Made by a program: the position numbers and the translations under genes
Assembly (NCBI GenBank): GCA_050952125.1
Contig: JBMNKK010000003.1
Coordinates: 7,952 to 71,951, forward strand
Length of the DNA: 64,000 nt
Source of the DNA: Bacillota bacterium
GTDB taxonomy: Bacteria > Bacillota > Sulfobacillia > Fermentithermobacillales > Fermentithermobacillaceae
Direction of reading: 5' to 3'
The notes under the pieces: model-generated
The model's database searches: none
Seen by the model: the letters and a program-made list of their open reading frames with translations, nothing else
What the model was told of the DNA's origin: nothing
Shown here: positions 1-64,000 of the stretch, piece after piece
How the letters are laid out: the number at the start of each line of letters is the position of its first letter
Numbering within the stretch: the first letter of the stretch is position 1

Positions 1-150
1 CTGGCATCTACCTATGTTGTAGGAGTTGAGGTCGATAAGGTCGACGATGGCGCCCGCAGAGGTTGAACCTTCTTGGACCGCTCTTCCGCACGCCGCTGTG
101 AGCCCATCCTTGTTCGGGCTGCTTGTCATAACTGCGATCCTGTAACCCAT
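1..150 (-). CDS. Partial gene (5' end in window, continues past position 1): flavodoxin-fold NADPH-dependent FMN reductase / iron-sulfur flavoprotein-like protein. N-terminus reads MGYRIAVMTSSPNKDGLTAACGRAVQEGSTSAGAIVDLIDLNSYNIGRC.
   Basis: Reverse-complement translation starting at ATG (rc of 148-150) with GGAGGA RBS 7 nt upstream (plus 158-163). The MKIxVIxGSPRKDGNT-like N-terminal motif is typical of this family. Not in the ORF track because it is truncated by the window edge. Confidence 0.4.
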   Translation of the reverse strand, partial: MGYRIAVMTSSPNKDGLTAACGRAVQEGSTSAGAIVDLIDLNSYNIGRCQ

Positions 151-350
151 TGAGGATTCCTCCTTGCGTTTCGCTTTTTCCGCCGATAGAAGGCTCACTC
201 TCCGTTTCGGCACTCTGAGCGATTCTCCTCGTCATCAACCAGGTCCAGGGGTGACGATCTCTTACCTGATGCCACCGCCTCGACCAACTGACGGGAGGGA
301 CCGTTTTGGGGAGTGTCAACGCGTCGCCTGTAATGCTTTATGGTCACTCC

Positions 351-379
351 CAAAACCGAAGGGGGCCTTCACGGCCCCC
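351..379 (-). terminator. Rho-independent terminator after malic enzyme gene (GGGGGCC-ttcac-GGCCCCC stem followed by U-tract on minus strand).
   Basis: A 7-bp GC stem at 361-379 and a T-run on the minus strand (plus 351-359 AAAACCGAA), immediately 3' of the minus-strand stop at 427. Confidence 0.5.
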
Positions 380-426
380 TCTCAATTCCAGTGCTCGGAT
401 CCGGTATGACTTCCTATCCTGCTTTC

Positions 427-1629
427 TTACTTGTAGAACTCCTCCGGGTCGATCTCCGCCCTGGCAATGCCTGAATCTATAGCGGCCTTAGCGACCGCTT
501 TCGCGACGGCGGGGCCCACTCTTTTGTCGAAGGGGTCCACGATGATGTAGTCGGGCTTCAGTTCCGAGGGCGACACGAGTCCGGCGATGGCCTTTGCGGC
601 CGCCAGTTTCATCGCTTCGTTGATATCGCTCGCGCGCGCATCGAGAGCGCCCCGCAAGATGCCGGGGAAGGCTAGTACGTTGTTGACCTGGTTGGGATAG
701 TCCGAACGGCCGGTACCGACTACTCTGGCGCCTCCCGCGAGAGCATCCTCAGGGAAGATCTCGGGCACCGGGTTGGCCATGGCGATGACGATGGGATCCT
801 TACCCATCTTCTTGACCATCTCGGTAGTGATCGTGTTCGGGGCTGAGACTCCGATGAGGATATCCGCTCCCACCAGAGCATCCTCAATTGTGCCCTTGAG
901 GCTTCGCCTGTTTCCTCTCCTGGCGGTTTCTTCTTTGAAGGGGTTCATCCCGTCCGGCCTGCTGGCGTAGATAATCCCTCTGCTGTCGCAGACCAGGACC
1001 TCCTGGAATCCTACGTCGATGAGCAGATTGGCTGTTGCGATTCCTGCTGCGCCAGCCCCTGAGACCACTACTCTGGCCGACTCCGCGGTTTTGCCTACCA
1101 CCTTCAGCGCGTTCAAAAGCGCGGCGAGTACCACTACGGCGGTCCCGTGCTGATCGTCGTGGAATATGGGTATGGAGGTTTCCCTCTTGAGGCGCCGCTC
1201 GATCTCGAAACACTTGGGAGCTGCGATATCCTCCAGGTTCACTCCGCCCAACGTGGGTTCAATCCACTTTACGAACTGCACTATCTCGTCTACTTCCTTG
1301 GTCGCGATGCAGAGGGGGAAGGCGTCAACGTCCGCAAAGGCTTTGAAGAGGAGCGACTTACCCTCCATGACGGGTATCGCCCCGCCCGGACCGATATCTC
1401 CGAGCCCCAGCACGGCTGAGCCGTCTGACACCACGCCGATGAGGTTTCTCTTGAGCGTGTACTCATACGCTGCGTCAGGGTTCTTGGCTATCTCCATGCA
1501 GGCTTCCGCCACGCCGGGAGTGTAGGCCAACGAAAGGTCTTTTCTATCCCTGAGAGGCACTTTGCTCTTGACTTCGAGTTTTCCGTGGTTCTTACGGTGC
1601 AGTTCCAACGCTTCATCTCTAAGACTCAC
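427..1629 (-). CDS. NAD(P)-dependent malic enzyme (malate dehydrogenase, oxaloacetate-decarboxylating), about 400-aa two-domain type.
   Basis: Full-length match by eye to bacterial malic enzymes: AYTPGVA, VVSDGSAVLGLGDIGP and GAGAAGIA Rossmann motifs. Confidence 0.9.
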   Translation of the reverse strand: MSLRDEALELHRKNHGKLEVKSKVPLRDRKDLSLAYTPGVAEACMEIAKNPDAAYEYTLKRNLIGVVSDGSAVLGLGDIGPGGAIPVMEGKSLLFKAFADVDAFPLCIATKEVDEIVQFVKWIEPTLGGVNLEDIAAPKCFEIERRLKRETSIPIFHDDQHGTAVVVLAALLNALKVVGKTAESARVVVSGAGAAGIATANLLIDVGFQEVLVCDSRGIIYASRPDGMNPFKEETARRGNRRSLKGTIEDALVGADILIGVSAPNTITTEMVKKMGKDPIVIAMANPVPEIFPEDALAGGARVVGTGRSDYPNQVNNVLAFPGILRGALDARASDINEAMKLAAAKAIAGLVSPSELKPDYIIVDPFDKRVGPAVAKAVAKAAIDSGIARAEIDPEEFYK

Positions 1630-2222
1630 CGTGGATTCCCCCGTTCATAGATGTCGTTGCCTTTGACGTCGATCCCGACTATTGCCGGGAAGTTTTCGAT
1701 CTCCAGCCGGTATATCGCTTCCGGCCCGAGATCGGGGTAGGCGATGAGGTCGGCCTTCTTAACGGTTCCCGATAGGAGCGCTCCGGCGCCGCCGATCGTC
1801 ACGAAGTAAGGGGCGTTGTACTTGGCTATCGCCGACATGACTTCAGCGCTGCGGCGGCCCTTGCCAATGGCCCCGCCCAGTCCTGCCGCCATGAGTCGAG
1901 GTGCGTACGCGTCCATCCTAGTGCTTGTGGTGGGCCCCAATGACCCGATGACCTGCCCGGGAGCGGGCGGGCACGGGCCGGCATAGTAGATTACCTGGTT
2001 TTTCAGCTCAAGAGGCAGCGGGAGCCCCTTATCCAGCGCTTCAACGATCCTTCTGTGAGCCGCGTCTCTCGCTGTGTAGACCACGCCCGACAAGAGGACC
2101 CGGGTCCCCATCGGCAGCGTTCTTGCTGGGTCTGCTGCCCCATCAAAGGGTACGCGAACCGGGATAGCACCCTCCCAGAAAGAGTCTGTCTTAGCCACAG
2201 TCGGCCACCTCCTCGCCTTCAA
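1626..2222 (-). CDS. Class I fumarate hydratase / Fe-S hydro-lyase beta subunit (FumB/TtdB-like).
   Basis: Typical beta-subunit sequence of two-subunit class I fumarase/tartrate dehydratase. Overlaps the upstream alpha subunit by 32 nt and the downstream gene by 4 nt, consistent with operon coupling. Confidence 0.8.
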   Translation of the reverse strand: MKARRWPTVAKTDSFWEGAIPVRVPFDGAADPARTLPMGTRVLLSGVVYTARDAAHRRIVEALDKGLPLPLELKNQVIYYAGPCPPAPGQVIGSLGPTTSTRMDAYAPRLMAAGLGGAIGKGRRSAEVMSAIAKYNAPYFVTIGGAGALLSGTVKKADLIAYPDLGPEAIYRLEIENFPAIVGIDVKGNDIYERGNPR

Positions 2223-3063
2223 GGACTATAGAAGCCCGCCTCGCGGCGTGGCACTGCAAGTTGACGGCGCAAGGCAGCGCGCCAATGTGGGTGGGGTAGG
2301 TCTCGATGTGGACAGCGATGGCGGTCGTCGACCCGCCCAGTCCGGAGGGGCCGATCCCTAGTGCGTTCACTTCGCGTAGTAGGGTTTCTTCTAGTTCTGC
2401 GACTTTTGGATCGGGGTTAGGCGTTCCTACCGGCCGCAGCACTGCCTTCTTTGCGAGATACGCGGCGGTATCCATCATTCCGCCGACTCCTACCCCAACG
2501 ATCAAGGGCGGGCACGCGTTGGCGCCGCCCTTAGCCACGGCGTCTAGAACCATTCTCTTGACTCCTTCCACTCCTGCGGAAGGAGTGAGCATGTTCAGGA
2601 CGCTCATGTTTTCACTGCCGGTGCCTTTGGGGAACACGGTAATCGCCAGGTTCGACCCTGGAACGATCTCCACGTGGATTACCGGTGGAGTGTTGTCGCC
2701 AGTGTTCGACCTGTCGAACAGGGGGTCCTTGACGACTGATTTCCTAAGATAGCCTTCGACATAACCTTCCGCGACGCCCTTCGTGACGGCTTCACGAAGA
2801 TCGCCGCCCACAAGGTGCAGATCCTGGCCCAACTCTAGGAAGACATAGGTCACGCCTGTGTCTTGGCAGATCGGGATCTTCGTTTCCTTGGCGAGGTTGG
2901 CGTTCTTGACTATCGCCCCAAGGACTTCCTTGCCTAACGGGCTGTCCTCTGTCTCGCTTGCTTTCGCAAGAGCGGTCAAGACGTCGTCCGGGAGCCGGGT
3001 GCCGGCTTGGATACACAGATCCCTGACAGCTTTCCGGACTGAATCGACGCATAGAACCTTCAT
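2191..3063 (-). CDS. Class I fumarate hydratase / Fe-S hydro-lyase alpha subunit (FumA/TtdA-like).
   Basis: N-terminal catalytic-domain sequence of Fe-S hydro-lyases (CQDTG motif region). About 290 aa, paired with the adjacent beta subunit. Confidence 0.8.
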   Translation of the reverse strand: MKVLCVDSVRKAVRDLCIQAGTRLPDDVLTALAKASETEDSPLGKEVLGAIVKNANLAKETKIPICQDTGVTYVFLELGQDLHLVGGDLREAVTKGVAEGYVEGYLRKSVVKDPLFDRSNTGDNTPPVIHVEIVPGSNLAITVFPKGTGSENMSVLNMLTPSAGVEGVKRMVLDAVAKGGANACPPLIVGVGVGGMMDTAAYLAKKAVLRPVGTPNPDPKVAELEETLLREVNALGIGPSGLGGSTTAIAVHIETYPTHIGALPCAVNLQCHAARRASIVLEGEEVADCG

Positions 3064-3115
3064 ACAAGAGTCACCTGCTTCCTAGATATGTTTGGCGTGC
3101 GCGGCAACCGGCCGC

Positions 3116-4471
3116 TCACATTTCAAGCATCCGGAAGAGCAGTCCGGCATCTGAGGCATCCTCAATGCTAAAAGTCGCTTTGACGATGGCCTCGGTCTTC
3201 TCCGGACCCAGCCTGTTTCCTGCGAGATTCTGGAACTTGGCCACTAGATCCTCGCGAGCGAGCGGATTCTCCGGATCGCCCTTCCTAAAGAAGTTTTCCT
3301 GCGCGACAGACGTTCCGTTGTTCAGGAACACCTCAACTTTTGTCGGGCGGCACGAAGGGAAGCGCCGGTCATACTCCGGGTCTACAACGATCTCAACCTT
3401 GTTGGCCAGTTCACGGATTACCGGATTGGCGAGGGCCTCCGGTCCCAGGCTTTCGAAGTCGACCCTGCCTGAGACGAGTGCCGTCGCCAAGCAGAAGGGG
3501 GCGCTGAACATCGCTTCAAACGGCGTCGCGGGATTTGGATTCGCGATGAGTCCCAGCGCTTCCGTATAGGTGGAGAGCCTGATGGAGCGCACGTCTTCAG
3601 GAGATATCTTGTACTGTCCGGTGATCTTGAAAAGCGCGTCAATGGGTGAGTGGGTGTGCCCGCATGACGAGTGTACCTTGAAGTTGCTCTCCATGATCTT
3701 GTAGGACTCTCCCAAGCCTTTCGTTAGGGCGTCGATGTTCGGGCTTTTTGACGTGGCCGCGACGAAGCCCTTTTCTCCCTCGAATATGCGGTGCGGGCCT
3801 GTGAACCCTTTGTCCGCCAGGTAGGCCGCCAGCATTCCGTTTAAGGAGGCTTTAGCCGTATGCAGGACTTTGCTCATGGCTTTGTCGTCGAGGAACTGCC
3901 ACAGGCCTGAAGCCTGAGTCCCGGCCGTTCCCAGAGCGTCTGCTATCTTTTCGGCGTCAAGTCCCATGGCCCGTGCCGAAGCGGCCGCTGCCCCAAACGT
4001 GCCTGCCGTCGCTGTTGTGTGCCAAAAAGCGTAGTGTGACTTGCCCGTGGCTTCTCCCGTACGGAGAGCCACTTCGTAACCTGCAATGATGGACAGGAGC
4101 AACTCTCTGCCCGAAAGGTGCCTTTCTTGCGTCAACGCGGCGGCTGCAGGAATCGTGACTACGGCCCCGTGCATAATCGCTTTCTTATGGCCGTCGTCCA
4201 TCTCCGCCGCGTGGGAAAGGGCACCGTTGGCAAACCCGGCCCACAGAGGGGAAGATCCCCCTCTGTGGCCAACGACGGTCGACTCGCCTCCGGAATTCTG
4301 GCTGAGAGCGAAGTCAACCAGGATACCTGCTCCTTTGTTGTCTAGGCCCGCAACGGCGCAGCCGATCCAATCAAGCAGACACCACTTTGCCTTCTCAATG
4401 ACTTCGGCAGGCACTCTGTCGAAGTCAAGGTCGTGTATGAAAGCGGCCAGTTCTTCAGCTATTGGACGCAT
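3116..4471 (-). CDS. MmgE/PrpD family protein (2-methylcitrate dehydratase / cis-aconitate decarboxylase / iminodisuccinate-epimerase family).
   Basis: 451 aa with the family-typical N-terminal region (LDWIGCAVAG...), conserved HAAEMDD and SHYAFWH stretches. Confidence 0.8.
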   Translation of the reverse strand: MRPIAEELAAFIHDLDFDRVPAEVIEKAKWCLLDWIGCAVAGLDNKGAGILVDFALSQNSGGESTVVGHRGGSSPLWAGFANGALSHAAEMDDGHKKAIMHGAVVTIPAAAALTQERHLSGRELLLSIIAGYEVALRTGEATGKSHYAFWHTTATAGTFGAAAASARAMGLDAEKIADALGTAGTQASGLWQFLDDKAMSKVLHTAKASLNGMLAAYLADKGFTGPHRIFEGEKGFVAATSKSPNIDALTKGLGESYKIMESNFKVHSSCGHTHSPIDALFKITGQYKISPEDVRSIRLSTYTEALGLIANPNPATPFEAMFSAPFCLATALVSGRVDFESLGPEALANPVIRELANKVEIVVDPEYDRRFPSCRPTKVEVFLNNGTSVAQENFFRKGDPENPLAREDLVAKFQNLAGNRLGPEKTEAIVKATFSIEDASDAGLLFRMLEM

Positions 4472-5825
4472 TGGCCTTCTCCTCGCAAAGAGATGCCACT
4501 TTCAATGCCACTTCCTCGCACAATCCAAGGTAGTTTGCCGGATCCAGAGCCTTGTCGATTTCCTCAGCCGTCAGGAGCTCTTTGGTTCGCGGGTCGGCCA
4601 AGAGCGCATCCTTCAGGTAGATGTCGTTTTCGAATGCCTTCATAGACAGCTCGTAGACCAACTCGTGTGCGTGCTGCTTTCCAACTTTGTCGGCCAAAGT
4701 GAACATGACGCGTTCCGACAGGAGCAGGCCCTTTAGGATGTCGAGGTTCTTCCTCATCTTCTCGGGCTTCACTTTGAGATTGGCGACGAGATTCTTGCAG
4801 AATCGTACACAGCATCCGGCGTACTGGCAGGTTTCGGGGATGATCGCCCATTCTGTGCGCCACTGGGCGCCGTCGCGCTCATGCTCTTGCTCCATCACCT
4901 GGGTCATCACCGCGGCGTTTCCACGCACCATTTTGGCCATGCTCATAATGACCTCGCAGGTGCCCGGGTTCCGCTTGTGGGGCATTGTGCTGCTGCCCAC
5001 TTTGCCCTCGGTGAACGCCTCCTCGAGCTCGTCGACTTCTGTGGCCTGGAGGTTGAAGATCTCTTGCCCGATTCTGGCACAGGTAGAAGCGGTGAGGGCA
5101 AGTATGGACAGGAACTCAGCGAACCGGTCCCTTGCTGCATGCCAGCAGATAGCCGGTGTCCCAATCCCGAGCGAATCCATCACTTCTTTTTCTACGGCAC
5201 GTCCCAGGTCTCCAAACGAAGCGTAGGACCCAACCGCTCCGGTCATGTTTCCAACGAGGAGCCTGTCCTTGCTCTCTACTAGTCGATCGATGTTGCGCTG
5301 TACTTCATCTAGCCAAACGGCTGCCTTGAACCCGAAAGTAATTGGAAGAGCCTGTTGGCCATGGGTACGTCCGGCAACGGGCGTGTCCTTGTACTTGCGT
5401 ATTAGAGCGATAAGTTCCGTTCGCAGCCCTTCCAGATCTTTGAGGATAATCGCCCTCGCGTCCCTGAGCTGGAGAACCATCGCGGTGTCCCGGATGTCCT
5501 GGGTGGTGGCACCGTAGTGGATGTACTGGCCAAAGTCACCGTCGCAAGCCTTCTCGAGGGACCTTAGGAGAGGCACCAAACTGTGGCCGGTCTTCCTGAT
5601 CCCGGCCCGGACGTCCTCCATGTTGATATACTCGAACTTGGCCTTGCGGCAGATTTCCTCTGCGGCCTCATTTGGAATGATCCCCAGTTTGGCTTCTGCC
5701 TTGGCAAGAGCAGCCTCAACGTCTAGCAGCCTTTGAACGTTGGTTTTTTCATCCCATACTTCTCTCATGTCGTCCGTAGACACGACGTGCTGGAACAAGA
5801 ACGAGTCAATCATGTGCGAACCCAT
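4455..5825 (-). CDS. Fumarate-lyase (aspartase/fumarase class II) superfamily lyase, closest in appearance to adenylosuccinate lyase / 3-carboxy-cis,cis-muconate cycloisomerase.
   Basis: Signature GSSTMPHKRNP (GSSxMPxKxN). 456 aa. AGGAGG RBS (rc of 5833-5838) precedes the ATG at 5825. Confidence 0.8.
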   Translation of the reverse strand: MGSHMIDSFLFQHVVSTDDMREVWDEKTNVQRLLDVEAALAKAEAKLGIIPNEAAEEICRKAKFEYINMEDVRAGIRKTGHSLVPLLRSLEKACDGDFGQYIHYGATTQDIRDTAMVLQLRDARAIILKDLEGLRTELIALIRKYKDTPVAGRTHGQQALPITFGFKAAVWLDEVQRNIDRLVESKDRLLVGNMTGAVGSYASFGDLGRAVEKEVMDSLGIGTPAICWHAARDRFAEFLSILALTASTCARIGQEIFNLQATEVDELEEAFTEGKVGSSTMPHKRNPGTCEVIMSMAKMVRGNAAVMTQVMEQEHERDGAQWRTEWAIIPETCQYAGCCVRFCKNLVANLKVKPEKMRKNLDILKGLLLSERVMFTLADKVGKQHAHELVYELSMKAFENDIYLKDALLADPRTKELLTAEEIDKALDPANYLGLCEEVALKVASLCEEKANASNS

Positions 5826-5881
5826 GGGACCTTCCTCCTAAGTATGTTTTCTCGCCTTCGGCGTTCCCCACACAGTAAGTC

Positions 5882-5897
5882 AAGCAAACTTCATGCC
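5882..5897 (-). promoter_or_regulatory. Sigma-54 (-24/-12) promoter on the minus strand: TGGCAT-gaagt-TTGCT (rc of plus 5882-5897), about 57 nt upstream of the lyase ATG.
   Basis: Seen in sequence. Exact TGGCAY-N5-TTGCW spacing; an EBP gene lies immediately divergent. Confidence 0.55.
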
Positions 5898-6184
5898 ATT
5901 GGGCGCGTGTCCCATTTCTGAAACTCGCACCTTCCCGCACAGAGACCGTTGCTGTATGATGAAAGGTGTCGAATCAGCGCAGGTACGGCTGGAAGAACGG
6001 ATGGTGACCCCAAATTAAAGCGGAATCGGACAGGCTATGGGCCAGGCAGGCGCTTGAACTCGCATCAAAAGCCCTGCACAGAGATATTGGAGTTCTGGAC
6101 CCATCTTTTGATCTCATTTTTGGGACAGGCGCCTTTTCGCCCGACTCCGATACTTCGAAATGGCGTCGTGAGTGCCGGGAAGCA

Positions 6185-7726
6185 GTGAAGAGACATGCGG
6201 GAAAGGCGCGCTTTTCGTCTGAGATCTCGTTTGGTTCGGGCGGGAAGGTGGCGGTTGACCTCCTGGTTCAGCCCGGAGGCTCCATCGTGGTACTGGGGCC
6301 CGCTCCAGATGACGAACAGCACTCGAACGGCAACATGGCGACTATTCTGAGTCTGCTTGGAGAGGCCATCCTCAGACTCAGCACTGAAAATGAGCGCATC
6401 TCCTCCTTTGACGGTCCGGCGGTGATTCTGGAGAAGTCGCTGGACGAGATAGGGGCGGGGTTCATCTTCATAGACCAGGCGGGTCAAGTTCTGGCGAGGA
6501 GCCAGTGGCTTTCCAGCGCCATGCCCGAAGGCAAGACTCTGTACGATATGTTGGATCCAAAGAGCTTGTCGAAACTAGATTTCACTCGCATTTCACGCGC
6601 GACGATTCCCATCTCTCTCAATGGGAACCCGCAGCTCTGCGACGTATCTCTGCTCCCGTTTTCGCTTGCCGGCTCCAGGATCAAGTGGGTCGCGCTCATT
6701 AGGAGGCACGGAGTCCCTGCATCCGCACAGCCGGCCAGCACCGCAGCGACCGGCGCAGATGAGCCGGCACTGGTTGGCAGTTCCCAGGTGGCCCAACGGA
6801 TGAAAACTGAGCTCACCAAGGCGGCCTCAATCGACAGCACAGTATTGCTAACCGGGGAAACGGGGACGGGGAAGAGCCTTGCGGCTCGTTGGATCCACGC
6901 CCGGGGTGCCCGCCGAACAGGACCGTTTGTGGCTGTAAACTGCAGCGCACTCCCTCCGTCACTTATCGAGAGCGAGCTTTTCGGCTACGAAGAGGGGGCC
7001 TTCACGGGTGCAAAGCGAGGCGGGAAACCCGGCAAATTCGAGCTCGCCAACAAAGGGACCATCCTGCTCGATGAAGTAGGCGATCTCCCTTTGGAGATGC
7101 AAGGCAAGCTCTTGCAGGTTCTCGACCTGGGTGAGATCGATAGGATAGGCGGGCGCGAGCCCAAGAAGGTAAATGCCCGGGTTATTGCCGCCACCAACAA
7201 AGACCTATCCGCACAGGTAAAGGCCGGCGCTTTTCGAGCCGACCTCTTCTTCCGCCTTGGCGTCATCTCAATAGAGATACCGGCTCTGCGCGACCGGCTC
7301 GAAGACCTGCCCGACTTGGTGGCGCATTTCATCGAACACCTTGGACAAAAGACGGGAAGAACGGCCCTTAGCATATCGGATGAAGCCCTTGCCCTTCTCC
7401 AGGGATATTCTTGGCCCGGCAACATAAGGGAACTGGCCAATGCGGTGGAGTACGCAATGGTGTTCTGCGAATCTGACACAATAGAGCCTGAACACTTACC
7501 GCTCAGAGTGTCTGCTAACAATGCAATTGAGACAAGGCCCGTCTACAGCCTGGAAGAAGCCGAGCGCAGGGAGATCGCCAAATGTGTCGCCAGCTTTGGC
7601 CTTTCCGAGGAAGGTAAACGCAAGATAGCGGAGGCTCTAGGCGTATCCAGGAGCACAGTCTACAGGAAGCTCAATAAGTACGGGTTTACCGCTGCCCCCA
7701 AGGCGAGTAGGCGGTCTCATAATTGA
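6185..7726 (+). CDS. Sigma-54-dependent transcriptional activator (bacterial enhancer-binding protein): N-terminal sensory region of unknown type, central AAA+ domain, C-terminal Fis-type HTH.
   Basis: Walker A GETGTGKS, GAFTGA motif (EGAFTGA), ESELFG, and a C-terminal HTH (VSRSTVYRKL). The true start may be downstream (e.g. Met at about 6335), because the first 50 aa are atypical. Confidence 0.9.
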   Translation: MKRHAGKARFSSEISFGSGGKVAVDLLVQPGGSIVVLGPAPDDEQHSNGNMATILSLLGEAILRLSTENERISSFDGPAVILEKSLDEIGAGFIFIDQAGQVLARSQWLSSAMPEGKTLYDMLDPKSLSKLDFTRISRATIPISLNGNPQLCDVSLLPFSLAGSRIKWVALIRRHGVPASAQPASTAATGADEPALVGSSQVAQRMKTELTKAASIDSTVLLTGETGTGKSLAARWIHARGARRTGPFVAVNCSALPPSLIESELFGYEEGAFTGAKRGGKPGKFELANKGTILLDEVGDLPLEMQGKLLQVLDLGEIDRIGGREPKKVNARVIAATNKDLSAQVKAGAFRADLFFRLGVISIEIPALRDRLEDLPDLVAHFIEHLGQKTGRTALSISDEALALLQGYSWPGNIRELANAVEYAMVFCESDTIEPEHLPLRVSANNAIETRPVYSLEEAERREIAKCVASFGLSEEGKRKIAEALGVSRSTVYRKLNKYGFTAAPKASRRSHN

Positions 7727-7783
7727 TATCTCATGTCTCAAGCGTGAGACATGCAGACCACAACTCACTCATATTCTCCCGTC

Positions 7784-7804
7784 TCGTAGAACGCGTATCT
7801 ACGA
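7784..7804. promoter_or_regulatory. Inverted repeat TCGTAGA-N7-TCTACGA about 100 nt upstream of the plus-strand sigma-54 promoter; candidate enhancer (UAS) for the EBP.
   Basis: Perfect 7-bp arms seen in sequence. Placement is typical for EBP binding sites. Confidence 0.3.
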
Positions 7805-7887
7805 AACATGCATCGTTCGGCTCCTGATCCTATGTATTAGGCTCGCCAACGCTCCTCTCCAAATTTCCTATCCTCACGATTTCATCT

Positions 7888-7903
7888 CGGCACGCTTCTT
7901 GCT
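7888..7903 (+). promoter_or_regulatory. Sigma-54 (-24/-12) promoter cGGCACG-cttc-TTGCT upstream of the UxaA-type operon.
   Basis: Matches TGGCACG-N4-TTGCW in all positions except the first T. Followed by a GGGAGG RBS (7921-7926) and a GTG start at 7936. Confidence 0.6.
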
Positions 7904-7935
7904 ACATGAGAGGGCGAGAGGGGAGGTGTTCAATC

Positions 7936-8235
7936 GTGGCACATGCCATCGCGCTCAGCGAGAAGGACAACACGGCAACCGCTTTGAGCGATCTTCAAGC
8001 GGGCCTCAGGCCGGTCATTAATGGACCTACTCGATTCCAAGGGATCGAACTGAAAGATGAAATACCGTTTGGCCACAAGTTTGCTTTGGTACCCATCGGC
8101 CTCGGCGAGGAGGTCGTGAAGTACGGCGAGGTCATCGGTATAGCCAGCAAGAGTATCGATGCCGGCGAGTACGTTCACGTTCACAACGTTGTGAGCCGGC
8201 GGGGAAGAGGCGACTTGGAGGTCTCTGAAGCATGA
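7936..8235 (+). CDS. UxaA/GarD-family dehydratase N-terminal SAF-domain small subunit (about 100 aa). The ORF track calls it from 7906, but a GTG at 7936 with an RBS is more likely the start.
   Basis: VVKYGEVIGIASKSIDAGEYVHVHNV matches the SAF/altronate-dehydratase N-terminal motif (…G…IG.A…I..GE.VH.HN). Its stop overlaps the start of the large subunit (ATGA). Confidence 0.7.
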   Translation: MAHAIALSEKDNTATALSDLQAGLRPVINGPTRFQGIELKDEIPFGHKFALVPIGLGEEVVKYGEVIGIASKSIDAGEYVHVHNVVSRRGRGDLEVSEA

Positions 8236-9404
8236 TCCTGAGTGATAGATTCCTGGGGTACAAGAGAGAGAATGGCTCGATAGGGGTACGCAATTACGTA
8301 GGCGTCCTGGCATGCTCGGCGTGCGCTGTTCCTGCTGCAAGGCGCATATCCGAAGCGGTGAACGGCACGGCGTTGTTTACCCACAATCAGGGTTGCTGCG
8401 CGGCCGACGCCGACCTCGAAGCGACGAGGCGCACTCTGGTGTCACTTGCGCTCAATCCCAACCTCCATTCCGTCCTCTTCGTAGCCCTGGGTTGTGAGGG
8501 CCTGCCTGTTGAGCAGATCGTGGAAGAGACCTGCCTTGCCGGAAAGCATGCTGAACTAATAAGTGTAGAGAACTGCGGCGGCACGTCGCTCGCGGTTGCG
8601 CAGGGGACCTTCAGAGCCGAAGAGATGGTTGTCGAGGCATCACGTGCTGAGCGGTGCGAAGCAAGCCTCAGCGACCTGACTATCGGCATCAAATGCGGTG
8701 ACTCCGACGCGATCTCCGGTTTGGGCGCAAACCGCGTGGTGGGCCATGTAGTCGACTCTCTGGTTGCCAAGGGGTGCACTTGTCTTGTCACCGAGGTCAC
8801 AGAGCTCATCGGCGCTGAACACGTCCTGGCGCGCCGCGCAGTGGACGCTATCGTGTCGAGAAAGATCGTAGATGCTGTCGAGACTATGGAGCGGCGTCTC
8901 GCTGCCCACGGTGTCCATCCTCGGAGCGCGGGCGTATCGATCGCGGATGTGTCGGGCGGCCTTACCACAATCGAGGAGAAGTCGTTGGGCGCTCTGACAA
9001 AGACCGGCACCTGCCCTGTCTCAGGCGTGTATCCGTACGGCGAAAGAGTCACGGGTAAAGGACTCATGCTGATTGACGGACCCGGCCGTGAGCCTGAGGC
9101 TCTTACTGCGCTGGCAGCCGGCGGAGCCCACGTGATCCTTTTCACAACAGGTCATGGATCCCCTCAAGGGTTCCCGTTCGTCCCCGTCCTCAAGATCACG
9201 GGCAATCTGCGGAGCTACAAACGAGCCAAGAGCCACATAGATGTCTCGGTATGTGATGTCCTGGACGCCTGGCCCAACGTGGACGAAGCTGCGGCAGGCA
9301 TCGAGAGGGAAGTTATCGCGGTATCTTCCGGCAAGAGAACCCGCGCCGAAGTCACCGGATACTACGAATGCACTGACATATACACGACGGGACTCGTATT
9401 CTGA
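8232..9404 (+). CDS. UxaA family hydrolase, large (C-terminal-domain) subunit, paralogue 1.
   Basis: Characteristic FLGYKRENGSIGVRN start and a Cys-rich metal site (GCCAAD, GCEG). 390 aa. Confidence 0.8.
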   Translation: MILSDRFLGYKRENGSIGVRNYVGVLACSACAVPAARRISEAVNGTALFTHNQGCCAADADLEATRRTLVSLALNPNLHSVLFVALGCEGLPVEQIVEETCLAGKHAELISVENCGGTSLAVAQGTFRAEEMVVEASRAERCEASLSDLTIGIKCGDSDAISGLGANRVVGHVVDSLVAKGCTCLVTEVTELIGAEHVLARRAVDAIVSRKIVDAVETMERRLAAHGVHPRSAGVSIADVSGGLTTIEEKSLGALTKTGTCPVSGVYPYGERVTGKGLMLIDGPGREPEALTALAAGGAHVILFTTGHGSPQGFPFVPVLKITGNLRSYKRAKSHIDVSVCDVLDAWPNVDEAAAGIEREVIAVSSGKRTRAEVTGYYECTDIYTTGLVF

Positions 9405-9430
9405 GCAGTTTCGGAATCGGCAGTCGGACA

Positions 9431-10615
9431 ATGGGGGAAGAGGAATTGGCGGCCACACGGTTTTTAGGATATGCAAGACCAGACGGGTCGATAGGTGTCA
9501 GGAACTCGACCGCAGTCATGTCCGCGGTTATGTGTGCCAACGAGGTAACCGAGGACATTGCCAAAGGTATTGATGGAGCCATCGCTGTTGTCCACGGCCA
9601 TGGATGTTGCCAGCTGCCTCCCGACCTGGCACTTGTCCAGCGGACGCTCATAAACATCGGCAAGAACCCCAACATCGCCAACGTCATTTTGGTGTCTTTG
9701 GGCTGCGAGGGCGTAGACCCGGACGCCGTCGCCCAAGAACTCACCGCCGCTGGCAAGGCTGTGGAGGTGATTAGGATCCAGGAGGAAGGCGGCACTCTTC
9801 CTGCCACCGAGAGAGGGCGCCGCGTCTGCGAGAAGTGGAGGTCTCTGGCATCTAAAGTAGAGCGTGCCAGCTTTGACGCCACCGAACTCACGATAGGTAT
9901 CAAGTGTGGTTCGTCAGATACCACCTCAGGCCTAATCTGCAATCCATCCGTCGGCAGGCTGACGGACCGGTTCGTCGCCGAAGGCGGGACAGTGATCTTC
10001 GGCGAAACCACTGAGTTTATCGGAGCCGAGCACCTTTTGGCGCAGCGGGGATGCACGCCCGAAGTGAAGGCTGCGATACCAAAGATCGTCGCCGAGATGG
10101 AAGAGCGTTGCCTCACCATGAAGGTGGACATGCGTACAGGGCAGCCCACTCCGGGAAACATCAGGGGTGGCCTCACCACGATTGAGGAGAAGTCGCTGGG
10201 CGCGATATCGAAGTCGGGAACCGGCAAGATAAAAGGCGTCCTCGAGTACGGCGAACGCCCACAGTCTAAAGGCCTATTCATCATGGACAGCCCGGGAAGG
10301 GAACCTGAACTGCTCACCGGACTTGCGGCATCGGGCTGCTCCATAGTGCTCTTCACAACGGGGCGGGGTGCTCTGCAGGGTCATCCCGTCGTTCCTGTGA
10401 TCAAGATCACGGGCAACGAGCGCACCGCCCAACACCTCGCCAGTCACATGGATGTGGATGTCAGCGCGGCCCTGACAAGACACGCATCCCTGGACGAAAT
10501 GGCTGATCTCATATGGAGCAAGATCGTGGATGTTGCTTCGGGTACCCTCACCAAGGCCGAGATTCACGGTTGCGGACGATTCATGAACATCTATGTGAAA
10601 GGTCCCATTATCTAA
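9431..10615 (+). CDS. UxaA family hydrolase, large subunit, paralogue 2 (tandem duplicate of the previous gene).
   Basis: FLGYARPDGSIGVRN start, and GCEG, GIKCGSSD and TTIEEKSLGA blocks co-linear with paralogue 1. 394 aa. Confidence 0.8.
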   Translation: MGEEELAATRFLGYARPDGSIGVRNSTAVMSAVMCANEVTEDIAKGIDGAIAVVHGHGCCQLPPDLALVQRTLINIGKNPNIANVILVSLGCEGVDPDAVAQELTAAGKAVEVIRIQEEGGTLPATERGRRVCEKWRSLASKVERASFDATELTIGIKCGSSDTTSGLICNPSVGRLTDRFVAEGGTVIFGETTEFIGAEHLLAQRGCTPEVKAAIPKIVAEMEERCLTMKVDMRTGQPTPGNIRGGLTTIEEKSLGAISKSGTGKIKGVLEYGERPQSKGLFIMDSPGREPELLTGLAASGCSIVLFTTGRGALQGHPVVPVIKITGNERTAQHLASHMDVDVSAALTRHASLDEMADLIWSKIVDVASGTLTKAEIHGCGRFMNIYVKGPII

Positions 10616-10653
10616 AGGATCCGGAGAAACCACAATCAGGAGGATGAAAAGCA

Positions 10654-11622
10654 GTGTCTAGGAGATTGACTCTCAGAGTCGTAGCATGTTTCGTTCTACT
10701 TGCAGGCATCCTGCTCTCCGCATGTACTCCCAAAGAATCCGAGGCACCGGCGTACCCGTCAAAGGGTCTCGAATTCGTAGTACCCTTCGCCGCAGGCGGA
10801 GCAGTTGACCTGACCAGCCGTATACTCTGCACCGAAGTTGAGAAGACGCTCGGCCAGAAGTTCACCATTGCCAACAAACCCACAGGTGGAGCTGTGGAAG
10901 GCCTAAGCTACGTTGCCCGCGCCGCGGCCGACGGCTATACGCTCGGTGCCGCGACTTCGTCACTGGTCACCAACATCCTTACCAAGGACGTCGACTTCAC
11001 TCTCGATTCCTACGATCCTATCGCCATGTACTCTTTTGACCCCATGGTGTTTGTCGTCAACGCGGATTCTCCGTGGGAGAGTCTCGATGAAGTGGTTGAG
11101 GCCTCCAAGACCCAGTCGCTGGCTGCTTCCACTCCCGGCCTTGCCAACTCAAAGCACATCGCAGGTATGCTCTTCGAGCAGGAATCCGGAGCGAAATTCA
11201 CCTACGTGCATACCGGCGGAGCCAGTGAAGGCGTTCCCATGCTGGCCGGCGGGCACGTCCAGGTCGGTTGCTGGTCTTGGGGCGAGGTAAAAGCGATGGT
11301 AGACGCCGGCAAACTCCGGGTACTCGGTGTCATGTCAGAAGAGCGCGACGAGAGAATACCCGATGTCCCGACCTTCAAAGAGCAGGGATATGACCTGGTC
11401 TACGGCGCATGGCGTGGAATCGCGGCCCCCAAGGGACTGCCCGACGATGTCAAGGCGACGCTGACCAAAGCGTTTGGAGACGCTATCCAGAATCCTGACG
11501 TTGTGAAGCAGTTGAAGGATGCCGGCTTCCCGGTCCTTTACAAGGACGCTGAGGGCTTCTGGGATTTTGTCAAGGCTGACTACGACTACGTAAAGGCGAT
11601 CCTCGAGACGCTGGAGGACTAG
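10654..11622 (+). CDS. tctC: Tripartite tricarboxylate transporter substrate-binding lipoprotein TctC (Bug family).
   Basis: Signal peptide plus LLSAC lipobox. TctC-family sequence throughout (PGGAVD..., ...GTPGLANSKHIAG). Confidence 0.8.
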   Translation: MSRRLTLRVVACFVLLAGILLSACTPKESEAPAYPSKGLEFVVPFAAGGAVDLTSRILCTEVEKTLGQKFTIANKPTGGAVEGLSYVARAAADGYTLGAATSSLVTNILTKDVDFTLDSYDPIAMYSFDPMVFVVNADSPWESLDEVVEASKTQSLAASTPGLANSKHIAGMLFEQESGAKFTYVHTGGASEGVPMLAGGHVQVGCWSWGEVKAMVDAGKLRVLGVMSEERDERIPDVPTFKEQGYDLVYGAWRGIAAPKGLPDDVKATLTKAFGDAIQNPDVVKQLKDAGFPVLYKDAEGFWDFVKADYDYVKAILETLED

Positions 11623-11647
11623 GCAAGCCTAGTAGATAGCAAAGGAG

Positions 11648-12904
11648 ATGACGGGTGTGGCTCTACCGCGGCTCTTTCCTATACGGCAGAGGTTTGTCAA
11701 CAGGGCGCTGCCTGATGTGTCTAAGGCGACAGAAGAGGCTTTCCTGCGATCCCACGTGCTCGATGCACTCTTGCCCGGACAGTCGGTAGCGGTATGCGTG
11801 GGGAGCAGGGGAATCTCAAATCTAGCTGAGATAGTGAAGAAGACCGTCGACCTGGTCCGTGCCAGAGGAGCCACCCCCTTCATCGTACCCGCCATGGGCA
11901 GCCATGGCGGGGGCAACGCAGAAGGGCAGACGCATCTCCTCGATCACTACGGGATTTCCGAGGCGAGCATGGGATGCGCTGTAAAGGCCGATATGTCAAC
12001 CACAGAGGTCGGACGCAGTCCCGAAGGCATAAGAGCGTACGTATCTAACGAGGCTCTTAAGGCGGATCACATTATCGCAGTTAACCGAGTAAAACCGCAT
12101 ACCGAGTTCGAAGGCGCGATTGAGAGCGGCATTCTGAAGATGCTCTGCATTGGCCTGGGTAAGTTGGACGGTGCCCAGCATTACCACAGCATCGGGATGA
12201 GGCTTGGCTTCGAGCACACGTTGCGTACCGGAGGCAGGTTGGTGCTGGACAATGCACCGGTCCTGTGCGGGCTAGCTATTGTTGAGGACTCATACGATCA
12301 GACCGCCATCATCGAGGCGCTCCGTCCTGATGGCCTGGAAGCAAGAGAAGAAGAGTTGTTGAAACTAGCGAAAAGTTGGGTTCCTAAGCTGCCCTTTGAC
12401 GAGGCTGATGTCCTTATCGTGAACCAGATGGGCAAGGACGTCTCGGGGACCGGAATGGACACCAAGACCGTTGGGCGTATCATGAGCGTCTACGCGAAGG
12501 AGCCAAAGTCGCCCCGCATCACCAGAATAGCTGTTCTAGACGCAAGTGAAGGGAACGATGGAAACCTTCTCGGGATAGGGCTTGCGGATTTCACGACGGA
12601 AAGGCTCGTCTCCAAGATGGATCCCGCGAAGGTGCACCTGAATGCCACAGCGGCACTCACCCCGGAAAAGGCCCGCGTGCCAATGTGGTTTTCATCTGAT
12701 ATTGAGCTGTTCAAGACGTGTTTTGCCACGATAGCGCCTCTTGATCCTCTCGACCAGAAGGTGATGCGGATCCAGGATACCCGCCACCTTGAGGTAGTCT
12801 GGGTATCCGAAGCTTACCTTCCTGAGGTTAAGGGCAGACCGGATCTAGAGATAGCGGGTCCGGCCGAAGAAATGCGTTTTGACAATAACGGTCGTCTTAT
12901 CTGA
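11648..12904 (+). CDS. LarA-like / DUF2088 (lactate-racemase N-terminal-like) domain protein, inserted between tctC and tctB.
   Basis: About 420 aa with a layout reminiscent of LarA (AMGSHGG in place of the ATGTHR block, GLGKLDG...HYH). It lacks the D-x-T-R-P block of true LarA, so the functional call is tentative. Confidence 0.45.
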   Translation: MTGVALPRLFPIRQRFVNRALPDVSKATEEAFLRSHVLDALLPGQSVAVCVGSRGISNLAEIVKKTVDLVRARGATPFIVPAMGSHGGGNAEGQTHLLDHYGISEASMGCAVKADMSTTEVGRSPEGIRAYVSNEALKADHIIAVNRVKPHTEFEGAIESGILKMLCIGLGKLDGAQHYHSIGMRLGFEHTLRTGGRLVLDNAPVLCGLAIVEDSYDQTAIIEALRPDGLEAREEELLKLAKSWVPKLPFDEADVLIVNQMGKDVSGTGMDTKTVGRIMSVYAKEPKSPRITRIAVLDASEGNDGNLLGIGLADFTTERLVSKMDPAKVHLNATAALTPEKARVPMWFSSDIELFKTCFATIAPLDPLDQKVMRIQDTRHLEVVWVSEAYLPEVKGRPDLEIAGPAEEMRFDNNGRLI

Positions 12905-12907
12905 AAG

Positions 12908-13381
12908 GTGTTGATGAACGCGATGAAGATCACCCAGCTGGTGACAGGATTGGTCCTGCTCGCGCTGGTCGGGGTCATGTTCTTCACCACGACCAACATG
13001 AAGTACATGATCGGCGGAACACCGGGGCCAAGGTTCATGCCGTTGGTGCTCTCCGTTGCCTTATCGATACTCATCGTCATCTACTGGATTGAAGCCTATG
13101 CGGCCAGAAACGAAGAGCAGAAGTCGCCGTGGGACGTAAAGGCGCTCCCTAAGCCGCTGACCTTCCTCGCGATATGCATTGGACTGGTCATCCTTTGGAA
13201 CCCGTTGGGAGCTCTGCCCTCGGTGTTTCTGGCGGCTGTCGCGGAACTTAAGCTTCTGGAAAAGTGGACGTGGAAGCGCGCCCTCATGGTGTCGTTCATC
13301 ATGACCGTTTTCACCTGGGCGCTTTTTGGCAAGGCTCTCGCGATCCAGTTCCCCGCCGGCATATTGCGCGGGATCATATAG
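12908..13381 (+). CDS. tctB: Tripartite tricarboxylate transporter small membrane subunit TctB.
   Basis: 157-aa, 4-TM hydrophobic protein located between TctC and TctA. Confidence 0.65.
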   Translation: MLMNAMKITQLVTGLVLLALVGVMFFTTTNMKYMIGGTPGPRFMPLVLSVALSILIVIYWIEAYAARNEEQKSPWDVKALPKPLTFLAICIGLVILWNPLGALPSVFLAAVAELKLLEKWTWKRALMVSFIMTVFTWALFGKALAIQFPAGILRGII

Positions 13382-13396
13382 AGAGGATGAGGTGAA

Positions 13397-14899
13397 GTGG
13401 ACGTCTTAAGTCTACTGCTAAAGGGCTTCAGTGTCGCCTTAACCCCGCAGAACCTGCTTCTTTGCGCCGGCGGAGTTATCATGGGCACTCTCGTGGGAGC
13501 CCTTCCCGGAATCGGACCCACCGGCGCTGTGGCAATGCTGCTCCCGGCGACGTTCAAGATGCACCCAGCAGGCGCCCTGATCATGCTTGCCGGTATCTAC
13601 TACGGGACTCAGTACGGTGGAACGATCACATCGGTTCTGATGGGCGTGCCTGGAGAATCTGCGTCAGTCGTAACCGCGATGGACGGTTATCAGATGGCCA
13701 AGAAAGGGCGCGCGGGAGCCGCGCTGGGAATAGCCGCCATCGGTTCGTTTGTTGGCGGAACCCTAAGCGTATTGGGGCTAATGCTCGTCGGCCCCAAGCT
13801 CGCTTCGTTTGCCCTCATGTTCGGCCCTACCCAGTACTTTGCCTTAATGATGATGGCGTTCTCACTCGTCACGGCCTTCACGGGTAAGTCCACAACGAGA
13901 GGACTAATCTCGCTGGCCGTCGGAATCTTCCTATCGTTGGTGGGCCAGGATGTGATGACCGGGGCCGAGCGGTTCACCTTCGGACAGGTCGCGCTGATCG
14001 ATGGAATCAAGTTCCTTCCCGTCGGCGTCGGCATGTTCGGCTTGGCAGAGATACTTGAGGGGTTCGAGGAAGAGGAATCCTCTGACATGATTGAGGCCGA
14101 CCTGCACTGGAGGAAAGTGCTTCCCAGTAAGGCTGAGATGAAAGAGTGCGCGGGGCCGATTGCTCGCGGCACGCTCATAGGCTTCCTCTCGGGACTTCTC
14201 CCCGGTGTTGGAGCGACTATCTGCTCGTTCCTGTCGTACGGAGTTGAGCAGAGGATCTCGAAGAAACCGGAGGAGTTCGGAAAGGGTTCCCCGGCTGGGG
14301 TTGCGGCTCCTGAGACCGCCAACAACGCGTGCACCGGAGCGGCTTTTGTCCCGATGTTGAGCTTGGGTATTCCTGCGGGTGCGACTTCGGCCGTCCTTCT
14401 GGGAGCTCTCATCATGTTTGGCCTGCAGCCCGGGCCGCTTCTGTTCCAGCAGTCGCCTGACGTGGTCTGGGGCCTTATTGCCAGTATGTACATTGGCAAC
14501 GTGATGCTCGCTGTGATCAACGTGGCTTGTATCCCTGCTTTTGTGTGGATAATGGATAAGATCAAGAGTTACCTGTCCATCGTCGTACTGCTGCTGGCGA
14601 CGTTCGGCGTATACAGCTATCAGAACTCTATCGCCGACGTGTTCATAATGATCGTATTCGCGGTTGTCGGGTACCTGATGGGCAAGGTTGGAATCCCGAA
14701 GGCGCCTCTGGTCTTGGGCCTGCTGTTGGGCGGCATGGCTGAGTCAAGCCTCAGGCAAGCGCTTACGATCTCCCACGGTAGCCTTTCAATCTTCTTCGAG
14801 AGCCCCATAACCATGACTTTCCTCGCTCTCGCAGTCCTATCTTTGGGGGCGGGCCGGCTCACAAGGGGCGGAGGCAAGAAGAAGAAGGCCGAAGCGTAG
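13397..14899 (+). CDS. tctA: Tripartite tricarboxylate transporter permease TctA.
   Basis: 500 aa and polytopic; the duplicated TctA-family motif GVLPGIGPT / GLLPGVGAT is present. Confidence 0.9.
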   Translation: MDVLSLLLKGFSVALTPQNLLLCAGGVIMGTLVGALPGIGPTGAVAMLLPATFKMHPAGALIMLAGIYYGTQYGGTITSVLMGVPGESASVVTAMDGYQMAKKGRAGAALGIAAIGSFVGGTLSVLGLMLVGPKLASFALMFGPTQYFALMMMAFSLVTAFTGKSTTRGLISLAVGIFLSLVGQDVMTGAERFTFGQVALIDGIKFLPVGVGMFGLAEILEGFEEEESSDMIEADLHWRKVLPSKAEMKECAGPIARGTLIGFLSGLLPGVGATICSFLSYGVEQRISKKPEEFGKGSPAGVAAPETANNACTGAAFVPMLSLGIPAGATSAVLLGALIMFGLQPGPLLFQQSPDVVWGLIASMYIGNVMLAVINVACIPAFVWIMDKIKSYLSIVVLLLATFGVYSYQNSIADVFIMIVFAVVGYLMGKVGIPKAPLVLGLLLGGMAESSLRQALTISHGSLSIFFESPITMTFLALAVLSLGAGRLTRGGGKKKKAEA

Positions 14900-14911
14900 G
14901 GAGACTTGATG

Positions 14912-14936
14912 CGGAGCAGGGATATCCCTGCTCCGT
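14912..14936 (+). terminator. Possible weak terminator hairpin after tctA (CGGAGCAGG-gatat-CCTGCTCCG).
   Basis: 9-10 bp stem seen in sequence. The U-tract is poor, so this may be only an attenuating hairpin. Confidence 0.3.
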
Positions 14937-14973
14937 CAAAATCTGTAGGACTTTTCGTTCTGGGGGGCCACAC

Positions 14974-16239
14974 TTGCCAGTCAAAGCAATAGCCGCAACA
15001 ACATTTCTTGTTGCCTACGTACTCCTAATCCAGCACAAGGTGCGGCCACCTCTGGTGGTATGGAGCGGAGCAGCTCTGCTTCTTGCCCTCGGAGTGGTCA
15101 CGCCTCTCTCGGCTTTACAGAGCATCAACCTTAACGTCATTGGAATTGTCCTTGGAACCATGGTCCTTTCGGACCTGTTCATCCACTCCGGAGTCCCGGC
15201 GTATCTCGCGTCGGTGATGGTAACCCGGTCGGCCTCGGTCGGACAAGCCCTCCTGGCGGTGTGTATCCTGTCAGGCGTTGTTTCGGCTGCAGTTGACAAC
15301 GTGGCAACCGTGCTCATGATCGCTCCCATTGCTCTGGAGGTATCGCGTCAGCTCTGTGTTTCGCCCGTTCAGTTCCTTATAGGGATATCCGTATCGGCCA
15401 ACCTTCAGGGCGCAGGAACCATGATCGGGGACTCAACCTCCATACTGCTCGCCTCTGAAGCAGATATGACCTTCATGGACTTCTTCTGGATGGACGGCCG
15501 TCCAGGCATATTCTTCTCAGTCCAGCTGGCCGCTGTGGCAGCCTTTGTAGTTCTTCACCTGTTCTTCAGGAAGCATAAGGGGGCGTGCAGCCCGGTCCCA
15601 TGCCCGAGCGTCTCATCTTGGGTGCCTACTGTGCTCATGGTGGCCACGATGGTAACGATGGCGCTGTCGAGCTTCATTCCCGGGAGGCCCGACTGGACCG
15701 TGGGCGGCATCGCTATAGCCTATGGATTGGCGGGCCTTATCTGGAACTCGGCCGCGAAATACAAGGAAGGGAACCTGCTCAAGGACGTCGATTGGGAGAC
15801 AATCTTGCTGCTGGGCGGCCTGTTCGTCCTGATCGGGAGCCTCACGACCACCGGCCTTATCGACGACATCGCGAATCTCATCTCAACCTGGACCAGCGGC
15901 AAGGCTTTTCTAGCCTACAACATCATCGTGTGGATGTCGGTACTGCTCTCGGCGTTCGTGGACAATATCCCGTACACCATGGCTATGCTTCCTGTTGCCA
16001 AGATTCTGTCGGTAAGCATAGGGGCGTCTCCCAATCTGATGATGTTCGGACTCCTGCTCGGAACAACCCTAGGAGGGAACATCACACCCATCGGCGCGTC
16101 GGCCAACGTGGTCGCTGTATCTCTCCTTCGCAAGAACGGGCACGAGGTGTCATTCCCTGATTTCGCCCGCATTGGCTTGCCCTTTACTATCGCGGCAGTT
16201 GTGACCGGGTCTTTGCTCAACTGGGTTCTGTGGAGTTAA
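14974..16239 (+). CDS. ArsB/NhaD-superfamily (CitMHS-type) anion permease.
   Basis: 421 aa, about 12 TM, with duplicated family motifs (AAVDNVAT...; AFVDNIPYTMAM). Confidence 0.75.
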   Translation: MPVKAIAATTFLVAYVLLIQHKVRPPLVVWSGAALLLALGVVTPLSALQSINLNVIGIVLGTMVLSDLFIHSGVPAYLASVMVTRSASVGQALLAVCILSGVVSAAVDNVATVLMIAPIALEVSRQLCVSPVQFLIGISVSANLQGAGTMIGDSTSILLASEADMTFMDFFWMDGRPGIFFSVQLAAVAAFVVLHLFFRKHKGACSPVPCPSVSSWVPTVLMVATMVTMALSSFIPGRPDWTVGGIAIAYGLAGLIWNSAAKYKEGNLLKDVDWETILLLGGLFVLIGSLTTTGLIDDIANLISTWTSGKAFLAYNIIVWMSVLLSAFVDNIPYTMAMLPVAKILSVSIGASPNLMMFGLLLGTTLGGNITPIGASANVVAVSLLRKNGHEVSFPDFARIGLPFTIAAVVTGSLLNWVLWS

Positions 16240-17522
16240 TTGTCTAGGATTGGGACGATGTTCACGGCTTTGGGGAGGACGAGGATCCTGTTTGGCTTCT
16301 TCCTCTCCATCGCCATTCTTAGCGCCGATTCCAGGTCAGGTGCGCTTTCCAGCATCATTCTGGTGAGGAGTGCGGGGTCAAGCTCCCTGGTGACAATGAT
16401 TATCCTGCCCTTAGTGAGCGCCCTGGCGTAGTTGAAAGCTTTGTTGTTCCCGGCATTGAAGCCGGTCTCGGCAAACCGCTTCAGGATGTCTCTCGGGCTC
16501 TTGCCCTCGATCATCCAATCTTGGAATGTCTGGTTGCCGATGCCGTCAACGCACTCGGCGACGAGGATGAATGTGCAGTTGGAAGTTCCTAGGAGCTCGG
16601 CCACCGATAGGGCCTTTTGGGCCTGGTACAGGTCTCGGTCTCTGGGGTAACCGCCGGGGCTCGCGACAATGATGTCGGCGGGTTTGCCGATCTTGGTTTC
16701 GCTGACCTCGCGGCAGATGGCGACTCCCGCCGCGTGAGCCGCATCCAGCTCGCCGGCGACGAAAGCGATGTAGGCTTTACTAGGTGCCTGCACGGCGTTA
16801 ACGATGAACTTTACCGGAGCCAAGCGCGCCGCTTCGAGAGCGGTTTCGTGGAACGGGTTTCCTTCCATCCACCCCATGACGGGGTCATACGGGCGGATGG
16901 GGAAGGAGTGGTGCACGCGGAGGCATTCCAGGCCGGCGACGCCCGGCACGATGCTTTTCCGGCCGCCGCTGTACCCCGCAGACTGATGGGGAGCAATAAG
17001 GCCGGTGAGTATGCAGAACGTGCTCTCTGCTACCGCGCGGTTTATGCACACTGGGAGCCCGGACTTCGTCACTCCCAAAGTGACGAGAGAAGAAGTATCT
17101 CTGCAGTCGTGGGGCACCAAGCGGAACCTTTGGCAGTACTCGGAGCCAATGATCTGTTCCATCTCCGAGGCAGTCGGTTGGCGGTGACTGCCCGTGGCGA
17201 AGACGACGGTAACGTGGTCGTCGGGGACTCCGGCAGACTCAAGGCGCCGCACGAGTGCCTGCATAATCTCGATGTTGGGGCCCGGCCGGGTATGGTCATT
17301 TACAACTATAGATACCTTGTCTTTCGGAGAAACCAGGTTCTCCAGCCGGTCTGTACCTATGGGATTGTCCATGGCGTCCTCAAGAAGGTGAGGCGGAGGA
17401 GCCTTTGGGACATCCCGGCCATGATCGATTACGTCGACCGGAATGTCGTCTGGAACTTGAGCGGCCTCTTCAGATCTCCCGTAAGGGACGCGAATAGTAG
17501 GCATGGCGGGGCCCCCTTTCAA
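16236..17522 (-). CDS. larA: Nickel-pincer-nucleotide (NPN)-dependent 2-hydroxyacid racemase/epimerase, LarA family.
   Basis: All LarA hallmark blocks are present: D-H-T-R-P (NDHTRPGP), ATGSHR (His108 equivalent), PHDCRD, GGRK (NPN-tethering Lys) and RVHHSF. Confidence 0.85.
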   Translation of the reverse strand: MKGGPAMPTIRVPYGRSEEAAQVPDDIPVDVIDHGRDVPKAPPPHLLEDAMDNPIGTDRLENLVSPKDKVSIVVNDHTRPGPNIEIMQALVRRLESAGVPDDHVTVVFATGSHRQPTASEMEQIIGSEYCQRFRLVPHDCRDTSSLVTLGVTKSGLPVCINRAVAESTFCILTGLIAPHQSAGYSGGRKSIVPGVAGLECLRVHHSFPIRPYDPVMGWMEGNPFHETALEAARLAPVKFIVNAVQAPSKAYIAFVAGELDAAHAAGVAICREVSETKIGKPADIIVASPGGYPRDRDLYQAQKALSVAELLGTSNCTFILVAECVDGIGNQTFQDWMIEGKSPRDILKRFAETGFNAGNNKAFNYARALTKGRIIIVTRELDPALLTRMMLESAPDLESALRMAMERKKPNRILVLPKAVNIVPILDN

Positions 17523-17577
17523 CGTGATCGTAGCAACTACGGGCAGAAACGTATAATAGCGGGTTGTGATTGAACTG

Positions 17578-17592
17578 ATAAGATTCTGTTAT
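17578..17592. promoter_or_regulatory. LysR-type T-N11-A box with dyad symmetry (ATAAGA-ttc-TGTTAT) in the divergent larA/lysR intergenic region.
   Basis: Seen in sequence. The position between the divergent genes is classic for LTTR autoregulation/activation sites. Confidence 0.4.
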
Positions 17593-17599
17593 CGAGGCG

Positions 17600-18565
17600 G
17601 TGCAAGAGATGCAGCTACGAGACATCCAGTACGTTATAGCGGTGGCCGAGGCAAAGGGATTCTCTCGCGCAGCCGAGAGAATCCACATTAGTCAACCTGC
17701 TGTCAGCCAATCGATCCAGCGTCTCGAGGCCCGCTTGGGCGTCAAACTCTTTTACCGCGGGAGTAGCGGAGTATCCCTTACCCATGCGGGAGAGGTATTT
17801 GTCAAGCACGGAAAAGCCATAATCGCCGAGAGCGAGAGTCTCCTTCAGAGGATGGCGGAACTCAGGGAAGAGAGGGATCGTGAGCTCCGCGTGTCCGCCT
17901 CGCCGTTTTACCGGAAATGCTGGCTCGACAGAGTGCTGCCGGTGTTCTCTGAACGCCATCCCGATGTGCGCGTGAAAGTGGTCGAAGCGTTTTCGGATGA
18001 CCAGGAATCGATGCTGCAGAACGGCAAGGTTGACCTCATAGTCGTCCCTTACCTTCGCTCCATCCCGCGTGTGCACTTCCAGGAGCTGTTCTGGGATGAG
18101 ATAGCCCTCGCTGTCCCCGCCGAAAACCAGCTGAACCGCCTCCTGGAGCCGAAGAGGAAGTGTGGGCTTACTCCGGATGACCTGCGGCTGTTCTCCGGAG
18201 AAGATTTCGTCATGTACAAGGAAGGGCGCAGGATGCGCCAGAGGTCCATGGATCTCTGCCGGGAAGCCGGATTTGAGCCCAGAATTATCCTTGAAACCCA
18301 CAGCTGCGAGAGCATCAGTGAGGTCGTGCGAAGGGGTATGGGCATCGGGTTCTTGCCCATCTCCATACGGCTGCTCGGTCCGCCCGGCGAACAACCCGTA
18401 CTCTACCGGCTCCTAAGTTCGCTGGCCAAGAGATACGTGTCTATCGGGTATCTAGATGCCGGCCTCTCGAAGGCGGGCGAGCAGTTTGTGAGGACTGCCG
18501 CGGAGCTCTCCGAGACCTTTGGGGATGAGGCCGTTGCCTGGCCGGATAGCCCACAAGCGCCATAA
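17600..18565 (+). CDS. LysR family transcriptional regulator.
   Basis: N-terminal HTH (FSRAAERIHISQPAVSQSIQRLEARLGVKLF) plus a C-terminal substrate-binding domain. The start may be the Met at 17609. Confidence 0.9.
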   Translation: MQEMQLRDIQYVIAVAEAKGFSRAAERIHISQPAVSQSIQRLEARLGVKLFYRGSSGVSLTHAGEVFVKHGKAIIAESESLLQRMAELREERDRELRVSASPFYRKCWLDRVLPVFSERHPDVRVKVVEAFSDDQESMLQNGKVDLIVVPYLRSIPRVHFQELFWDEIALAVPAENQLNRLLEPKRKCGLTPDDLRLFSGEDFVMYKEGRRMRQRSMDLCREAGFEPRIILETHSCESISEVVRRGMGIGFLPISIRLLGPPGEQPVLYRLLSSLAKRYVSIGYLDAGLSKAGEQFVRTAAELSETFGDEAVAWPDSPQAP

Positions 18566-18633
18566 GCAAGTGTTATCCGCGTTTATACAGTACGGATATT
18601 TCACCCCGGAGGACGACAGGTGCTAGTCTTGGA

Positions 18634-20616
18634 TTGACGGAAATCGGAGGAACGGGGGATGTCTCTGTGGGTAAAGGCATAGCCGAGAAAATCCTGTCAA
18701 CTCACCTTGTGAGTGAAAGCTCGGACGGCAAAGACATAGTCCTTCACGTTGATAGCACACTGATCCACGATATGTCCGGTCCCCTTGCACTCATTGGCTT
18801 TGATGCTATGGGGATTGACGATATACAGGTCGATCTGCCGGTCGCATTCATCGATCACAACCTGGTTGGGATGGACTTCAGGAGCCCTGATGATCACCTG
18901 TTCGTGACCTCGGCAGCTAAGAAATACGGGATGATGCTCTCTTCGGCGGGGAACGGCGTCTGCCACAGCGTCTACTATCACCGCCTGGGCAGGCCGGGGA
19001 CGATCCTGGTTGGGGCGGATAGCCACAGCGCGACTGCCGGTGCCTTAGGCATGCTGGGGATCGGCCTCGGAGGCCTTGATGTCTCAGCGATCATGGGCGG
19101 CGAAGATCTCACGATCGCCAGGCCTCGCATAGTCAATGTCAACCTCACCGGCAGCCTTCGACCGGGTTCCTCCGCCAAAGACGTAGCCCTCGCCTTGCTG
19201 GGGCGCCTGGGAGTGAAGGGGTGCGTCGGGGCGATAGTGGAGTACACCGGCCCCGGCGTGAAGACGCTCTCTGTCCACGAGAGAGCCACCATAGCCAATA
19301 TGGGAGCGGAGATGGGCGCTACTACCTCAGTCTTCCCCTCGGACGATGTCGTGTACCGGTTCCTGAAGGCCCAGTCCCGAGAAGCGGATTTCGTCGAGAT
19401 CCTTCCCGAGCGCGACGCTGAATACAGCCGGACGCTCACGCTTGCCCTCGACTCCGTGAGGCCGATGGTGGCCGTTCCGCCCATGCCGGACCGGGCGGTT
19501 CCCGTCGATGAAGCAGGTGAGATTCCGGTCAATCAGGTTTACATCGGGAGCTGCGTGAACGGGTCCTACGTCGATATCGCGCGCGCGGCGCTAGTCCTGC
19601 ACGGCAGGCGTGTTCATCCTGACGTCACGCTCCTGGTTTCTCCGGGCAACCGGCAGGTGTTTCAGATGCTGTTGCGCGACGGTCACATCGCTACTTTGGT
19701 GGAGGCCGGAGCCCGTATCCTTGAGTGTGGGTGCGGTCCTTGCATTGGGCTCAGCCAGGCGCCGGCTTCCGGGAGCGTTACTGTGAGGACCACCAACAGG
19801 AACTATCCCGGGCGTTCCGGCACAAAGGATGCCGGCATCTACCTTACAGGCACCGAAACCGCGGCTGCGACGGCGGTGCTTGGATACTTGGCATCCGCGG
19901 ACAAGTTGATGGACGTGGCGCTGCTGGACACGGTTCGCGACCCAGAGGTCTACCCGGTTGACGACGCCCGGATCTATCGCTATGACCTGGAGCGGATTCC
20001 GACTCCGCTGCGTTGGGGCCCGAACCTCAAGCCCATGCCGTTGAAGGAGCTCCTCGAGACCGAGTGCTCGATGAGGGTGGTGCTTAAGGTTGGGGACGAT
20101 ACGACCACCGACGACATCCTTCCTCCGGGGCCTGAGGTGCTGGGCCTGCGTCCGAATATCCCCGAGCTTTCCAAGTACCTCTTCAGCCACATAGACCCGG
20201 GGTTTTACTCCAGGGCAAGGGAATACGGAAGCAGCGTTATCGTTGGCGGCGAGAACTACGGCCAGGGTTCCAGCCGCGAGCACGCGGCCATCGGCCCCAT
20301 GTATCTGGGCGTGAAGGCCGTGCTGGTGAAGTCTATCGCGAGGATCCACAGGAGCAACCTTATCAACTACGGCATAATGCCGCTCATCTTCGACGATCCG
20401 GGAGACTACGACCGGGTATCTCAAGGAGATCTGTTGGAGATGACGGACATCCCTCAGCAATTGGGACGCGACCAGGTAGTGATCCGCAACCGGACCACCG
20501 GGCGCGAGATAGTCGCCCGGGCTCACCTCTCGCCTAAGGAGCTGGAACTGGTCAAGGTGGGCGGATTGTTCCGCTACATCCGGAACAAACGGGAGGGGGC
20601 TGCCGGTAAGAGATGA
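18634..20616 (+). CDS. Aconitase-family hydratase (fused LeuC-like and LeuD-like domains, about 650 aa), paralogue 1. The likely true start is GTG 18667, by alignment with paralogue 2.
   Basis: Fe-S ligands (SHSATAG...; GSCVNGSY; ECGCGPCIG), a swivel-domain C-terminus and ENYGQGSSREHAA. Confidence 0.85.
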   Translation: MTEIGGTGDVSVGKGIAEKILSTHLVSESSDGKDIVLHVDSTLIHDMSGPLALIGFDAMGIDDIQVDLPVAFIDHNLVGMDFRSPDDHLFVTSAAKKYGMMLSSAGNGVCHSVYYHRLGRPGTILVGADSHSATAGALGMLGIGLGGLDVSAIMGGEDLTIARPRIVNVNLTGSLRPGSSAKDVALALLGRLGVKGCVGAIVEYTGPGVKTLSVHERATIANMGAEMGATTSVFPSDDVVYRFLKAQSREADFVEILPERDAEYSRTLTLALDSVRPMVAVPPMPDRAVPVDEAGEIPVNQVYIGSCVNGSYVDIARAALVLHGRRVHPDVTLLVSPGNRQVFQMLLRDGHIATLVEAGARILECGCGPCIGLSQAPASGSVTVRTTNRNYPGRSGTKDAGIYLTGTETAAATAVLGYLASADKLMDVALLDTVRDPEVYPVDDARIYRYDLERIPTPLRWGPNLKPMPLKELLETECSMRVVLKVGDDTTTDDILPPGPEVLGLRPNIPELSKYLFSHIDPGFYSRAREYGSSVIVGGENYGQGSSREHAAIGPMYLGVKAVLVKSIARIHRSNLINYGIMPLIFDDPGDYDRVSQGDLLEMTDIPQQLGRDQVVIRNRTTGREIVARAHLSPKELELVKVGGLFRYIRNKREGAAGKR

Positions 20617-22541
20617 ACCTGACGGAGAAGATCATCGCAGCCCATTTAGTTGACGGCTCGATGGAACCGGGTGCGGAGGTCGCGCTGAAGATAGATCAGA
20701 CGCTTACTCAAGACGCTCTCGGAACAGTGGCTTACCTGGCCTTTGAAACCATGGGCATCTCGCGCGTCAGGACGCGCCGCTCCGTGAGCTATATAGACCA
20801 CAACATGTTGTGTGTGGACAACAAGAACCCTGACGACCATGCCTACCTCCTCTCAGTCGCGAGGAAATACGGGATATACCTGTCCAGAGCCGGCAACGGC
20901 ATATGCCACTCTATCCACTGCGGCCGTTTTGCAGTCCCCGGCGAGACGCTGGCCGGGGGAGACAGCCATACTCCCTCATGCGGAGCGGTTGGGATGCTCG
21001 GTATCGGCGTTGGCGGGATGGATGTCGCTGCAGCAATGGCAGGGGAACCCCTGGTGATCCGCATGCCGGAGGTGGTGAACATCCGCCTGACCGGTGAGTT
21101 TCGGCCGGGGGTGAGCGCCAAGGACTTGGCGCTTACCATAGTCTCGACGCTTACGGTGAAGGGCGGCAACAACACTGTGCTGGAGTACAGCGGACCGGCA
21201 CTCCGGAACCTCTCAGTCCCGGAACGCTTTACAGTCGCGAATATGGGGGCCGAAACCGGCGCCACGAGTTCCATCTTCCCGGCAGATGAGCAAGTATATC
21301 GGTTCTTTCGGGCCCAGAATAGGGAGCACGACTATCGTCGCCTAGCCCCCGATGACGGCGCGTGTTATGGCCGTACGCTGGAGTTCGATTTGGCAGATAT
21401 TGAACCGGTCGTGGCCAGACCCTACCAGCCCGACAACGTGTGCCCGGTGAAGGATCTGGGGACTGTCAAGGTCGATCAAGTATTCATCGGGAGCTGCACT
21501 AACAGCTCCTATGCGGATCTCAAGACCGCGGCGGCTGTCCTGGACGGACACGTGGTTCCGGCGCACGTGAGCCTCGTGATTTCTCCAGGGACACTGCAAA
21601 ACTACCGGATGCTCGCGCGAGATGGGATACTTGACGTCTTCCTCCGCGCCGGGGCACGTATCCTTGAGTGCGGGTGCGGTCCGTGCGTGGGGATGGGGCA
21701 GGCCCCCATGACAGGCGGCGTGTCTGTGAGGACATCCAACCGTAACTTCAGAGGGCGCAGCGGCGCCGTCGATTCTCAGGTTTACCTGGCGAGTCCGGCT
21801 GTCGCGGCGGCCAGCGCTGTTGCGGGGTACATCTGCTCGGCAGATGCCGTAATAGACGTTTACAGGCTCGGCGGGATTCACGAGCCCGATGAGTATCCCG
21901 CGGACGACAACATGATCGTAGCTCCTGCTCCGGACGGGAGTTCTGTCGAGATAGTCCGCGGGCCAAACATCAAGCCTGTTCCGCTAGGTACTCCGATACC
22001 TGACACGCTATCGTGCAGCGTGGCCATCAAGGTTGGGGACAACGTATCAACCGATGAGATCGCTCCAACCGGCGCGGAGATCGGAGCCCTTAGGTCCAAC
22101 ATTCCCGCGTCCGCCAAGACGGTGTTCGCGAGGATCGATCCGAACTTCCATTCTAGGGCACTCTCGTACAAGAACAGCGTTATCGTCGCCGGAGAGAACT
22201 ACGGCCAAGGCTCAAGCCGGGAGCACGCGGCTCTGTTGCCGCAGTTTCTCGGAGTGAAGGTTGTCTTGGCGAAGTCCTTCTCGCGGATCCATCGGACCAA
22301 TCTCATAAACTGCGGGATACTCCCGCTGGTGTTTAAGTGTCCGGCAGACCTGGAGCATGTCGAACAGGGCGATCACCTGATAGTCCGCAGTGTTCTTGAG
22401 GGCATAGAGAGCGGATCGTTCCGCCTGGAAAATGCAACCCAGGGGAGAACCATCGACGCTGTGGGTGACTTCACTGCGAGAGAAAGAAGGCTCCTATTAG
22501 CAGGCGGCCTGCTGAATGCCATCAGGGGGAAGGCCGGCTGA
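20613..22541 (+). CDS. Aconitase-family hydratase (fused LeuC/LeuD-like), paralogue 2. Its start overlaps the stop of paralogue 1 (ATGA).
   Basis: Same architecture: GSCTNSSY, ECGCGPCVG and ENYGQGSSREHAA. Confidence 0.85.
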   Translation: MNLTEKIIAAHLVDGSMEPGAEVALKIDQTLTQDALGTVAYLAFETMGISRVRTRRSVSYIDHNMLCVDNKNPDDHAYLLSVARKYGIYLSRAGNGICHSIHCGRFAVPGETLAGGDSHTPSCGAVGMLGIGVGGMDVAAAMAGEPLVIRMPEVVNIRLTGEFRPGVSAKDLALTIVSTLTVKGGNNTVLEYSGPALRNLSVPERFTVANMGAETGATSSIFPADEQVYRFFRAQNREHDYRRLAPDDGACYGRTLEFDLADIEPVVARPYQPDNVCPVKDLGTVKVDQVFIGSCTNSSYADLKTAAAVLDGHVVPAHVSLVISPGTLQNYRMLARDGILDVFLRAGARILECGCGPCVGMGQAPMTGGVSVRTSNRNFRGRSGAVDSQVYLASPAVAAASAVAGYICSADAVIDVYRLGGIHEPDEYPADDNMIVAPAPDGSSVEIVRGPNIKPVPLGTPIPDTLSCSVAIKVGDNVSTDEIAPTGAEIGALRSNIPASAKTVFARIDPNFHSRALSYKNSVIVAGENYGQGSSREHAALLPQFLGVKVVLAKSFSRIHRTNLINCGILPLVFKCPADLEHVEQGDHLIVRSVLEGIESGSFRLENATQGRTIDAVGDFTARERRLLLAGGLLNAIRGKAG

Positions 22542-22580
22542 GGGGTGGGTTTAGCTGAAGGGTGGGGCGCTGACGCCCGG

Positions 22581-22624
22581 GCCGGGGGATGCCACCGCGG
22601 AGTGGTGAGCCGGGGGATGCCACC
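22581..22624. repeat. Direct repeat GCCGGGGGATGCCACC x2 (spacing 28 bp).
   Basis: Seen in sequence. Confidence 0.7.
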
Positions 22625-22649
22625 TTGATGCGGCGGTTTGGGCGCGGTA

Positions 22650-22755
22650 ACCAAGTGCCCAGCGTATCCGGCCAAACTTGCGGTGGATGTCCCGGATTTG
22701 TGTACGTGGCGACCAAGTGACCAGCATATCCGCCCAAACTGTCGTGGATGTCCCC
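22650..22755. repeat. Two copies of a roughly 44-bp unit (ACCAAGTGMCCAGCRTATCCGSCCAAACTKKCGTGGATGTCCC) separated by 18 bp.
   Basis: Seen in sequence. Confidence 0.7.
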
Positions 22756-23046
22756 ACCGGTGCATAGATCAGGGCAGGACATCCCCGCTGGTGCATATTT
22801 CCCGGGGAACCTTTCCGTCGGTGCATATTTCCCGCGAAACATCCCCACGGGCGCACACGTCCCAGCGAAACATCCCCACGGGTGCATACGTCCCGCAAAA
22901 CGCCCTCATGGGTGCAGACGCCGCGTGGATATACCCGCGAGTGCGCACGCCGCGTGGCCACCCTCGCCGGTGAACGGGCCGTGCGAATACCCCTCCGGCG
23001 CACAAAGCCCGCGGAACACTCCCACTGGCGGGCTTGCGATATCCGA
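22750..23046. repeat. About 10 contiguous degenerate copies of a roughly 30-bp unit (core ...CCCC-N3-GGTGCAYAYGTCCCGCGAA...). No spacers, so not CRISPR-like.
   Basis: Seen in sequence. The period is 29-31 bp with a conserved GTGCA core; the overlapping six-frame ORFs here show protein-level periodicity and are artefacts of the repeat. Confidence 0.7.
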
Positions 23047-23150
23047 TGTACAAAGGTGAGTGGGGAAGGGGCGCGCAGAGCGGAGTTCAGGGGAGAGAGA
23101 AGTGTAACCTATGCTGGGCAGTCAACCCGTGTTTGAGCTGTTTGAGTGGC

Positions 23151-23249
23151 GCGTCACTGCCTGCCAACCGGTGTTTTGGTGAGGCGCCACTGTCTGCCAA
23201 CCGGCGTTTCGGTGATGTGCCACTGTCTGCCAACCGGTGTTTGGGTCAC
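23151..23249. repeat. Three tandem 33-bp direct repeats (GYGYCACTGYCTGCCAACCGGYGTTTBGGTSAN) located 115-215 bp upstream of the XRE-family gene.
   Basis: Seen in sequence. Each unit contains the near-palindrome CCAACCGGTGTTTGG. Confidence 0.75.
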
Positions 23250-23364
23250 GCGCATGTTCTTTTCAACTGATGCTCGGGCTGGCCGCAACCGGAAGTTGCT
23301 AGGATGCCGGAAAGGCTTGTGCTAGTTTCGGAGAGAAATCACCCGGCATTAGGAGGTTACTCAC

Positions 23365-24243
23365 ATGATTAATATGGAGAGAACTGGGGCGAGGATCTCG
23401 GGGCTTCGTAAGGCTCGTGGCATGACTCAAGCCGAGTTGGCGGCTAGACTGATGGTGTCTCCTCAGGCTGTCTCCAAGTGGGAGACCGGGCAGTCGCTTC
23501 CCGATTCAGGGCAGCTTCTTGCGATATCTGAGTTATTCGGAGTGACCATCAACAGCATTCTGACGGGCGAGGTGCAGGTTGGAGAGCCCGTTCAAGCTCC
23601 AGCCCCAACCACTCCTCCGCGTTCCGATGCACCTTCCGATTCATCTTTCAATCCATCTTCCGATTCATCCTCCCCTGGAGATGAGGAGAGGACTGATGAG
23701 TCGGCCTCTGAATCCTCAACGCTCCGGACGATCATCGGCTTGGCGCCCTTCATTGATAGTGACACCCTCGGACAGCTGCTCGAGGACTGCGATTGGAGCG
23801 GCGCTACCGTCGGCCACCTGGAATCGGTGGCTGCGTTCCTATCCAGCGATGTGGTCGATCGGCTGCTGGATCGAGTACCTCATCCGTCTGCGTCCGAAGT
23901 CTTCAAATTGGCGCCCTTCCTTGGGGCGTCCAAGCTTTCGTCGCTGGTGGAGGGTATGGAAGAGGAGATCACGCTGGAGCAGCTACGGCGAGTTGCCGCA
24001 TTCCTTGTTCCTGAAGTGTGTTCGCGTCTATTCGAGAGACTACTGAATGAGCCCGGCGATCACAGTTTTGAGGCGTTGGCATCCTTCGCACCCTTCATTA
24101 CCACTGAAGCATTGGAGGCCTTGATTCGCGCCTTCCCGCCGCCCAACCTTGAGGCTCTTAGGAGAGTGGCTCCCTTTCTTGATGAAGAGGAAGTCGGTCG
24201 CTTGCTTCGCGGGCTGCTGAAGCGGGATACGGATAGAAGATAG
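23365..24243 (+). CDS. XRE-family (Cro/C1-type HTH) DNA-binding protein with a low-complexity Pro/Ser linker and six C-terminal tandem repeats of about 27 aa (consensus L-R-R-V-A-P/A-F-L-x7-L-L).
   Basis: N-terminal HTH_3 motif (LRKARGMTQAELAARLMVSPQAVSKWETGQSLP). Internal repeats seen directly (LAPFIDSD..., VAAFLSSD..., LAPFLGAS..., VAAFLVPE..., APFITTE..., VAPFLDEE...). Confidence 0.7.
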   Translation: MINMERTGARISGLRKARGMTQAELAARLMVSPQAVSKWETGQSLPDSGQLLAISELFGVTINSILTGEVQVGEPVQAPAPTTPPRSDAPSDSSFNPSSDSSSPGDEERTDESASESSTLRTIIGLAPFIDSDTLGQLLEDCDWSGATVGHLESVAAFLSSDVVDRLLDRVPHPSASEVFKLAPFLGASKLSSLVEGMEEEITLEQLRRVAAFLVPEVCSRLFERLLNEPGDHSFEALASFAPFITTEALEALIRAFPPPNLEALRRVAPFLDEEEVGRLLRGLLKRDTDRR

Positions 24244-24451
24244 CAGATAGCAGTGTACAGCCTGCTCTAGCCGATGCAAGCAGGTTCGGGCCTTTGCGAA
24301 TGAGCCGAAATGCGTGCACGGATGCACAGGTTATCGAAACCCCCTCATTAGCCATGGCTACGGAAGATCCTCGGCGGCGACCTTGCGAGGGTTAGTCCAT
24401 GCAGAAGCTTCCAACGGCAGCGCGACACTTGGCAAAGCCACATGGAATATG

Positions 24452-25312
24452 GTATATTTTGGAATAATGGTGGAGGTGGATGTCGTAGATTGGATGACAG
24501 ATCTGGTTGAGAGAGAGCTATCCCTTGACAGCGGACTCTCGCCTTCCGAGAAAGGTCTTTACATAGCGATAAAGACTCTTCGCCCTAATTCGCTTGTCGA
24601 ACTGGCTCGCCATGCGGGCCTCTCGCATTCATCGGTTTCACGGGCGTGTGCCGGCCTCGCGAGCAGAGGGTGGGTCAGGATTGAGGTGTCTAGCCGGGGA
24701 AAATGTGTGTCGGTTGCGGTTCCAGAAGTTGTGCAGGCAAGGCAGGCTGAACTGCTCAGAGAGATCTACTCCATGCAGCCGTACAAGGGTGAGTTCCTGC
24801 TCAAGGTATTGTTGGATGCATTTGTGCTCAGCCGCAAGTATGTGGAGAACGCCAGGCCTAGGTGGCTGATAAACCCTACCACAGGCGAATCGATGGAGGT
24901 AGATCGCCTGTACCTGCCGGAAGATGATGACCCTTTTGACTGCGGTAACGGTGGATTCGGCGACCCTCGCACGGCTACTGGGAAAGGCAACTCGCGCATG
25001 GCTAGCGGGGAAGGCGACTCCTACGGCTTCGAGTTTCACGGCCCACAGCACTTTGGACCTACAAAGGCCTATCCTGATGTTGAGGAGTTCAGGAAGACAC
25101 AGGCCAGGGATCTGATGAAGAAGGCGATATGCGCCGACAACGGAGTTAGGCTGGTGGTGGTCACCTACAAGGAGCTATCGCCGAAGGGGATTTTGAAGCG
25201 TATTCCGAAGACACTTGCTACGTGCCAGACGGCTGACCTTCGCGGCAGGTATCTGACTACGGTAGGCGAGCTATGCGCCAATTACCGAGCCAATGCCCGA
25301 GACCTTTGGTAG
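24452..25312 (+). CDS. Winged-helix (MarR/IclR-like HTH) protein with a C-terminal DUF559 / Vsr-like (PD-(D/E)xK endonuclease fold) domain. The ORF track begins it at 24314; the start is uncertain.
   Basis: HTH: VELARHAGLSHSSVSRACAGLASRGWV. C-terminus: FEFHGPQHF...RDLMKKAICADNGVRLVVV, which resembles the DUF559 motif E-[FV]-D-G-x-x-H...R-D-x(6)-L-x3-G-[WV]-x-V-x-R. Confidence 0.45.
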   Translation, partial: VYFGIMVEVDVVDWMTDLVERELSLDSGLSPSEKGLYIAIKTLRPNSLVELARHAGLSHSSVSRACAGLASRGWVRIEVSSRGKCVSVAVPEVVQARQAELLREIYSMQPYKGEFLLKVLLDAFVLSRKYVENARPRWLINPTTGESMEVDRLYLPEDDDPFDCGNGGFGDPRTATGKGNSRMASGEGDSYGFEFHGPQHFGPTKAYPDVEEFRKTQARDLMKKAICADNGVRLVVVTYKELSPKGILKRIPKTLATCQTADLRGRYLTTVGELCANYRANARDLW

Positions 25313-25367
25313 GAGTCCAATGCCTCTGGCCATAGGCAGCGAGTCTTGATATCAGTGAGGTAACCCA

Positions 25368-26381
25368 ATGGGCGGACCAGTACCGGACAATCTCAATGAA
25401 CCGAAACGTGCTGCGCGCCGAGCGCTAGCAGACTATATAGGGGTCAAGCCTGGCCCTTCTGGCTCCAGAGTGTGGGTCTTCACCGATCAGGGGCGAAGGT
25501 GGTTCGCCGATTGCCTGGCCGAAGCGGCTCTTGAGCTTAGGTGCAGGGCATGGGTCACCTGCCTTGCGGGAGACTTCTTTTCGGCAGAGGACCTGGGCCC
25601 GGTAAAGCGGATGCTTGCGCTGCTTGGACCTGACGACGTCGTCGTGTCGGCGTTTTCAGACTACTCGATGGGGAGGATCCCCTTTTCCGCGGTGTTCCCG
25701 AATTTCCGGTCACCCGAGGGTTTCCGCGGCAAATCCGCCGCCATTCGCGCTCACTATCCGGACGACGCTCTGGTGCAGCATCTACTTACGCCGCCCGACT
25801 CTGTGGATGCCGTAGCTGCCCGCTATCTGGCGCTGAGCAACGCGGGCCGGGTGCGGGTTACATCCGGGGGAGGCACCGACTTTGAGTGCGAGATCGGCAA
25901 GGCGATCCTGTTGCCTTACAAGGTTGGCAGCGGTGAGCGCCACGCTTTCTTGCCGCCCGCGGAAGTAGCCTTCGGTATCACCGCAGGAACCGCCCGTGGG
26001 CTGCTGATTGCCGATATCACGGCCAGTGACATCGTGATCGGCGGCAAGACGGTTGCGCGGTTGGGCCTTGTGGATGAACCCATTCGCGTGGAGATGAGCG
26101 AGGGCCGAATAAGCTCGATTTCCGGCGGTAGAACTGCGGAAACGTTGCGAGACTGGCTAGAGAGGCTGGGGCCTGAGAGCCGCTTGGCAGTTGAGTTGGG
26201 ATTTGGGTTGTCTGAAGGAGTGCCGACAGGGTCAGGCTCGGCCGATGAATGCCTGCAAGGCACGTTCCACGTTGGCTTCGGAGATGACTCGTTCTTCAAC
26301 AAATTGAACAAGGCCCCGGTGCATCTCGACCTCATTTGCCGGGGGCCGCGGGTCACGCGGATCGCCGTACCACGGCTATAG
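25368..26381 (+). CDS. Peptidase M29 (aminopeptidase T / thermophilic metalloprotease)-like protein.
   Basis: VRVTSGGGTDFECEIG, ELGFGLSEG and FHVGFGDD...VHLDLI resemble the M29 blocks (GTDLtf, EfGiGtN, HiAlG...H.D). At 337 aa it is short for the family. Confidence 0.45.
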   Translation: MGGPVPDNLNEPKRAARRALADYIGVKPGPSGSRVWVFTDQGRRWFADCLAEAALELRCRAWVTCLAGDFFSAEDLGPVKRMLALLGPDDVVVSAFSDYSMGRIPFSAVFPNFRSPEGFRGKSAAIRAHYPDDALVQHLLTPPDSVDAVAARYLALSNAGRVRVTSGGGTDFECEIGKAILLPYKVGSGERHAFLPPAEVAFGITAGTARGLLIADITASDIVIGGKTVARLGLVDEPIRVEMSEGRISSISGGRTAETLRDWLERLGPESRLAVELGFGLSEGVPTGSGSADECLQGTFHVGFGDDSFFNKLNKAPVHLDLICRGPRVTRIAVPRL

Positions 26382-26441
26382 TCTGCTGAACACGACGAAC
26401 GGGAGCCCCAGATCACGCGGATTGCCGGCACCTAGCCGTAT
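26341..26441. repeat. Tandem duplication (about 41 bp, period 60 bp) of the 3' end of the M29-like gene: the last 13 codons are repeated downstream of the stop.
   Basis: GGGgGCCgCgGgTCACGCGGATcGCCG... at 26341-26381 versus GGGaGCCcCaGaTCACGCGGATtGCCG... at 26401-26441. Confidence 0.5.
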
Positions 26442-26506
26442 CACTCCACGCTGAGTTTCTCAATCGCCTCAAAAGCTCGCAGGAGTAACCGCACACCGGC
26501 AGAGAA

Positions 26507-28189
26507 ATGTTCAGAGGAGTGCGCGGAAGACCTATCGGAAGTGAGGAGGAGTATGGGTTGTTCAATACGACTACCTGTGTCGAGAGACCGGAAAACGAGA
26601 AGGTCTTGAGCTATGGCCCGGGAAGCCCGGAAAGAAGGGCGGTAAAAGCCTCTATAGAGACGATGACGGCTTCCACCATTGAAATCCCTCTCATTATCGG
26701 AGGCAAAGAGATCCGAACCGGCAAGACCGCCACCAGTGTGATGCCACACAAGCACGGCCATGTGCTCGCCACCTACCATCTCGCCGGAGAGGAGCACGTG
26801 CAAGCGGCCATAAAGAGTGCTTTGGAAGCCAAGCGAGATTGGGAAAACACGCCGTGGGAACACCGCGTGTCGGTCTTTAGGAAGGCGTCCGAGATCTTGG
26901 CCGGACCTTGGCGGCCTATGCTGAACGCCGCCACCATGTTGGGACAGAGCAAGACGGTGCACCAGGCGGAAATTGATTCAGCATGCGAACTGGTCGACTT
27001 CTTCAGGTTTAACTGCCACTACGCGTCTGAGATCTACGGCGAACAGCCCGCTTCGACCAGGGATGCACGGAACTCGCTTGACTACCGCCCGTTGGAGGGC
27101 TTTGTGTTCGCCGTCACTCCCTTTAACTTCACGGCTATTGCCGGCAACCTGGCTTCAGCCCCCGCCCTGATGGGCAATACGGTGGTGTGGAAGCCGGCAT
27201 CGTCGGCCGTTTACTCTGCGTATTATCTGATGCGGCTGTACAAGGCCGCGGGACTACCCGACGGAGTGATCAACTTTGTTCCCGGTCCGGGCAAAGTTGT
27301 GGGTGACGTGGTGATGGCACGTCGGGATCTTGCCGGCGTTCACTTCACAGGCTCAACCGATACTTTCCGGACACTCTGGTCCATGGCGGGCAATAACCTT
27401 GCCAATTACAGAAGTTACCCGCGTCTCGTTGGAGAGACAGGGGGTAAGGATTTCGTGTTCGCCCATCCCTCGGCCGACTCTCAGGCTCTCGCGGTCGCCC
27501 TGGTCCGCGGAGCTTTTGAGTACCAAGGGCAGAAGTGCTCGGCCGCATCTCGTGCGTACATCCCCGCCAGCTTGTGGCCCACGCTGAGAACCGCCATGTT
27601 GGAGATGATTTCCGAGATAAAGGTGGGCGACGTCAGCGACTTCACGAACTTCATGAGCGCGGTTATCGACAAGTCTTCGTTTACTAACATCCGGAAATAC
27701 CTTGACTATGCCGCTAAGGCTCCGGATGCGGAGATAATCTGCGGAGGCAAGTGTGATGATTCCGTAGGATACTTCGTGCAGCCCACCGTGATACTGACCA
27801 AGAATCCGCACTTCAAGACTATGGAGGAAGAGATCTTCGGCCCTGTCCTCACCGTCTACGTCTACGAGGACGGCCAGCTGGACGAAACCCTCCTCCTGTG
27901 TGACAACACATCGCCGTACGGCCTCACAGGCGCGATATTCGCCCAGGATCGTTCGGCGATTGTAAAGATGGAGCGCGCGCTCCGGCACGCCGCCGGCAAC
28001 TTCTACATCAACGACAAGCCTACAGGCGCCGTTGTGGGACAGCAGCCGTTCGGAGGGGCAAGGGCTTCCGGAACCAACGACAAAGCGGGCAGCAAGTTGA
28101 ACCTGTTACGCTGGGTGAGCCCGCGAACCGTGAAGGAGGCCTTTAACCCGCCGGTCGACTACCGTTATCCGCATATGCTCGAGCCGTAG
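26507..28189 (+). CDS. L-glutamate gamma-semialdehyde (1-pyrroline-5-carboxylate) dehydrogenase, ALDH4-type.
   Basis: Aldehyde-dehydrogenase superfamily with the P5CDH-typical N-terminal extension. Catalytic Cys region GQKCSAASR and Glu region FGETGGKDF. The exact start is uncertain. Confidence 0.85.
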   Translation: MFRGVRGRPIGSEEEYGLFNTTTCVERPENEKVLSYGPGSPERRAVKASIETMTASTIEIPLIIGGKEIRTGKTATSVMPHKHGHVLATYHLAGEEHVQAAIKSALEAKRDWENTPWEHRVSVFRKASEILAGPWRPMLNAATMLGQSKTVHQAEIDSACELVDFFRFNCHYASEIYGEQPASTRDARNSLDYRPLEGFVFAVTPFNFTAIAGNLASAPALMGNTVVWKPASSAVYSAYYLMRLYKAAGLPDGVINFVPGPGKVVGDVVMARRDLAGVHFTGSTDTFRTLWSMAGNNLANYRSYPRLVGETGGKDFVFAHPSADSQALAVALVRGAFEYQGQKCSAASRAYIPASLWPTLRTAMLEMISEIKVGDVSDFTNFMSAVIDKSSFTNIRKYLDYAAKAPDAEIICGGKCDDSVGYFVQPTVILTKNPHFKTMEEEIFGPVLTVYVYEDGQLDETLLLCDNTSPYGLTGAIFAQDRSAIVKMERALRHAAGNFYINDKPTGAVVGQQPFGGARASGTNDKAGSKLNLLRWVSPRTVKEAFNPPVDYRYPHMLEP

Positions 28190-28246
28190 GGGGCCGTGGA
28201 TCTATGCGTGATTAGGTGGCCGCAGATGGTCAAGGAGCTGTAGGCA

Positions 28247-28759
28247 TTGAGGAACTTGTTCCTTACAGGCAGGTCAGGAGTTGGGAAGACGACTGCGATA
28301 TTCCGGGCACTCCGAACGAGTGGCCTGGATTACGGAGGCTTTGTCGTGAAGCGCAGGATCGAGCGCTCTCGCAGGACTTCCATGGAGATAATCGACTTGT
28401 CTTCAGGGATGAAAGCGAGCATCGCGTCGTTTAGCCCTTTCGGCAAGGTCGCTCCTATTCCGACATCATTCGTCACCGTTGGAGTGCCCGCCATTGCCTC
28501 TGCGCTGCGAGATAAGCAGTTGGTCGTCATGGATGAGCTTGGGAGGTTCGAACTGGGCGCTCCCGAGTTCATGCAAGAGGTTTTCCGGGCTTTAGATTCA
28601 CCTACTCCGGTTGTGGGCGTACTGAAGGCGGAGTCCAATCCGTTCCTCGATTCGGTCCGGGCGCGGCCCGATGTTACCGTGATACCTGTCAGCGAGGAGA
28701 GCCGCGAGTACGCTTATGCGCTGCTTGTGAAGTTTTTTCTCCTGCAGGACCGGCAGTAG
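28247..28759 (+). CDS. THEP1/MJ1559-type P-loop nucleoside-triphosphatase.
   Basis: Walker A GRSGVGKTT and Walker B VVMDELG. About 170 aa. Confidence 0.65.
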   Translation: MRNLFLTGRSGVGKTTAIFRALRTSGLDYGGFVVKRRIERSRRTSMEIIDLSSGMKASIASFSPFGKVAPIPTSFVTVGVPAIASALRDKQLVVMDELGRFELGAPEFMQEVFRALDSPTPVVGVLKAESNPFLDSVRARPDVTVIPVSEESREYAYALLVKFFLLQDRQ

Positions 28760-29147
28760 GACAGACTATCAGTTCGAGTTTTTCCGACAGTTACGTCTAT
28801 TGTCTCCGGCGGGCAATGTGCTATGCTTGTCTTGGTCAGTGACTGACTTACAAACTCCGAATCTGCAGGTCCTAAGGCGACAGGCTATGGACTGCAGGCG
28901 GTAGGGTTATGTTGGAAACGACATGATCTCCCATTGTGGAAAGGAGTAACATAGGCTTCGATACAGAACACGCTCAGTAGGACGAGCTGTCTGTCCATTT
29001 GCGTTCCGCAAATCGGTGAGCAGGCAGGCAACCCTTGACCTCTACTGAGTTTGCTTTGATTTGCGCCTACACCGCCTTGAACTCCAATCCACATAGGAAC
29101 CGTGACGCTAGAGCCATGGAAGAACCAGATGTGGGGAGGAAGAACCG

Positions 29148-30188
29148 TTGAAGATTCAGAGGAAGCTCATGGGCTTTGTTGTGTTGTGCGCGATGCTGGC
29201 GGTGTTCCTCGCAGGTTGCGCCGAAACACCTGAGCCCCCCCCTGAAGAGATCAGTACGATTACTGTAGTCGACCACCTGGGTAGGACTGTGGAACTCCAA
29301 AAGCCTGCCGAGCGGGTCATCGGAACTCATAACCCCAGCATGAACATGGTAGTCGTGTTGGATGGAGGCGGTTCCCGGATCGCCGGTTTCGGCAACAAAG
29401 ACATGGCCTATGGACTGTACGATTTGGTTGCGCCGGAGATCAACGAGGTTACGCAGATCGGCAAAGGCAAGAACATAAACATGGAAACCGTGATGACGGT
29501 TTCGCCTGACCTCGTGGTGATGCCTGTCAGGTTTAAGGATCAGATAGAGAATTTCACGGAGATTGGTGTACCCTGTATTGCCCTTGACGTGGAGAAGTTC
29601 GACTCCATCAAAGACGCCCTTTCCTTGATCGGAAAGGCAATGGGAGAGACTGAGCGAGCCGAGGCAATCATCGGTTTCTATGACTCGGTCATCGAGAAAG
29701 TCACCGGTCTCGCCGCGAAGGCCAGCGAGAAGCCCTCTGTCATTATGCTCTCGGGCAGCTCCAATACTGCCGTGAGTACCGACGCGATGCTCCAGAACCT
29801 GCTTATCGAGACTGCCGGAGGCGTCAATGTTACCGCCGGTTTCCAGCCGGACGAGCTCTGGACGGACGTGGACATCGAGCAGATCATCGCTTGGAATCCT
29901 GACGTCATCTACATCCCCACTTACGCGGATTACACTGTGGACGACATCTTGAATGACCCGCAGTGGGCGACTATTTCAGCCGTGAAGAACAAGAGGGTCC
30001 ATAAGTTCCCATCGGCGCTCGAGCCGTGGGATTACCCGGTAGCCGCCTCTTCTTTGGGGCTCTGCTGGACTCTTCATAACCTGCACCCAGACCTGTACAC
30101 TATGGACGATCTGATGCAGGACGTAGACGAATACTATGAACTGGTGTACGGGCAGACGTTCAGCCCGGCTCAACTTGGGCTCGATTAA
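29148..30188 (+). CDS. ABC transporter periplasmic/lipoprotein substrate-binding protein, class III (FecB/BtuF-like; iron-siderophore or cobalamin type).
   Basis: Lipobox LAGC and class III SBP sequence features. Confidence 0.8.
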   Translation: MKIQRKLMGFVVLCAMLAVFLAGCAETPEPPPEEISTITVVDHLGRTVELQKPAERVIGTHNPSMNMVVVLDGGGSRIAGFGNKDMAYGLYDLVAPEINEVTQIGKGKNINMETVMTVSPDLVVMPVRFKDQIENFTEIGVPCIALDVEKFDSIKDALSLIGKAMGETERAEAIIGFYDSVIEKVTGLAAKASEKPSVIMLSGSSNTAVSTDAMLQNLLIETAGGVNVTAGFQPDELWTDVDIEQIIAWNPDVIYIPTYADYTVDDILNDPQWATISAVKNKRVHKFPSALEPWDYPVAASSLGLCWTLHNLHPDLYTMDDLMQDVDEYYELVYGQTFSPAQLGLD

Positions 30189-30225
30189 CGGGGGCCTGCC
30201 GGGAGGCGAGCGTCATCGAGCGCTC

Positions 30226-31209
30226 ATGACCGGTCTGGCGTTGGCGCTCGCGGCTTCATGCCTGATTGCCCTCAGCATGGGGCGCTACAGCGTCAACCCT
30301 GCCGACGTGTTGCGGGTTCTTAGGGAAACCCTCACCGGTTCCCCGCCTTTGGATGAGGGTATGCAAACCGTTCTGTTTGCCATTCGAGTACCGAGAGCCG
30401 TCGCAGCCATGTTCGTTGGCGCCGCTTTGTCACTTTCCGGAGCGGTATACCAGGGGGTTTTCAAGAACCCCCTGGTTTCGCCGGACCTCTTGGGAGTATC
30501 GTCGGGCGCGTGTGTCGGCGCGGCTACAGCGATCCTCCTCGGAGGAGGCATGGCTATGACGCAGATTTCGGCGTTCGCCTTCGGGATGCTGGCAGTCGGC
30601 CTGAGCGTAGGTATCACCCGGATGCTCCGAAACGAGACAAACATGGCACTGGTTCTCGCGGGGATTATCACCGGAGGGCTTATGTCCTCGATTCTCGGCA
30701 TCCTGAAGTACGTGGCCGATCCTGAGACCGAACTCGCTGAGATCGTCTTCTGGCAGATGGGTAGCCTCGAGTCCGTCAGGCGGCCGCACCTCTTGGCCGT
30801 TTCTCCCATTTTCGTTGCATGCGGAGCGGTTCTGATCGCTTTGAGCTGGCGGATCAACATCCTGTCCTTTGGCGAGGAAGAGGCCAAGTCACTGGGTATG
30901 AACGTCCGCCTGTACCGCGGAGCGGCCATAGCCTGCTCCAGCCTGCTTACGGCGAGTGCGGTAAGCATAAGCGGCACCATAGGGTGGATTGGGCTGGTAA
31001 TCCCTCACTTCGGGCGCTTGGTTGGAGGCTCCGACAACACCAGATTGCTGCCGGTCACGATACTGCTCGGAAGCCTCTTCATGCTGGTTGTTGATACCGT
31101 CTCCAGAGCCGCGACATCTGTTGAGATTCCGCTGAGCATCCTTACGGGCCTCATCGGAGCCCCGTTCTATGCTTGGCTGCTCTGGAAGCAAAGGGTGAGT
31201 GCGCTCTGA
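30226..31209 (+). CDS. FecCD-family ABC permease (iron-chelate/cobalamin importer). The start is uncertain: the ORF track opens at 30136, overlapping the SBP gene.
   Basis: Polytopic protein with FecCD/BtuC signature regions. Confidence 0.8.
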   Translation: MTGLALALAASCLIALSMGRYSVNPADVLRVLRETLTGSPPLDEGMQTVLFAIRVPRAVAAMFVGAALSLSGAVYQGVFKNPLVSPDLLGVSSGACVGAATAILLGGGMAMTQISAFAFGMLAVGLSVGITRMLRNETNMALVLAGIITGGLMSSILGILKYVADPETELAEIVFWQMGSLESVRRPHLLAVSPIFVACGAVLIALSWRINILSFGEEEAKSLGMNVRLYRGAAIACSSLLTASAVSISGTIGWIGLVIPHFGRLVGGSDNTRLLPVTILLGSLFMLVVDTVSRAATSVEIPLSILTGLIGAPFYAWLLWKQRVSAL

Positions 31210-31994
31210 CTATCTCAGTGAAAGACCTGAGCTTCACATATCCAAACGGCAGGCGTGTTTTTCAGGACCTCACGTTCGAGATCTCCGAAGGCCGCGTTTT
31301 GTGCGTTTTGGGGCCCAACGGAGCCGGGAAGTCCACTCTCTTAGGGTGCATTGCTCGCCTTCTCACACCCTCAGCGGGCGATGTTCTGATTGACGGGAAG
31401 AGCTGCCGCACCATGCCTCAACAGGAGATCGCGCGGTCTATCGGATTCGTCCCCCAGAACATCGTGACGTCGTTTGATTACAGTGTCCTGGATTATGTCG
31501 TCACCGGCTGCGCGCCGAGAATGGGCGTCTTCCAGAGGCCGAAGTCTTCTGAGTACGCGATCGCTCGCGAGGCCGTAGCCGCGATGGGTCTAGAGCACCT
31601 CGCTGAGAAGTCGATCATGCGGATCAGCAGCGGCGAGCGTCAGCAATGCGCGATTGCCCGCGTCTTGGCCCAGAGGCCAAGGTTCATCCTGCTCGATGAG
31701 CCGACCGCACACCTCGATGTTGGGAATCAGGTCAGGGTGTTGAACACGATGGCGCGCCTTGCCGAGGACGGCTACGGAGTGGTGATGAGCACCCACAACC
31801 CGGACCACGCTCTCATGCTCGGTGATCAAATTGCAGCCATAGACCGGCAGGGTCACTTCACCTTTGGGGTGACGGCGGACGTTATCAACGACGGCTTCTT
31901 GTCGGCCCTGTACGGCACCGGACTACGCATTGTTGACTTGGCTCCGGTAGGGCGGAAGGTCTGTGTTGCTCAAGGAATTCGCAGGAAGGGATGA
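31173..31994 (+). CDS. ABC transporter ATP-binding protein (FepC/BtuD-like).
   Basis: Walker A GPNGAGKST, ABC signature SGGERQQ and Walker B ILLDEP. Confidence 0.85.
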   Translation: MAALEAKGECALTISVKDLSFTYPNGRRVFQDLTFEISEGRVLCVLGPNGAGKSTLLGCIARLLTPSAGDVLIDGKSCRTMPQQEIARSIGFVPQNIVTSFDYSVLDYVVTGCAPRMGVFQRPKSSEYAIAREAVAAMGLEHLAEKSIMRISSGERQQCAIARVLAQRPRFILLDEPTAHLDVGNQVRVLNTMARLAEDGYGVVMSTHNPDHALMLGDQIAAIDRQGHFTFGVTADVINDGFLSALYGTGLRIVDLAPVGRKVCVAQGIRRKG

Positions 31995-32000
31995 TTTCCC

Positions 32001-32783
32001 GTGTTGATAGAGACCGTTATGAGGGCTGCAGAGCCTTATCTCCGCGGGCGGACGATTAGAGATGCCGTGATAGGGATTTCGTTGGTCGCCGTAGAGCTGG
32101 ATAACGGCCATATCGGCGTATCGTACGTCCTACGGGAAGACCTGGAGGCAGGCTGCTCGATCTTTCCCTACGGGAGAGAGATTGTAGGGCGTGAGGCGGT
32201 AGATATCGCGGAGTGGGCAATATCGGGAGGAGATAGCCTGCAGAGAGGTATCGGGATCGCGTCGCTTTCGGCGGCCTCGCGGGCCCAGTCGCTCGATGAC
32301 TGCGACTCACCTGAACGCCCGTTCGGCATGACCCTGCGAAAGACCGACCGGGTCGGCATGATAGGGCTGATCGCGCCCGTCGAAAAAATGCTCCGTCCGC
32401 GCGTCAACGATATCTTTGTTTTCGACAAGGGCATATCTCTGCTTGGGGGCGATGATTCCAGTATCATGCCGATGGAAGCCCAGAGAGAAACGCTTCCGAC
32501 CTGTGACATCGTGATAGTCAGCGGAACCACCATGATAAACGGCTCCATCGACGGCATCCTCGGTATGTGCAGCGGAGCGAGGGAGATAGTGATGATAGGT
32601 GCCTCGACTCCGATGTTTCCGTCCGCCTTCGAGGGGAGCGGGGTTACCGTCTTGGCAGGGTCATGGTGGAAGAGCGAGAACAAAGCGGACATCTTCAGGA
32701 ATATCACGCTAGCGTGCGGGATCTCGGCGCTCGGTGACTATGCCATCAAGAAGTCGGTGAGAGTGACGAGCTATTCGCCGTAG
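32001..32783 (+). CDS. DUF4213/DUF364 (Rossmann-like, putative metal-chelation) domain protein.
   Basis: 260 aa, with domain order and conserved blocks typical of the family that commonly accompanies FecB-like ABC importers. Confidence 0.55.
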   Translation: MLIETVMRAAEPYLRGRTIRDAVIGISLVAVELDNGHIGVSYVLREDLEAGCSIFPYGREIVGREAVDIAEWAISGGDSLQRGIGIASLSAASRAQSLDDCDSPERPFGMTLRKTDRVGMIGLIAPVEKMLRPRVNDIFVFDKGISLLGGDDSSIMPMEAQRETLPTCDIVIVSGTTMINGSIDGILGMCSGAREIVMIGASTPMFPSAFEGSGVTVLAGSWWKSENKADIFRNITLACGISALGDYAIKKSVRVTSYSP

Positions 32784-34270
32784 ATCTCCTTGTACGTTTC
32801 GTTGGCCGAGCGCTTTGTCGCCTCACTAGCAAAGGCCTGCACCTTCTTGCTGGCCTTGTTCTGGTTGATGAGAGTACCTGCTCCGCCAACGCATCCTCCC
32901 GGGCATGCCATCCCCTCAAGGATGTACTTGTCTCGCTTGCCCATTTTGGCTTGAAGCAGCAGCCGCCTGCAATCCGCCAGGTTTTCGGCCCTATCGGCCT
33001 TGATCTCTAGCTTGGGATGTTTCTCCTTGATAACATGGGCAACTGCAGCAAGTACCCCGCTGCTGACCGCAAAGCCGCGCCCGTCTGCAGAAGCCTCGTC
33101 AGTGATGTCAGAGCAATCGATCGTCTCCAGATCGATGTTTCTCGCGGCAAACATCGCCGCGACCTCCTCGTAGGTGAGCACGTAATCGACCCATCCTGCC
33201 ATTCCCGGTTCGGCAACTTCTTGCTTCTTGGCTGAACACGGCCCAATAAAGGCGATCATGCTGTCAGGATGGCTGCTGCGCACCAGTTTTGCCGTCTCGA
33301 TCATTGGGGATCTTGAGTCCGACACGCAGTCTGCCTGATCGCCGAGTTCTCGCTTGGCAAACTTGGACCAGGCGGGGCAGCATGACGTCGCAAGAAACGG
33401 CCGGTCGCCTTCCAGTACCTCCTGAATGAACTCGTTACTCTCCAATACAGCTGTGATGTCGGCTCCCAGAGCGACTTCCTGGACGTCGGCAAAGCCGAGT
33501 GCCTTCAGGCCGGCAACCACCTGCCTATACCCAACCTTATCGCCGAACTGGCCGGCGAACGAAGGCGCTATGATGGCGCAGACCTTTCGATTCTTCATCA
33601 TCTGAACGACCTGATAGATCTCGGTTTTGTCCACGATGGCGCCAAACGGGCAGCTCACCATGCACATCCCGCAGGCTACGCACCTCTGGGACACGATCCT
33701 GGCCTTATTGGTTTCCGGATCCTTCGTGAAGGCGTTTGTCCCGCACGCCGCCACGCAGGGCCTCTCGTTTCTGACGATCGACCCGAAAGGGCAGGCGTCG
33801 TAACATCTTCCGCATTTGATGCACTTGGTTTGGTCGATGAAACTGTGCCCGTTCTGCATCGAAGCGGCATTCACCGGGCAGACGGAGATGCACGGGTGGG
33901 CCAGGCAGCCCCGGCATGAGTTGGTCACGAAGAAGGACTTCTCCTGGCACGCTTCACACGCGGCGGGGATGACGCGCAGAGCCTGGGAAGGGATCTTGTG
34001 TTCTTTTAGCAACTGCAGGTCGAAGTCCTCGCTGAAGCCGTTAAGCTGGTCAATGGACCACAGGTCCAGTCCCAGGGCCAGGCGTACTCTTTCGGCGACG
34101 ATCTCGCGCTCCCTGGCGACCGAGTCCCTGTAGGTTGGGCGGTCCCCTTCGATGATTATGTGGGGAATGTTTCTTATCTGATCGCTCGTCCAGTCGTCAT
34201 AAGCAGCCGAAGTCACAGCTTTGAAGACCTCGTGCCGCAGGAAGTTTATGGGTGTGTCCGAGTAGCGCAT
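32771..34270 (-). CDS. [FeFe]-hydrogenase (HydA-type catalytic subunit) with a poly-ferredoxin-like Cys-rich region and an unusual roughly 100-aa Cys-free N-terminal extension. The true start is ATG 34270 (MRYSDTP...), not 34312.
   Basis: H-cluster motifs L1 TSCCPAW, L2 GPCSAKK and L3 EGMACPGGCVGG, plus multiple CxxCxxCxxxCP motifs. AGGAGG RBS 7 nt upstream of the ATG at 34270 (rc). Confidence 0.8.
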   Translation of the reverse strand: MRYSDTPINFLRHEVFKAVTSAAYDDWTSDQIRNIPHIIIEGDRPTYRDSVAREREIVAERVRLALGLDLWSIDQLNGFSEDFDLQLLKEHKIPSQALRVIPAACEACQEKSFFVTNSCRGCLAHPCISVCPVNAASMQNGHSFIDQTKCIKCGRCYDACPFGSIVRNERPCVAACGTNAFTKDPETNKARIVSQRCVACGMCMVSCPFGAIVDKTEIYQVVQMMKNRKVCAIIAPSFAGQFGDKVGYRQVVAGLKALGFADVQEVALGADITAVLESNEFIQEVLEGDRPFLATSCCPAWSKFAKRELGDQADCVSDSRSPMIETAKLVRSSHPDSMIAFIGPCSAKKQEVAEPGMAGWVDYVLTYEEVAAMFAARNIDLETIDCSDITDEASADGRGFAVSSGVLAAVAHVIKEKHPKLEIKADRAENLADCRRLLLQAKMGKRDKYILEGMACPGGCVGGAGTLINQNKASKKVQAFASEATKRSANETYKEIYGE

Positions 34271-34303
34271 AACAAAACCTCCTTCTGGCTGAGCAAACAA
34301 CAT

Positions 34304-34343
34304 CAGTACCATACATTAGTACCATACAACAGTATACCAGTAG
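34304..34343. repeat. Direct repeats AGTACCATACA x2 plus a related ACAGTATACCAGT in the 5' leader/promoter region of the hydrogenase gene.
   Basis: Seen in sequence, immediately upstream (minus-strand sense) of the hydrogenase start. Confidence 0.35.
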
Positions 34344-34543
34344 CCGTGTGAGGGTGGAGGGGCCGTGATCGCGGTTACCCGCGGCAGGAACCCCACAGCG
34401 TAGATCGAAGTCACAAATATAGTGAAGATTGGGACGGTTTTGCTGTATGGAGACCTGCCGGCCGGCACGTGATCTGGAGACTTCGCGCGGAAATACGCGA
34501 TCTTGCGGCTGTTCCAATATGACTACAGGAAGGGGGTACCGCG

Positions 34544-35359
34544 GTGCCAAGAAAACTCGGCGTTTTGGCGTTTTCGGTTTTTCTGCTTCTGGCATCATTC
34601 GCGGCCAGGTGGTACGGCACGGGAGGGACTGACGAGCGCCTTCAGATTGCAGACCCAAGGGTTGTCGCAACCCTCGACTACCTGTCTAGGCAAAGCGCGA
34701 GCAAAGATATATTGTCGGATGGAACCGTCATCCAGGCTTGGGCATCGGGCGCTGACGGCGGATACGATGTGAACATTGCTCTGGATGCGAAAGGCACCTT
34801 GTGGCTGGCATGGGTCCGGTTCGACGCGGGCGACTCTCCGGTGTCGAGCGGCTTCCGCTTGTGGAGCGGAATGCTCTTTCCAAATCTCCTACGGAACCTG
34901 TCCATCGTCTTTTTCGCGCTGTGGATACTGGCTGAGTTCGTCGCTCCACACATAATCGGGGTCAAGTGTCCGGATTGCCCCCCGAACCTGGTCTTTCCTC
35001 CTCTCACGGAAGCACACGAAGTCACAGTCTACCCGGGAGGATTCACCTCGGATGGTAACGACCTTAGGGAGATTGTCAGGAGGGACTACATCTGCCCTCG
35101 CTGCGGATATCGCAAAATCACTTACTATCTCGTAATGCCGCACTCAGGTCACTTCAAGACCGGACTCCTGCGGCGGTGGACGGGAGTGGGCCAGCTGCTC
35201 AACCCAAAGGAACTTGATTGGTACGACCGGGTGCTCAACAAGAATCTTGCCGATCGCGAAGCCGCCATGGGTTTGCGGTTTCCTACCTACGATGAATGGA
35301 AGCGGTTTTACGACGAACTCAAGGCGTCAGAAAGAGAGGAACGGAATAGACGAGGGTAG
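34544..35359 (+). CDS. Hypothetical membrane protein with a Cys4 zinc-ribbon (CPDCPP...CPRCGYR).
   Basis: N-terminal TM/signal, a second TM, and CxxC-N40-CxxC. No recognisable family. Confidence 0.4.
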   Translation: MPRKLGVLAFSVFLLLASFAARWYGTGGTDERLQIADPRVVATLDYLSRQSASKDILSDGTVIQAWASGADGGYDVNIALDAKGTLWLAWVRFDAGDSPVSSGFRLWSGMLFPNLLRNLSIVFFALWILAEFVAPHIIGVKCPDCPPNLVFPPLTEAHEVTVYPGGFTSDGNDLREIVRRDYICPRCGYRKITYYLVMPHSGHFKTGLLRRWTGVGQLLNPKELDWYDRVLNKNLADREAAMGLRFPTYDEWKRFYDELKASEREERNRRG

Positions 35360-35448
35360 GCGACAGAAAGCCGCGGCCCGTGGAATTCCAGTCAGCCCGC
35401 GTGCTCCCTTTGTGAGGGGCCGGGCGGCGCTAGCCGCCGCCCGTTAAT

Positions 35449-36195
35449 TTAGTCTGTCGTGTCGCTGCGCAATACCGCGTCCAGCATCTCTACCGCTTTG
35501 TCTCCTTCTTCTGTCCCCTCGGCTGCCGCCATAGCCCTTAGCTTCTCGATTTCCGGCTTCAACTGCTCCCTCAGAGCTGCCGTATGCTCTTCCCTGATGA
35601 CTTTCAGGTATGCCCTCTCGGCCTTACTCAGTTTCAGGACGTCTTCCGGCAGGGGAAGGAGGTCCGGTATCTCCAGAACGTCTTCGCCGTCGCATTTCGA
35701 CTGGGATACCAGGCCTAAATCGATCAGCAGCTGGATGAGTCCCCGCAAGGTTTTCTTGTACGGCTTTCCGTACTCTGCGGCGAAGCGGCGCTCGACGTCT
35801 TCCTTCGCGCAAGCCTGCCTGGGATCCGGCTTGTAGTTCTTACCCTCTGTGTGCCACGTTGACAGCCATTCCCACATTTCTTTGCCTTTGCAGCCGGACC
35901 ACCAGAGGATGACTATCGACGTGAAGGTCATCCCCGCCTCGGGGGGAAGGTGCCTGTGCCACCCCAGAGAAAGCAGTTGCCTCACCTGGGGCAGCGCTGT
36001 CCACATTGCCGCGGTTCTCTCTTCTTCGCTCGTTGAAATCACCTCGTAAGGCACATTCGGCCAAGAATTGGAAATTCCTGCCATAGTTCCTAGAGAATTG
36101 TCAATTCCAGGCAGGAATCGTTCGACAGGATTTTCACCGCGACTCGAGTACTGCTCGGCCCGCTCGACTTCATCCATGCCAAGGTCAACGGGCAT
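35449..36195 (-). CDS. Hypothetical protein (248 aa), no recognisable domain.
   Basis: Long ORF with a plausible codon pattern; acidic C-terminal coiled-coil-like region. Confidence 0.35.
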   Translation of the reverse strand: MPVDLGMDEVERAEQYSSRGENPVERFLPGIDNSLGTMAGISNSWPNVPYEVISTSEEERTAAMWTALPQVRQLLSLGWHRHLPPEAGMTFTSIVILWWSGCKGKEMWEWLSTWHTEGKNYKPDPRQACAKEDVERRFAAEYGKPYKKTLRGLIQLLIDLGLVSQSKCDGEDVLEIPDLLPLPEDVLKLSKAERAYLKVIREEHTAALREQLKPEIEKLRAMAAAEGTEEGDKAVEMLDAVLRSDTTD

Positions 36196-36274
36196 CGGCG
36201 CAACTTAGCTCTAAAATGGAAAAGGTAGCCGCTCAGGCAGCCGAGAATGATAGTGGACAGGCGTTAAGGAGGTT

Positions 36275-37525
36275 ATGATCGTGACCGGACCGGTGTACCG
36301 ATTCATCGGAACCGAGCATCTGGAAGAGGCCGCTCGCATCTACAGCGACGTCTATGTCTACAGACTCGAAGATTCTCGCCGGCATGCGCAGAGAGACCTG
36401 GAGGACAAAGGTGTTAAGCTGGCCGCCGCGTTTGACGACGGCCGGTTGGCGTCCATATTGCAGATAGTCGATTACTCCATCTACCTCAATTCAGACCGGA
36501 TTGCCATGGGCGGAATCGCCGGGATCGCCACCCATGCCGAGGATCGCCGTAAGCACCTCGTCGAGGGGCTGCTCAAGATGGCGCTGGGGCACATGCGAGA
36601 AAGGGGTATGTACACCTCGGCTCTCTACCCGTTCTCACGCGCTTTCTACCGGAAATACGGATGGGAGCATGTTTGCGATGCTCTGAGTCTGAAAGCCAAG
36701 GTCGCGGATCTACACGTTCTGCGAAAAGGGGTCGAGGCCGCGGGAACCGCCAGGTGCGGGTTCCAGAGAGTGAGCGTGGACGGTGCCGGAGAGCCTGGCC
36801 TCGGGGCGCTGCGGCAGATCTACACTTCATACTACTCCGGGTACAACTGCGCCGTCGCAAGGGGCGATCTCGAATGGGAGAGGTTCAGCCGCAACATCGA
36901 GAGATCCATCGCGTCAGGCACCAACAACTACGTCTATCTTGGGGTGCGAAGCGGAACTCCGGTCTCTTACATAGCCTACACCTTCCAGAAGAACCCGGAC
37001 GACACGCGCAGTATGAGGATCAGGGAGGCAGCGGCGGCCGATGGCGCGGCGTGGGGTGACTTGCTTGGGTTCATTGCCCGACATGACGCACAGGCTGTGG
37101 AAGTCACCGGCATTGTCCCGGCTGATTCGCCGGTTCGCGTTCTCTTGGCAGAGCCGGGGAGAATGGAGATTGTCCCGCACCTCATGTTCCGTATCGTGGA
37201 TGTGTCCGGCTTCTTTGGCGCCATCCGGACAAAAGACGAGGTAAGCGGGTTCTTCACGATGCGGGTTCATGACCGGACATGCGAATGGAATGACAAGGTG
37301 TTCGCCGTATCGGTGGACGGAGGTAGGGCTTCGGCATCTCCCGCGCTCCTCAGCGATGCAGATATCACGCTGGATATATCCGCGCTGTCTCAGATTGCCT
37401 CCGGCTATATGCCTGCAGCTTCGTCGGCACGAGCCGGCCTTTTGCAGGTATCTGACGCGCGGGCAGTGAGCATGCTGCAGGAGATATTCCCGGCGAGGGC
37501 TACTTTCTGCGCCGACTACTTCTAG
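36275..37525 (+). CDS. GNAT-family acetyltransferase, Eis-like (GNAT plus C-terminal SCP2-like fold).
   Basis: About 415 aa. Overall similarity to Eis-type enhanced-intracellular-survival acetyltransferases (GGIAGIATHAEDRRKHL acetyl-CoA site). Confidence 0.6.
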   Translation: MIVTGPVYRFIGTEHLEEAARIYSDVYVYRLEDSRRHAQRDLEDKGVKLAAAFDDGRLASILQIVDYSIYLNSDRIAMGGIAGIATHAEDRRKHLVEGLLKMALGHMRERGMYTSALYPFSRAFYRKYGWEHVCDALSLKAKVADLHVLRKGVEAAGTARCGFQRVSVDGAGEPGLGALRQIYTSYYSGYNCAVARGDLEWERFSRNIERSIASGTNNYVYLGVRSGTPVSYIAYTFQKNPDDTRSMRIREAAAADGAAWGDLLGFIARHDAQAVEVTGIVPADSPVRVLLAEPGRMEIVPHLMFRIVDVSGFFGAIRTKDEVSGFFTMRVHDRTCEWNDKVFAVSVDGGRASASPALLSDADITLDISALSQIASGYMPAASSARAGLLQVSDARAVSMLQEIFPARATFCADYF

Positions 37526-37555
37526 GACAGCGCACTACTCTGAGAGGTGTACCGG

Positions 37556-38521
37556 ATGAAAGTATACGTCACAAGGCGGCTTCCTGAAGAAGCGCTTAGA
37601 GTCTTGGGGGCCGGATTCGAGGTCGCGATGTGGGACAGGGAAGATGAGCCCGTTCCGAGGGATGTGCTTCTCCGCGAGGTTTCTTCGGCCCATGGCCTCC
37701 TCAGCCTGCTCACAGAGCGGGTCGACGAGGAACTCCTGGCGCATGCCCCAAACCTGAAGATTGTGGCAAACATGGCCGTGGGCTTTGACAACATAGACGT
37801 TGAGGCGTGCACAAAGCGAGGCATAGTGGTAACCAACACGCCCGACGTGCTCACCGAAGCTACGGCCGACCTGGCATTCGCCCTTCTCTTGGCAGCCGCC
37901 CGCAGGTTGATTGAGGCTGAGAGGGTGCTTCAGGAGGGGCGATGGAAGTCTTGGTCGCCCATGTTCCTGACGGGCCAGCAGGTTTTCGGTTCTACTCTCG
38001 GAATCATCGGAATGGGGAGGATCGGCCGGGCGGTCGCCGAGAGAGCAAAGGGCTTCTCAATGGACGTGCTGTACTACTCACGAAGCCGCGACGAAGAAGC
38101 AGAGGGCGAGACGGGTGCTCAGTACGTGCCTCTGGAGAGACTTTTAAGCCGTTCAGATTTCATCTCGATCCACCTGCCGCTTACACCTGAGACCAGGCAC
38201 TTTATCTCGGCTCGCGAGATGGCTCTGATGAAGCCCACGGCTGTGCTCATCAACACGTCGAGAGGCGCGGTTATCGACGAAGCGGCGCTTATCGACGCCC
38301 TTCGCGCCGGAAGCATTTGGGCCGCCGGCCTCGATGTGTTCGAGAAGGAGCCGCTGCCTCCGGATAGCCCGCTGAGGGCAATGGACAACGTGGTCTTGCT
38401 GCCCCATATAGGCAGCGCGACCATCAAGACCCGGACCGAAATGGCGGTGCTGGCTGCGAAAAACCTCGCGACCTATCTGACGAAAGGCAGCGCGATAACC
38501 CCGGTGAACGCGGCTAAGTGA
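37556..38521 (+). CDS. D-isomer-specific 2-hydroxyacid dehydrogenase (glyoxylate/hydroxypyruvate reductase-like).
   Basis: NAD-binding site GIIGMGRIGRAVA and catalytic R/E/H (IHLPLT, HIGSAT). The ORF track starts at 37547; MKVYVTRR at 37556 is more typical. Confidence 0.85.
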   Translation: MKVYVTRRLPEEALRVLGAGFEVAMWDREDEPVPRDVLLREVSSAHGLLSLLTERVDEELLAHAPNLKIVANMAVGFDNIDVEACTKRGIVVTNTPDVLTEATADLAFALLLAAARRLIEAERVLQEGRWKSWSPMFLTGQQVFGSTLGIIGMGRIGRAVAERAKGFSMDVLYYSRSRDEEAEGETGAQYVPLERLLSRSDFISIHLPLTPETRHFISAREMALMKPTAVLINTSRGAVIDEAALIDALRAGSIWAAGLDVFEKEPLPPDSPLRAMDNVVLLPHIGSATIKTRTEMAVLAAKNLATYLTKGSAITPVNAAK

Positions 38522-38579
38522 CTCCGTAAGTCACTAATGAGGACGGTAAACATATTATGTCTCACAAAGGAGGCATGAT

Positions 38580-38927
38580 GTGGCTATGACCGTCAACAGT
38601 CTATCGGTGGCGATGTGGGTTTTCCTGGCCTTCGCCGTGGAGCGTCTTGTGGAAATCGTCGTGAAAGCAATCCCCCCGCTGCACCGGCTAAGGATTATGG
38701 GAATTGAGGTCCCGTTCCTCTTGGCGTTTGTGTTTTCCCTGCTCACGGCTGTTGGGGCCGGCCTGGATTTCTTCGGCGTCTTCAACATCCCGTTTACTCT
38801 GCCGGTTGTGGGCTACGTCTTTTCGGCGCTTGTCATGACCGGAGGATCCAACCTGATACACGACCTGGTGAGTTGGGTCACAAATGGCAAGAAGCTGAGC
38901 GCGGCGAGGTTGCCTAGGGCGATGTAG
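38580..38927 (+). CDS. Small hypothetical membrane protein (3 predicted TM, 115 aa).
   Basis: Hydrophobic ORF with an AAAGGAGG RBS 12 nt upstream of the GTG at 38580. Confidence 0.35.
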   Translation: MAMTVNSLSVAMWVFLAFAVERLVEIVVKAIPPLHRLRIMGIEVPFLLAFVFSLLTAVGAGLDFFGVFNIPFTLPVVGYVFSALVMTGGSNLIHDLVSWVTNGKKLSAARLPRAM

Positions 38928-39069
38928 GGGCCGTCTGCAGGTAAGATCTGTATCGACTTTGCATCCGGCCCCCTTATTCCACGCGCCCTGGAGAGTCAGG
39001 GGACAAGCGGCGCACACCGTATTGCCTGGAATTTCCCCGAGAACGGCACAGGAATACTAGTTTTCGGGG

Positions 39070-39975
39070 GTGCAGCCACTGAACGTCTTCTCAGTAGCGT
39101 CAGCCAGATCTCCTGATTCGATACGGCTCATGCTCGGACGCGAGACGCGGACCTGGGCTGACAAAGGCGTGAAGATCTCCGTGCGCGAGTCGCGCAAGGG
39201 GGATCTCTCGGTTTTCCACTGCGAGATCCCTATCTCACGTGACGCTCTTGGGTCGGAAGTGCTCAAAGAGGTCAAGCACAGGGTCGCCAACGAGCTGTCT
39301 CACATTATCATCGACGATTACGAAAAACTCCTCGTCAACAGGTTGATTGATGAGAACTACACCTACTTGTCCGACAGAGACAGAACCATCATCAAACGCA
39401 AAGTGAGTGAGACCCTCAACGGGAAGGCGGGCCAAGCATCCGACCTCACTGACGGGGTGGAGAGGAGCAGGCGAAAGAGCCGGGTTTGGGCGAAGCTTGC
39501 CGAGTACTTGGAGAGAGAGAACGAGATCGTGCTGGAAGGCTTCATCACGTTTAGGCTCAAGGAATACCTTGGAGACCTGTTTGATATAGTTGAGGAAACC
39601 GCCGAGGACTACCTTACCGAGAGGGAATACCGGGAGTTTCTCCGCTTGCTGAGACACTTTATGAGCAGGCAGAAGAACCCCGCTCCCGAGGTGAACGTGA
39701 TCCGGAACGGGAACCGCTACGCGCTATTGGATGACAAGCGGAAGCCTGTCGAAGGCGAAGTCGGCAGGTTCCTGGCCAAACCGCCCGATGGAATAGACCT
39801 CGGAGTTGACGACCTCATAGTGAGCGCGGTTGTCACCCTTGCCCCCGAGAGAGTGATCTGGCACGGTTCGAAAGAAGATTCACCCTGCTTTGACCTCATA
39901 AACGACCTGTTTGGAGACAAAGTCATTTTCTGCTCGGGATGTGCACTTGATCAGCTAACCCCGCTAGGAGTATAA
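39070..39975 (+). CDS. ytxC: Putative sporulation protein YtxC-like.
   Basis: About 300 aa, located immediately upstream of the thrS T-box, as ytxC is in Bacillus subtilis. General YtxC-family appearance (acidic, EY/DYL repeats). Confidence 0.5.
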   Translation: MQPLNVFSVASARSPDSIRLMLGRETRTWADKGVKISVRESRKGDLSVFHCEIPISRDALGSEVLKEVKHRVANELSHIIIDDYEKLLVNRLIDENYTYLSDRDRTIIKRKVSETLNGKAGQASDLTDGVERSRRKSRVWAKLAEYLERENEIVLEGFITFRLKEYLGDLFDIVEETAEDYLTEREYREFLRLLRHFMSRQKNPAPEVNVIRNGNRYALLDDKRKPVEGEVGRFLAKPPDGIDLGVDDLIVSAVVTLAPERVIWHGSKEDSPCFDLINDLFGDKVIFCSGCALDQLTPLGV

Positions 39976-40009
39976 TCCTTCAAACTCATAACTACAGGCT
40001 GTGAAGAGG

Positions 40010-40256
40010 AACGTACCGTTTTCTGCCGCTATAAGAGAAGGGTGGCCAGGGGCTGAAAGCCTCCTCGGCGGATACGGGAAACACCACCTCGGAGCCTCCG
40101 GCGGATTCCGGGAACCGGATAACGCCGGCGACAACCGGACGCGATACAGTCCGGAGAGGGCTCGCGCTCTGTACCGTTAGGACCGGCGCCGGCTGAACAA
40201 GGGTGGAACCGCGGAACCCCGCCCCTTTCTGGGACGGGGTTTCTTGTTTTTCGTTG
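40010..40256 (+). promoter_or_regulatory. T-box riboswitch leader of thrS: conserved T-box AACAAGGGTGGAACCGCGG (40196-40214) followed by a terminator (40216-40256, CCCCGCCC...GGGACGGGG + UUUCUUGUUUUU).
   Basis: Matches the T-box consensus AAnnnGGGTGGnACCGCG, with an intrinsic terminator overlapping the antiterminator. Sits between the upstream gene and thrS, as in Firmicutes. Confidence 0.75.
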
Positions 40257-40298
40257 TTGATGTGTTCTTGGGCTTACAATTCGAGGAGGAGATAGGCG

Positions 40299-42254
40299 AT
40301 GGCGGAAAAGGGATACGAAGTGAAGTGGGAAGACAAGGCCTGTTCTTTGGAACCCGGCAGCACGTTCTTGGATGTGAAGAAGTCATTCGGATGGAAGAAC
40401 GACGTACTGATGGTTGGAGAAGGGCACGAGGTGAGGGAACTTAGGGCAAAGGTGGCCGGAAGCTGTTCCGTCGCACCTCTGACCTTCGACGACGAGCGAG
40501 CCAGGTGGGCTCTTCGCCACACGGCCGCGCACATTTTGGCGCAGGCCGTAAAGCGGATGTATCCTGAGGTCAAGCTTGCCATCGGTCCTGCCATTGAAGA
40601 CGGCTTCTACTATGACTTCGACATGAAGACTCCGTTCAAGCCCGAAGATCTGGAGAAGATCGAGGCGGAGATGAAGAAGATCGTTTCTGAAAACCTGCCT
40701 GTCGTCCGCGAGGAAGTTGACCGAGAGACGGCGCGGAAGATTTTCCGGGATCAGGAGGAGCCTTACAAAGAGGAACTTCTCGAGGAATTGCCGGAAGGCG
40801 AGGCCATCTCTCTGTACCGGCAGGGGGAGTTCGTCGACCTCTGCGCGGGACCTCACGTCGCTTCCACGGGTATGGTCAAGGCGTTCAAACTGCTTAGCGT
40901 TGCCGGGGCCTATTGGCGCGGCGATGAGAAACTTCCCATGCTTCAGAGGATCTACGGGACCGCCTTCGTGAATCAAGACGATCTCAAGGCGCACCTAGAC
41001 CGGCTGGAGGAGATCAAGAAGCGCGACCACCGGCGGCTTGCCAAGGAACTGGACCTCTTCAGCATTCAGGAAGAAGGAGGCCCCGGGCTGGTTTATTGGC
41101 ACGCCAAGGGAGCCCTCATCCGCGAACTGATCGAGGATTTCTGGAAGGACGAGCACAGGAAGAGGGGATACGACATCGTCTACTCCCCGCATATAGCCAA
41201 ACTCGAGCTCTGGAAGACATCCGGGCATTGGAACTGGTACAAGGAAAGCATGTACTCACCCATGGCGATCGAGGAAGTGGAGTACCTCTTGAAGCCGATG
41301 AACTGCCCGTTCCACATCCTCATGTTCAAGAACGACACGAGGAGCTACCGTGACCTACCGATGCGGATGGGCGAGCTCGGCACGGTTTACCGCTTTGAGA
41401 GGTCCGGAGTCTTGCACGGGGCTCTCCGCGTCCGCGGTTTTACGCAGGACGATGCCCACCTCTTCTGCACGCCGGAACAGCTGGAGGAGGAGATTGTGGG
41501 CGTGCTCGACCTTACCCAATACATGCTCAAGATATTTGGGTACAGTGAGTACCACTGCATGCTCTCGGTTCGCGATCCTGAAAACAAAGGCAAGTACGCG
41601 GGCGATGACGAGATTTGGGAGATGGGGGAGGCGGCGCTGGCCGCTGCACTCAAGCGAAAGAACCTGGAGTACAAGATCGACCCCGGCGAGGCCAAGTTTT
41701 ACGGCCCGGCAATAGACATCAAGATCAAGGACGCATTGGGCAGGCTGTGGCAGGGGCCCACCATCCAGGCAGACTTCAACCTTCCCGAAAGGTTCGATAT
41801 CAGTTACATCGGCGAGGACGGAGCGAAGCACAGGCCGGTCATGATCCATAGAACCGTGCTCGGCAGCATGGAGAGGTTCGTTGCCGGGCTGGTGGAGCAC
41901 TATGCGGGGGCGTTTCCGCTCTGGCTTTCTCCCACGCAGGTCTCCGTGATACCCGTTTCAGAGAAGCAGGCGGACTACGCCAGGAAGGTGTCATCGCAGC
42001 TTGAGGAACACGGGTTTAGGGTTGACTGCGATCTCGGTTCCGAGAAGATGGGGTACAAGATAAGGCAGGCCCAGATGCAGAAGGTGCCTTATATGCTGGT
42101 GGTGGGTGGCAGAGAAGCCGAAAGCGGCACTGTCTCGGTGCGCCACCGCGCCCTTGGGGACCTGGGATCCTTTGCGCTGGATGAGTTCATCCAAAAAGCA
42201 GGAGAGGAAGCGCGTACCAAAGCATTGGAGCCGGCATTCTCTAAGGGGCAGTAA
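40299..42254 (+). CDS. thrS: Threonine--tRNA ligase.
   Basis: TGS/N-terminal editing domains, class II core (HRDLK-like motifs) and anticodon-binding domain. 651 aa. Confidence 0.95.
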   Translation: MAEKGYEVKWEDKACSLEPGSTFLDVKKSFGWKNDVLMVGEGHEVRELRAKVAGSCSVAPLTFDDERARWALRHTAAHILAQAVKRMYPEVKLAIGPAIEDGFYYDFDMKTPFKPEDLEKIEAEMKKIVSENLPVVREEVDRETARKIFRDQEEPYKEELLEELPEGEAISLYRQGEFVDLCAGPHVASTGMVKAFKLLSVAGAYWRGDEKLPMLQRIYGTAFVNQDDLKAHLDRLEEIKKRDHRRLAKELDLFSIQEEGGPGLVYWHAKGALIRELIEDFWKDEHRKRGYDIVYSPHIAKLELWKTSGHWNWYKESMYSPMAIEEVEYLLKPMNCPFHILMFKNDTRSYRDLPMRMGELGTVYRFERSGVLHGALRVRGFTQDDAHLFCTPEQLEEEIVGVLDLTQYMLKIFGYSEYHCMLSVRDPENKGKYAGDDEIWEMGEAALAAALKRKNLEYKIDPGEAKFYGPAIDIKIKDALGRLWQGPTIQADFNLPERFDISYIGEDGAKHRPVMIHRTVLGSMERFVAGLVEHYAGAFPLWLSPTQVSVIPVSEKQADYARKVSSQLEEHGFRVDCDLGSEKMGYKIRQAQMQKVPYMLVVGGREAESGTVSVRHRALGDLGSFALDEFIQKAGEEARTKALEPAFSKGQ

Positions 42255-42286
42255 AGTCGTTAGCGAGGGCGTAGTTGCCTACTGCT

Positions 42287-42315
42287 TTGACATTTTCTCA
42301 TGGTGAGTATAGTAT
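42287..42315 (+). promoter_or_regulatory. Sigma-A-type promoter for the infC-rpmI-rplT operon (TTGACA 42287-42292; -10 TATAGT 42308-42313 or TAGTAT 42310-42315), followed by a structured leader of about 180 nt with an attenuator-like hairpin (42437-42470).
   Basis: Hexamers seen in sequence. The leader contains several GC hairpins and a GGGCGGGTG...CACCCGCCC-UUUAAUAUU hairpin before the infC RBS. Confidence 0.4.
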
Positions 42316-42496
42316 GTTGAACTGTGGCAGCGTGCTCTAGGCACGCCAACAATGAAGCAGAAGCCATCCGCTTCTCACCTTACGGCTCTTTGAGCCGGTA
42401 AGGTTCACAGATAGAGGTCTATCGCTTAATTTGGCGACTTCTGTGGGCGGGTGGTTCACCCGCCCTTTAATATTGCGGAGGGCAGAGAGGAGGTAG

Positions 42497-43066
42497 ATAC
42501 GTATCGCACAGGACCAGAGGGTAAACGAACAGATCCGAGTTAGGGAAGTAAGGCTGGTTTCTCAGGAGGGCGAGCAGCTCGGGATTGTGCCCACACACGA
42601 GGCTTTGAGAATCGCTCGTGATAGGGGCCTAGACCTTGTTGAGGTAGCCGCCCAGGCGCGCCCCCCGGTATGCCGCATAATGGACTACTCGAGGTGGAAG
42701 TACGAGCAAGCAAAGCGCGCTAAAGAGGCCAGAAAGAAGCAGAAGACCCAGGACGTCAAGGAAGTCAAGATGAGGCCGACCATCGACCAGCACGATTTTG
42801 AGGTGCGGGTCAGATCGGCAGAGAAGTTCCTTCGTGAAGGTGACAAGGTAAAGGCGACCATCATGTTCAGGGGCAGGGAAATGGCCCACCTTGAGAACGG
42901 CCAGAGAGTGCTTGAGAGGCTTCTCGAGAGAGTCAAGGATATGTGCCTTGTCGAACGGGCTCCGAAGATAGAAGGACGCAACATGACGATGGTATTGTCG
43001 CCGCGACCTCAGAGCCCGGCCGCGCCGGCGTCCAAACCGGCCGACAAAGCTCCGGAACAACAATGA
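42497..43066 (+). CDS. infC: Translation initiation factor IF-3. It starts at a non-AUG codon: AUA at 42497, or AUC at 42503, after an in-frame TAG. The ORF track shows only the region from Met 42587.
   Basis: Upstream in-frame translation IAQDQRVNEQIRVREVRLVSQEGEQLGIVPTHEAL is the canonical IF-3 N-domain. GAGAGGAGG RBS at 42486-42493. Confidence 0.85.
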   Translation: MRIAQDQRVNEQIRVREVRLVSQEGEQLGIVPTHEALRIARDRGLDLVEVAAQARPPVCRIMDYSRWKYEQAKRAKEARKKQKTQDVKEVKMRPTIDQHDFEVRVRSAEKFLREGDKVKATIMFRGREMAHLENGQRVLERLLERVKDMCLVERAPKIEGRNMTMVLSPRPQSPAAPASKPADKAPEQQ

Positions 43067-43090
43067 GGCGCCAAAGGGAGATGTTCCACC

Positions 43091-43294
43091 GTGGCTAAGA
43101 ACAAGATGAAGACACACAGCGGGGCGAAGAAGCGCTTTTTCGTGACCGGCACCGGCAAAATCCGGCACTATCACTCAGGTCACAGCCACAGGCTGCAAGG
43201 CAAAGATGCTGCAAGGCGGCGCCGCCTGAAGAAGGACTCCGGTATCACGGAGGTTCACGAGAAAAGAATCCGGACCCTCATTCCCTACAAGTAA
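43091..43294 (+). CDS. rpmI: 50S ribosomal protein L35.
   Basis: MAKNKMKTHSGAKKRF... is basic and about 65 aa. Confidence 0.9.
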   Translation: MAKNKMKTHSGAKKRFFVTGTGKIRHYHSGHSHRLQGKDAARRRRLKKDSGITEVHEKRIRTLIPYK

Positions 43295-43353
43295 GGGCGG
43301 GAGTGCAGGGTTTTAGGACTCATACAGCGTTTTTAGAAAGAGGGTAACGTAAG

Positions 43354-43713
43354 ATGCCTCGCGTTAAGACCGGCACAATCAACAAGCAAAAGCACAAGAA
43401 GATACTGAAGCTCGCCAAGGGTTATTGGGGCAAGCGTTCCAAGTCGTTCCGCATGGCAAACGAGGCGGTTATGAAGGCTCTTCACTACGCCAGAAGGCAC
43501 AGGCGCGAGAAGAAGAGAGAGTTCAGAAGCCTCTGGATAGCCAGGATCAACGCGGCCGCCAGGTTGAACGGTATGAACTACAGCACCTTGGTCAGCGGAC
43601 TCAAGAAAGCAGGCGTCCAGATCAACAGGCAGATGCTTGCCGACCTCGCCGTGACCGACGAGAAGGCTTTTAGCGATCTGGTCGAAGTGGCTAAGGCGCA
43701 GGCCGCCCGATAG
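43354..43713 (+). CDS. rplT: 50S ribosomal protein L20.
   Basis: [29 protein letters not shown]... is a canonical L20. Confidence 0.95.
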
Positions 43714-43719
43714 CATCTT

Positions 43720-44532
43720 ATGGCGCACGAGGTTCCCTGGAGGTTCATCAAGGGCCTTTCGTCCAAGAAGGAAAGGGAAAAGGCGGGCATGACGGTTGCC
43801 GAGGGCCCGCCCTCAGTCTTTTCCGCGTTGGAGTCGGGCGTTCAGGTTGAGTATCTGGTAATGTCCGAGTCATTCTCTAATTCGCCGGGAGGACTTTCCG
43901 TCGGGCGCATTGTTGAGTCGGGCAGGAAACCGCGTGAGGTCTTTAAGGTTCCGGATGCATTGTTCGAGCGAATGTCCGACACCCGCACTCCTCAGGGAGT
44001 GCTGTGTGTTGTGCCCGTCCCGATGCGCTTTCCGGAAGGTTCCCTTAGGAGCCCTTGGGAAGAGCCGCTGGAGGTAATCGGAGTTGACATCCAGGATCCG
44101 GGGAACGCGGGTACCCTTATTAGGGCTGCATCAGCGGTAGGGGCTTCGCGTGTCGTCTTCGCCGGGAAAAGCGTCGACCCGTTCTCACCGAAGTGCATCC
44201 GTTCCTCTGCGGGAACGATTTTCGCGGTCCCGGTTACCACAGCCGGGCAGCAGCTGGATCCGGCGCGTTTTGTTGCGGATCTCGCTAAAGCAGGTCTTTC
44301 CATCTATAAGACTGTCCCGAGCGGAGGGATTTTTCCCTGGGAAGCCGACTTCACGCTCCCGTGCGCGATTGTGGTCGGGAATGAGGCCCAGGGTTTGCAG
44401 CAGGAAATTGTTGACGGACCGGGTCGCGGGATCTCCATCCCGATGCCCGGAGGTACGGAGTCTCTCAACGTCGCCGTGGCTTCGGGTATGGTGCTCTACG
44501 AGGCGCTTAGGCAGAGAATCGGACGAGCGTAA
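43720..44532 (+). CDS. TrmH/SpoU-family RNA 2'-O-methyltransferase.
   Basis: SPOUT motifs (DPGNAGTLIRAA...; IVVGNEAQGL). Confidence 0.8.
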   Translation: MAHEVPWRFIKGLSSKKEREKAGMTVAEGPPSVFSALESGVQVEYLVMSESFSNSPGGLSVGRIVESGRKPREVFKVPDALFERMSDTRTPQGVLCVVPVPMRFPEGSLRSPWEEPLEVIGVDIQDPGNAGTLIRAASAVGASRVVFAGKSVDPFSPKCIRSSAGTIFAVPVTTAGQQLDPARFVADLAKAGLSIYKTVPSGGIFPWEADFTLPCAIVVGNEAQGLQQEIVDGPGRGISIPMPGGTESLNVAVASGMVLYEALRQRIGRA

Positions 44533-44534
44533 CC

Positions 44535-44563
44535 TTTGTTGACCCAGCGCTGCATGGTATAAT
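44535..44563 (+). promoter_or_regulatory. Promoter with an extended -10 (TGgTATAAT, 44555-44563) and a weak -35 (TTTGTT / TTGACC region).
   Basis: Seen in sequence. It lies about 200 nt upstream of where the pheS T-box stem I appears to begin. Confidence 0.4.
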
Positions 44564-44759
44564 ACCCGAAAGGAAACCGGAAGCGGGGGTAGCCATGCGA
44601 CTTTCACAGGCGTTCTGGTCTTTCTTTGAGAGAACCGGTTCGGTGGTTGCGTACCTGCTTTACTGCCATTACTCAAGGCTTGAAGTAATTAGTGGGCAAG
44701 AGCAGGTGCAGTAAGGTTTGGTTTATTTTTGAAGCGCCTTGGCGCGCCTAGAAGCTTCA

Positions 44760-45035
44760 CAGTCATATCAGGCGATGAGGGAGAACGTGGGCGGAGGGTA
44801 GCGAACAGAGAGGGGAACAGCTGCGTGAGGGCTTCCAGTGCTCTCCGTAAAGCTGCTGAGAGTTCCCTGCGTGAGGGCCGCTGGAATTCGCTCCGTAGCC
44901 TCCGGGCTGAGATGTAAGTAGGTCCGGCGTTACCTTCGCGATAAGAAGGCTCAGAGGGGGCCGGTTGACCCGGTCAAGCCTGGTGGTACCGCGGAAGCAA
45001 GAGCTTTCGTCCATTGGACGAGAGCTCTTTTTTGT
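44760..45035 (+). promoter_or_regulatory. T-box riboswitch leader of pheST: stem I with GA/K-turn-like start (GCGAUGAGGGAGAAC), candidate specifier region containing UUC, T-box AGCCTGGTGGTACCGCGG (44976-44994) and terminator (44999-45032, AAGAGCUUUCGUCC...GGACGAGAGCUCUU + UUUUUU).
   Basis: Matches the T-box consensus with a downstream intrinsic terminator. pheST is T-box regulated in Firmicutes. Confidence 0.75.
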
Positions 45036-45095
45036 TGCCTTTAGACCTCTTGAAAGGGGGAAGCGGGGCACGGGTGAAGACGCCCTGCGTGAGTT

Positions 45096-46130
45096 ATGGA
45101 AAACCAAGTGGAACTTTTGAGGGACAGAGCCAAAGAGGAGATTGGGAAAGCGTCCACGTTGCCCGAGCTTGAGGCTGCCAGGCTCAAGTATCTCGGCAAG
45201 AAGGGCGAGCTGACTTCATTGCTTAAGGCAGTTGGGTCTCTGCCCAAGGAGGAAAGGCCGGTTTTCGGGGCGCGCGTGAACACGTTGCGTCAAGACATTG
45301 AGCGCGAACTGCAGGAGAAGGCCTGCCTTCTGGAGCAAGAGGCGATTGAGGAGAAGATCCGCCGGGAAGCCGTGGACGTGACATTGCCCGGGAATCCCGT
45401 ACCGGCAGGAGGATTGCACCCGCTAACCAGGGCGCTGAGAGACATCCTTCAGGTTTTCTACGGCATGGGATTCACCGTGTATGAGAGCCGCGAAGCCGAG
45501 ACTGACGAGATGAACTTCGTGCGCTTGAACATCGCGCCCGGACACCCCGCGCGAGACGCTCAAGACACTCTCTATTTGACCGACACTACTGTCCTGCGCA
45601 CCCACACGTCGCCGGGGCAGATCAGGGGGATGCTCGAGCTAGACGGGCGGCTACCGGTGAGGTTCGTGGTGCCCGGCCGCGTATACCGGCGAGACCCCTT
45701 CGACGCTTCACATAGTCCTGTGTTTCACCAAGTAGAAGGCCTGGTGATCGACAAGCACATCACCTTCGAACACCTAAAAGGCTGCTTTCTGCAGTTCGCC
45801 AAGGGATTCTTCGGCTCCGACACCCAGATCCGCCTCCGGCCGAGCTACTTTCCGTTCACCGAGCCTTCAGCCGAGATCGACGTGTCGTGCACGATCTGCA
45901 GAGGTAGCGGGTGCCAGGTGTGCGGCGGGACCGGCTGGCTTGAACTCTCGGGAGCCGGCATGGTGCACCCCAACGTGATACGGAACGGCGGCTACGATCC
46001 GGACGAGGTCACCGGCTTCGCCTTCGGGTTTGGCCTGGACAGGGCGGCGATGCTGAAGTGGGGCATAGATGACTTAAGGGTGCTGTTCGATAACGATATG
46101 CGGTTCCTGACCCAGTTCAGGGGCTTGTAG
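45096..46130 (+). CDS. pheS: Phenylalanine--tRNA ligase alpha subunit.
   Basis: Class II core motifs. 344 aa. Confidence 0.95.
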   Translation: MENQVELLRDRAKEEIGKASTLPELEAARLKYLGKKGELTSLLKAVGSLPKEERPVFGARVNTLRQDIERELQEKACLLEQEAIEEKIRREAVDVTLPGNPVPAGGLHPLTRALRDILQVFYGMGFTVYESREAETDEMNFVRLNIAPGHPARDAQDTLYLTDTTVLRTHTSPGQIRGMLELDGRLPVRFVVPGRVYRRDPFDASHSPVFHQVEGLVIDKHITFEHLKGCFLQFAKGFFGSDTQIRLRPSYFPFTEPSAEIDVSCTICRGSGCQVCGGTGWLELSGAGMVHPNVIRNGGYDPDEVTGFAFGFGLDRAAMLKWGIDDLRVLFDNDMRFLTQFRGL

Positions 46131-46142
46131 GGGGCGTGAACG

Positions 46143-48593
46143 ATGAAAGTGCCGTGGAAGTGGCTTAACGACTATATAGACCTGCCTTGGGCTCCGGAGG
46201 AGGCGTGTGAGAGGTTCACGCAGGCCGGGGTGAAAGTGGAGGAGTTGAGATGTGAGAAGCTCGACCTTTCAGGTGTCGTCTCGGCTCTGGTAGAGGATGT
46301 GGGTACCCACCCCCAAAGGCCTAACCTCAAAGTGGGGACGTTGAACACGGGGAGAGGCAGGTTCACCGTAGTGAGCGGAGCTCCCGGACTGGTTAAGGGC
46401 AATATCGTGCTCCTTGCCGTGCCCGGATCGCTCATACCGGGAGGAACTGAAATAGGGGCGAGAGACTTCGCGGGGGTGGAGTCGCAAGGTATGGTAGTGT
46501 GCTCCAACGAGGTCCTTGCAGGCGCTCCTCACCGGCCGGAAGAGGATATCGTGATCTTGCCGCCTGGCACTCCTTTGGGCGTTCCGGCCCAGGAACTGCT
46601 TCAACTGGATGATTGGGTCATCGACTTCGAACTGACGGTGAACTTCTCCCACTGCCTGTCTATGCTTGGCATCGCCCTTGAGGCGTCCGCGATCTCGGGC
46701 AACCCTGTGAGGCTGCCCAAACTGCTCGAGAGGTGGGATTGGGCAGGCCCCAACGGCAGCAGGCCTCCTGAGGACGATCCCCGGGAAGAGGGCGAGTGGA
46801 AGATCGACCTGCCTGACACAGACCTTTGTCCTCGATACGTAGGCAAAGTAGTCCGGAACCTCCGGTTCGGCTACTCGCCGATTGAGGTGGAAAGGCGCCT
46901 AATGTTGGCAGGGATGAGGCCGATCAGTGCCTTGGTTGACGCGACCAACTACGTGATGCTCGAGACCGGGCAACCCCTGCACGCATTCGACGCGGATAAA
47001 CTCTCTGGCAAGACCATCTCGGCCCGCCGTTCCAGAAAAGGCGAGTCCATCTTAACCCTTGACGGAGAAGAGAGGCCATTGGCAGAGGGCACGCTGGTCA
47101 TTGCTGACGCTGAAGGCCCTGTTGCCGTAGCCGGCGTTATGGGCGGTGCCCGCACCGAGGTATCGTCCGAGACCAAGAACGTCCTTCTAGAGTCTGCGTT
47201 CTTCGCGCCCATTCCGACTAGGGTTACTTCGAAGAACCTCAAGCTCCGCACCGAGGCGGCGCTCCGTTTCGAGAAGACCGTCGATCCTACGGCGCAGGCT
47301 GCCGTTATTGAACGAGCGGCGGAGTTCCTTACAAGCGTCGCCGGCGGCACCTCCGAAAAGGGCCGCTCCGACAAGAACCTCATACCGCAAAGCGCCAAGA
47401 CGGTCGCGTTTTCGACGCGGGCCGTGAAGCGCACACTTGGCGACCGCGTCAGTGCCGCTGACTGCAAGAGAGTGTTTGCGGCGCTCCGTTTCGGCGTCCA
47501 GCCGGCCGATGGAGGCGGAGAGCACGAAGTTGTGCGTGTAACGGTGCCTCCTCGCCGCGTTGACATCGCGGAGGAGATCGATCTCGTTGAAGAGGTGGCT
47601 AGGCACTACGGCTATCACAATTTCGAAGGTAAGCCGCTTACCCCCGCAGTGCCGGGAGGACCGCCCAACAGGCAATACGTGTGGGCAGACAAGTTGAGAG
47701 ACTTCCTTGTATCCCTGGGCGGGTATGAGGTAGTCACGACTTCTCTCTTGGCGCCCGAAGACCTGGCTAACCTCGGTTGGGATGCTTCCGACAGGAGAGG
47801 TACCGGCGTCCCGCTGCAAGAACCGTTGTCGTCGAGCGAGTCTATCCTGAGGACCAGCCTGCTCCCAGGCCTCTTGAGAGTCATCTCCCGGAACCAGAGC
47901 ATAAGGCAGCCCGGAGGCCTGTTCTGGGAGATTGGAACCGTGTTTTTCCCGTCCGGCGAGGAATTGCCCCATGAGGCTTCTCAACTTGCTCTCGCGTCAT
48001 ACGGCACACTGTATGAAGGCAATTGGGCCGGGGAAGGGGCAGAGGCGTCTTTCTTCCGGCTTAAGGGAACTGTCGAGGGACTCCTTAGCCGTATGGGGAT
48101 AGACGCGGACTTCTTGCCGGGATCGTCTATGCCGTTTCACCCCGGGAAGTCGGCCAGGGTGACTGCAGGGCACTCTATGGTGGGGGAGATCGGTGAGGTG
48201 CACCCTGAGGTGCTGCGGGCTCTTGGGCTCTCCGGACCCTGCGTGATCGCGTGGTTCGCCATGGACGGGCTCATGTCTTGCGCCAGAGAGGTCCGCTACC
48301 GCCCGATTTCCAGGTTCATGCCCGTTGAGCGGGACATTGCCGTGGTAGTTGGCGAGAAAACCCCCGCCGCGGACGTCATCCGTGTGGTTAAGGAGACGGC
48401 GAGGGATCTCGAACGGGTGACCTTGTTCGACGTCTACGACAAGCCTCCGGTGCCCGCCGGCAAGAAAAGCCTCGCGCTGCGCCTTGTGTACCAGCCGAGA
48501 GAGCGGACTCTGACCGAAGATGAGCTGTCGGCCGACCGCAACAGGATCGTAGAGGCGCTGGCCGCAAAGATAGGCGGAGACATCCGCCTGTAG
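46143..48593 (+). CDS. pheT: Phenylalanine--tRNA ligase beta subunit.
   Basis: 816 aa with B3/B4, tRNA-binding and FDX-ACB domains. Confidence 0.95.
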   Translation: MKVPWKWLNDYIDLPWAPEEACERFTQAGVKVEELRCEKLDLSGVVSALVEDVGTHPQRPNLKVGTLNTGRGRFTVVSGAPGLVKGNIVLLAVPGSLIPGGTEIGARDFAGVESQGMVVCSNEVLAGAPHRPEEDIVILPPGTPLGVPAQELLQLDDWVIDFELTVNFSHCLSMLGIALEASAISGNPVRLPKLLERWDWAGPNGSRPPEDDPREEGEWKIDLPDTDLCPRYVGKVVRNLRFGYSPIEVERRLMLAGMRPISALVDATNYVMLETGQPLHAFDADKLSGKTISARRSRKGESILTLDGEERPLAEGTLVIADAEGPVAVAGVMGGARTEVSSETKNVLLESAFFAPIPTRVTSKNLKLRTEAALRFEKTVDPTAQAAVIERAAEFLTSVAGGTSEKGRSDKNLIPQSAKTVAFSTRAVKRTLGDRVSAADCKRVFAALRFGVQPADGGGEHEVVRVTVPPRRVDIAEEIDLVEEVARHYGYHNFEGKPLTPAVPGGPPNRQYVWADKLRDFLVSLGGYEVVTTSLLAPEDLANLGWDASDRRGTGVPLQEPLSSSESILRTSLLPGLLRVISRNQSIRQPGGLFWEIGTVFFPSGEELPHEASQLALASYGTLYEGNWAGEGAEASFFRLKGTVEGLLSRMGIDADFLPGSSMPFHPGKSARVTAGHSMVGEIGEVHPEVLRALGLSGPCVIAWFAMDGLMSCAREVRYRPISRFMPVERDIAVVVGEKTPAADVIRVVKETARDLERVTLFDVYDKPPVPAGKKSLALRLVYQPRERTLTEDELSADRNRIVEALAAKIGGDIRL

Positions 48594-48616
48594 AAACGAG
48601 AGAGTAGGAGGTTGGC

Positions 48617-50344
48617 ATGAATAAGAGAGAAGTCGCGCACGTCTTGCGGGTGATGGGAAAGCTCCTCGCTGTCAAGGGTGAGGAGGCATTCAAGGTCCGG
48701 TCCTACGAACGGGCAGCCGACAGCATCATGGCGGGAGACTACGACCTAGCCGGCATGGCCAAGGCCGGAAGGCTCCTGGAGATCCCCAACATAGGCCGGA
48801 ACCTTGAGCCCAAAGTCCGCGAACTGATTCTCACGGGGCGCTCGTCTTTCCTTGAGCGCCTTACGGAAGAGATCCCTGCCGGGATCCTTGACCTTCTGAA
48901 CGTGCCCGGAATCGGTGCCAGGACCGCGCGGCTTCTCTATGATTCCCTCGGTGTGAAGGACCTTGCGAGCCTCAGAGCAGCCATTTCTGAGCATAAGGTT
49001 CAAGCTCTGCCCGGCCTCGGCAAGAAACGTGAAGAACTGATGGCCAAGGGACTGGACGAGATCGAGAAGTACGCGGGAAGGATAAACCTCGGCCTAGTGC
49101 TGCCTCTCTTGGACAGCCTGGTCCTTACCTTAAGCGAACTCGGCATACGCTCGGCGGTTGCCGGAGAGGCGCGCCGCTTTGAGGAGACCGTAGGCAGGCT
49201 TGACCTTGTGATGGAGTGCCGCGACCATGAGTCTCCGGGTGACCTCATAGTGCGTTCCGGCCTGGTACTCGAGGACATGAAAGCCGCTCTACAAGAGGCG
49301 TGGGATCCCCAAAGCAAGGCGTTTGTGCTTCGTACTTCCTTCGGCGTACCGCTTTGGGTGCATGTTGCCTCACACGAGGATTTCGCTGTTCGCCTCATGT
49401 ACGCGACGGGTCCCGAGTCTTATCTGCGGTTCATGGAGAAAAGAGCCGGAGAACGCGGGTACAGGCTTGACGCAGGCGGGCTGTTCAAAGGAGACGAACG
49501 CCTGGAGCTCGAAGGCGAGGCGGAGATCCATGATTTCCTGGACATGGACGACGTGCCTCCTGAAGTCCGGCATCGCCCGGAAATGGCGCAGGCAGCGGCG
49601 GTCCGCTCTCTTCCGCAGCTGGTGAGCGTATCTGACCTTAGAGGCGACCTGCATGTACATACTACGTGGTCCGACGGGGTAGCGAGTGTGGAGGCTATGG
49701 TGCAGAAAGCCGCCGGTCTCGGGCACTCCTACATCGCCATCACCGACCATGCCACTCCGATCAAGATGATAAGGGGCATCACAGCCGAGCGCCTCGATGA
49801 CCTGATCGCCGAGGTGAGGAGGGTAGCCGCAGCCTACCCCCGGATACGGGTGCTGGCAGGAATTGAGGTGGACATCCTTAAGGACGGCAAGCTTTACCTT
49901 TCTGACGAGTGCCTTCAGAAACTCGACCTCGTGATAGCATCGGTGCACCAGGATCTTGGCGATTCCAGAGGCGACCTCTTGCGGCGGCTGACGGAAGCGG
50001 CAAGAAACCCCCACGTGGACGTCATCGGGCATCCGACGGGGCGGCTGATAGGCAGGAGGCCGGGAGTCAAGACGGGACTCATGCCGCTTTTCGAAGCTGC
50101 CTCCAAACACGGTACGGTCCTTGAGATAAGCTCGTCTTCCGAGCGGCTGGATCTGCCGGAACCTCTTGTGCGTGATGCTCTTCGGCTTGGCTGTCTTTTC
50201 AGCGTGTCTACGGATGCCCATAGCCCCGAAGGCCTGGAATCTCTCTCACTGGGTGTAAACGCCTCTGCGAGGCGCGCGGGCCTGCCGCCTCAGGCAGTCG
50301 TCAACACCTCCCCCGATCCTCTATCACGGCTCAAGGGATCATAA
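48617..50344 (+). CDS. polX: DNA polymerase/3'-5' exonuclease PolX (Pol X core plus C-terminal PHP domain).
   Basis: N-terminal HhH/PolX region and a C-terminal PHP (HVHTTWSDG...). Synteny pheT-polX-mutS2 as in Bacillus. Confidence 0.9.
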   Translation: MNKREVAHVLRVMGKLLAVKGEEAFKVRSYERAADSIMAGDYDLAGMAKAGRLLEIPNIGRNLEPKVRELILTGRSSFLERLTEEIPAGILDLLNVPGIGARTARLLYDSLGVKDLASLRAAISEHKVQALPGLGKKREELMAKGLDEIEKYAGRINLGLVLPLLDSLVLTLSELGIRSAVAGEARRFEETVGRLDLVMECRDHESPGDLIVRSGLVLEDMKAALQEAWDPQSKAFVLRTSFGVPLWVHVASHEDFAVRLMYATGPESYLRFMEKRAGERGYRLDAGGLFKGDERLELEGEAEIHDFLDMDDVPPEVRHRPEMAQAAAVRSLPQLVSVSDLRGDLHVHTTWSDGVASVEAMVQKAAGLGHSYIAITDHATPIKMIRGITAERLDDLIAEVRRVAAAYPRIRVLAGIEVDILKDGKLYLSDECLQKLDLVIASVHQDLGDSRGDLLRRLTEAARNPHVDVIGHPTGRLIGRRPGVKTGLMPLFEAASKHGTVLEISSSSERLDLPEPLVRDALRLGCLFSVSTDAHSPEGLESLSLGVNASARRAGLPPQAVVNTSPDPLSRLKGS

Positions 50345-50385
50345 AGCATTTACCTATCACATATCCTTCGAGAGAAACGGAGCCG

Positions 50386-51348
50386 TTGAAGGGGATAGAG
50401 GTGCGAGCTCAAAACCTTCTCAGAAGGGCGGTCTTGCTGCTGGTTATTGCCCTGCTGCCTCTCTTCGCCGGGGCAACCGAACCGCCGAAAAACCCTGAGT
50501 TCGTAATGAAAGACGAGCCTACCGAGCCGCTTGTCCCATCCGATATTCCTGTCCGCAGAAATGATGTCTACGACCTCAAGGTGCGACTCCAACAACTGGG
50601 CCTCTACAAGGGACCGATTGATGACGTATACGACGAGACGGCTGTGAGCGCCGTCAAGGAGTTCCAGAAGAGCTACTGGCTTACCCCTAACGGCGTCGTG
50701 GAAAAGGCGACATGGAGGGCCCTGGGCCACGGCGTGCCGCGGCCGGTAGCTCAGGCCGAACTACCGCCGCCCGAAGGCGAAATGGAGTTGGTGGTAGATA
50801 CCGAGACGCTTACCCTGACTGTTCTCGTCAACGGTGCTGTGTGGAAGACCTACCCTGTGGCGGCAGGTAAGTGGACAGACCTTACGCCTGTCGGCGAGTG
50901 GAGGATCATCGATAAGGGCTACAAGGTTGGCGGCCCGTTCGGGTCGAGGTGGATGGCCCTCAACGTCCCGTGGGGGAACTACGGCATCCACGGCACCGAC
51001 AGGCCGTGGTCCATAGGGTCCTATGCCAGCGCGGGTTGTGTCCGCATGTTCGATGAGGACGTGGAGGAATTGTACGACCTGGTTGAGATAGGCACCAAGG
51101 TCAAGATCAAGGGATACCGCCCGAGCCTCAACTTCGAACGCCACTTCGGTTATGGCTCAGAAGGGCCTGAGGTAGTGGTCATACAGGAGGGGCTGCGGCA
51201 GTTCGGGTTCGATGCCGGATTGTGCGACGGCATCTTCGGCGAGAGAACCCAGGCAATGGCCGAAGAGATGGCTTTCGTCTTCGGCCTTGGGCCGAGCCAA
51301 AGCGCGATACGGGACCTTATCACGCTAATGGGACTGAGAGGGAGATGA
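50386..51348 (+). CDS. L,D-transpeptidase (YkuD domain) with peptidoglycan-binding domains.
   Basis: Signal peptide, PG_binding_1-like repeats and a catalytic HG...SAGCVRM motif. Confidence 0.85.
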   Translation: MKGIEVRAQNLLRRAVLLLVIALLPLFAGATEPPKNPEFVMKDEPTEPLVPSDIPVRRNDVYDLKVRLQQLGLYKGPIDDVYDETAVSAVKEFQKSYWLTPNGVVEKATWRALGHGVPRPVAQAELPPPEGEMELVVDTETLTLTVLVNGAVWKTYPVAAGKWTDLTPVGEWRIIDKGYKVGGPFGSRWMALNVPWGNYGIHGTDRPWSIGSYASAGCVRMFDEDVEELYDLVEIGTKVKIKGYRPSLNFERHFGYGSEGPEVVVIQEGLRQFGFDAGLCDGIFGERTQAMAEEMAFVFGLGPSQSAIRDLITLMGLRGR

Positions 51349-51349
51349 C

Positions 51350-52492
51350 ATGAAAAAGCGCCTTCAAGCCATAGCCGTGCCGGCTCTGTGTGTTTTGCTT
51401 TTTCTGTCCGCGGCGTCATGTTCGGCACCGCGATCGCCGCAGAAGCTCGATGTTGGCGAGACGAAACTTATCGCGTGGGATGCCCTTCAGCCCGACTTCC
51501 CGGGTTCACCCGATTACGAAGCCGACGTATCAAAGATCATTGAGGAGTTCAGCCGCGAGACAGGAGTAGCGGTTGAACTAAAGTGGGCCGAGAGGAGCGA
51601 GGCGCTGGCGGTATTGGTCGGGACGGCAGACGCCGATACGAGGCCGCACCTCATGTTCTCGTCTGAATGGCCCGTGATCGCCGACGTCGTCGCCGATATC
51701 TCCGGAGAACTGGAAAGAGACACCTTCATTGACCCTGCCATCACCTATTGGAGTAGGGATGAGCAGGTCTTCGGGATACCCGCTTACATCCAGTGGATCG
51801 GTACGGCCGCACGCACTTTGCCTGTCGGTGACGGGACTACGGCGTACTGGGTTGACTCGCCCGCATTTCTGAGAGCTGCCCTGGACAGAGGAGAAGCGGG
51901 CTGGAACGAGGAGACCTTGCTTGAGTACGCCCAGTGGGTGAAAGGCAAGTACGGCAGGTTCCGCGATGACCCCTTGTTGGCTTGGCAACAGGGAGCCGTT
52001 GACGCTCTTTACCCCGTCACACCCTACCTCTTCAAGTGGCTCAAGACTTCGGCTCAGGGCACCGAGGCTGAGATCTCGGTTGTCCCCGCTTCCTCTCCTT
52101 TTGGGAGTGACTCATTCTACTACACTGTGCCTGCCTACTTGGTCCTTGCCGAGAATGCTCCCGAAAAGGCGGCGGCCGTCGAGCTCGGCAAGCGCCTTTC
52201 GGCCAACCTGGGCAGGTGGGCAGCAAGGACACTCGGATGCGTACCGGCAAGCGTTATAGACGTGCCCATCTTCAATCTGGACAGCGGCTTCGAATACGAG
52301 GAACGCCAGGTTATCTGGGAATCGGTGAGCCCCGGTCTCCTGACAGCCCCGGATGCCCAAGACTTCATCCGGACGTCATCCATAGCCGGCGTCCTTCTAC
52401 CGACACTAGAAGACTTCCTGCGCGGTGAGGTCAGTTCCGAGAGCCTGGAGGAGAGCATCCGTTCCGCCTGCTTGAGGCATACTAGACCGTAA
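51350..52492 (+). CDS. Hypothetical lipoprotein (possibly solute-binding-protein-like).
   Basis: Signal peptide plus lipobox LSAASC. No clear family. Confidence 0.45.
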   Translation: MKKRLQAIAVPALCVLLFLSAASCSAPRSPQKLDVGETKLIAWDALQPDFPGSPDYEADVSKIIEEFSRETGVAVELKWAERSEALAVLVGTADADTRPHLMFSSEWPVIADVVADISGELERDTFIDPAITYWSRDEQVFGIPAYIQWIGTAARTLPVGDGTTAYWVDSPAFLRAALDRGEAGWNEETLLEYAQWVKGKYGRFRDDPLLAWQQGAVDALYPVTPYLFKWLKTSAQGTEAEISVVPASSPFGSDSFYYTVPAYLVLAENAPEKAAAVELGKRLSANLGRWAARTLGCVPASVIDVPIFNLDSGFEYEERQVIWESVSPGLLTAPDAQDFIRTSSIAGVLLPTLEDFLRGEVSSESLEESIRSACLRHTRP

Positions 52493-52521
52493 ACGATCAC
52501 CAACCTCACCGGGGGCGAAGC

Positions 52522-53148
52522 TTGTTGCAGGCATTTCTCATTGAAGTTAGAGGGCTCGTTTTGCGTTCACTTCTGATGTTCTTCTTGACCCTCGCAGCGG
52601 TAAGGATTTCGGGAAAACGGTCGGTTGGCCAGCTGGCGCCGTTTGACCTGACCCTGATTATCATGATGGGTTCAGTTGCCGCATTGCCGCTGGAAGACGA
52701 GGAGATCAGCATCTGGGCGGGAATTGTGCCGATTGTGGTTCTCGCATTACTCGAATACCTGCTTAGCATGATCACCGTGCGGTGGCGGAACGTCGAAAAG
52801 GTGACCCAGGGCCAGTCGACTCCGATAGTGCTGAACGGGCAAATCCTGTATGACAACCTAAAGCGCGAAAGAGTCTCTGAGGCTGACCTCCACATTGTTC
52901 TGAGGCAGGCGGGCGCCGAACGAATCGAGGACATCGCTCTGGCCGTGCTTGAACCTACCGGCCAATGCTCGGTGATCAAGAAAAAGGAATCCCAACCGAT
53001 AACGGTGAGAGACGTTGACCTTCTAACATTGTCGAGGTTGGATACCATCCGGTCGCAAGTCGCGGGCCGCAATAGAGAATGGGTTAGGGACATATTCGAC
53101 AAGGTGCCTCAAAGGAGTTTGTTCCAAAGAAACAGAAATCCAACCTAG
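52522..53148 (+). CDS. DUF421 (YetF/YdfS-like) membrane protein.
   Basis: FDLTLIIMMG and IVLRQAG blocks typical of DUF421. Confidence 0.65.
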   Translation: MLQAFLIEVRGLVLRSLLMFFLTLAAVRISGKRSVGQLAPFDLTLIIMMGSVAALPLEDEEISIWAGIVPIVVLALLEYLLSMITVRWRNVEKVTQGQSTPIVLNGQILYDNLKRERVSEADLHIVLRQAGAERIEDIALAVLEPTGQCSVIKKKESQPITVRDVDLLTLSRLDTIRSQVAGRNREWVRDIFDKVPQRSLFQRNRNPT

Positions 53149-53190
53149 CAGCAAACCGAATCCAACCAAACGGGAAGAGGGGGACCTTCC

Positions 53191-53760
53191 GTGCGTCCGG
53201 AGTGGAGGGCAAGAGCCCTGGATTTCGAATCATATCTAGCCAAGGCCGACATGAATGTCCCGACAATGAGGGAGAATTTCCGGGACACGCGGATTCCCGA
53301 CGGCGACCGTGCCTACTTTGACGATCTCTCCGGGAGGCTTTCGCCCGGGCAAGTGACCGTATTGGCGCTGTCGGAGTCGTGGTGCGGCGATTGCGTGGAA
53401 AACCTGCCGGTCATCGCAAAGGTGGCTTCTCTGTACCCTTTCATGGATCTGCTCATCTTCCCAAGAGACATCAACCTGGATATCATGGACGAGTATTTGA
53501 CCGATGGAAAAAGGACCATCCCCGTATTCGTTTTCTATGACGAGTCCGGCGAGGAGATCGGCCGGTTCGTTGAGCGGCCCCCTGCAGCGCATGAGTTCAT
53601 AAGAGCCAGAAAGGAAGCCTTGGCGGGCCTCCCGGACGAAGAGCAGAAGAAGGGGATTTACAAAGCCAGGATCGACCTCAGGAAGCTCTACAAAGAGGGC
53701 TTAAGGGACGACACTATCGGCATGATCAGGGAGATTTTGGAGAAACGGTATGGATCCTAA
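53191..53760 (+). CDS. Thioredoxin-fold family protein.
   Basis: SWCGDC active-site-like motif in a thioredoxin-like context. Confidence 0.5.
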   Translation: MRPEWRARALDFESYLAKADMNVPTMRENFRDTRIPDGDRAYFDDLSGRLSPGQVTVLALSESWCGDCVENLPVIAKVASLYPFMDLLIFPRDINLDIMDEYLTDGKRTIPVFVFYDESGEEIGRFVERPPAAHEFIRARKEALAGLPDEEQKKGIYKARIDLRKLYKEGLRDDTIGMIREILEKRYGS

Positions 53761-56131
53761 GACGCTTGAACTTCTGGACTTTCGGAGAGTCCAGGAGATG
53801 CTGGCTAAGGAAGCGGATACGGTTTTAGGGCGTGAGCGGGCATTTGCGGCGGTCCCCGTATCGGCCAAAGAAGCCAGGGCTGAGCAGCGGCTTGGCCGGG
53901 AACTCATGGAGGTCCTATCAAAAGGCGCGTCGCCGGGCCTACAGGGGGCGAGCGATGTCCGCGGAAGGGTTGAGATGGCCGCGCAGGGCATCGTGCTCCA
54001 GGGAACGGACCTGTACAAGATCTCGATCACGCTCTCTGTGATGGAGGCCCTGTCTCGATGGCTGGACCACATTCCCGCCGGCCTCTCCGGGCTTCTTGGA
54101 GTGAAGGCGAGGCTCCCGTTCCTCCCGGAGTTAAGGTCGAATCTCACCGAGACCGTGGACGTGGACGGAACCATTAAGGATAGCGCCAGCCCCGAATTGC
54201 GGACAATCCGCCGCTCGCTGAGCGATTTCCAAGATCGCATAAGGCGTAGGGCAGAGGAACTTGTCAGGCGAAAGGACATCTCTCAGTACCTGCAGGAGTC
54301 AATTGTCTCGCTGCGCGACGGTCGTTATGTGCTTCCTGTTAAGCAGGAACACGCTTCCAAGGTAAGCGGCCTTGTGCATGACCAGTCAGGTTCGGGGCAG
54401 ACTCTTTTCATCGAGCCGGCCGAGCTCGTGGAAATGGGAAATCAGCTGAGGCGCCTCCAACTTAAGGAGCGCGACGAGATCGACAGGATTCTGGTTGAGG
54501 TGTCGCGCCAGGTTGGAGATTCGGCGGGACCCATTACCTCCGGGTGTGAGGCGTTGGCCGACTTTGACTTCGGCCTCGCCAAGGCAAGGCTGGCGTTTCG
54601 CTGGAAGGGATCGTTCCCGACTCTGAGCGAAGAGCATGTGCTCAGGTTGGTTGAGGCGTGGCACCCCATGCTGACCGGGACCCCGGTGCCCTTGGATATC
54701 CACTTGTCGGAGGATGACACGCGCACAGTGGTGATTACCGGACCAAACATGGGCGGCAAGACAGTTGCCTTGAAGACTTGCGGGCTTCTCACCGCCATGG
54801 CTCTTTCAGGGTTTCCGTGCCCTTGCAGGGAGAAGTCTGTTGTCGGTGAGATATCGGACGTGCTGTCTGACATCGGTGACGAGCAGTCCATCGAGGAGAA
54901 CCTCAGCACGTTTTCGGCGCACATATCCAACGTGGTCCGCATCCTCAAGAACGCAGGTCCCGGGAAGCTCATACTGATCGACGAGTTGGGCGCCGGCACC
55001 GACCCGCAAGAAGGTGCCGCTCTGGCTCTGGCCATCGTAAGGCGCTTGAACGATTCAGGGGCGCTCTCGATCATCACCAGCCACTTCAGCGAACTCAAGG
55101 TTGCCGCCCAGGAGACCCCCGGTATGCGAAATGCCTCTGTGGAGTGGGACGCGGTCAACATGCTTCCAACGTACCGGCTGGTAATCGGGCGCCCGGGCAG
55201 GTCAAATGCTTTCCTCGTCGCCAAGAGGCTCGGCCTTCCTCAAGATGTCCTGGACGAAGCCAAGATGAACATGCAGCAGGAACTGCTGAATCTTGACGAG
55301 GTCATAGAGGACATGGAGAAGTCGGCTCAGAGGGTGAGGGAGGACGCCGAGGCGGCCGCGGCCGATAGGCGAAGGGCCGCAGAACTCAGGCGCGAGTGGG
55401 AAGAGAAGACGAAGGATCTTGAGGCAAAAAGGAAAGAAGCTCTGAGTCAAGCCAAGAGGGAAGCGGCGGCTCTAGTTTCGAGAGCTCGAGTTGAGCTGGA
55501 GAAAGCGGTTAAGGAATTCAGAGATTGGGACAAGCGGGGAAGAGCCGAGTACTCGGAGGCAGTTAGAGATATGCGTGACCGGCTCCGGGCCGCGCGGGAC
55601 GAGCTTGGGCACGAAGAAGAGGAAGTACTCGAGGGGCTGCCGGTTATGCCGGAAGACGCGGTGCCCGGCACTCCGGTTGCCGTGGCGGGCTTCCGGGAGC
55701 CCGGCGTCATAGTGGAGCCTCCGGATGCTGACAGGACCGCCGTGGTTAGGATCGGAGCCTTCTCGATGCGGATAAAGATCGAGGACTTGCGCCATGTCAA
55801 AGGCCAGGCGGGGGGAGACAAGCGAGGCGATGACAAAGCCGCTCGCGAGAGCCGCTCAGGGATGACGGTTCTGAAGGCCCAGGAAGTCTCGTATGAGATT
55901 GACCTCCGCGGCATGACCGGAGAAGAAGCGATCGACGCCCTCGACAAATACTTCGACGACGCCCTGTTGGCCGGGCTCTCTCAGGTCAGGATAATACACG
56001 GAAAGGGAACGGGCGCGCTGCGCAAGGCGGTCACGGCATACCTGAAGTCCCATCCTCGCATCTCGGAGTCGCGCCTGGGCGAGACAGGCGAAGGAGGATC
56101 CGGAGTCACCGTCGCAAAGTTCAAGCCCTGA
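53750..56131 (+). CDS. mutS2: Endonuclease MutS2 (MutS domain plus C-terminal Smr).
   Basis: Walker A GPNMGGKT and a C-terminal Smr domain (IDLRGM...IIHGKGTGALR). Confidence 0.95.
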   Translation: MDPKTLELLDFRRVQEMLAKEADTVLGRERAFAAVPVSAKEARAEQRLGRELMEVLSKGASPGLQGASDVRGRVEMAAQGIVLQGTDLYKISITLSVMEALSRWLDHIPAGLSGLLGVKARLPFLPELRSNLTETVDVDGTIKDSASPELRTIRRSLSDFQDRIRRRAEELVRRKDISQYLQESIVSLRDGRYVLPVKQEHASKVSGLVHDQSGSGQTLFIEPAELVEMGNQLRRLQLKERDEIDRILVEVSRQVGDSAGPITSGCEALADFDFGLAKARLAFRWKGSFPTLSEEHVLRLVEAWHPMLTGTPVPLDIHLSEDDTRTVVITGPNMGGKTVALKTCGLLTAMALSGFPCPCREKSVVGEISDVLSDIGDEQSIEENLSTFSAHISNVVRILKNAGPGKLILIDELGAGTDPQEGAALALAIVRRLNDSGALSIITSHFSELKVAAQETPGMRNASVEWDAVNMLPTYRLVIGRPGRSNAFLVAKRLGLPQDVLDEAKMNMQQELLNLDEVIEDMEKSAQRVREDAEAAAADRRRAAELRREWEEKTKDLEAKRKEALSQAKREAAALVSRARVELEKAVKEFRDWDKRGRAEYSEAVRDMRDRLRAARDELGHEEEEVLEGLPVMPEDAVPGTPVAVAGFREPGVIVEPPDADRTAVVRIGAFSMRIKIEDLRHVKGQAGGDKRGDDKAARESRSGMTVLKAQEVSYEIDLRGMTGEEAIDALDKYFDDALLAGLSQVRIIHGKGTGALRKAVTAYLKSHPRISESRLGETGEGGSGVTVAKFKP

Positions 56132-56153
56132 GCTCGTGAGTCGCTCAGGGCTT
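56123..56153. terminator. Perfect 11-bp inverted repeat (AAGCCCTGAGC-N9-GCTCAGGGCTT) between convergent mutS2 and PBP genes; candidate bidirectional terminator.
   Basis: Seen in sequence. The U-tracts are weak on both strands. Confidence 0.4.
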
Positions 56154-56197
56154 CATCGGTCTTGTCAAATGCACCACCGGCCAGGCGCCGGGCGGCT

Positions 56198-58237
56198 TTA
56201 CCAGTGTCCCAGTCCGTGCGAACAGATCCCGGTGGGGGTTTGGCCCTTAACGAAGTACTCGGTATACACGGTTTCGGCAGGGCAGAACGGTCCCGGCAGG
56301 AGCCCTGTATCTTTGCATATCTTGAGGGCCGATATCCCGGCAGGCACCTCGAAGGAACCCGTCTCATCTTTGGCGATCTCCTTCATCATCCTGCCCCAGA
56401 TGAGCGCCGGGTAGCTTCCGCCGGTTATCTTCCACTGCTTCATCGTCTTGCCCTGGTCAAATCCCATCCACACTATGCCGACCGTAGACGGGGTGTAACC
56501 TGAGAACCAGGCATCTTTCCAGTCACTGGTCGTGCCGGTTTTTCCCGCGGCCGGCTTGCCTATGTTAGCCGCCGATCCCGTGCCGTGGTTGACCACTCCC
56601 TGAAGCATGCTGGTCATGAGGAAGGCCGTTTCCTCGGAAATCGCCAGCGCGCGCTTGGTCGTATTCTCTTCCAGCACCGTGCCGTTCTTGTCTTCAACCC
56701 TGAGGATCGTTATGGGATCGACGCGGATACCGCGATTGGCCAGCGTTCCGTAGGCGACTGCCATCTCAAGAGGTGACACACCGTAGGTTAGCCCGCCCAT
56801 CGCCAGCGATCTTGTGTAGTCGTTGCGCCCGTCGGGTGTCCTGTCCTTCACCAGCGACGTGATTCCCATCCTCTCGGCGGTTTCCACGCTTTTCTCTATG
56901 CCGACCATATCCTGAACCTTGGCTGCTATGACGTTCAGCGACTCCTGCACGGCATAACGGATGGTCACCGGCACACCTGAAAATGTGCCGCTGTAGTTCT
57001 GGGGCGAGAATTCCTCTCCCGTGACTGGGTCGACCCACGTGACGGGCGTGTCCTCTACGAGAGTAATCGGAGTGATGCCTGACTCCAACGCGGGAACGTA
57101 GACGGCAAGCGGCTTGAACGCTGAGCCCGGCTGCCGCTTTGTATCTACGGCTCTATTCCAGGCTAGCATGCCTTCGTGCTTGCGCCCTCCAACCATAGCC
57201 AGTACGTGTCCGGTATCGGCATCCATGACCACTGCAGCGGCCTGCATGCTTTCCTGATCCACGTACGGGAAATCTTTATCCAGAGTGTCGCTTATGGCTT
57301 TTTCCATCGCTCGCTGCGCTTCAGGGCTGTACGATGTGTACACCCTGAGCCCGCCCCCGTACACCATCTCCGACGGGTACTTGGACAGGAGCTGCTTCAG
57401 CACGTAGTCGAGGAAATACGCGCCTTCGCTGCTCGACTCCGCGTCCCGCGGGATCGTTTCCAGCGGCCTCTGTTTGTACTCTTTGGCCTCTTCGGCCGTT
57501 ATGAACTCGAACTTAGCCATCAGGTCGAGTACCAGATTGCGCCTTGAAAGGCCGCCCTCCGGGTTGTCCGCCGGATCGTAGAGATAGGGTCCGTTGATGA
57601 TGCCTGCGAGGAACGCGGCCTCGTCAACCGTGACATCCCTTATAGACTTGCCGAAGAAGGCTCTCGCCGCCGCTTCGGGCCCGTATGTCCCGCGGCCGTA
57701 GGGGATGTAGTTTACATACATCTCCAGGATCTCGTTCTTTGTGTATTTCCTCTCCAACATAAGGGCAACCATGGCATCCTGGATCTTGCGGAGCCAGGTC
57801 TGAGAGTCGGTGAGGAACGCTTTCTTGGCTAGCTGCTGTGTGATCGTGCTGCCGCCTTGGATGTTCTCGTCCTCGTCTTTCGTGAGATTGTGGAAGAGCG
57901 CTCTCGCAATTGCCCTCAAGTCAACCCCGATATGGCTGTAGAACCGGTCGTCTTCCACGGATAAAACCGCATTCTTGAAGTGTTGGGGCAGTTCGTCAAA
58001 CGGGACCACTACCCGGTTCTCGGTGGAGTGGAGCTCGTGCCACAATTGGCCGTTTCTGTCATAGACAAATGAAGTCTCCGATGGTTTAGGCTCAAGGTTG
58101 GAAAGTGCCGGCAGGCTTTCTCGGGCTTCTTTTACCAGGTATAGGGCAAATCCGCCTCCTGCCAGGGCCACGACCAGGATGGTATATAGAAATATGTCTA
58201 GCCAAGGTATTCTTCTCTTAGATTTCCTCTTAGCCAT
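56198..58237 (-). CDS. Class A penicillin-binding protein (PBP1A-type bifunctional glycosyltransferase/transpeptidase).
   Basis: N-terminal TM, GT51 motifs (EDDRFYSH, GGSTITQQ) and transpeptidase motifs (SAFK, SLN, KTG). Confidence 0.9.
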   Translation of the reverse strand: MAKRKSKRRIPWLDIFLYTILVVALAGGGFALYLVKEARESLPALSNLEPKPSETSFVYDRNGQLWHELHSTENRVVVPFDELPQHFKNAVLSVEDDRFYSHIGVDLRAIARALFHNLTKDEDENIQGGSTITQQLAKKAFLTDSQTWLRKIQDAMVALMLERKYTKNEILEMYVNYIPYGRGTYGPEAAARAFFGKSIRDVTVDEAAFLAGIINGPYLYDPADNPEGGLSRRNLVLDLMAKFEFITAEEAKEYKQRPLETIPRDAESSSEGAYFLDYVLKQLLSKYPSEMVYGGGLRVYTSYSPEAQRAMEKAISDTLDKDFPYVDQESMQAAAVVMDADTGHVLAMVGGRKHEGMLAWNRAVDTKRQPGSAFKPLAVYVPALESGITPITLVEDTPVTWVDPVTGEEFSPQNYSGTFSGVPVTIRYAVQESLNVIAAKVQDMVGIEKSVETAERMGITSLVKDRTPDGRNDYTRSLAMGGLTYGVSPLEMAVAYGTLANRGIRVDPITILRVEDKNGTVLEENTTKRALAISEETAFLMTSMLQGVVNHGTGSAANIGKPAAGKTGTTSDWKDAWFSGYTPSTVGIVWMGFDQGKTMKQWKITGGSYPALIWGRMMKEIAKDETGSFEVPAGISALKICKDTGLLPGPFCPAETVYTEYFVKGQTPTGICSHGLGHW

Positions 58238-58432
58238 TTCGCGTACCCCCAGGGGGTTGATGTTTGGTGCTCATACTAAGGTAGACGTCCATTCGGCGCT
58301 GTTCGGTCCCACTATTATAACATCTTCTGAACCGCTCTTTGCTGCTCCTGTCGGTACGGCGCCTGTGCCGGTAACGCAGCGTACAGCGCAGCTTGGGTTG
58401 GCGCGGCCACCATAGTCCTCGCAGGCTTTAAG

Positions 58433-58441
58433 TGATATAAT
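58433..58441 (+). promoter_or_regulatory. Extended -10 promoter element TGaTATAAT about 35 nt upstream of tyrS.
   Basis: Seen in sequence. AGGAGG RBS at 58459-58464 and a TTG start at 58474. Confidence 0.4.
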
Positions 58442-58473
58442 TCCTGGAAAACGTGGCGTAGGAGGAACTCCCC

Positions 58474-59704
58474 TTGGAAAACCTTGAGGCGCGAAGACAA
58501 GTCGAAATTCTCGCTGACCGGGCTGAGACCCTGGTTACCAAGGAGGATCTCTACGAGAAGATCAAGCGCTCCCTTGAGACCAAGACCCCGATGAAGGTCA
58601 AACTCGGCGTGGACCCCAGCGCTCCCGACCTGCACCTTGGGCATGTTGTCGTCATGAAGAAACTCAGAGAGTTCCAGGAACTGGGGCATGAGATCTACTT
58701 CATAATCGGAGACTTCACGGCGATGATAGGAGACCCCAGCGGGAGGTCGACAACGCGAAAGCAGCTTTCCATAGAGGAGGTCAGGGCAAACGCGGAGACT
58801 TATCGCCAGCAGGCCACTCTAATCCTCGATCCGGAAAAGACGCACACCGTGTTCAACAGCTCCTGGCTGACTCCTATGAACTTTGTGGATGTGATACGCC
58901 TCGGGTCGAAATTCACAGTTGCGAGAATGCTGGAGCGCGACGATTTTCAGAAGAGGTACCAAAAGGGATATCCAATCGGTGTCCACGAGTTCATGTATCC
59001 TTTGGCCCAGGCCTACGATTCCGTGGCTATCGAGGCTGACGTAGAGCTGGGCGGCACCGATCAGACTTTCAACTTGCTGGTAGGCAGAAGCATTCAGCCT
59101 GAGTTCGGGCAGAAGCCCCAAGTTTGCCTTACGCTGCCGATTCTAGTCGGCCTGGATGGGGTCCAGAAAATGTCCAAGAGCCTGGGCAACTACGTGGCAG
59201 TGAAAGATGAGCCCAAGGACATGTTTGGGAAACTCATGTCTATCCCCGACGCTCAAATGGGCACTTACTACAGGCTTGTGCTTACGGAGAGCGAAGATTG
59301 GGTGAAATCGTTCCAGCGTGACCTGGATACCGGTAAGCTGCACCCAATGGATGCCAAGATGGACTCTGGCCGGCCGGATTGTGGAGGAGTTCCACGGCGC
59401 GACGGCAGCGGCTGAGGCAAAGGCCGAGTTTCTGCGCGTATTCCGCCAGAGAGAGATCCCGAGCGAGGTCGATGAGGTGCGCCTGGAGGATGCGAAGCAG
59501 GGTGAAGAGATTGGCCTGGCTCGCCTCGTTTCGTCGTGCGGGCTTGCCAGCTCGTCCTCCGAGGCAAGGCGCCTGGTGAAGAGCGGGGCTGTCAAGGTTG
59601 ACGGGGTGAAGATTGACACCGAGTCCGCTACCGTGACATTGAAGGACATGATGCTTCTCCAAGTGGGGAAGCGGCGCATCTGCAGGGTCAGGGTAGGTAA
59701 GTAG
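58474..59704 (+). CDS. tyrS: Tyrosine--tRNA ligase, reading frame interrupted by an apparent single-base indel at about 59358-59375. The catalytic/anticodon part is in frame 1 and the S4 domain in the +1 frame (ORF 59318-59704).
   Basis: HIGH (DLHLGH) and KMSKS motifs in frame 1. ...LAGRIVEEFHG... and the S4 domain continue seamlessly only after a -1 nt correction near AAGATGGACTCTGGCCGGCCGG. Confidence 0.85.
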
Positions 59705-59749
59705 CCGGATCGGGCCGGACGAACATAGCGCAGAACCTAATTGCATATA

Positions 59750-59787
59750 ATGAGGAGCTCTTTCCAGGGGGAGGGCTCCTCATTTTT
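59750..59787 (+). terminator. Rho-independent terminator after tyrS (AUGAGGAGC...GCUCCUCAU + UUUUU).
   Basis: 9-bp stem and T-run seen in sequence. Confidence 0.55.
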
Positions 59788-59799
59788 CGCAGGAGAAGG

Positions 59800-60444
59800 T
59801 TGCGCACCGCCAATGCCGGTCTACGCCCCGGCGTCAAGCTCGGGCTTTTCTTGGTTTTGGCCTTGATGCTGCTACTTTGGATTCTCCTGGTTGCCGAGCG
59901 GTCGATCGTCCCTACTCTCGTAGCTATCGCCGAGTCTGAAGTGGACCGGATCGCCAACGAGGTACTCGTAGATACGATCAACGAGCACCTGACATCGCTG
60001 CTCAGGGGTAAAGTTTTGCTGGAGTTCGAGACGGGACCGACAGGCGACCTTCTGTACGTGCGCACCAATACCGCTGACTTAAGCAGGATCCAGGCAGAGG
60101 CTCTCGAGGTGCTGCAGAAAGCAGTTGACAACCTTGACGAGTTCACCATTAGGGTGCCGCTCGGCCAGACACTCGGCTCCAAGCTGTTCGCGCCGGTTGG
60201 CCCGCGCATCCCTATCCGGGTCGTTCCTTACGGATCCGTTCGCGCTCACATCATCGATTCGTTCGATGTAACCGGGATTAACCAGACACGCTACAACATC
60301 TCGCTCCGCGCGACTTGCTCGGTGCGAGTGATCATCCCTCTCTTGTCGGCCCGGACGGAAACGGTTACCGACATCCCCCTTACCACGGTTCTCATCCCCG
60401 GGAAAGTGCCTGATACCTATCTCACACTGCCTCCGGCGCAGTAA
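59800..60444 (+). CDS. yunB: Sporulation protein YunB.
   Basis: N-terminal TM followed by YunB-family sequence. TTG start with AGGAGAAGG RBS. Confidence 0.65.
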   Translation: MRTANAGLRPGVKLGLFLVLALMLLLWILLVAERSIVPTLVAIAESEVDRIANEVLVDTINEHLTSLLRGKVLLEFETGPTGDLLYVRTNTADLSRIQAEALEVLQKAVDNLDEFTIRVPLGQTLGSKLFAPVGPRIPIRVVPYGSVRAHIIDSFDVTGINQTRYNISLRATCSVRVIIPLLSARTETVTDIPLTTVLIPGKVPDTYLTLPPAQ

Positions 60445-60463
60445 AGGAGAGCGGAATCCTTTT

Positions 60464-61249
60464 ATGTGTTGGTATAATGAGCCGACAGGACATATTGGGA
60501 GGGTGATCGCCGTGGAAAAAGCAGACCTTTCCGTCAGGGTGGAGCGGTTGGTCCGGTGGATGAGGGATAGGGCCTCCGAAGCTAACGCAAAAGGCGGAGT
60601 CTTCGGAGTTTCCGGCGGCCTGGATTCCGCCCTGGTCTTGGCGCTCGCCAAGAAAGCCTGGGGTGATAGCTGCTTGGGGCTGATCTTGCCTTGCCATTCC
60701 TTGCGTGAGGATGTAGACGACGCGCTGGAACTTGTCCGGATGTTTGACTGCCCGCACCGCGTTATCGACCTCGGCCCTACATACGAGGCTTTGGTATCAT
60801 CGTTCGGCGCCGGGCCGGAAGGGCCGGTGAGCGCATTGGCGCTGGCGAACATCAAACCCCGGCTGAGGATGATCTCCCTCTACTACCACGCCAATCTTAT
60901 GAACTACCTCGTGGTAGGCTCCAGCAACCGCGACGAGATCTACGTGGGATACTCGACCAAGTACGGCGACGGTGGCGTGGACATTCAGCCCCTTGCTTCC
61001 ATGACGAAAGGTGAAGTGAGGGAGATGTCTTCGTACCTCGGGGTCCCGCGGAGAATAGTCGAGAGAGTACCTTCGGCCGGGCTATGGCCAGGACAGACCG
61101 ACGAGCAGGAGATGGGGATTTCGTACGAGGACCTTGACGCTTACCTCTTGGGACGGCCCGTACCGGAGGACGTCAAGGGAAAAATCCTGCGGCGACACAG
61201 GAACTCCGAGCACAAGAGGAGAATGCCTCCGTCCCCGGACTTCGTTTAG
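60464..61249 (+). CDS. nadE: NH3-dependent NAD+ synthetase.
   Basis: PP-loop SGGLDS; about 260 aa. Confidence 0.9.
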   Translation: MCWYNEPTGHIGRVIAVEKADLSVRVERLVRWMRDRASEANAKGGVFGVSGGLDSALVLALAKKAWGDSCLGLILPCHSLREDVDDALELVRMFDCPHRVIDLGPTYEALVSSFGAGPEGPVSALALANIKPRLRMISLYYHANLMNYLVVGSSNRDEIYVGYSTKYGDGGVDIQPLASMTKGEVREMSSYLGVPRRIVERVPSAGLWPGQTDEQEMGISYEDLDAYLLGRPVPEDVKGKILRRHRNSEHKRRMPPSPDFV

Positions 61250-61260
61250 GAGGGTTCACG

Positions 61261-62007
61261 ATGGCAGGACATTCAAAATGGGCAACCATTAAGAGGCATA
61301 AGGCCAAGATGGACGCGGCCAGATCAAACGTTATCTCAAAAGCGCTTAAGGACGTCATGTTGGCGGCTCGCCACGGGGGAGGGAACCCTGACGGCAACTT
61401 CCGCCTGAAGGTGGCCATTGAGAAAGCCAGAGCGGCAAACGTTTCCGTCGACAGCATCAACCGGGCGATCAAGCGAGGTACCGGCGAGGGCGGCGACGGG
61501 GCAGCGGTTGAGGAGCTTACCTATGAGGGCTACGGGCCGGGCGGCACCGCGGTTCTCGTGGAAGCGGCCACCGATAACCGGAACAGGACCGCCGGCGAGG
61601 TACGGTTCATCTTCTCGAAGCACGGAGGCAAACTGGCCGAGATAGGAGCCGTCTCGTATCTGTTTGAGGATAAGGGCGTCATCGTCATTGAAAAGGGCGA
61701 TCTATCCGAAGATGACGTGCTTGAACTGGGCATAGATGCAGGCGCGGAAGATGTCAAAACTGAAGACGACGCGTACGTGGTCTACACGACTCCTTCAGAG
61801 CTCGACTCCGTTAGGCAGCAGATCGAGAAAGCCCCGGGAGTGAAGATCACTTCCGCGGAAGTGGATAAGCTGCCTATGACCACGGTGTCGGTTGAGGGAG
61901 AAGACGCTGAAAAGGTAATCCGGCTGTTGGACGCTCTGGATGATCACGACGACGTCACCAAAGTCTATTCCAACTTCGATATGCCCGAAGAGGATTCAGG
62001 CTCATAA
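61261..62007 (+). CDS. yebC: YebC/PmpR-family DNA-binding transcriptional regulator.
   Basis: MAGHSKWATIKRHKA... is a canonical N-terminus. Confidence 0.9.
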   Translation: MAGHSKWATIKRHKAKMDAARSNVISKALKDVMLAARHGGGNPDGNFRLKVAIEKARAANVSVDSINRAIKRGTGEGGDGAAVEELTYEGYGPGGTAVLVEAATDNRNRTAGEVRFIFSKHGGKLAEIGAVSYLFEDKGVIVIEKGDLSEDDVLELGIDAGAEDVKTEDDAYVVYTTPSELDSVRQQIEKAPGVKITSAEVDKLPMTTVSVEGEDAEKVIRLLDALDDHDDVTKVYSNFDMPEEDSGS

Positions 62008-62066
62008 GGCGCGGCGAATAACCCCTCACTTACCAGGAAACACTATGTTTCCTGGAGTGATAGAGA

Positions 62067-62675
62067 TTGGCAAGACCACCGGGGAGCGTCTACAGAAAGC
62101 TGGTTACGGCGCTTCTGATCCTGTGCGGGGCGGCCAGTTCGGTCATCATCGGGAGCATGCTCCATAGGGACGGTCGCCTCAACATCCCGTTCTTCGCCGG
62201 AGCTGCGGGAGCCGTGAAACCTCCCGTTCGAGTGATCTACGTGACCGAGTTCCTTGACTGCGGCGACGAACTCCGGGAAACCGAAAGCATATCCCCTGAC
62301 GACTTACCCGTTCTTCTCGAAACCCTATCGCCTGACTGGACCGTAGCCAAGAATACCGAAGGTGAAGTCCGCCTTTGGCGCGGGGTCCCGGGATACTGCG
62401 GGACACACCACCGTCAAAGGTTAATAGCTCTGTATAGGGGCCACATCTGCGTCTTCCGGGGGCGAGAGAAGAACCCCGATTTCATCGTGCAGGAGCACCA
62501 CGACATACGTGAAGTCGACCTCTTTCCCGCAGACAGGGAGTACCTCAAGAATGGCAAGGTGATCGATGTAGACGCGCCCGCGCCGGAAGGAGCGCCCGGG
62601 CTGCCCGACGATCAAGTAGATGACTGGTTCCGCGAGCGCCTGAAGAGAGAGTTGGAAGGGATAACGCTGGACTAG
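62067..62675 (+). CDS. Hypothetical secreted/membrane-anchored protein, possibly BofC-like (forespore checkpoint factor).
   Basis: N-terminal TM. The motif ...IALYRGHICVFRG... resembles the Y-x-G-x-I-A-V-F-x-G motif of BofC C-terminal domains. Located next to ruvCAB, as bofC is next to ruvA in B. subtilis. Confidence 0.3.
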   Translation: MARPPGSVYRKLVTALLILCGAASSVIIGSMLHRDGRLNIPFFAGAAGAVKPPVRVIYVTEFLDCGDELRETESISPDDLPVLLETLSPDWTVAKNTEGEVRLWRGVPGYCGTHHRQRLIALYRGHICVFRGREKNPDFIVQEHHDIREVDLFPADREYLKNGKVIDVDAPAPEGAPGLPDDQVDDWFRERLKRELEGITLD

Positions 62676-62686
62676 GTCGAAGTCGT

Positions 62687-63207
62687 GCGCGGGGGTAATA
62701 ACCGCGCGTATCCTTGGAATCGATCCCGGCACCGAGCGAACCGGCTGGGGAGTTGTGGAATCTAGAGGACACGACTTCACCGCTCTCGACTACGGGTGCA
62801 TCATAACGAAGAAGGAAGACGGCCTCCCGGCGAGGCTTTTGTCTATTTGGGAGCATCTGAACTCCATAATTGAGAAGCACGCTCCCGAGGTTATCGCAGT
62901 TGAGGAGCTTTTCTTCGCGAAGAACGCCACCTCGGCCATTCACGTGGGGCACGGGAGGGGCATCTGTCTTCTGTCAGCCGCCACTCACGGATTGCCGGTG
63001 GAGGAGGTCACTCCCCTCCAGGTCAAATCTTCCGTCGTCGGCTACGGAAACGCCACTAAAGCGCAGGTCGGCACAATGGTCCAGAGGATACTCGGCCTTG
63101 CCAAAATCCCTAGGCCCGACGATACGTGCGATGCCCTTGCCATCGCGATCACTGCATGCACCAAGAGATCCTTTAGTGCTCGCTTAATCAAGGGGAGAGA
63201 GACATGA
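62687..63207 (+). CDS. ruvC: Crossover junction endodeoxyribonuclease RuvC. The ORF track starts at 62756; the conserved ILGIDPG N-terminus lies upstream, so the start is GTG 62687 or a nearby non-AUG codon.
   Basis: Upstream in-frame translation ...ARILGIDPGTERTGWGVVES is the canonical RuvC N-terminus. The frame is open back to TAG 62675-62677. Confidence 0.8.
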
Positions 63208-63800
63208 TATCTCAGCTTACAGGCACTTTGGTCGACCGAGGCAAGGACACCCTGGTTATTGAGACCGGCGGGATAGGTTTTGAGGTCTACGTCACGGAAG
63301 AGCTTTCCGGCGCCTTTTCCCTGCACGATAGGGTTCACCTCTTCACCAGGCTAATCGTCAGGGAAGACGCCTGGAGCCTTTACGGATTCCGCACCCGGGA
63401 GGAAAGGGCTTGCTTCGATCTTCTGCAGACCGTAAGAGGAGTCGGCGCAAGAGTGGCGTTGGCTGTGCTTTCCAGGATGGCTCCCCAGGATTTCTACAGG
63501 GCAGTCATCTCTTCGGACGAGCGCTATCTCACCTCAATACCGGGAGTGGGCAAGAAGACGGCGGCACGGATCATACTGGAACTCCGGGACAAGATAGGGC
63601 TGGGGCAGAAGGAAGAGGCTCTCGCCAAGTCCTCAAAGATTGCCAGAGATGCCAAGGAGGAAGCTCTTGAGGCTCTACTCGCGTTAGGATACACCTGGCA
63701 GGAAGCCCGGGATGCTTTGGCGAACGTTAGTTTGGACGACCCTAAGACCGATTTGGAGACCGTGTTGAGGGAGGCCCTGAGAAGACTTGCCCGAGTCTAG
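63204..63800 (+). CDS. ruvA: Holliday junction branch-migration complex subunit RuvA.
   Basis: [10 protein letters not shown]... is a canonical N-terminus. 198 aa. Confidence 0.95.
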
Positions 63801-64000
63801 AGACCTCATATCCAAGGAGAAGCAGTTTGAGGACGAGCTGGACGAAGAGTCGCTGCGTCCCAGATACCTGCCTGACTACATAGGGCAGGAGATAGTGAAA
63901 GACAACCTTAACGTGTTCATAGAAGCCGCACGCCAGCGCGGCGATGCTCTTGACCATATCCTCCTTTCCGGCCCCCCGGGATTGGGAAAGACCACTCTCG
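63787..64000 (+). CDS. ruvB: Holliday junction DNA helicase RuvB (partial, continues beyond the window). Probable TTG start at 63787 overlapping the ruvA stop.
   Basis: ...[50 protein letters not shown] contains the Walker A and the RuvB N-terminal region. Confidence 0.85.

Follow-up and report, generated by a model that had tools for sequence, protein, structure and literature searches.

A sigma-54-associated operon linking a predicted succino-adduct lyase and an MmgE/PrpD-family protein to fumarase and malic enzyme

Five minus-strand genes occupy positions 427-5825 of the window, the 64-kb stretch of DNA analysed here, and encode a fumarate-lyase-superfamily enzyme, an MmgE/PrpD-family protein (hereafter PrpD protein), the two subunits of a class I fumarase and a malic enzyme (Table 1). 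The host is an uncultured anaerobic Firmicute. Comparison with the open reading frame coordinates confirmed the positions and the common strand given in the initial annotation, as well as the tight packing, with gaps of -32 to 52 nt across the four junctions: the lyase and PrpD genes share 17 nt, 52 nt separate the PrpD gene from that of fumarase alpha, the fumarase genes overlap by at most 32 nt, depending on the start codon chosen for beta, and the fumarase beta and malic enzyme genes overlap by 4 nt. The model alignment of fumarase beta starts at residue 31, and translation may actually begin a few codons downstream of 2222. No terminator-like sites were found on the minus strand within 427-5825, and the spacing suggests that the five genes are co-transcribed. 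The Pfam domains assign each of the five products to its family without ambiguity (Table 1). Fumarase alpha exceeds the cut-off of the fumarate hydratase model NF004885 (395 > 276) and remains below that for tartrate dehydratase alpha (216 < 365), while fumarase beta passes TIGR00723 (172.6 > 145) and scores slightly below the cut-off of NF005310 (228.8 against 238). The malic enzyme covers the first 413 positions of the NADP-malic enzyme model NF009501.

Table 1. Coordinates of the operon, its promoter element and activator, and the adjacent uptake genes.
Feature	Positions	Strand	Support
Short-form NAD(P)-dependent malic enzyme (malate to pyruvate + CO2)	427-1629	-	malic 104.9 + Malic_M 84 bits
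Class I fumarate hydratase, beta subunit	1626-2222	-	Fumerase_C 190.8 bits
Class I (Fe-S) fumarate hydratase, alpha subunit	2191-3063	-	Fumerase 376.5 bits
MmgE/PrpD-family protein	3116-4471	-	MmgE_PrpD_N 246.8 + MmgE_PrpD_C 151.2 bits
Fumarate-lyase-superfamily enzyme, 2SL/XcbD (PRK08937.2-4) subfamily	4455-5825	-	Lyase_1 164 bits + ADSL_C 74.5
Sigma-54-type -24/-12 promoter element TGGCATgaagtTTGC	5884-5898	-	one mismatch to TGGCAC-N5-TTGC
Sigma-54 enhancer-binding activator, divergent	6185-7726	+	Sigma54_activat 213.9 bits
TctC	10654-11622	+	tripartite tricarboxylate-type uptake system
Nickel-pincer isomerase gene	11648-12904	+	inside the Tct stretch 10654-14899
TctB	12908-13381	+	tripartite tricarboxylate-type uptake system
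TctA	13397-14899	+	tripartite tricarboxylate-type uptake system

The sigma-54-type element sits 58 nt 5' of the lyase ATG, which is preceded by an AGGAGG ribosome-binding site. Motif matches with up to one mismatch are not above chance in the window (5 seen, 3.9 expected), so that the case for a promoter is positional: two of the five are correctly oriented and lie in the two intergenic regions flanking the activator gene. The sigma-54 promoter of the initial annotation is supported by its position, tempered by its mismatch and by the motif count. The activator, whose likely start is ATG 6332 and whose N-terminal sensor region matched no family in Pfam, probably drives the operon from this promoter. 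Two related clusters, L004 and L075, likewise open with a sigma-54 activator gene.

Under or next to the same activator lie genes for SAF, two GD_AH proteins, a LarA resembling malate racemase and a group 22 nickel-pincer (NPN) isomerase (474 > 400), so that a hydroxy-acid dehydratase/epimerase module adjoins the operon in the window; two aconitase-family genes and one CitMHS transporter are found nearby. UxaA-type dehydratases are relatives of sulfolactate sulfo-lyase. TctC(BA) genes accompany the lyase-PrpD pair also in L001, L003, L004, L075, L076, L079, L080, L159, L160 and L161, and TctCBA is the probable importer of the lyase pathway.

The lyase is predicted from its sequence to cleave a succino adduct and release fumarate. 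The signature GSSTMPHKRNP was confirmed at residue 277, and among NCBIfam models the XcbD model scores best (515, below its cut-off of 600), followed by PRK08937.2-4 (503) and purB (378 bits). This score profile is identical to that of the S-(2-succino) lyases (2SL enzymes), which share an MGSHxID N-terminus with the window lyase and are 43-47% identical to it, with full-length identities of 44.5% for the experimentally characterised enzyme of E. italicus and 47% for the Dickeya orthologue. Fifty-six alignment columns are invariant, and a single one separates the "catabolic" from the 2SL-type lyases. The window lyase falls into a sister clade of the characterised 2SL clade, and together with the PrpD protein it groups with the CyuA-containing clusters L003 and L004 (57-63% and 50% identity for lyase and PrpD protein, respectively). 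An XcbD orthologue from within a coenzyme M biosynthesis cluster is 41.8% identical. XcbD is the 3-sulfopropionylcysteine synthase of bacterial coenzyme M biosynthesis, which adds free L-cysteine to sulfoacrylate (Wu et al., 2022, PNAS, PMC9457059). It is likewise PurB-like, and its formation of a C-S bond between cysteine and an activated alkene is the reverse of the cleavage proposed here, but it belongs to a biosynthetic cluster with XcbB, C and E, none of which is encoded in the window. In the PDB, the lyase matches 3C8T best (335 bits), ahead of Tad1 (294), PcaB (288) and PurB structures (234-256).

For the PrpD protein, the top-scoring PDB entries are B. subtilis "IRG1" (7BRA) and iminodisuccinate (IDS) epimerase (2HP0), with 134 bits each; cis-aconitate decarboxylases score 115-118 bits and true PrpD 31 bits, and true-PrpD models reach 32-82 bits against cut-offs of 458-950. 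Within the central region IDS epimerase is clearly closer than cis-aconitate decarboxylase (68.9 against 31 bits). H87, E90, H101, Y147, H151, K201 and K265 correspond to H85, D88, H99, Y145, H150, K198 and K266 of IDS epimerase, and all are invariant across 14 aligned relatives except E90, which is kept in at least 90%. The two-base His/Tyr active site and all carboxylate ligands are therefore intact, including the Tyr that cis-aconitate decarboxylases lack, which supports the earlier idea of a PrpD-family epimerase. Thus, the protein is probably a cofactor-free epimerase of the succinyl C2 in a 2-substituted succinate. Another family member, an (S)-(R)-methylsuccinate isomerase, inverts this same carbon with the same His/Tyr/Lys set, also without a cofactor, and thereby opens both stereoisomers to degradation (Gonner et al., 2025, Commun Biol, PMC12290011). 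This enzyme differs in that its substrate carries a carbon substituent rather than a heteroatom, in that it has no lyase partner, and in its occurrence almost only in Pseudomonadota, beside methylsuccinyl-CoA dehydrogenase and a CoA transferase (PMC12290011). PrpD-like proteins of 40-44% identity are mostly found in quite different gene clusters, indicating that family function shifts quickly.

A gene-neighbourhood comparison revealed that the adjacency of lyase and PrpD genes is kept across many unrelated genomes. The pair occurs at at least 13 loci in six phyla (the window, L001, L003, L004, L075, L076, L079, L080, L160, L161, L019, L031 and L168), with anaerobes of digesters, sediments and rock porewater as hosts. 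In L004, L075, L076, L079, L080 and L160 the class I fumarase is replaced by the non-homologous class II FumC (TIGR00979, 752.9 > 664.75), and four of these six (L004, L075, L076 and L160) retain the malic enzyme, at 57-61% identity to that of the window. That a bona fide FumC stands in for the class I enzyme points to fumarate itself as the intermediate. An SDH_alpha gene is present in five sister clusters; the sole PDB relative of its product is L-cysteine desulfidase CyuA (E = 1.4e-32, full length), and one of the five also has RidA. Neither a cysteine-desulfidase-like gene nor the RidA and DUF1847 of the sister clusters is present in the 64-kb window.

S-(2-succino)cysteine (2SC) arises by spontaneous addition of thiols to fumarate. 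We propose, with a probability of roughly 0.55, that the operon is the catabolic core for a heteroatom-linked 2-substituted succinate, the likeliest substrate being an S-(2-succino) thioether such as 2SC. The adduct, a tricarboxylate, would be imported, probably by the neighbouring TctCBA. The PrpD protein, as a two-base (His101/Tyr147) epimerase, would then interconvert the succinyl C2 configurations, giving the pathway access to both diastereomers of an adduct that forms chemically. Subsequently, the 2SL-like lyase would release fumarate by beta-elimination of the leaving group, class I fumarase would hydrate fumarate to malate, and malic enzyme would irreversibly decarboxylate malate to pyruvate. 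Since the equilibrium of the characterised 2SL reaction lies far to the adduct side (Kc ~0.005), co-expressed fumarase and malic enzyme would supply a thermodynamic pull, to which cysteine desulfidase would add in the sister clusters. The succession from X-succinate via fumarate and malate to pyruvate suggested initially is well supported by the conservation of the pair, the FumC replacement and the recurrence of malic enzyme, whereas the assignment of the substrate to the C-N compounds IDS or EDDS was not upheld.

Among the closest known systems is the 2SL locus for 2SC breakdown (scm/yxe; Hillmann et al., 2022, J Biol Chem, PMC9706529). Its lyase belongs to the same subfamily as that of the window, with the 56 invariant residues in common, and is encoded immediately next to a PrpD-family (YxeQ-type) gene; fumarate is its product, as predicted for the window lyase. 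In the validated 2SC locus of E. italicus, 3 nt separate the 2SL gene from a co-oriented PrpD-family gene 5' of it. Known scm/yxe loci salvage sulfur through GNAT-mediated N-acetylation, cleavage and M20-mediated deacetylation, with uptake by an ABC importer (PMC9706529). By contrast, the 64-kb window lacks GNAT acetyltransferase, M20 deacetylase and amino-acid ABC transporter genes, and places the lyase with fumarase and malic enzyme in what would be a carbon and energy route, with a probable Tct importer and sigma-54 control. Several observations count against 2SC as the substrate: these accessory genes and a cysteine desulfidase are missing from the window, the lyase lies outside the characterised 2SL clade, and the PrpD protein is just 24-27% identical to the YxeQ-type proteins beside true 2SL genes. 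Furthermore, the window and L160 combine the pair with UxaA-type dehydratase, nickel-pincer racemase and aconitase genes, which catabolism of 2SC leaves unexplained, and the quick functional shifts among PrpD-like proteins weigh in the same direction.

An N-linked substrate is unlikely. In Agrobacterium tumefaciens BY6, an IDS epimerase reportedly acts together with a stereoselective C-N lyase (Cokesa, 2004; Lohkamp, 2006), and there, too, an MmgE/PrpD epimerase opens all stereoisomers of a 2-substituted succinate to a fumarate-releasing lyase. The pair could act analogously on IDS or an N-(1,2-dicarboxyethyl) amino acid, giving fumarate and an amino acid. This would fit with the epimerase-like central region and catalytic residues of the PrpD protein, with the prevalence of C-N lyases (PurB, ArgH, CreD) among characterised superfamily members and with an SDH_alpha/RidA pair that could in principle deaminate serine instead of cysteine. 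Moreover, 3C8T is an uncharacterised "fumarate lyase" of the chelator-degrading Mesorhizobium/Chelativorans sp. BNC1. However, both characterised enzymes of the lyase subfamily, 2SL and XcbD, make or break C-S bonds, EDDS lyase does not appear among the top 60 PDB matches for the window lyase, and in the PDB the SDH_alpha protein matches only cysteine desulfidase; the desulfidase-like gene and RidA of the sister clusters likewise speak against IDS or EDDS. BY6 is an aerobic alphaproteobacterium degrading a synthetic chelator, whereas the clusters belong to anaerobes of digesters, sediments and rock porewater, and a search of 72,556 plasmids found no close homologue of IDS epimerase (best identity at most 41%), which is also only distantly similar to the PrpD protein.

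Equally unlikely is another leaving group, with the chemistry unchanged, at this particular locus, as in mercaptosuccinate or thiodisuccinate (yielding H2S or thiomalate), sulfosuccinate, or an S- or O-(2-succino) hydroxy acid, in which case the UxaA-type dehydratases and nickel-pincer racemases would handle the freed hydroxy acid or thiol. The missing cysteine desulfidase and the presence of SAF, GD_AH, NPN isomerase and LarA genes by the same activator are consistent with this, as are L160, in which LarA, SAF, GD_AH, TctCBA, aconitase, PrpD, lyase, FumC and malic enzyme genes are co-directional, and L004, L075 and L080, where a non-homologous acid-sugar-type dehydratase (MR_MLE) takes the equivalent place. 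The UxaA-type, racemase and aconitase neighbours could point to a different leaving group, and 2SL enzymes are promiscuous for small thiols. Against this, plasmid pSPTER of Sporomusa termitida carries the SAF/UxaA, NPN-isomerase group 22 and TctCBA module without lyase and PrpD genes, and the module may therefore be an independent one for a hydroxy acid (e.g. tartrate), converging on oxaloacetate and malate. Nor is any of these candidate substrates on record as abundant in nature, and the lyase and PrpD protein have their orthologues in the cysteine-desulfidase clusters.

A tricarboxylate route is distinctly improbable. It would cast the PrpD protein as a cis-aconitate decarboxylase or as a dehydratase, and the lyase either as a Tad1-like trans-aconitate decarboxylase or as a PcaB-like lactonising cycloisomerase. 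TctCBA or CitMHS would bring in the substrate, which the aconitases close by would process. Tad1 and PcaB outrank PurB among the lyase matches, cis-aconitate decarboxylases match the PrpD protein, and an aconitase gene is present in L160. Yet the PcaB models stay under their cut-offs (407 < 595; 311.7 < 355.75), the neighbourhood contains no other pca or itaconate-CoA genes, the epimerase Tyr is present and true-PrpD models score far too low. Itaconate could not feed fumarase and malic enzyme, nor would the products of PcaB and Tad1, and the FumC replacement speaks for fumarate, so that the carboxymuconate and itaconate alternatives raised earlier are unlikely. PurB, PcaB and Tad1, the names that automated annotation gives the lyase and its relatives, share the fold and the catalytic Ser-loop and His motifs, but score under the 2SL/XcbD subfamily, and purine, beta-ketoadipate and itaconate context is missing from the neighbourhood. 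That the lyase is the adenylosuccinate lyase of purine synthesis, fortuitously placed, is hardly credible, although it passes the TIGR00928 purB cut-off (378 > 326.2) and every named homologue is labelled "adenylosuccinate lyase": this cut-off is not diagnostic since characterised 2SL enzymes pass it too (~367), three other models outscore purB, PurB structures rank well below 3C8T, identity to E. coli PurB is 22%, no pur genes lie in the neighbourhood, and the conserved PrpD, Tct, fumarase and malic enzyme pairing has no purine logic.

For catabolism of an S-(2-succino) adduct, the lyase type is already known, while the energy-yielding layout and the role predicted for its partner enzyme have not been described before.

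From its gene content, the operon is predicted to degrade a heteroatom-linked 2-substituted succinate through fumarate to pyruvate, a general scheme to which we assign a probability of roughly three in four. The five minus-strand open reading frames, which the initial annotation had delimited exactly, received strong Pfam and NCBIfam assignments (see table). Lyase and PrpD share an overlap of 17 nt, the two fumarase genes one of up to 32 nt and the fumarase beta and malic enzyme genes one of 4 nt, while a gap of 52 nt separates PrpD from fumarase alpha, and no terminator-like sites were found on the minus strand within the block. Fumarase alpha exceeds the cut-off of the NCBIfam model NF004885 (395 against 276) and stays below that of TtdA (216 against 365); fumarase beta exceeds TIGR00723 (172.6 against 145), reaches 228.8 with NF005310 (cut-off 238) and scores 74 with TtdB. 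With fumarase models above tartrate dehydratase models for both subunits, the profiles identify the pair as a class I (Fe-S) two-subunit fumarate hydratase. In a Pfam survey the remaining window holds Firmicute-type housekeeping genes, and no gene for a cysteine desulfidase, RidA, GNAT or M20 protein was present in the window. The source is an uncultured bacterium of the Bacillota, and for the UxaA protein encoded near the operon there is a database entry of 100% identity from a Bacillota MAG. Genes for an ABC metal/cobalamin-type transporter and for a DUF364 chelation protein lie beside a [FeFe]-hydrogenase large-subunit-like gene, which fits an organism living anaerobically.

Coordinates of the operon, its putative control elements and other features of the window
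Feature	Position	Strand	Remarks
Malic enzyme	427-1629	minus	
Fumarase beta	1626-2222	minus	
Fumarase alpha	2191-3063	minus	
MmgE/PrpD protein	3116-4471	minus	451 aa
Lyase	4455-5825	minus	456 aa
-24/-12 element TGGCATgaagtTTGC	5884-5898	minus	58 nt upstream of lyase ATG; one mismatch
Sigma-54 enhancer-binding AAA+ activator gene	6185-7726		between both elements
Perfect palindrome ATGTCTCAagcgTGAGACAT	7733-7752		between activator gene and second promoter
Perfect palindrome TCGTAGAacgcgtaTCTACGA	7784-7804		between activator gene and second promoter
Second -24/-12 element CGGCACgcttcTTGC	7888-7902	plus	precedes next plus-strand operon
Second element with the plus-strand operon that follows it, after the activator gene	7888-16239	plus	SAF, GD_AH (two), TctC, nickel-pincer isomerase, TctB, TctA, CitMHS transporter
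TctC	10654-11622	plus	
LarA homologue, then LysR regulator and two tandem aconitase-family paralogues	16236-22541	LarA minus	
[FeFe]-hydrogenase large-subunit-like gene	32771-34312	minus	Fe_hyd_lg_C and ferredoxin domains

The -24/-12 motif is not enriched across the window (five matches against 3.9 expected), so that the evidence for sigma-54 promoters is positional. No activator-binding site common to both promoter regions was found, the sole shared 9-mer being located inside the activator ORF, and rpoN was not seen in the 64-kb window. The two palindromes are confined to the 7727-7890 region, with no counterpart upstream of the lyase promoter, and could be activator-binding sites or the stem of a terminator.

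The lyase carries Lyase_1 and ADSL_C domains and has the fumarate-lyase (lyase class I) fold with its GSSxMPxKxNP catalytic loop and TH(G)Q motif, present as GSSTMPHKRNP at residue 277 and GRTHGQ at residue 152. Among NCBIfam models it scores highest with XcbD, the cysteine-adding enzyme of bacterial CoM synthesis (515 bits, cut-off 600), followed by the "adenylosuccinate lyase" subfamily PRK08937.2-4 (503.5 bits, cut-off 626), PcaB (PRK09053) and PurB (TIGR00928; 378 bits, cut-off 326.2), and it is 41.8% identical to an XcbD orthologue that a Mycolicibacterium plasmid encodes within a CoM-biosynthesis cluster. In the PDB the order is 3C8T, an uncharacterised "fumarate lyase" (335 bits), Tad1 (294), PcaB (288) and PurB (at most 256). 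PcaB is not supported, with scores of 407.1, 311.7 and 214.2 against cut-offs of 595, 355.75 and 371 and no pca genes nearby; membership of Tad1/CAD was tested as well and did not hold. Nor is the lyase a confident PurB orthologue, an outcome that, by the initial annotation, would have spoken against its pathway if the genome lacked another purB: the lyase passes TIGR00928, yet three models outscore that of PurB, and pur genes are absent from the window. Passing that cut-off does not make the enzyme a PurB, since characterised S-(2-succino) lyases (2SL) pass it too, with a profile that matches that of the window lyase (PRK08937.2-4 about 484, XcbD about 450, PcaB about 400, purB about 367).

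The products that 2SL forms from N-acetyl-S-(2-succino)cysteine are fumarate and N-acetylcysteine, and the enzyme is encoded in scm/yxe loci together with YxeQ, an MmgE/PrpD protein without known function (Hillmann et al., 2022, PMC9706529). According to primer sequences in that study the 2SL N-terminus reads MGSHVID or MASHLID (PMC9706529), and that of the window lyase is MGSHMID. With a degenerate pattern derived from these primers, the genome collection yielded the loci of E. italicus and Dickeya and some 40 orthologues. End to end, the window lyase is 43-47% identical to characterised 2SL (44.5% to E. italicus E6LDH5, about 47% to D. dadantii E0SKP1), whereas identities among the true 2SL and scm-type enzymes are 58-68%. 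In a neighbour-joining tree rooted on E. coli PurB, which unannotated Variovorax and Niallia plasmid records with lyase homologues entered as sequences only, the 2SL/scm enzymes form one clade, and the window lyase falls outside it, in a sister clade with the related loci L001, L003, L004 and L075 and a further sequence, P0008. Of the scm/yxe accessory genes, neither GNAT (ScmL) nor M20 (ScmP) nor a relevant amino-acid ABC transporter was detected in the 64-kb window by tblastn with the proteins of the E. italicus locus or by Pfam. An MmgE/PrpD gene adjoins the lyase gene, as it does in E. italicus. Because the locus falls outside the scm definition and the enzyme outside the 2SL clade, we do not class the lyase as a 2SL orthologue; as a member of the same subfamily, it is predicted to act in a 2SL-like manner. 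Its sequence offers no handle on the substrate, since a single column (A246 versus S, strict filter) distinguishes the "catabolic" lyases from the N-acetyl-2SC lyases, with 56 columns invariant. Database entries for nearly all lyase homologues carry the name "adenylosuccinate lyase", and those for many PrpD-like homologues the name "2-methylcitrate dehydratase"; these names probably reflect a systematic misannotation of hundreds of entries, because proven S-(2-succino) lyases pass the TIGR00928 purB cut-off.

The profiles do not place the PrpD-family protein among the 2-methylcitrate dehydratases, as it remains far under all three equivalog cut-offs of true PrpD (TIGR02330, NF006943 and NF042438: 32.5, 34.3 and 81.6 bits against 458, 575 and 950). 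Its best PDB relatives are the B. subtilis "IRG1" 7BRA and iminodisuccinate (IDS) epimerase, with 134 bits each; cis-aconitate decarboxylases come next with 115-118 bits. The residues of the two-base epimerase mechanism (PMC12290011) can all be mapped: the catalytic bases H99 and Y145 of IDS epimerase correspond to H101 and Y147, and the carboxylate/enolate ligands H85, D88, H150, K198 and K266 to H87, E90, H151, K201 and K265. These positions are invariant across an alignment of 14 relatives, among them the YxeQ-like protein of E. italicus, with the exception of E90, which is kept in at least 90%. The segment containing the tyrosine cannot be aligned with cis-aconitate decarboxylases, and the tyrosine has been reported missing from mammalian IRG1; judged from the alignments, Tyr147 is the residue that discriminates epimerase from cis-aconitate decarboxylase. 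Moreover, an (S)-(R)-methylsuccinate isomerase described in 2025 belongs to the same family and inverts a 2-substituted succinate at the same carbon (PMC12290011). Given this precedent and the complete two-base residue set, the window protein is predicted to be an epimerase of a 2-substituted succinate. The initial annotation had proposed an IDS- or EDDS-type logic for the operon, of which the combination of epimerase and lyase is supported and is common to IDS degradation and the window, while the C-N/aminopolycarboxylate specifics are not supported; no EDDS lyase appears among the 60 best PDB matches of the lyase.

Identity to YxeQ-type proteins is 24-27%, and relatives at 40-44% identity, which are metagenomic, lie mostly beside SucCD-like and SdhAB-like genes without a lyase. 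Since these relatives keep other gene company, function in the PrpD family appears to shift over short evolutionary distances, and they were dropped as a guide to the operon. About half of 80 such metagenomic proteins (L088-L158) have SucC/SucD-like and SdhA/SdhB-like genes as flanking neighbours, an abundant, apparently undescribed cluster that looks like a pathway for a succinate derivative, e.g. methylsuccinate, in sediment anaerobes. Close homologues of IDS epimerase were not found by tblastn against all plasmids (at most 41% identity), nor was there a PrpD neighbour of the lyase homologues in two rhizobial plasmid loci. The discoverers of 2SL described the distribution of its orthologues as unclear and YxeQ as being without known function (PMC9706529), and we found no description in the literature of a YxeQ/ScmQ-type function, a 2SC epimerase or the catabolic gene combination of the operon.

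The pairing of lyase and PrpD recurs across many loci outside the window, as a search for conserved gene neighbourhoods suggested in the initial annotation revealed. The two genes are adjacent in L001/L002, L003, L004, L079, L080, L160 and L161, in Aminobacterium of the Synergistota (L075 and L076/L077), in the Prevotella-type loci L019 and L031 and on the E. coli plasmid of L168, and lie a few kb apart in a Deferribacterales MAG and a haloarchaeal plasmid. The plasmid of L168 (NZ_CP069439.1, 8001-10388) is an IncF plasmid of a human E. coli isolate, on which a lyase of the subfamily, 45% identical and apparently frameshifted, is immediately followed by an MmgE/PrpD gene. Three layouts can be distinguished. 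The first is the scm-type sulfur salvage locus with GNAT and M20, found in E. italicus, where the order in the validated locus is PrpD-family protein, 2SL, GNAT, solute-binding protein (SBP_bac_3), permease, ATPase and M20, and in Paenibacillus (L159 and L161). The second, from anaerobes (L003, L004, L075, L076, L079 and L080), combines TctCBA, lyase, PrpD, class II FumC and malic enzyme, often with a 430-443-aa SDH_alpha protein and sometimes with RidA, DUF1847 or an MR_MLE dehydratase. The third, seen in the window and in Clostridia bacterium BRH_c25 (L160), joins the pair, fumarase and malic enzyme to a SAF/UxaA-type dehydratase, a nickel-pincer racemase, TctCBA and aconitase. DUF1847, the function of which is unknown, stands at the end of differing PrpD-containing clusters (L075:18288-18920, L076:14085-14672, L078:16688-17422) and is absent from the window.

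In the window the fumarase step falls to the class I Fe-S enzyme, in six other clusters to the unrelated class II FumC (752.9 against an equivalog cut-off of 664.75); this exchange for a non-homologous enzyme is strong evidence that fumarate would be a true intermediate. The sole PDB relative of the SDH_alpha protein in the sister clusters is L-cysteine desulfidase CyuA (E = 1.4e-32, full length), and its presence together with RidA fits a release of free cysteine there. Another cluster (L085:3755-21265) encodes a bona fide malate racemase (523 against 500), a TAXI-TRAP transporter, Fe-ADH, a PrpD-like protein, SDR, GntR, class I fumarase, malic enzyme, an aspartase/FumC-like lyase, aldehyde:ferredoxin oxidoreductase and an Asp/Glu racemase; this may be the version of the pathway for N-linked substrates, with aspartate released.

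The plus-strand operon of the window, together with the lack of cysteine desulfidase, RidA, GNAT and M20 genes, is not accounted for by a 2SC-type pathway, and it can be read in two ways. Its SAF gene probably starts at GTG 7936, its two UxaA/GD_AH large-subunit paralogues are 44% identical to each other, and its isomerase belongs to the nickel-pincer "group 22" (NF052515, 474 against 400). Downstream, the LarA homologue has nickel-dependent malate racemase as its nearest family (447 bits against a cut-off of 500), the aconitase-family paralogues are 49% identical and both pass PRK07229, and the cofactor genes larB, larC and larE were not seen in the window. UxaA-like homologues with 56-59% identity gave no indication of a role, as their gene contexts are unrelated. 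On the one hand, the module may be an independent pathway for a hydroxy-dicarboxylate such as tartrate, one that would reach the same end enzymes by way of its product oxaloacetate; indeed, SAF/UxaA, group-22 isomerase, TctCBA and MR_MLE occur by themselves on plasmid pSPTER of Sporomusa termitida (L172). On the other hand, it may act on a leaving group other than cysteine in the organism of the window, for which the fusion of the same gene set into one continuous string with the cluster of the pair in L160 speaks.

For the general scheme of succinate-adduct degradation, the following course is proposed. The substrate would enter through a Tct importer, to which S-(2-succino)cysteine (2SC), a tricarboxylate, would be suited. 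When a thiol adds chemically to fumarate, both configurations arise at C2, and the PrpD-family epimerase would equilibrate them; the 2SL-like lyase would then eliminate fumarate from the adduct, and fumarase and malic enzyme would turn this fumarate into pyruvate. As measured, the 2SL reaction at equilibrium lies far on the adduct side (Kc 0.005-0.007), so that a co-expressed irreversible removal of fumarate would be mechanistically sensible and would account for the four functions travelling together. Among substrates, an S-(2-succino) adduct such as 2SC is the leading candidate; that the substrate is S-linked and of 2SC type is a tentative assignment that we hold at somewhat below even odds, while the scheme and an S-(2-succino)/2SC-type substrate taken as one statement is marginally favoured. 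A wider proposal, which we regard as rather unlikely, is that anaerobes of the Bacillota, Synergistota and other groups ferment succinated thiols such as 2SC for carbon and energy by means of Tct, PrpD epimerase, 2SL-type lyase, fumarase and malic enzyme, the window being a variant that hands the leaving group to UxaA-type eliminases and nickel-pincer racemases instead of cysteine desulfidase.

Succination is the spontaneous addition of fumarate to thiols, and its adducts are stable. To our knowledge, two bacterial disposal routes for them are known and no more, both of which serve sulfur salvage and need N-acetylation. The locus and its relatives suggest a third layout, which would be catabolic and independent of oxygen, with the lyase equilibrium pulled by fumarase and malic enzyme, and they suggest a concrete function for the PrpD-family partner, namely epimerisation of the succinyl carbon. 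If the wider proposal of fermentation is true, one adduct would yield two pyruvate, with cysteine desulfidase aiding product removal in the sister clusters, the pathway would be previously undescribed, and YxeQ-like proteins would gain a first assigned function, that of an S-(2-succino) epimerase. Should the substrate be other than 2SC, the cluster would still define a general anaerobic route for 2-substituted succinates. The locus suggests an anaerobic fate for succinated thiols and bears on the role of the PrpD-family partner of 2SL.

Follow-up and report, generated by a model that had tools for sequence, protein, structure and literature searches.

We describe a locus that is probably an ordinary sigma-54 catabolic switch of an uncultured Bacillota bacterium, with one activator, two promoters and two organic-acid operons. 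The locus was analysed within a 64-kb stretch of DNA, called the window below. The gene of a sigma-54 enhancer-binding protein (EBP) lies between two outward-facing -24/-12 motifs, as a first, sequence-only reading had proposed. The GAFTGA loop of the EBP is intact, both motifs are the top-scoring ones of the window, and every sequence feature named in that reading was found in its place. Both sigma-54-type promoters are correctly positioned in front of multi-gene operons for organic-acid uptake or catabolism. A single EBP serving both operons remains the most economical reading, the window holding only one EBP gene (n = 1) and a common dyad motif being present upstream of both promoters. A second EBP was absent from the 64 kb and from 3.8 kb of further sequence in contig L001. 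No match to the RpoN box was found in the window. We regard a sigma-54-dependent catabolic regulon run by this locally encoded EBP as likely. For a lineage of uncultured Bacillota, the locus provides a regulon model that can be tested, in which thirteen target genes are served by two promoters and three candidate activator sites. Knowledge of sigma-54 control itself is left unchanged. A literature search on this gene combination gave nothing directly relevant, and Rfam detected no RNA elements in the region of the finding.

Two sigma-54-type promoters and their operons

A weight matrix was built from 54 published Clostridiales sigma-54 sites (PMC6615313, Table S3), which are mostly predicted and come from AT-rich clostridia. 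The training sites scored a median of 21.7 bits and a minimum of 14.37 bits. Using this matrix, the two reported sites took the first two ranks among about 128,000 positions of the 64-kb window. The left promoter, 5898->5883 on the minus strand (TGGCATGAAGTTTGCT), scored 21.33 bits, with GG at 5897/5896 and GC at 5885/5884. The right promoter, 7888-7903 on the plus strand (CGGCACGCTTCTTGCT), scored 14.01 bits, with GG at 7889/7890 and GC at 7901/7902. Both had been called near-consensus, with a matrix scan proposed as a check. The description holds for the left site, which is typical of the training set, lies well above its lowest score and agrees with the Clostridiales consensus TTGGCAT-N5-TTGCT (PMC6615313). 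It does not quite hold for the right site, which falls narrowly (0.36 bits) under the lowest training site because it reads CGGCAC, with C in place of the T of TGGCAC; C occurs there in 0/54 training sites. Shuffled windows contained 0.015 sites scoring at least as high as the left one and 0.56 scoring at least as high as the right one.

In both sites, the GG and GC doublets are 10 nt apart and at most one mismatch is seen over the 12 specified positions of TGGCAC-N5-TTGCW. A search for TGGCACG-N4-TTGCW with at most one mismatch returned three matches in the window, as compared to 0.55 expected. Two of the three are the reported sites; the third, at 26254 on the minus strand, is antisense inside a gene, scores only 7.6 bits and was treated as a chance match. 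The promoter-to-start-codon distance is 49-74 nt at both sites, within the published range (40-130 nt before the start codon for the Clostridiales consensus; PMC6615313). Neither intergenic region contained a detectable sigma-70-type promoter. It is very unlikely that the promoter pair arose by chance, because both sites are in the correct 5' regions and orientations beside the only EBP gene of the 64 kb. Sigma-54 dependence in vivo is what these positions and scores predict for the two operons.

The left motif is separated by 57 nt from the ATG of the lyase gene (5825). Transcription is predicted to start near 5872, so that the 5' UTR would span about 47 nt and include AGGAGG ahead of the ATG. 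The left operon (427..5825, minus strand; assigned with Pfam and NCBIfam) has five overlapping or closely spaced genes, coding for a Lyase_1/adenylosuccinate-lyase-like protein (4455-5825), an MmgE/PrpD-like protein (3116-4471), the alpha (2191-3063) and beta (1626-2222) subunits of a class I fumarate hydratase and a malic enzyme (427-1629). The same gene order was observed on 10 independent contigs. The nearest solved structures to the lyase are the fumarate lyase 3c8t, the trans-aconitate decarboxylase Tad1 and CMLE. Those nearest to the PrpD-like protein are IRG1/CAD and IDS epimerase, and its score is far under the PrpD equivalog cut-offs of NCBIfam.

The right motif is 33 nt from the GTG of the SAF gene (7937), a start also used by gene callers and preceded by GGGGAGGTG. 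The predicted transcription start is near 7914, with a 5' UTR of about 23 nt including the Shine-Dalgarno sequence. According to Pfam and NCBIfam, the right operon (7937..16239, plus strand) contains eight genes. A SAF small subunit (7937-8235) is followed by a first (8232-9404) and a second (9431/9515-10615) UxaA/GarD-type large subunit, which share 44% identity. Then come TctC (10654-11622), a LarA-like/DUF362 protein (11648-12904), TctB (12908-13381), TctA (13397-14899) and a CitMHS transporter (14974-16239). The SAF and GD_AH subunits belong to the SuyAB/UxaA-GarD dehydratase family (PF08666, PF04295, PF20629). Their scores with the GarD equivalog are 185-218 bits as compared to a cut-off of 731, and homologs with about 50% identity bear the pipeline name 'sulfolactate sulfo-lyase subunit beta'.

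L012 is the only diverged ortholog that was found, with 63% identity for the EBP and 81% for UxaA-L1; the first four genes of the right operon are in the same order there. The right promoter is kept in L012 as TGGCACAGATCTTGCT, amid diverged intergenic DNA. It carries the consensus T (TGGCAC-N5-TTGCT) and scores 17.24 bits. Promoter conservation concerns the right site alone, the L012 sequence being cut and the other strains being identical. Indeed, the regulatory DNA of the members of the 90% cluster (L001-L010, L022-L024) is essentially identical, hence uninformative on conservation, and the few differences in L022, an assembly of 1.9x coverage, are probably errors. No orthologous locus was found in GTDB species genomes with the lyase, nor in GTDB with a UxaA-L1 alignment. 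The JGI metagenomes gave relatives of UxaA-L1 at 42-47% identity and none closer.

Candidate activator sites

The dyad TCTCA-N4-TGAGA appears, from its sequence and distribution, to be a better UAS candidate than the inverted repeat at 7784-7804 favoured in the sequence-only reading. Candidate UAS-R1 (7715..7728, TCTCATAATTGATA) overlaps the stop codon of the EBP gene. Candidate UAS-R2 (7736..7749, TCTCAAGCGTGAGA) begins 21 bp after it and forms the core of a perfect palindrome with 9-bp arms (7732-7753). The pair lies 150-175 bp upstream of the right promoter, the centre of R2 being about 147 nt upstream of the -24 GG. On the other side, a candidate left UAS (6112..6125, TCTCATTTTTGGGA) with one mismatch to TCTCA-N4-TGAGA is centred about 222 nt ahead of the left -24 GG. 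This single, imperfect dyad is located in the stretch by which the EBP coding region may be extended at its 5' end, and the left region has neither a shared 8-mer nor a perfect palindrome.

When one mismatch was allowed, TCTCA-N4-TGAGA occurred three times in the 64 kb, each time in this locus and upstream of one of the two promoters. Exact matches to T[AC]TCA-N4-TGA[GT]A numbered two in the window as compared to 0.17 expected. These counts concern a motif recognised post hoc, starting from one of its own copies. The position of UAS-R1 is conserved in L012 (1488-1501, TCTCAAGACTGACA), where the dyad pair has the same 21-bp spacing and the recognition helix of the EBP is nearly identical. The dyads thus have the symmetry, the multiple copies 100-250 bp upstream, the restriction to target promoters and the conservation that would be expected of a UAS, binding of the EBP itself being predicted.

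Similar dyads accompany distant relatives of the EBP. L011 (Neomoorella glycerini) carries the closest full-length homolog; there, the interval separating the EBP stop codon from a sigma-54 site of 20.8 bits holds three TATCA-N3-TGATA dyads, as compared to 0.26 expected. The corresponding interval of L018, up to a sigma-54 site of 15.9 bits, holds three exact T[AC]TCA-N3-TGA[GT]A dyads, as compared to 0.04 expected. The spacing is N4 here and N3 in these two relatives. A half-site family, T[AC]TCA/TGA[GT]A, can be defined in this way for a widespread, so far unnamed group of GAF-PAS EBPs.

Two other interpretations of the right region were discarded. The 7732-7753 palindrome is not followed by a U tract, was not called by the terminator scan and has no hairpin in L012; it was not retained as an intrinsic terminator. 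The pattern TGT-N10-12-ACA, the commonest clostridial UAS type, is found only within the same palindrome, not near the left promoter and not clearly in L012, and TCTCA/TGAGA was preferred.

The activator gene, its start and its sensor

As annotated (6185..7726, plus strand), the EBP has 513 aa and comprises a partial GAF-like domain, a linker helix, a PAS domain, an AAA+ domain with GAFTGA and a Fis-type HTH. Sigma54_activat (PF00158) matches residues 196-364 with E=1.5e-63, and AAA_lid_14 is matched too; the HTH (HTH_50, HTH_8) is at residues 478-500. An exact GAFTGA is encoded at 6995, and the Walker A/B residues (GxxGxGK, DE) are invariant in alignment A2. The protein is 100% identical to NCBI MGI6631868.1 of a Bacillota MAG, and its closest full-length homolog is 43% identical.

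The start at 6185, used in the sequence-only reading, is probably wrong, since the frame is open over 171 nt further upstream (6014..6184, plus strand) and ATT 6014 is aligned with the Met of the homologs. The sequence GGTGA (6003-6007) precedes this ATT. The extension, which is stop-free and in frame with the annotated GTG, supplies the initial helix and strands of the family GAF-like domain, including the invariant GTG motif (G37/T38/G39). Residues 1-40 of the EBP model, which are part of it, have a pLDDT of 68-78. Its coding signal is weak (GC3 of 0.49 as compared to 0.66 in genes). Either translation begins at an AUU codon or the extension is a recent relic, and the annotated start probably truncates the EBP gene or its ancestral form. 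The case therefore flags an annotation problem.

The N-terminal sensor had been described as uncharacterised. The annotated N-terminal 195 aa gave no homolog by word search and no Pfam match at E<=10. Relatives do exist, however, and alignment and structure prediction indicate that the sensor combines a degenerate GAF-like domain with a PAS domain C-terminal to it. Among solved structures, the model of the N-terminal 250 residues is best matched by the E. coli DhaR sensor 4lrx (Foldseek TM 0.52, E=1e-5), the model itself being of modest confidence (mean pLDDT 65.9). In both, a helix links a GAF-like domain to a PAS domain, and sequence identity is only 12%. DhaR acts with sigma-70 and senses the partner proteins DhaK/DhaL, not a small ligand.

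The closest overall architecture is that of the GAF(Cys-rich)-PAS-AAA+-HTH EBPs of Bacillota, namely P0002 (Neomoorella glycerini), P0005, P0023, P0058 and the EBP of L018. They have in common with the present EBP the domain architecture, the length (570-600 aa) and the invariant N-terminal GTG motif, and with the present locus the order EBP-dyad cluster-sigma-54 promoter and the half-sites T[AC]TCA/TGA[GT]A. In contrast, the GAF-like domain here is shorter by about 20 residues, the cysteine cluster (CxxC...C...CC) of the family has been lost from it, and a canonical start codon is missing at the family start position. P0002, though the closest full-length homolog, was not taken as an ortholog because its gene context is unrelated. 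The EBP with its PAS/GAF sensor may offer a handle for finding the inducing compound of the two linked enzyme sets.

Proposed mechanism, alternatives and known systems

In the proposed mechanism, EBP dimers would bind the TCTCA-N4-TGAGA dyads, two around the stop codon of their own gene and one, weaker, upstream of the left promoter. A signal perceived by the sensor module would lead to assembly of the AAA+ ring, which would contact the sigma-54 holoenzyme in the closed complex at 5898->5883 and at 7888-7903 and drive opening at the expense of ATP. Both operons would thereby be co-induced. Uptake by TctCBA and CitMHS would be encoded on the right transcript, together with a LarA-like 2-hydroxyacid isomerase and a split UxaA/SuyAB-type dehydratase/lyase that has two paralogous large subunits. 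The enzymes of the left transcript (a fumarase-superfamily lyase, a PrpD/IRG1-like enzyme, fumarase and malic enzyme) would make up a route ending in pyruvate.

Could the left operon alone depend on sigma-54? The CGGCAC site would then be decayed or non-functional, and the SAF-UxaA-Tct genes would be read through from the EBP gene or be transcribed from a sigma-70 promoter that escaped detection. The right score, slightly under the training minimum with a C at a conserved T, the roughly 0.56 sites of equal score expected per shuffled window and the lack of an intrinsic terminator between the EBP gene and the right operon are consistent with such a view. We nevertheless consider it unlikely. 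Only one of about 128,000 positions scores higher than the right site, which is correctly oriented and separated by 33 nt from the SAF start. In L012, the full consensus (17.2 bits) stands at the orthologous position, in diverged surroundings. Moreover, the paired dyads are at the distance expected of a UAS, and relatives have the same EBP-dyads-promoter layout. A little less probable to us are separate activators, the local EBP driving only the co-directional right operon and a distant EBP driving the left one. The arrangement in L011 and L018, where the EBP gene and its target follow each other on the same strand, would fit, as would the single imperfect dyad of the left promoter. However, the 64 kb and the 3.8 kb further in L001 hold no other EBP, and EBP genes usually adjoin their targets (PMC6615313). 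Moreover, the sole extra dyad with at most one mismatch occurs 222 nt ahead of the left promoter, a coincidence with a chance of about 0.01-0.02 at about 2.3 sites per 64 kb.

The sequence-only reading had placed the UAS in the repeat TCGTAGA-N7-TCTACGA (7784..7804). This repeat is present and perfect, and it lies upstream of the right promoter at a distance of about 95 nt, which would be acceptable for a UAS. Its role as such nevertheless found no support, and we judge binding of the EBP there to be very improbable. From the arm and spacer limits, about 0.17-0.25 such 7-bp repeats are expected by chance per 160-240 nt region, that is, about 0.2 in the present one. The repeat has no counterpart in L012, despite the nearly identical recognition helix of the EBP there, nothing related is seen in the left promoter region, and it is unlike the dyads found beside family members.

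A more far-reaching proposal, to which we give a low but not negligible probability, is that the enzymes of both operons form an anaerobic pathway, so far undescribed, that handles an unusual organic acid and is switched on by an EBP without the GAF Cys cluster and with an AUU-started or truncated frame. The acid may be an aconitate-type tricarboxylate or a sulfonated C3/C4 acid, e.g. sulfolactate. This is suggested by the SuyAB-like split lyase with its two large-subunit paralogs and by the nickel-pincer LarA-like racemase, and also by the Tad1/XcbD-like fumarase-superfamily lyase and the IRG1/IDS-epimerase-like PrpD protein.

The layout resembles that of known Clostridiales regulons. There, EBP genes usually adjoin their targets, and a promoter is preceded by multiple UAS at a distance of 100-250 bp (Nie et al. 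2019, PMC6615313). Certain EBPs, e.g. CrbR and DioR, drive two or more operons, and the UAS of DioR and CdsR2 in Table S3 hold TCTCA...TGAGA-type half-sites (PMC6615313). As in the DioR, CdsR2, CrbR and PrdR regulons, the present EBP is beside its predicted targets, with sigma-54-type promoters and several palindromic UAS candidates. It is, however, orthologous to none of the named Clostridiales EBP groups, and its dyads have N4 spacing. With the PrdR equivalog (NCBIfam NF041552) it scored 350 bits as compared to a cut-off of 795, over profile positions 268-577 only, corresponding to the AAA+-HTH part. A term search among the PMC6615313 regulons found no UxaA-type dehydratase, Tct transporter or Lyase_1/PrpD-like targets.

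The locus can also be compared to a system outside the Clostridiales, with which the EBP shares similarity in the AAA+-HTH region (PrpR, NCBIfam). In the propionate catabolism of Enterobacteria, the sigma-54 EBP PrpR is divergent from prpBCDE, a carboxylic-acid operon with an MmgE/PrpD-family enzyme. The same divergent arrangement of an EBP and a carboxylic-acid operon with an enzyme of this family is observed here. In contrast, the sensor is not a PrpR_N domain, and the PrpD-like protein, far below the PrpD equivalog cut-offs, is nearer to IRG1/CAD and IDS epimerase.

Predicted sigma-54 promoters on either side of the activator gene

The sequence-only reading had placed a gene for a sigma-54 enhancer-binding protein (EBP; 6185-7726, plus strand) between two outward-facing, near-consensus sigma-54 promoters, and a sequence check found each of its features in place. 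The left promoter, TGGCATGAAGTTTGCT (5898 to 5883, minus strand), lies 57 nt from the ATG of a lyase gene. The right promoter, CGGCACGCTTCTTGCT (7888-7903, plus strand), lies 33 nt from the GTG used by gene callers as start of the SAF small subunit gene. The pattern TGGCACG-N4-TTGCW with at most one mismatch has three matches in the window versus 0.55 expected. Both promoters were scored with a weight matrix built from 54 sigma-54 sites listed by Nie et al. 2019 (PMC6615313, Table S3), using informative positions only and the base composition of the window as background. The left promoter reached 21.33 bits, close to the training median of 21.7, and sites as good occurred 0.015 times per shuffled window; it is predicted to be strong. 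The right promoter reached 14.01 bits, which ranks it second among positions in the window but leaves it 0.36 bits under the weakest training site, and sites as good occurred 0.56 times per shuffled window. The shortfall is entirely due to a C at a position where no training site carries C and 53 of the 54 carry T. Judged from sequence alone, the right promoter is therefore marginal, and it is sub-consensus rather than near-consensus.

A diverged ortholog of the locus bears on this point. Only one, on contig L012, was found, by a search with the first large dehydratase subunit of the right operon (81% identity). Its gene order is that of the window (EBP, SAF subunit, both large subunits, TctC); its EBP, 63% identical, is cut by the contig end. 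The EBP-SAF intergenic DNA shows near-random identity with the window except for one island at the right promoter position, TGGCACAGATCTTGCT, a perfect consensus scoring 17.24 bits. Such an island in diverged DNA argues that the right promoter site is under selection despite its marginal score, the C of the window being probably a weakening variant. In the same region of L012 (1658-1725), the gene caller placed the SAF start at the TTG (1669) of the -12 promoter element; the counterpart of the window's GTG is an ATC (1705) preceded by a good GGAGGTG, and either this ATC or a TTG at 1723 is a candidate for the true start. Further searches found no orthologs for comparison of the left promoter, where other strains are identical.

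Overall, the locus reads as a typical sigma-54/EBP catabolic switch. Switches of this kind have been catalogued in Clostridiales, with EBP genes next to their targets, upstream activator sequences (UASs) at 100-250 bp upstream and several operons under the control of some EBPs (PMC6615313).

Candidate upstream activator sequences

An inverted repeat at 7784-7804 had been put forward as the UAS. It is present, but chance alone would give about 0.2 repeats as good in a region of equal size. Moreover, it is not kept in L012 though the EBP recognition helix is nearly unchanged there, and no similar sequence occurs 5′ of the left promoter. We propose to replace it by dyads of the form TCTCA-N4-TGAGA. 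A perfect palindrome with 9-bp arms, CATGTCTCA-AGCG-TGAGACATG, is found at 7732-7753 and is statistically rarer than the inverted repeat. It was ruled out as a terminator because no U tract follows, and its core is similar to sites of the DioR and CdsR2 types listed by Nie et al. (PMC6615313). A search of the whole window for TCTCA-N4-TGAGA with at most one mismatch returned exactly three sites: the palindrome core itself (7736-7749), a second dyad (7715-7728) that begins 21 bp before the core and overlaps the stop codon of the EBP gene, and a third (6112-6125) some 222 nt 5′ of the left -24 element. For the degenerate form T[AC]TCA-N4-TGA[GT]A there are 2 exact matches versus 0.17 expected. 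L012 carries TCTCAAGACTGACA at the position orthologous to 7715, with a weaker copy 21 bp off.

A matching layout is seen in two distant members of the EBP family. Neomoorella glycerini (L011) has three TATCA-N3-TGATA dyads (0.26 expected), which take up the 150 nt from the EBP stop codon to a 20.8-bit sigma-54 site. On a JGI contig (L018), a 570-aa family member is closely followed by a 15.9-bit sigma-54 site, with three exact T[AC]TCA-N3-TGA[GT]A dyads (0.04 expected) ahead of that site. These clusters, that of L012 and the rarity of the dyads in the window lead us to propose them as candidate UASs of the EBP, with the main caveats that the motif was recognised post hoc and that its spacing is N4 here versus N3 in the relatives. 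The candidate is well supported for the right-hand pair and weaker for the single left-hand dyad. As the latter is the sole further copy in 64 kb, its presence supports control of both predicted promoters by one activator. A fourth, weaker dyad-like sequence, TCCCATTTCTGAAA (5910-5923, two mismatches), is found just about 20 nt 5′ of the left -24 element, a distance too short for a classical UAS.

The N. glycerini region (CP046244.1, 11744-11912), where the closest full-length EBP homolog is followed by the dyads, the strong sigma-54 site and a serine-dehydratase-alpha-like gene, offers a ready-made second test case for the UAS of the family. On the JGI contig (Ga0334890_1000001, 9628-15589), the EBP gene closely follows a SAF-UxaA pair and has its own dyads and sigma-54 site on its downstream side; at L016 an EBP is also near a UxaA homolog. 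Both hint at a recurrent association of the family with UxaA-type genes.

Sensor and start of the activator

The EBP matches Sigma54_activat (E=1.5e-63), an AAA lid and a Fis-type HTH, contains GAFTGA without mismatch and has Walker residues that are invariant in the family alignment. Its annotated N-terminal 195 residues matched no Pfam family and no sequence homolog. The annotated start may, however, be questioned. The frame stays open for 59 more codons 5′ of the GTG at 6185, up to a TGA at 6005-6007, and this extension aligns with the start of 570-600-aa relatives having GAF (SpoVT_C-like) and PAS domains, including the invariant G-T-G motif of the family. No ATG, GTG or TTG occurs in the extension (6005-6184), but several homologs have their Met exactly opposite the ATT at 6014 in the alignment, and a GGTGA stands 6 nt before this codon. 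The extension has a weak coding signal (GC3 0.49 versus about 0.66 in genes; codon log-likelihood -0.03 versus +0.19). Initiation at AUU 6014, giving a 570-aa product, and a recent relic with translation from 6185 are about equally likely.

The sensor, earlier called uncharacterised, can now be classed as GAF-like plus PAS from the family alignment, AlphaFold and structural matching. In the AlphaFold model of the 250-residue N-terminus (mean pLDDT 65.9), a 40-residue helix joins a small alpha/beta GAF-like domain (residues 1-96) to a PAS fold (residues 148-231, pLDDT 75-81). By TM-score, the GAF-PAS sensor of DhaR is the structure that matches the model best, the others being tandem PAS sensors. 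The GAF-like domain is shorter than that of its relatives and lacks their entire cysteine cluster.

Operon content and distribution of the locus

The gene content of both operons makes "carboxylic-acid catabolism" a fair label. The left operon (5825 to 427, minus strand) encodes a lyase of the fumarase superfamily; among solved structures, this lyase is closest to a "fumarate lyase", trans-aconitate decarboxylase Tad1 and CMLE, and its top NCBIfam matches, XcbD and adenylosuccinate lyase, are both under cut-off. The other products of the operon are a PrpD-family protein, most similar to IRG1/cis-aconitate decarboxylase and IDS epimerase, a class I fumarase of two subunits, and malic enzyme. 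A fumarate-releasing lyase, fumarase and malic enzyme would form a coherent route to pyruvate. The right operon (7937 to 16239, plus strand) encodes the SAF small subunit, two UxaA/GarD-type large subunits (8232-10615), TctC, TctB, TctA, a LarA-like protein and a CitMHS transporter. Large-subunit homologs at about 50% identity belong mainly to taxa that reduce sulfite or sulfate, and some carry the label sulfolactate sulfo-lyase. The arrangement of a single SAF subunit followed by two paralogous large subunits (44% identical to each other) is shared with L012. The window has a second LarA gene (full-length, lactate-racemase family), which is convergent with the right operon and precedes a LysR regulator gene and a tandem pair of aconitase-family genes of 660 and 642 aa (16236-22541). 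This further organic-acid module has sigma-70-like hexamers at 17581-17553 and apparently lies outside the sigma-54 regulon.

The locus occurs nearly base for base on at least 13 independent metagenome contigs, and MGI6631868.1, from a "Bacillota bacterium" MAG at NCBI, is 100% identical to the EBP; outside its own 90% cluster, the next match in the homolog search is only 43% identical. Across 10 independent contigs, the sole polymorphism in both regulatory regions is A/G at 6159, a Lys/Arg change if the 5′ extension is translated. Elsewhere in the window, thrS, pheST, mutS2 and ytxC (housekeeping and sporulation-type genes) and an [FeFe]-hydrogenase-like gene would fit an anaerobic spore-former as host. 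The hydrogenase-like protein (32771-34312), with 4Fe-4S domains, has 513 aa, by coincidence the length of the unrelated EBP. A Moco riboswitch (molybdenum/tungsten cofactor; 28843-28962, 64 bits, E=5e-13) lies 5′ of a periplasmic-binding-protein/FecCD/ABC transporter operon (29148-31994) and a DUF4213/DUF364 gene. An L20 leader (RF00558, 42349-42477, 61 bits) is found 3′ of thrS, with infC-rpmI-rplT presumably next.

Follow-up and report, generated by a model that had tools for sequence, protein, structure and literature searches.

Genomic associations between LarA-family isomerases and UxaA-type dehydratases are widespread and already on record: in Table S1 of Desguin 2020, the partners of LarA group 5 include COG2721 altronate dehydratase (100%) and TctC/TctA (26%). 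The same work enters LarA group 22 as being of "unknown function", in a context of SDR, IlvD/Edd, TRAP, and sugar kinase genes. The literature also credits characterised malate racemases with tartrate epimerisation. Characterised members of the UxaA family act on altronate, galactarate, idonate, arabinonate, and sulfolactate, with no reported activity on tartrate, and four cysteines are described as conserved in UxaA/GarD dehydratases, sulfolactate sulfo-lyase excepted.

How are these families combined at a single locus of an anaerobic Bacillota genome? We analyzed a 64,000-nucleotide stretch of this genome (the window), in which a transporter, a split dehydratase, and two types of LarA homologue lie side by side (Table 1).

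Gene layout and transcription units

ORF calling and profile searches recovered each of the nine plus-strand genes, as well as the convergent larA gene, as intact reading frames with strong family matches, bearing out the gene array described in an earlier note on this DNA. That note called the array unusual, which holds for its gene order. The association of LarA, dehydratase, and Tct genes is of a known kind, because it is tabulated in Desguin 2020. New here are a single SAF gene ahead of two genes for large subunits, an isomerase gene between tctC and tctB, and two LarA types (group 22 and canonical) at one locus.

Table 1. Features of the locus, numbered from the first nucleotide of the window
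Feature	Coordinates	Strand	Evidence
Divergent operon (Lyase_1/PrpD/fumarase/malic enzyme)	427–5898	-	Pfam matches, sigma-54-like element
Malic enzyme	427–1629	-	Pfam
Class I fumarase, two subunits	2191–3063, 1626–2222	-	Pfam
MmgE/PrpD	3116–4471	-	Pfam
Adenylosuccinate-lyase-like Lyase_1	4455–5825	-	Pfam
Sigma-54-like element	5884–5898	-	Motif match; single, unconserved, chance frequency
Sigma-54-dependent activator (enhancer-binding protein)	6185–7726	+	Pfam PF00158 213.9 bits, AAA_lid_14, HTH_8/HTH_50
Sigma-54 -24/-12 element, CGGCACGCTTCTTGC	7888–7902	+	Motif match and conservation in L103
SAF-domain small subunit, 99 aa	7936–8235 (ORF 7906/7936–8235)	+	Pfam SAF; TIGR03248 positions 3–78
UxaA-family large subunit 1, 390 aa	8232–9404	+	GD_AH_second + GD_AH_C, E 1e-76
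UxaA-family large subunit 2, 394 aa	9431–10615	+	GD_AH_second + GD_AH_C, E 1e-87
TctC solute-binding protein	10654–11622	+	Pfam TctC 163.9 bits
Group-22 LarA-superfamily isomerase	11648–12904	+	NCBIfam NF052515 473.7 bits (cutoff 400)
TctB small membrane subunit	12908–13381	+	Pfam TctB 63.9 bits
TctA large membrane subunit	13397–14899	+	Pfam TctA 515.3 bits
CitMHS-family anion permease	14974–16239	+	Pfam CitMHS 191.3, Na_sulph_symp 46.9, ArsB 32.5 bits
Canonical LarA homologue, 422 aa	16236–17504 (longest ORF from 17522)	-	Lar_N + LarA_C
Sigma-70-like promoter facing canonical LarA	17581–17553	-	
LysR-family regulator	17600–18565	+	Pfam HTH_1 + LysR_substrate

The activator gene lies upstream of the array and encodes an AAA+ Sigma54_activat domain with a C-terminal HTH; its N-terminal ~190 residues matched no known sensor domain. 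A candidate -24/-12 element stands ~34 nt 5' of the GTG start of the SAF gene. The window holds five such matches against 3.9 expected, so that a single match is not above chance; however, the element is kept as TGGCACAGATCTTGC at the equivalent position in the related contig L103 (in a second written form, TGGCACAGATCTTGCTA), where the flanking intergenic DNA has diverged and is poorly conserved. The order activator–SAF–large subunit 1–large subunit 2–TctC is likewise conserved there. Sigma-54 control of the array, as proposed earlier, is consistent with all the evidence, to which the conservation of this putative promoter in a related species belongs. Intergenic gaps within the array range from -4 to 74 nt, the SAF stop and the start of large subunit 1 overlapping by 4 nt, and none of these gaps contains a terminator-like site. 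We infer that 7936–16239 is one sigma-54-dependent catabolic operon, transcribed as a unit.

The permease gene closes this operon on the plus strand, its stop overlapping that of the convergent larA gene by 4 nt. The earlier note counted the latter among the members of the sigma-54 array, an assignment that we do not retain: the gene is a separate transcription unit, paired divergently with a LysR gene. The 95 nt between the two contain a GATAA-N7-TTATC dyad, and larA is faced by its own sigma-70-like promoter. Translation most likely starts at ATG 17504, which is preceded by AAAGGGGG as ribosome-binding site, and the LysR protein is probably its regulator.

On the other side of the activator gene, the minus-strand operon may possibly belong to the same regulon. 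The two divergent operons could even belong to a single pathway that handles a 2-substituted succinate conjugate, with the MmgE/PrpD protein epimerising the succinyl carbon, Lyase_1 freeing fumarate for conversion via malate to pyruvate, and the freed moiety or a related hydroxy acid being epimerised by LarA and β-eliminated by SAF/UxaA. We hold this to be improbable. A single activator gene is indeed flanked by both promoters, and in an alphaproteobacterial genome (L022) homologues of Lyase_1 (46%) and PrpD (38%) share an operon with SAF and UxaA. A 73%-identical Lyase_1 is accompanied by PrpD and its own TctC, and a Paenibacillus homologue lies beside a tripartite tricarboxylate transporter (TTT), an M20 deacylase, AstE/AspA, and GNAT genes, resembling S-(2-succino)cysteine breakdown clusters. 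We take YxeQ to be a member of the MmgE/PrpD family. Clusters for S-(2-succino)cysteine contain a class I lyase plus an unassigned gene, yxeQ, and substituted succinates are the substrates of known MmgE/PrpD enzymes, several of which are epimerases (both from the literature). Yet a Lyase_1 homologue turned up in just one of the 80 SAF/UxaA loci scanned, 10 kb off, the promoter match of the minus-strand operon is a lone, unconserved one at chance frequency, and no specific conjugate can be named.

A split dehydratase with two large subunits

The SAF subunit is 99 aa long in public assembly gene calls as well, and the same calls give large subunit 2 a shortened length of 365 aa; alignment with subunit 1 starts at residue 10 of its 394-aa ORF. 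The large subunit had been described as duplicated. Two tandem paralogues are present, but at 44% identity they are ancient paralogues and not the product of a recent tandem duplication. Both occur in tandem in L103, where the orthologue of subunit 2 is 77% identical. Large subunit 2 has canonical motifs, whereas two otherwise near-invariant loops are rebuilt in subunit 1 (AGVSIAD vs. GQPTPGN and KCGDSDAISG vs. KCGSSDTTSG); an orthologue of subunit 1 with 81% identity (P0122) has the same derived loops. In a neighbour-joining tree, neither protein nests in a functionally clear clade.

Beyond its own lineage, the nearest relatives of large subunit 1 (~50% identity) come from sulfate reducers, and some carry the source label sulfolactate sulfo-lyase. 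Could the locus serve 3-sulfolactate breakdown? TctCBA would then act as SlcHFG, a LarA-family racemase would replace SlcC/ComC, and the SAF and large subunits would work as SuyAB, yielding pyruvate and sulfite; racemisation would be needed because SuyAB is R-specific. SuyAB is the sole characterised heteromeric (small plus large) member of the superfamily, its large subunit being active alone, and the importer known for sulfolactate is of the TTT type (both from the literature). Related loci also pair SAF/UxaA with aminotransferases or with Ldh_2, whose best model is L-sulfolactate dehydrogenase, below cutoff; in the literature searched, no publication contained both "sulfolactate" and "lactate racemase". 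Several observations nonetheless make sulfolactate an unlikely substrate. The four cysteines reported missing in the sulfo-lyase are kept in both large subunits and in 206 of 209 relatives. Genuine SuyB proteins, compared by description, are >70% identical across phyla (literature), against ≤51% for the best non-self matches here. A scan of the window ORFs found no sulfite exporter or reductase, and the neighbouring malic enzyme and fumarase would be left unexplained.

Two types of LarA homologue

The isomerase gene inside the Tct genes encodes a protein with weak Lar_N/DUF362 matches in Pfam that scores above the curated cutoff of NF052515, "nickel pincer cofactor-dependent isomerase, group 22". 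Its AlphaFold2 model (pLDDT 92.3) shows a confident LarA fold, and the top 14 Foldseek matches in the PDB are all LarA-family proteins (probability 1.00). R54, H86, H151, K164, and H180 are invariant residues that agree with the group-22 signature of Desguin 2020. We considered and rejected a degraded pseudo-paralogue, an outcome that the earlier note had named as fatal to its reading: the protein is full length, has the LarA fold, and keeps the family-invariant Arg/His/His/Lys/His residues. Its predicted cofactor is the nickel-pincer nucleotide; within the window there is no copy of the nickel-cofactor genes larB, larC, or larE. BLASTP and a PDB profile search detected no sequence similarity between this protein and canonical LarA proteins, and its closest group-22 homologues lie in unrelated gene contexts.

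The convergent protein had been called a true LarA. Alignments to Mar2 (6D6Z) and LarA (6C1W/5HUQ) show that catalytic and cofactor residues are kept, but its scores do not reach the curated cutoff of either malate-racemase model (NF052593, 446.6 against 500; NF052595, 370.3 against 462). The two specificity positions read N-K, and the protein retains the Lys with which malate racemases engage the second carboxylate. Its probable role is racemisation of malate, or of an acid like it, to supply the malic enzyme.

How often do such isomerases accompany a split dehydratase? We retrieved 80 related loci with a large-subunit alignment and scored LarA within 10 kb. A LarA-family gene, mostly adjacent, was found near the split SAF/UxaA in 31 of the 80, with the group-22 type in 16 and the canonical type in 17; both types occur in L071 and L094. 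A malic enzyme gene adjoins SAF/UxaA/LarA in L071 and L095, and in Sulfitobacter plasmids a fused UxaA has LarA and LarC as neighbours.

Proposed function

TctC, the solute-binding protein of the TTT, is a probable lipoprotein (LSAC lipobox). The permease was assigned earlier to ArsB/NhaD, which is right for the broad superfamily but not for the family: CitMHS scores far higher (191 vs. 32 bits), and by these profile matches the protein is best described as a CitMHS-family member of the ion-transporter superfamily.

We propose, with about an even chance of being right, that the sigma-54 operon encodes proteins that take up a tartrate-like acid or short aldarate, epimerise it at C2, and dehydrate it. 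The adjacent enhancer-binding protein would turn the operon on; import of an anionic 2,3-dihydroxy acid would fall to the lipoprotein TctC and its partners TctB and TctA, probably joined by the CitMHS permease. The group-22 LarA homologue would invert the C2 stereocentre by transient hydride transfer to the nickel-pincer cofactor, so that whichever stereoisomers are imported end up in the form or forms accepted by the dehydratases. SAF together with either iron-dependent UxaA-type large subunit would then remove the C2 proton and C3 hydroxyl to give a 2-oxo acid, and each large subunit probably handles a stereoisomer, or a related substrate, of its own. The preferred substrate would be a short di- or tricarboxylic hydroxy acid, either a tartrate stereoisomer (C4 aldarate) or a hydroxycitrate-like analogue, whose dehydration would lead directly to oxaloacetate or oxalosuccinate. 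We prefer a short acid because the scanned window ORFs (64 kb) include no kinase, aldolase, or keto-deoxy-acid dehydratase, and because malic enzyme, fumarase, and a malate-racemase-like LarA are neighbours. The earlier logic of uptake, epimerisation, and dehydration fits all the evidence, including the 31 of 80 loci and a Sporomusa termitida plasmid with TTT genes, but malate, one of its suggested substrates, does not: judged by known UxaA/GarD/SuyAB chemistry, malate would be ruled out for elimination because its C3 bears no leaving group.

Against a short acid, no UxaA-family enzyme is known to use tartrate, and group-22 neighbourhoods elsewhere are mostly of the C5/C6 sugar-acid kind; loci in Bacillaceae and others carry IlvD/Edd, TRAP, DHDPS-family, FAH, and aldehyde dehydrogenase genes (compare Desguin Table S1). 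A longer C5/C6 aldonate or aldarate (galactarate, glucarate, pentarate) is thus a possible but doubtful substrate, for which the group-22 protein would be a C2-epimerase and the UxaA-type enzymes would form a 2-keto-3-deoxy acid, later steps falling to a kinase and aldolase or to KdgD/KGSADH encoded elsewhere in the genome. In Priestia megaterium, split SAF/UxaA genes do occur in aldarate- or pentonate-type clusters, and in E. albertii they accompany a KDG permease; characterised UxaA-family dehydratases all act on C5/C6 sugar acids (literature; the sulfo-lyase acts on sulfolactate); and the S. termitida and L070 clusters include galactonate-dehydratase-like enolase-superfamily genes. However, KdgD, FAH, KGSADH, and keto-deoxy-acid kinase and aldolase genes are all missing from the scanned window ORFs near the operon, the transporters are of di-/tricarboxylate types (TTT, CitMHS) and not GntP, MFS, or TRAP, and the immediate neighbours are C4-acid enzymes.

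Comparison with known systems

The SuyAB/SlcHFG/SlcC-ComC system resembles the locus in its small SAF-type and large UxaA-type subunits, in TTT uptake, and in interconverting stereoisomers of a malate-like 2-hydroxy acid before β-elimination. It racemises with two dehydrogenases, whereas the window would use a nickel-pincer enzyme; the window also differs in its four cysteines, in ~50% identity to the sulfate-reducer homologues, and in having no sulfite-handling genes. GarD and UxaA share Pfam domains and, presumably, elimination chemistry with the window enzymes, and GarD (6U7L) is the dehydratase's only PDB sequence match (E 9e-52). Each of the two carries its SAF domain fused into one polypeptide, unlike the split window enzyme, whose large subunits score 185 and 218 bits on the GarD equivalog model (cutoff 731).

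With LarA group 22, the window isomerase has in common a full-length above-cutoff match, the signature, and the LarA fold, but its gene lies inside tctCBA and beside UxaA-type dehydratases, unlike the published context. Group 5/Mar1-type loci (Desguin 2020) share the set of LarA, UxaA-family dehydratase, TTT, and a sigma-54-type activator (GAF-AAA-Fis). Their in-operon isomerase belongs to group 5 instead of group 22, and the window further differs in having two large subunits per SAF and a separately transcribed canonical LarA, which is nearest, below cutoff, to the LarAH6 malate-racemase model.

S. termitida pSPTER has the order MR/MLE–TctC–TctB–TctA–LarA-like–SAF–UxaA–GntR. Its LarA-like protein is not the characterised LarAH62, as the published primer is absent. 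This cluster and the window both combine TTT, group-22 LarA, and split SAF/UxaA genes on one strand, with identities of 39% for the isomerase, 50% between large subunit 2 and the large subunit that adjoins the plasmid's group-22 gene, and 33% for TctC. The plasmid has a GntR regulator where the window has predicted sigma-54 control, and one large subunit with an additional enolase-superfamily dehydratase where the window has two and none; its isomerase gene follows tctA, whereas that of the window interrupts the transporter genes.

Gene content and transcription of the locus

The window is chromosomal, with ~58% G+C, and comes from an anaerobic, spore-forming Bacillota; it also encodes an Fe-only hydrogenase, YtxC, YunB, thrS, and pheST. 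Open reading frame (ORF), Pfam, and NCBIfam analyses confirmed the gene list that an earlier note had read from 6185–17522, with every gene intact and no internal stops. All three components of a tripartite tricarboxylate transporter (TTT) are encoded together, in the order tctC–isomerase–tctB–tctA. The permease gene that follows is intact as described, but CitMHS, not the ArsB of the earlier label, is its best family. A large-subunit protein has an exact match in a public record, labeled UxaA family hydrolase (metagenome-assembled genome, Bacillota bacterium), and several metagenome assemblies contain the same locus.

Genes of the locus and the searches that identified them (window positions)
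Feature	Position	Strand	Evidence
Divergent operon: adenylosuccinate-lyase-like Lyase_1, MmgE/PrpD, two-subunit class I fumarase, malic enzyme	427–5898	-	
Sigma-54 activator	6185–7726	+	Pfam/NCBIfam
SAF small subunit	7936–8235	+	Pfam/NCBIfam
UxaA/GarD-type large subunits 1 and 2	8232–9404, 9431–10615	+	Pfam/NCBIfam
TctC	10654–11622	+	Pfam, 163.9 bits
LarA-like protein	11648–12904	+	NCBIfam NF052515
TctB	12908–13381	+	Pfam, 63.9 bits
TctA	13397–14899	+	Pfam, 515.3 bits
Permease, best family CitMHS	14974–16239	+	Pfam
Canonical LarA, convergent (longest ORF from 17522)	16236–17522	-	Pfam/NCBIfam

Is the array driven from a sigma-54 promoter? The sequence CGGCACGCTTCTTGC at 7888–7902 matches the -24/-12 consensus and lies ~34 nt ahead of the GTG start of the SAF gene, which is itself preceded by GAGGGGAGG. 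The site has what a sigma-54-dependent operon calls for, a suitably spaced GG-N10-GC -24/-12 element and an adjoining gene for an enhancer-binding protein, although a single match alone is at chance level (5 observed in the window vs. 3.9 expected). The contig L103, from a related organism, has the same gene order (activator–SAF–large subunit 1–large subunit 2–TctC; large subunits 81% and 77% identical) and carries TGGCACAGATCTTGCTA at the equivalent position, while the remaining intergenic sequence has diverged. Because the element has been kept amid that divergence, we accept the predicted promoter as real. The nine plus-strand genes are spaced by intergenic gaps of -4 to 74 nt, within which we found no terminator-like sites, and they are likely to form one transcript. 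A perfect 9-bp palindrome, CATGTCTCA-AGCG-TGAGACATG, lies just past the activator stop codon (7732–7753), ~135 bp upstream of the promoter; it occurs once in the window, is not conserved in L103, and may either form the stem of a terminator or bind the activator.

The earlier note had also counted the convergent canonical LarA as a member of the sigma-54 array. Instead, this gene, which probably starts from the ATG at 17504, is paired with a divergent LysR gene (17600), and the intergenic region that the two share holds a GATAA-N7-TTATC dyad and a sigma-70-like promoter. This arrangement makes it most likely a separate unit under LysR control. The stop codons of the CitMHS permease and canonical LarA genes overlap by 4 nt (16236–16239) with no terminator between them, and read-through in either direction would yield antisense RNA of the opposite gene. 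The canonical LarA motifs NDHTRP, ATGSHR, APHQS, GGRKS, and HHS align with LarA D72/R75, H108, H174, K184, and H200, and the protein thus keeps the LarA catalytic and cofactor residues. It scores below the malate-racemase equivalog cutoffs (NF052593, LarAH6, 446.6 vs. 500 bits; NF052595, LarAH5, 370.3 vs. 462 bits). The malate-racemase signature is H/Q plus K at the positions of LarA W358/T359, where K binds the second carboxylate; the window protein has N-K, and the malate racemase Mar2 (structure 6D6Z) has H-K.

Directly downstream of the LysR gene are two overlapping, tandem aconitase-family genes (660 and 642 aa; 18634–22541, plus strand), whose products both score above cutoff with the PRK07229 aconitate hydratase model. 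Alongside the Tct and CitMHS transporters, this pair points to tricarboxylate metabolism.

The group-22 protein is an intact member of the LarA family

Could the LarA-like gene inserted between tctC and tctB be a degraded paralogue, as the earlier note had allowed? Its product matches NF052515 (NPN isomerase group 22) at 473.7 bits (cutoff 400) over model positions 1–390/392. BLASTP found no similarity between it and the canonical LarA 4 kb away, and searching the PDB by sequence, whether with the protein or with a 20-sequence profile, did not find LarA. Since these PDB searches gave only spurious matches, to TAL-effector repeats, we turned to a fold search. An AlphaFold2 model (pLDDT 92.3, pTM 0.90) was compared with the PDB by Foldseek, and the best 14 matches were all of the LarA family (probability 1.00, E 3e-11 to 4e-8, TM 0.43–0.57). 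Residues R54, H86, H151, K164, and H180 are invariant across 25 homologues and fit the published group-22 signature A-R-H-H-T-D-K-H (Desguin 2020), from whose table we assigned their LarA counterparts (R75, H108, H174, K184, H200). The signature keeps the residues that serve in LarA as the catalytic His pair, the Lys tethering the cofactor, the His nickel ligand, and the Arg. The full model match, the confident LarA fold, and the invariant residues all speak against degradation.

What group 22 does is less easily read from its relatives, of which >7,900 scored in one search. Desguin 2020 lists the group as of "unknown function," with a context of SDR, IlvD/Edd dehydratase, TRAP, sugar kinase, and LarE. 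The closest homologues (61–46% identity) have gene contexts unrelated to each other and to the window locus, and they give no hint of substrate. One group-22 homologue, P0004, is 545 aa long, shares 58% identity with the window protein, and carries fused B12-binding domains (PF02607, PF02310), a combination that would not be expected of a nickel-pincer enzyme. No larB, larC, or larE was found among the window ORFs scanned; the PP-loop gene at 60464–61249 is NadE. Elsewhere in the window (29148–32783, plus strand), genes for an ABC importer (Peripla_BP_2, FecCD, ATPase) precede a DUF364/DUF4213 "putative heavy-metal chelation" gene, and these genes may be relevant to nickel or iron supply.

A split dehydratase with two large subunits

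Pfam searches found SAF, GD_AH_second, and GD_AH_C domains, with SAF on a separate polypeptide. The SAF gene (99 aa) overlaps that of large subunit 1 (390 aa), in a heteromeric, small-plus-large architecture. Large subunits 1 and 2 are 44% identical, a distance that marks them as old paralogues, and L103 also keeps both in tandem. A single SAF protein could plausibly serve the two, because in SuyAB the large subunit is active alone and the small subunit enhances its activity. Public gene calls place the start of subunit 2 at 9518 (365 aa), losing a conserved N-terminal RFLGY...GVRN segment; in the 394-aa ORF from 9431, alignment with subunit 1 starts at residue 10, and the start appears to be miscalled in the deposited assemblies.

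Both paralogues share four cysteines with 206 of 209 relatives (C35, C59, C92, and C159 as numbered in subunit 2). We equate them, by spacing alone and not by alignment, with Cys134/173/208/276 of PMC6336799, the proposed iron ligands that are conserved in UxaA/GarD dehydratases and not in sulfolactate sulfo-lyase (Watanabe et al. 2019, PMC6336799). The distinction matters, as sulfolactate is an attractive alternative substrate: it would fit both the split architecture and the TTT importer, and its use needs a racemization. However, the retention of all four cysteines differs from SuyB as described in PMC6336799; the best homologues outside the window's own lineage are ≤51% identical, against >70% reported within the SuyB orthologue group; and sulfite exporter or reductase genes are absent among the window ORFs scanned. 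Our literature search found no paper joining sulfolactate with lactate racemase. Plasmid matches to the large subunits in tblastn searches are labeled only "UxaA family hydrolase," and a Cupriavidus match has no annotation.

Are the two large subunits equivalent? Subunit 2 has the canonical family motifs. Subunit 1 has AGVSIAD for GQPTPGN, KCGDSDAISG for KCGSSDTTSG, and NR for NP, at motifs otherwise conserved in at least 90–97% of the 209 relatives. Because its 81%-identical orthologue (P0122) shares these derived motifs, the loop changes point to altered specificity, not decay, and single out a lineage of large subunits whose conserved loop has been rebuilt and which may have a new specificity. 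Both proteins fall below the GarD equivalog cutoff (TIGR03248; 185.4 and 218.2 vs. 730.85 bits). Neither paralogue joins a functionally labeled clade in a neighbor-joining tree, which is distance-based, has long branches, and should not be over-read.

Proposed function and candidate substrates

UxaA, GarD, and SuyAB turn a 2-hydroxy acid into a 2-oxo acid by eliminating the proton at C2 and a leaving group at C3, and LarA-type enzymes invert C2. Transporter, LarA-type enzyme, and dehydratase would together form an uptake–epimerize–eliminate module, a general mechanism that we consider highly probable. The interpretation in the earlier note was broadly right, but the canonical LarA is most likely a separate unit, and the association is already known.

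Which acid enters the module? In other group-22 loci, enzymes of C5/C6 sugar acids abound, and it is well possible that longer sugar acids are the substrate, the downstream genes then lying in other parts of the genome. Yet no enzymes acting after a keto-deoxy sugar acid were found among the window ORFs scanned, the operon transporters are of dicarboxylate/tricarboxylate types, and the neighbors include genes for malic enzyme and class I fumarase, two genes of the aconitase family, and a malate-racemase-like LarA. For these reasons the evidence favors a short hydroxy acid with two or three carboxylates, one that dehydration would turn directly into a central metabolite: oxaloacetate from tartrate isomers (C4 aldarates), or oxalosuccinate from hydroxycitrate. 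A C4-type substrate in particular is possible, at somewhat less than even odds. Malate was rejected as the dehydratase substrate on chemical grounds, having no leaving group on C3. Characterized malate racemases also epimerize tartrate. We know of no UxaA-family tartrate dehydratase, so a tartrate-type substrate can only be inferred.

The divergent operon (427–5898) lies behind a second sigma-54-like element, TGGCATGAAGTTTGC (5884–5898), and the best NCBIfam model for its Lyase_1, XcbD, scores below cutoff. The operon and the SAF/UxaA array may share one pathway, in which fumarate would be split off a 2-substituted succinate. An alphaproteobacterial operon (L022) that holds Lyase_1–PrpD–SAF–UxaA speaks for such a pathway, as do Lyase_1 homologues in clusters like S-(2-succino)cysteine breakdown loci; against it, the link occurs in only 1 of 80 scanned loci. 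The Lyase_1–PrpD homologue pair occurs with TctC in L106, with no conserved sigma-54 element upstream, and with TTT, M20, AstE/AspA, and GNAT genes in a Paenibacillus locus (L107) that resembles S-(2-succino)cysteine breakdown loci.

On the boldest reading, the group-22 protein would epimerize at C2 an acid imported by the TTT (a tartrate-type acid, a short aldarate, or a hydroxy-tricarboxylate), and both UxaA enzymes would be stereo-complementary dehydratases, one with a remodeled active-site loop, feeding oxaloacetate or oxalosuccinate straight into central metabolism. Taken as a whole, this is tentative and rather unlikely to hold in every part.

Recurrence of the pairing and comparison with known systems

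How widespread is the association of LarA with split UxaA-type dehydratases? We used an alignment of large subunits to search a single genome from each species and obtained 80 loci. A SAF gene adjoined in 71, and a LarA gene lay within 10 kb in others or the same loci (group-22 type, 16/80; canonical type, 17/80), the usual cores being LarA–SAF–UxaA or SAF–UxaA–group 22. Both LarA types occur in L071 and L094; L071 additionally has a sigma-54 activator and malic enzyme, and L095 reads malic enzyme–SAF–UxaA–LarA. The canonical-type neighbors fall into subtypes, among them a lactate-racemase-like one (FF/W-C) and one with the malate-racemase signature (H-K, as in the malic-enzyme neighbors of L071 and L095), and the window protein has Q,S/N-K. 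NCBIfam scans of other neighbor genes (Ldh_2, aminotransferases, enolase superfamily) were all below cutoff and ambiguous.

A compact module of regulator, LarA, SAF, UxaA, and GntP or TTT recurs in Clostridia/Lachnospiraceae (L036, L049, L053, L052, L029, and L048), with a lactate-racemase-like LarA (FF/W-C pocket). Its small hydrophobic pocket and lack of downstream genes suggest racemization plus dehydration of a small acid, e.g., glycerate.

Known systems show the same association. Sporomusa termitida pSPTER carries TctC–TctB–TctA–group 22–SAF–UxaA, the same pairing as in the window. We rejected the identification of this plasmid LarA with the characterized malate racemase LarAH62, as the published primer mismatches the locus and the protein is of group-22 type. 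On Sulfitobacter plasmids, a fused UxaA-family gene adjoins LarA and LarC. The large-subunit query matched 47 Pseudosulfitobacter and 13 Sulfitobacter plasmid records, with gene context taken from one of them, a Sulfitobacter sp. plasmid (L105, NZ_CP136690.1). There, 6665–10730 holds a fused altronate-dehydratase-family gene, a LarA-domain gene, and larC, surrounded by genes for L-arabinonate dehydratase, a DHDPS-family protein, HpcH aldolase, and aldehyde dehydrogenase. Desguin 2020 tabulates LarA group 5 with COG2721 (100%), TctC/TctA (26%), and GAF-AAA-Fis regulators. Given the survey, pSPTER, the Sulfitobacter plasmids, and that table, the LarA–UxaA pairing is already known and widespread. 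The earlier description of the array as unusual therefore holds for gene order but not for the association: in none of the other pairing loci surveyed does one SAF gene precede two large-subunit genes or an isomerase gene separate tctC from tctB.

LarA homologues form a large family of nickel-cofactor enzymes, about half of whose groups, group 22 included, have no known reaction. This locus and the survey make group-22 and canonical LarA recurrent partners of split UxaA-type dehydratases, and the recurrence yields a short, testable substrate list and a coupled assay in which epimerase plus dehydratase give a keto acid. The locus offers a favorable starting point for working out what group 22 does. 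A tartrate-like substrate would add a new route by which plant and wine acids are used anaerobically; otherwise, the locus is an ordinary organic-acid catabolic operon. The boldest reading, if true, would give LarA group 22 its first function and the UxaA family its first dehydratase of the tartrate type, and would set an oxygen-tolerant alternative beside the Fe-S TtdAB and fumarase-type tartrate dehydratases.
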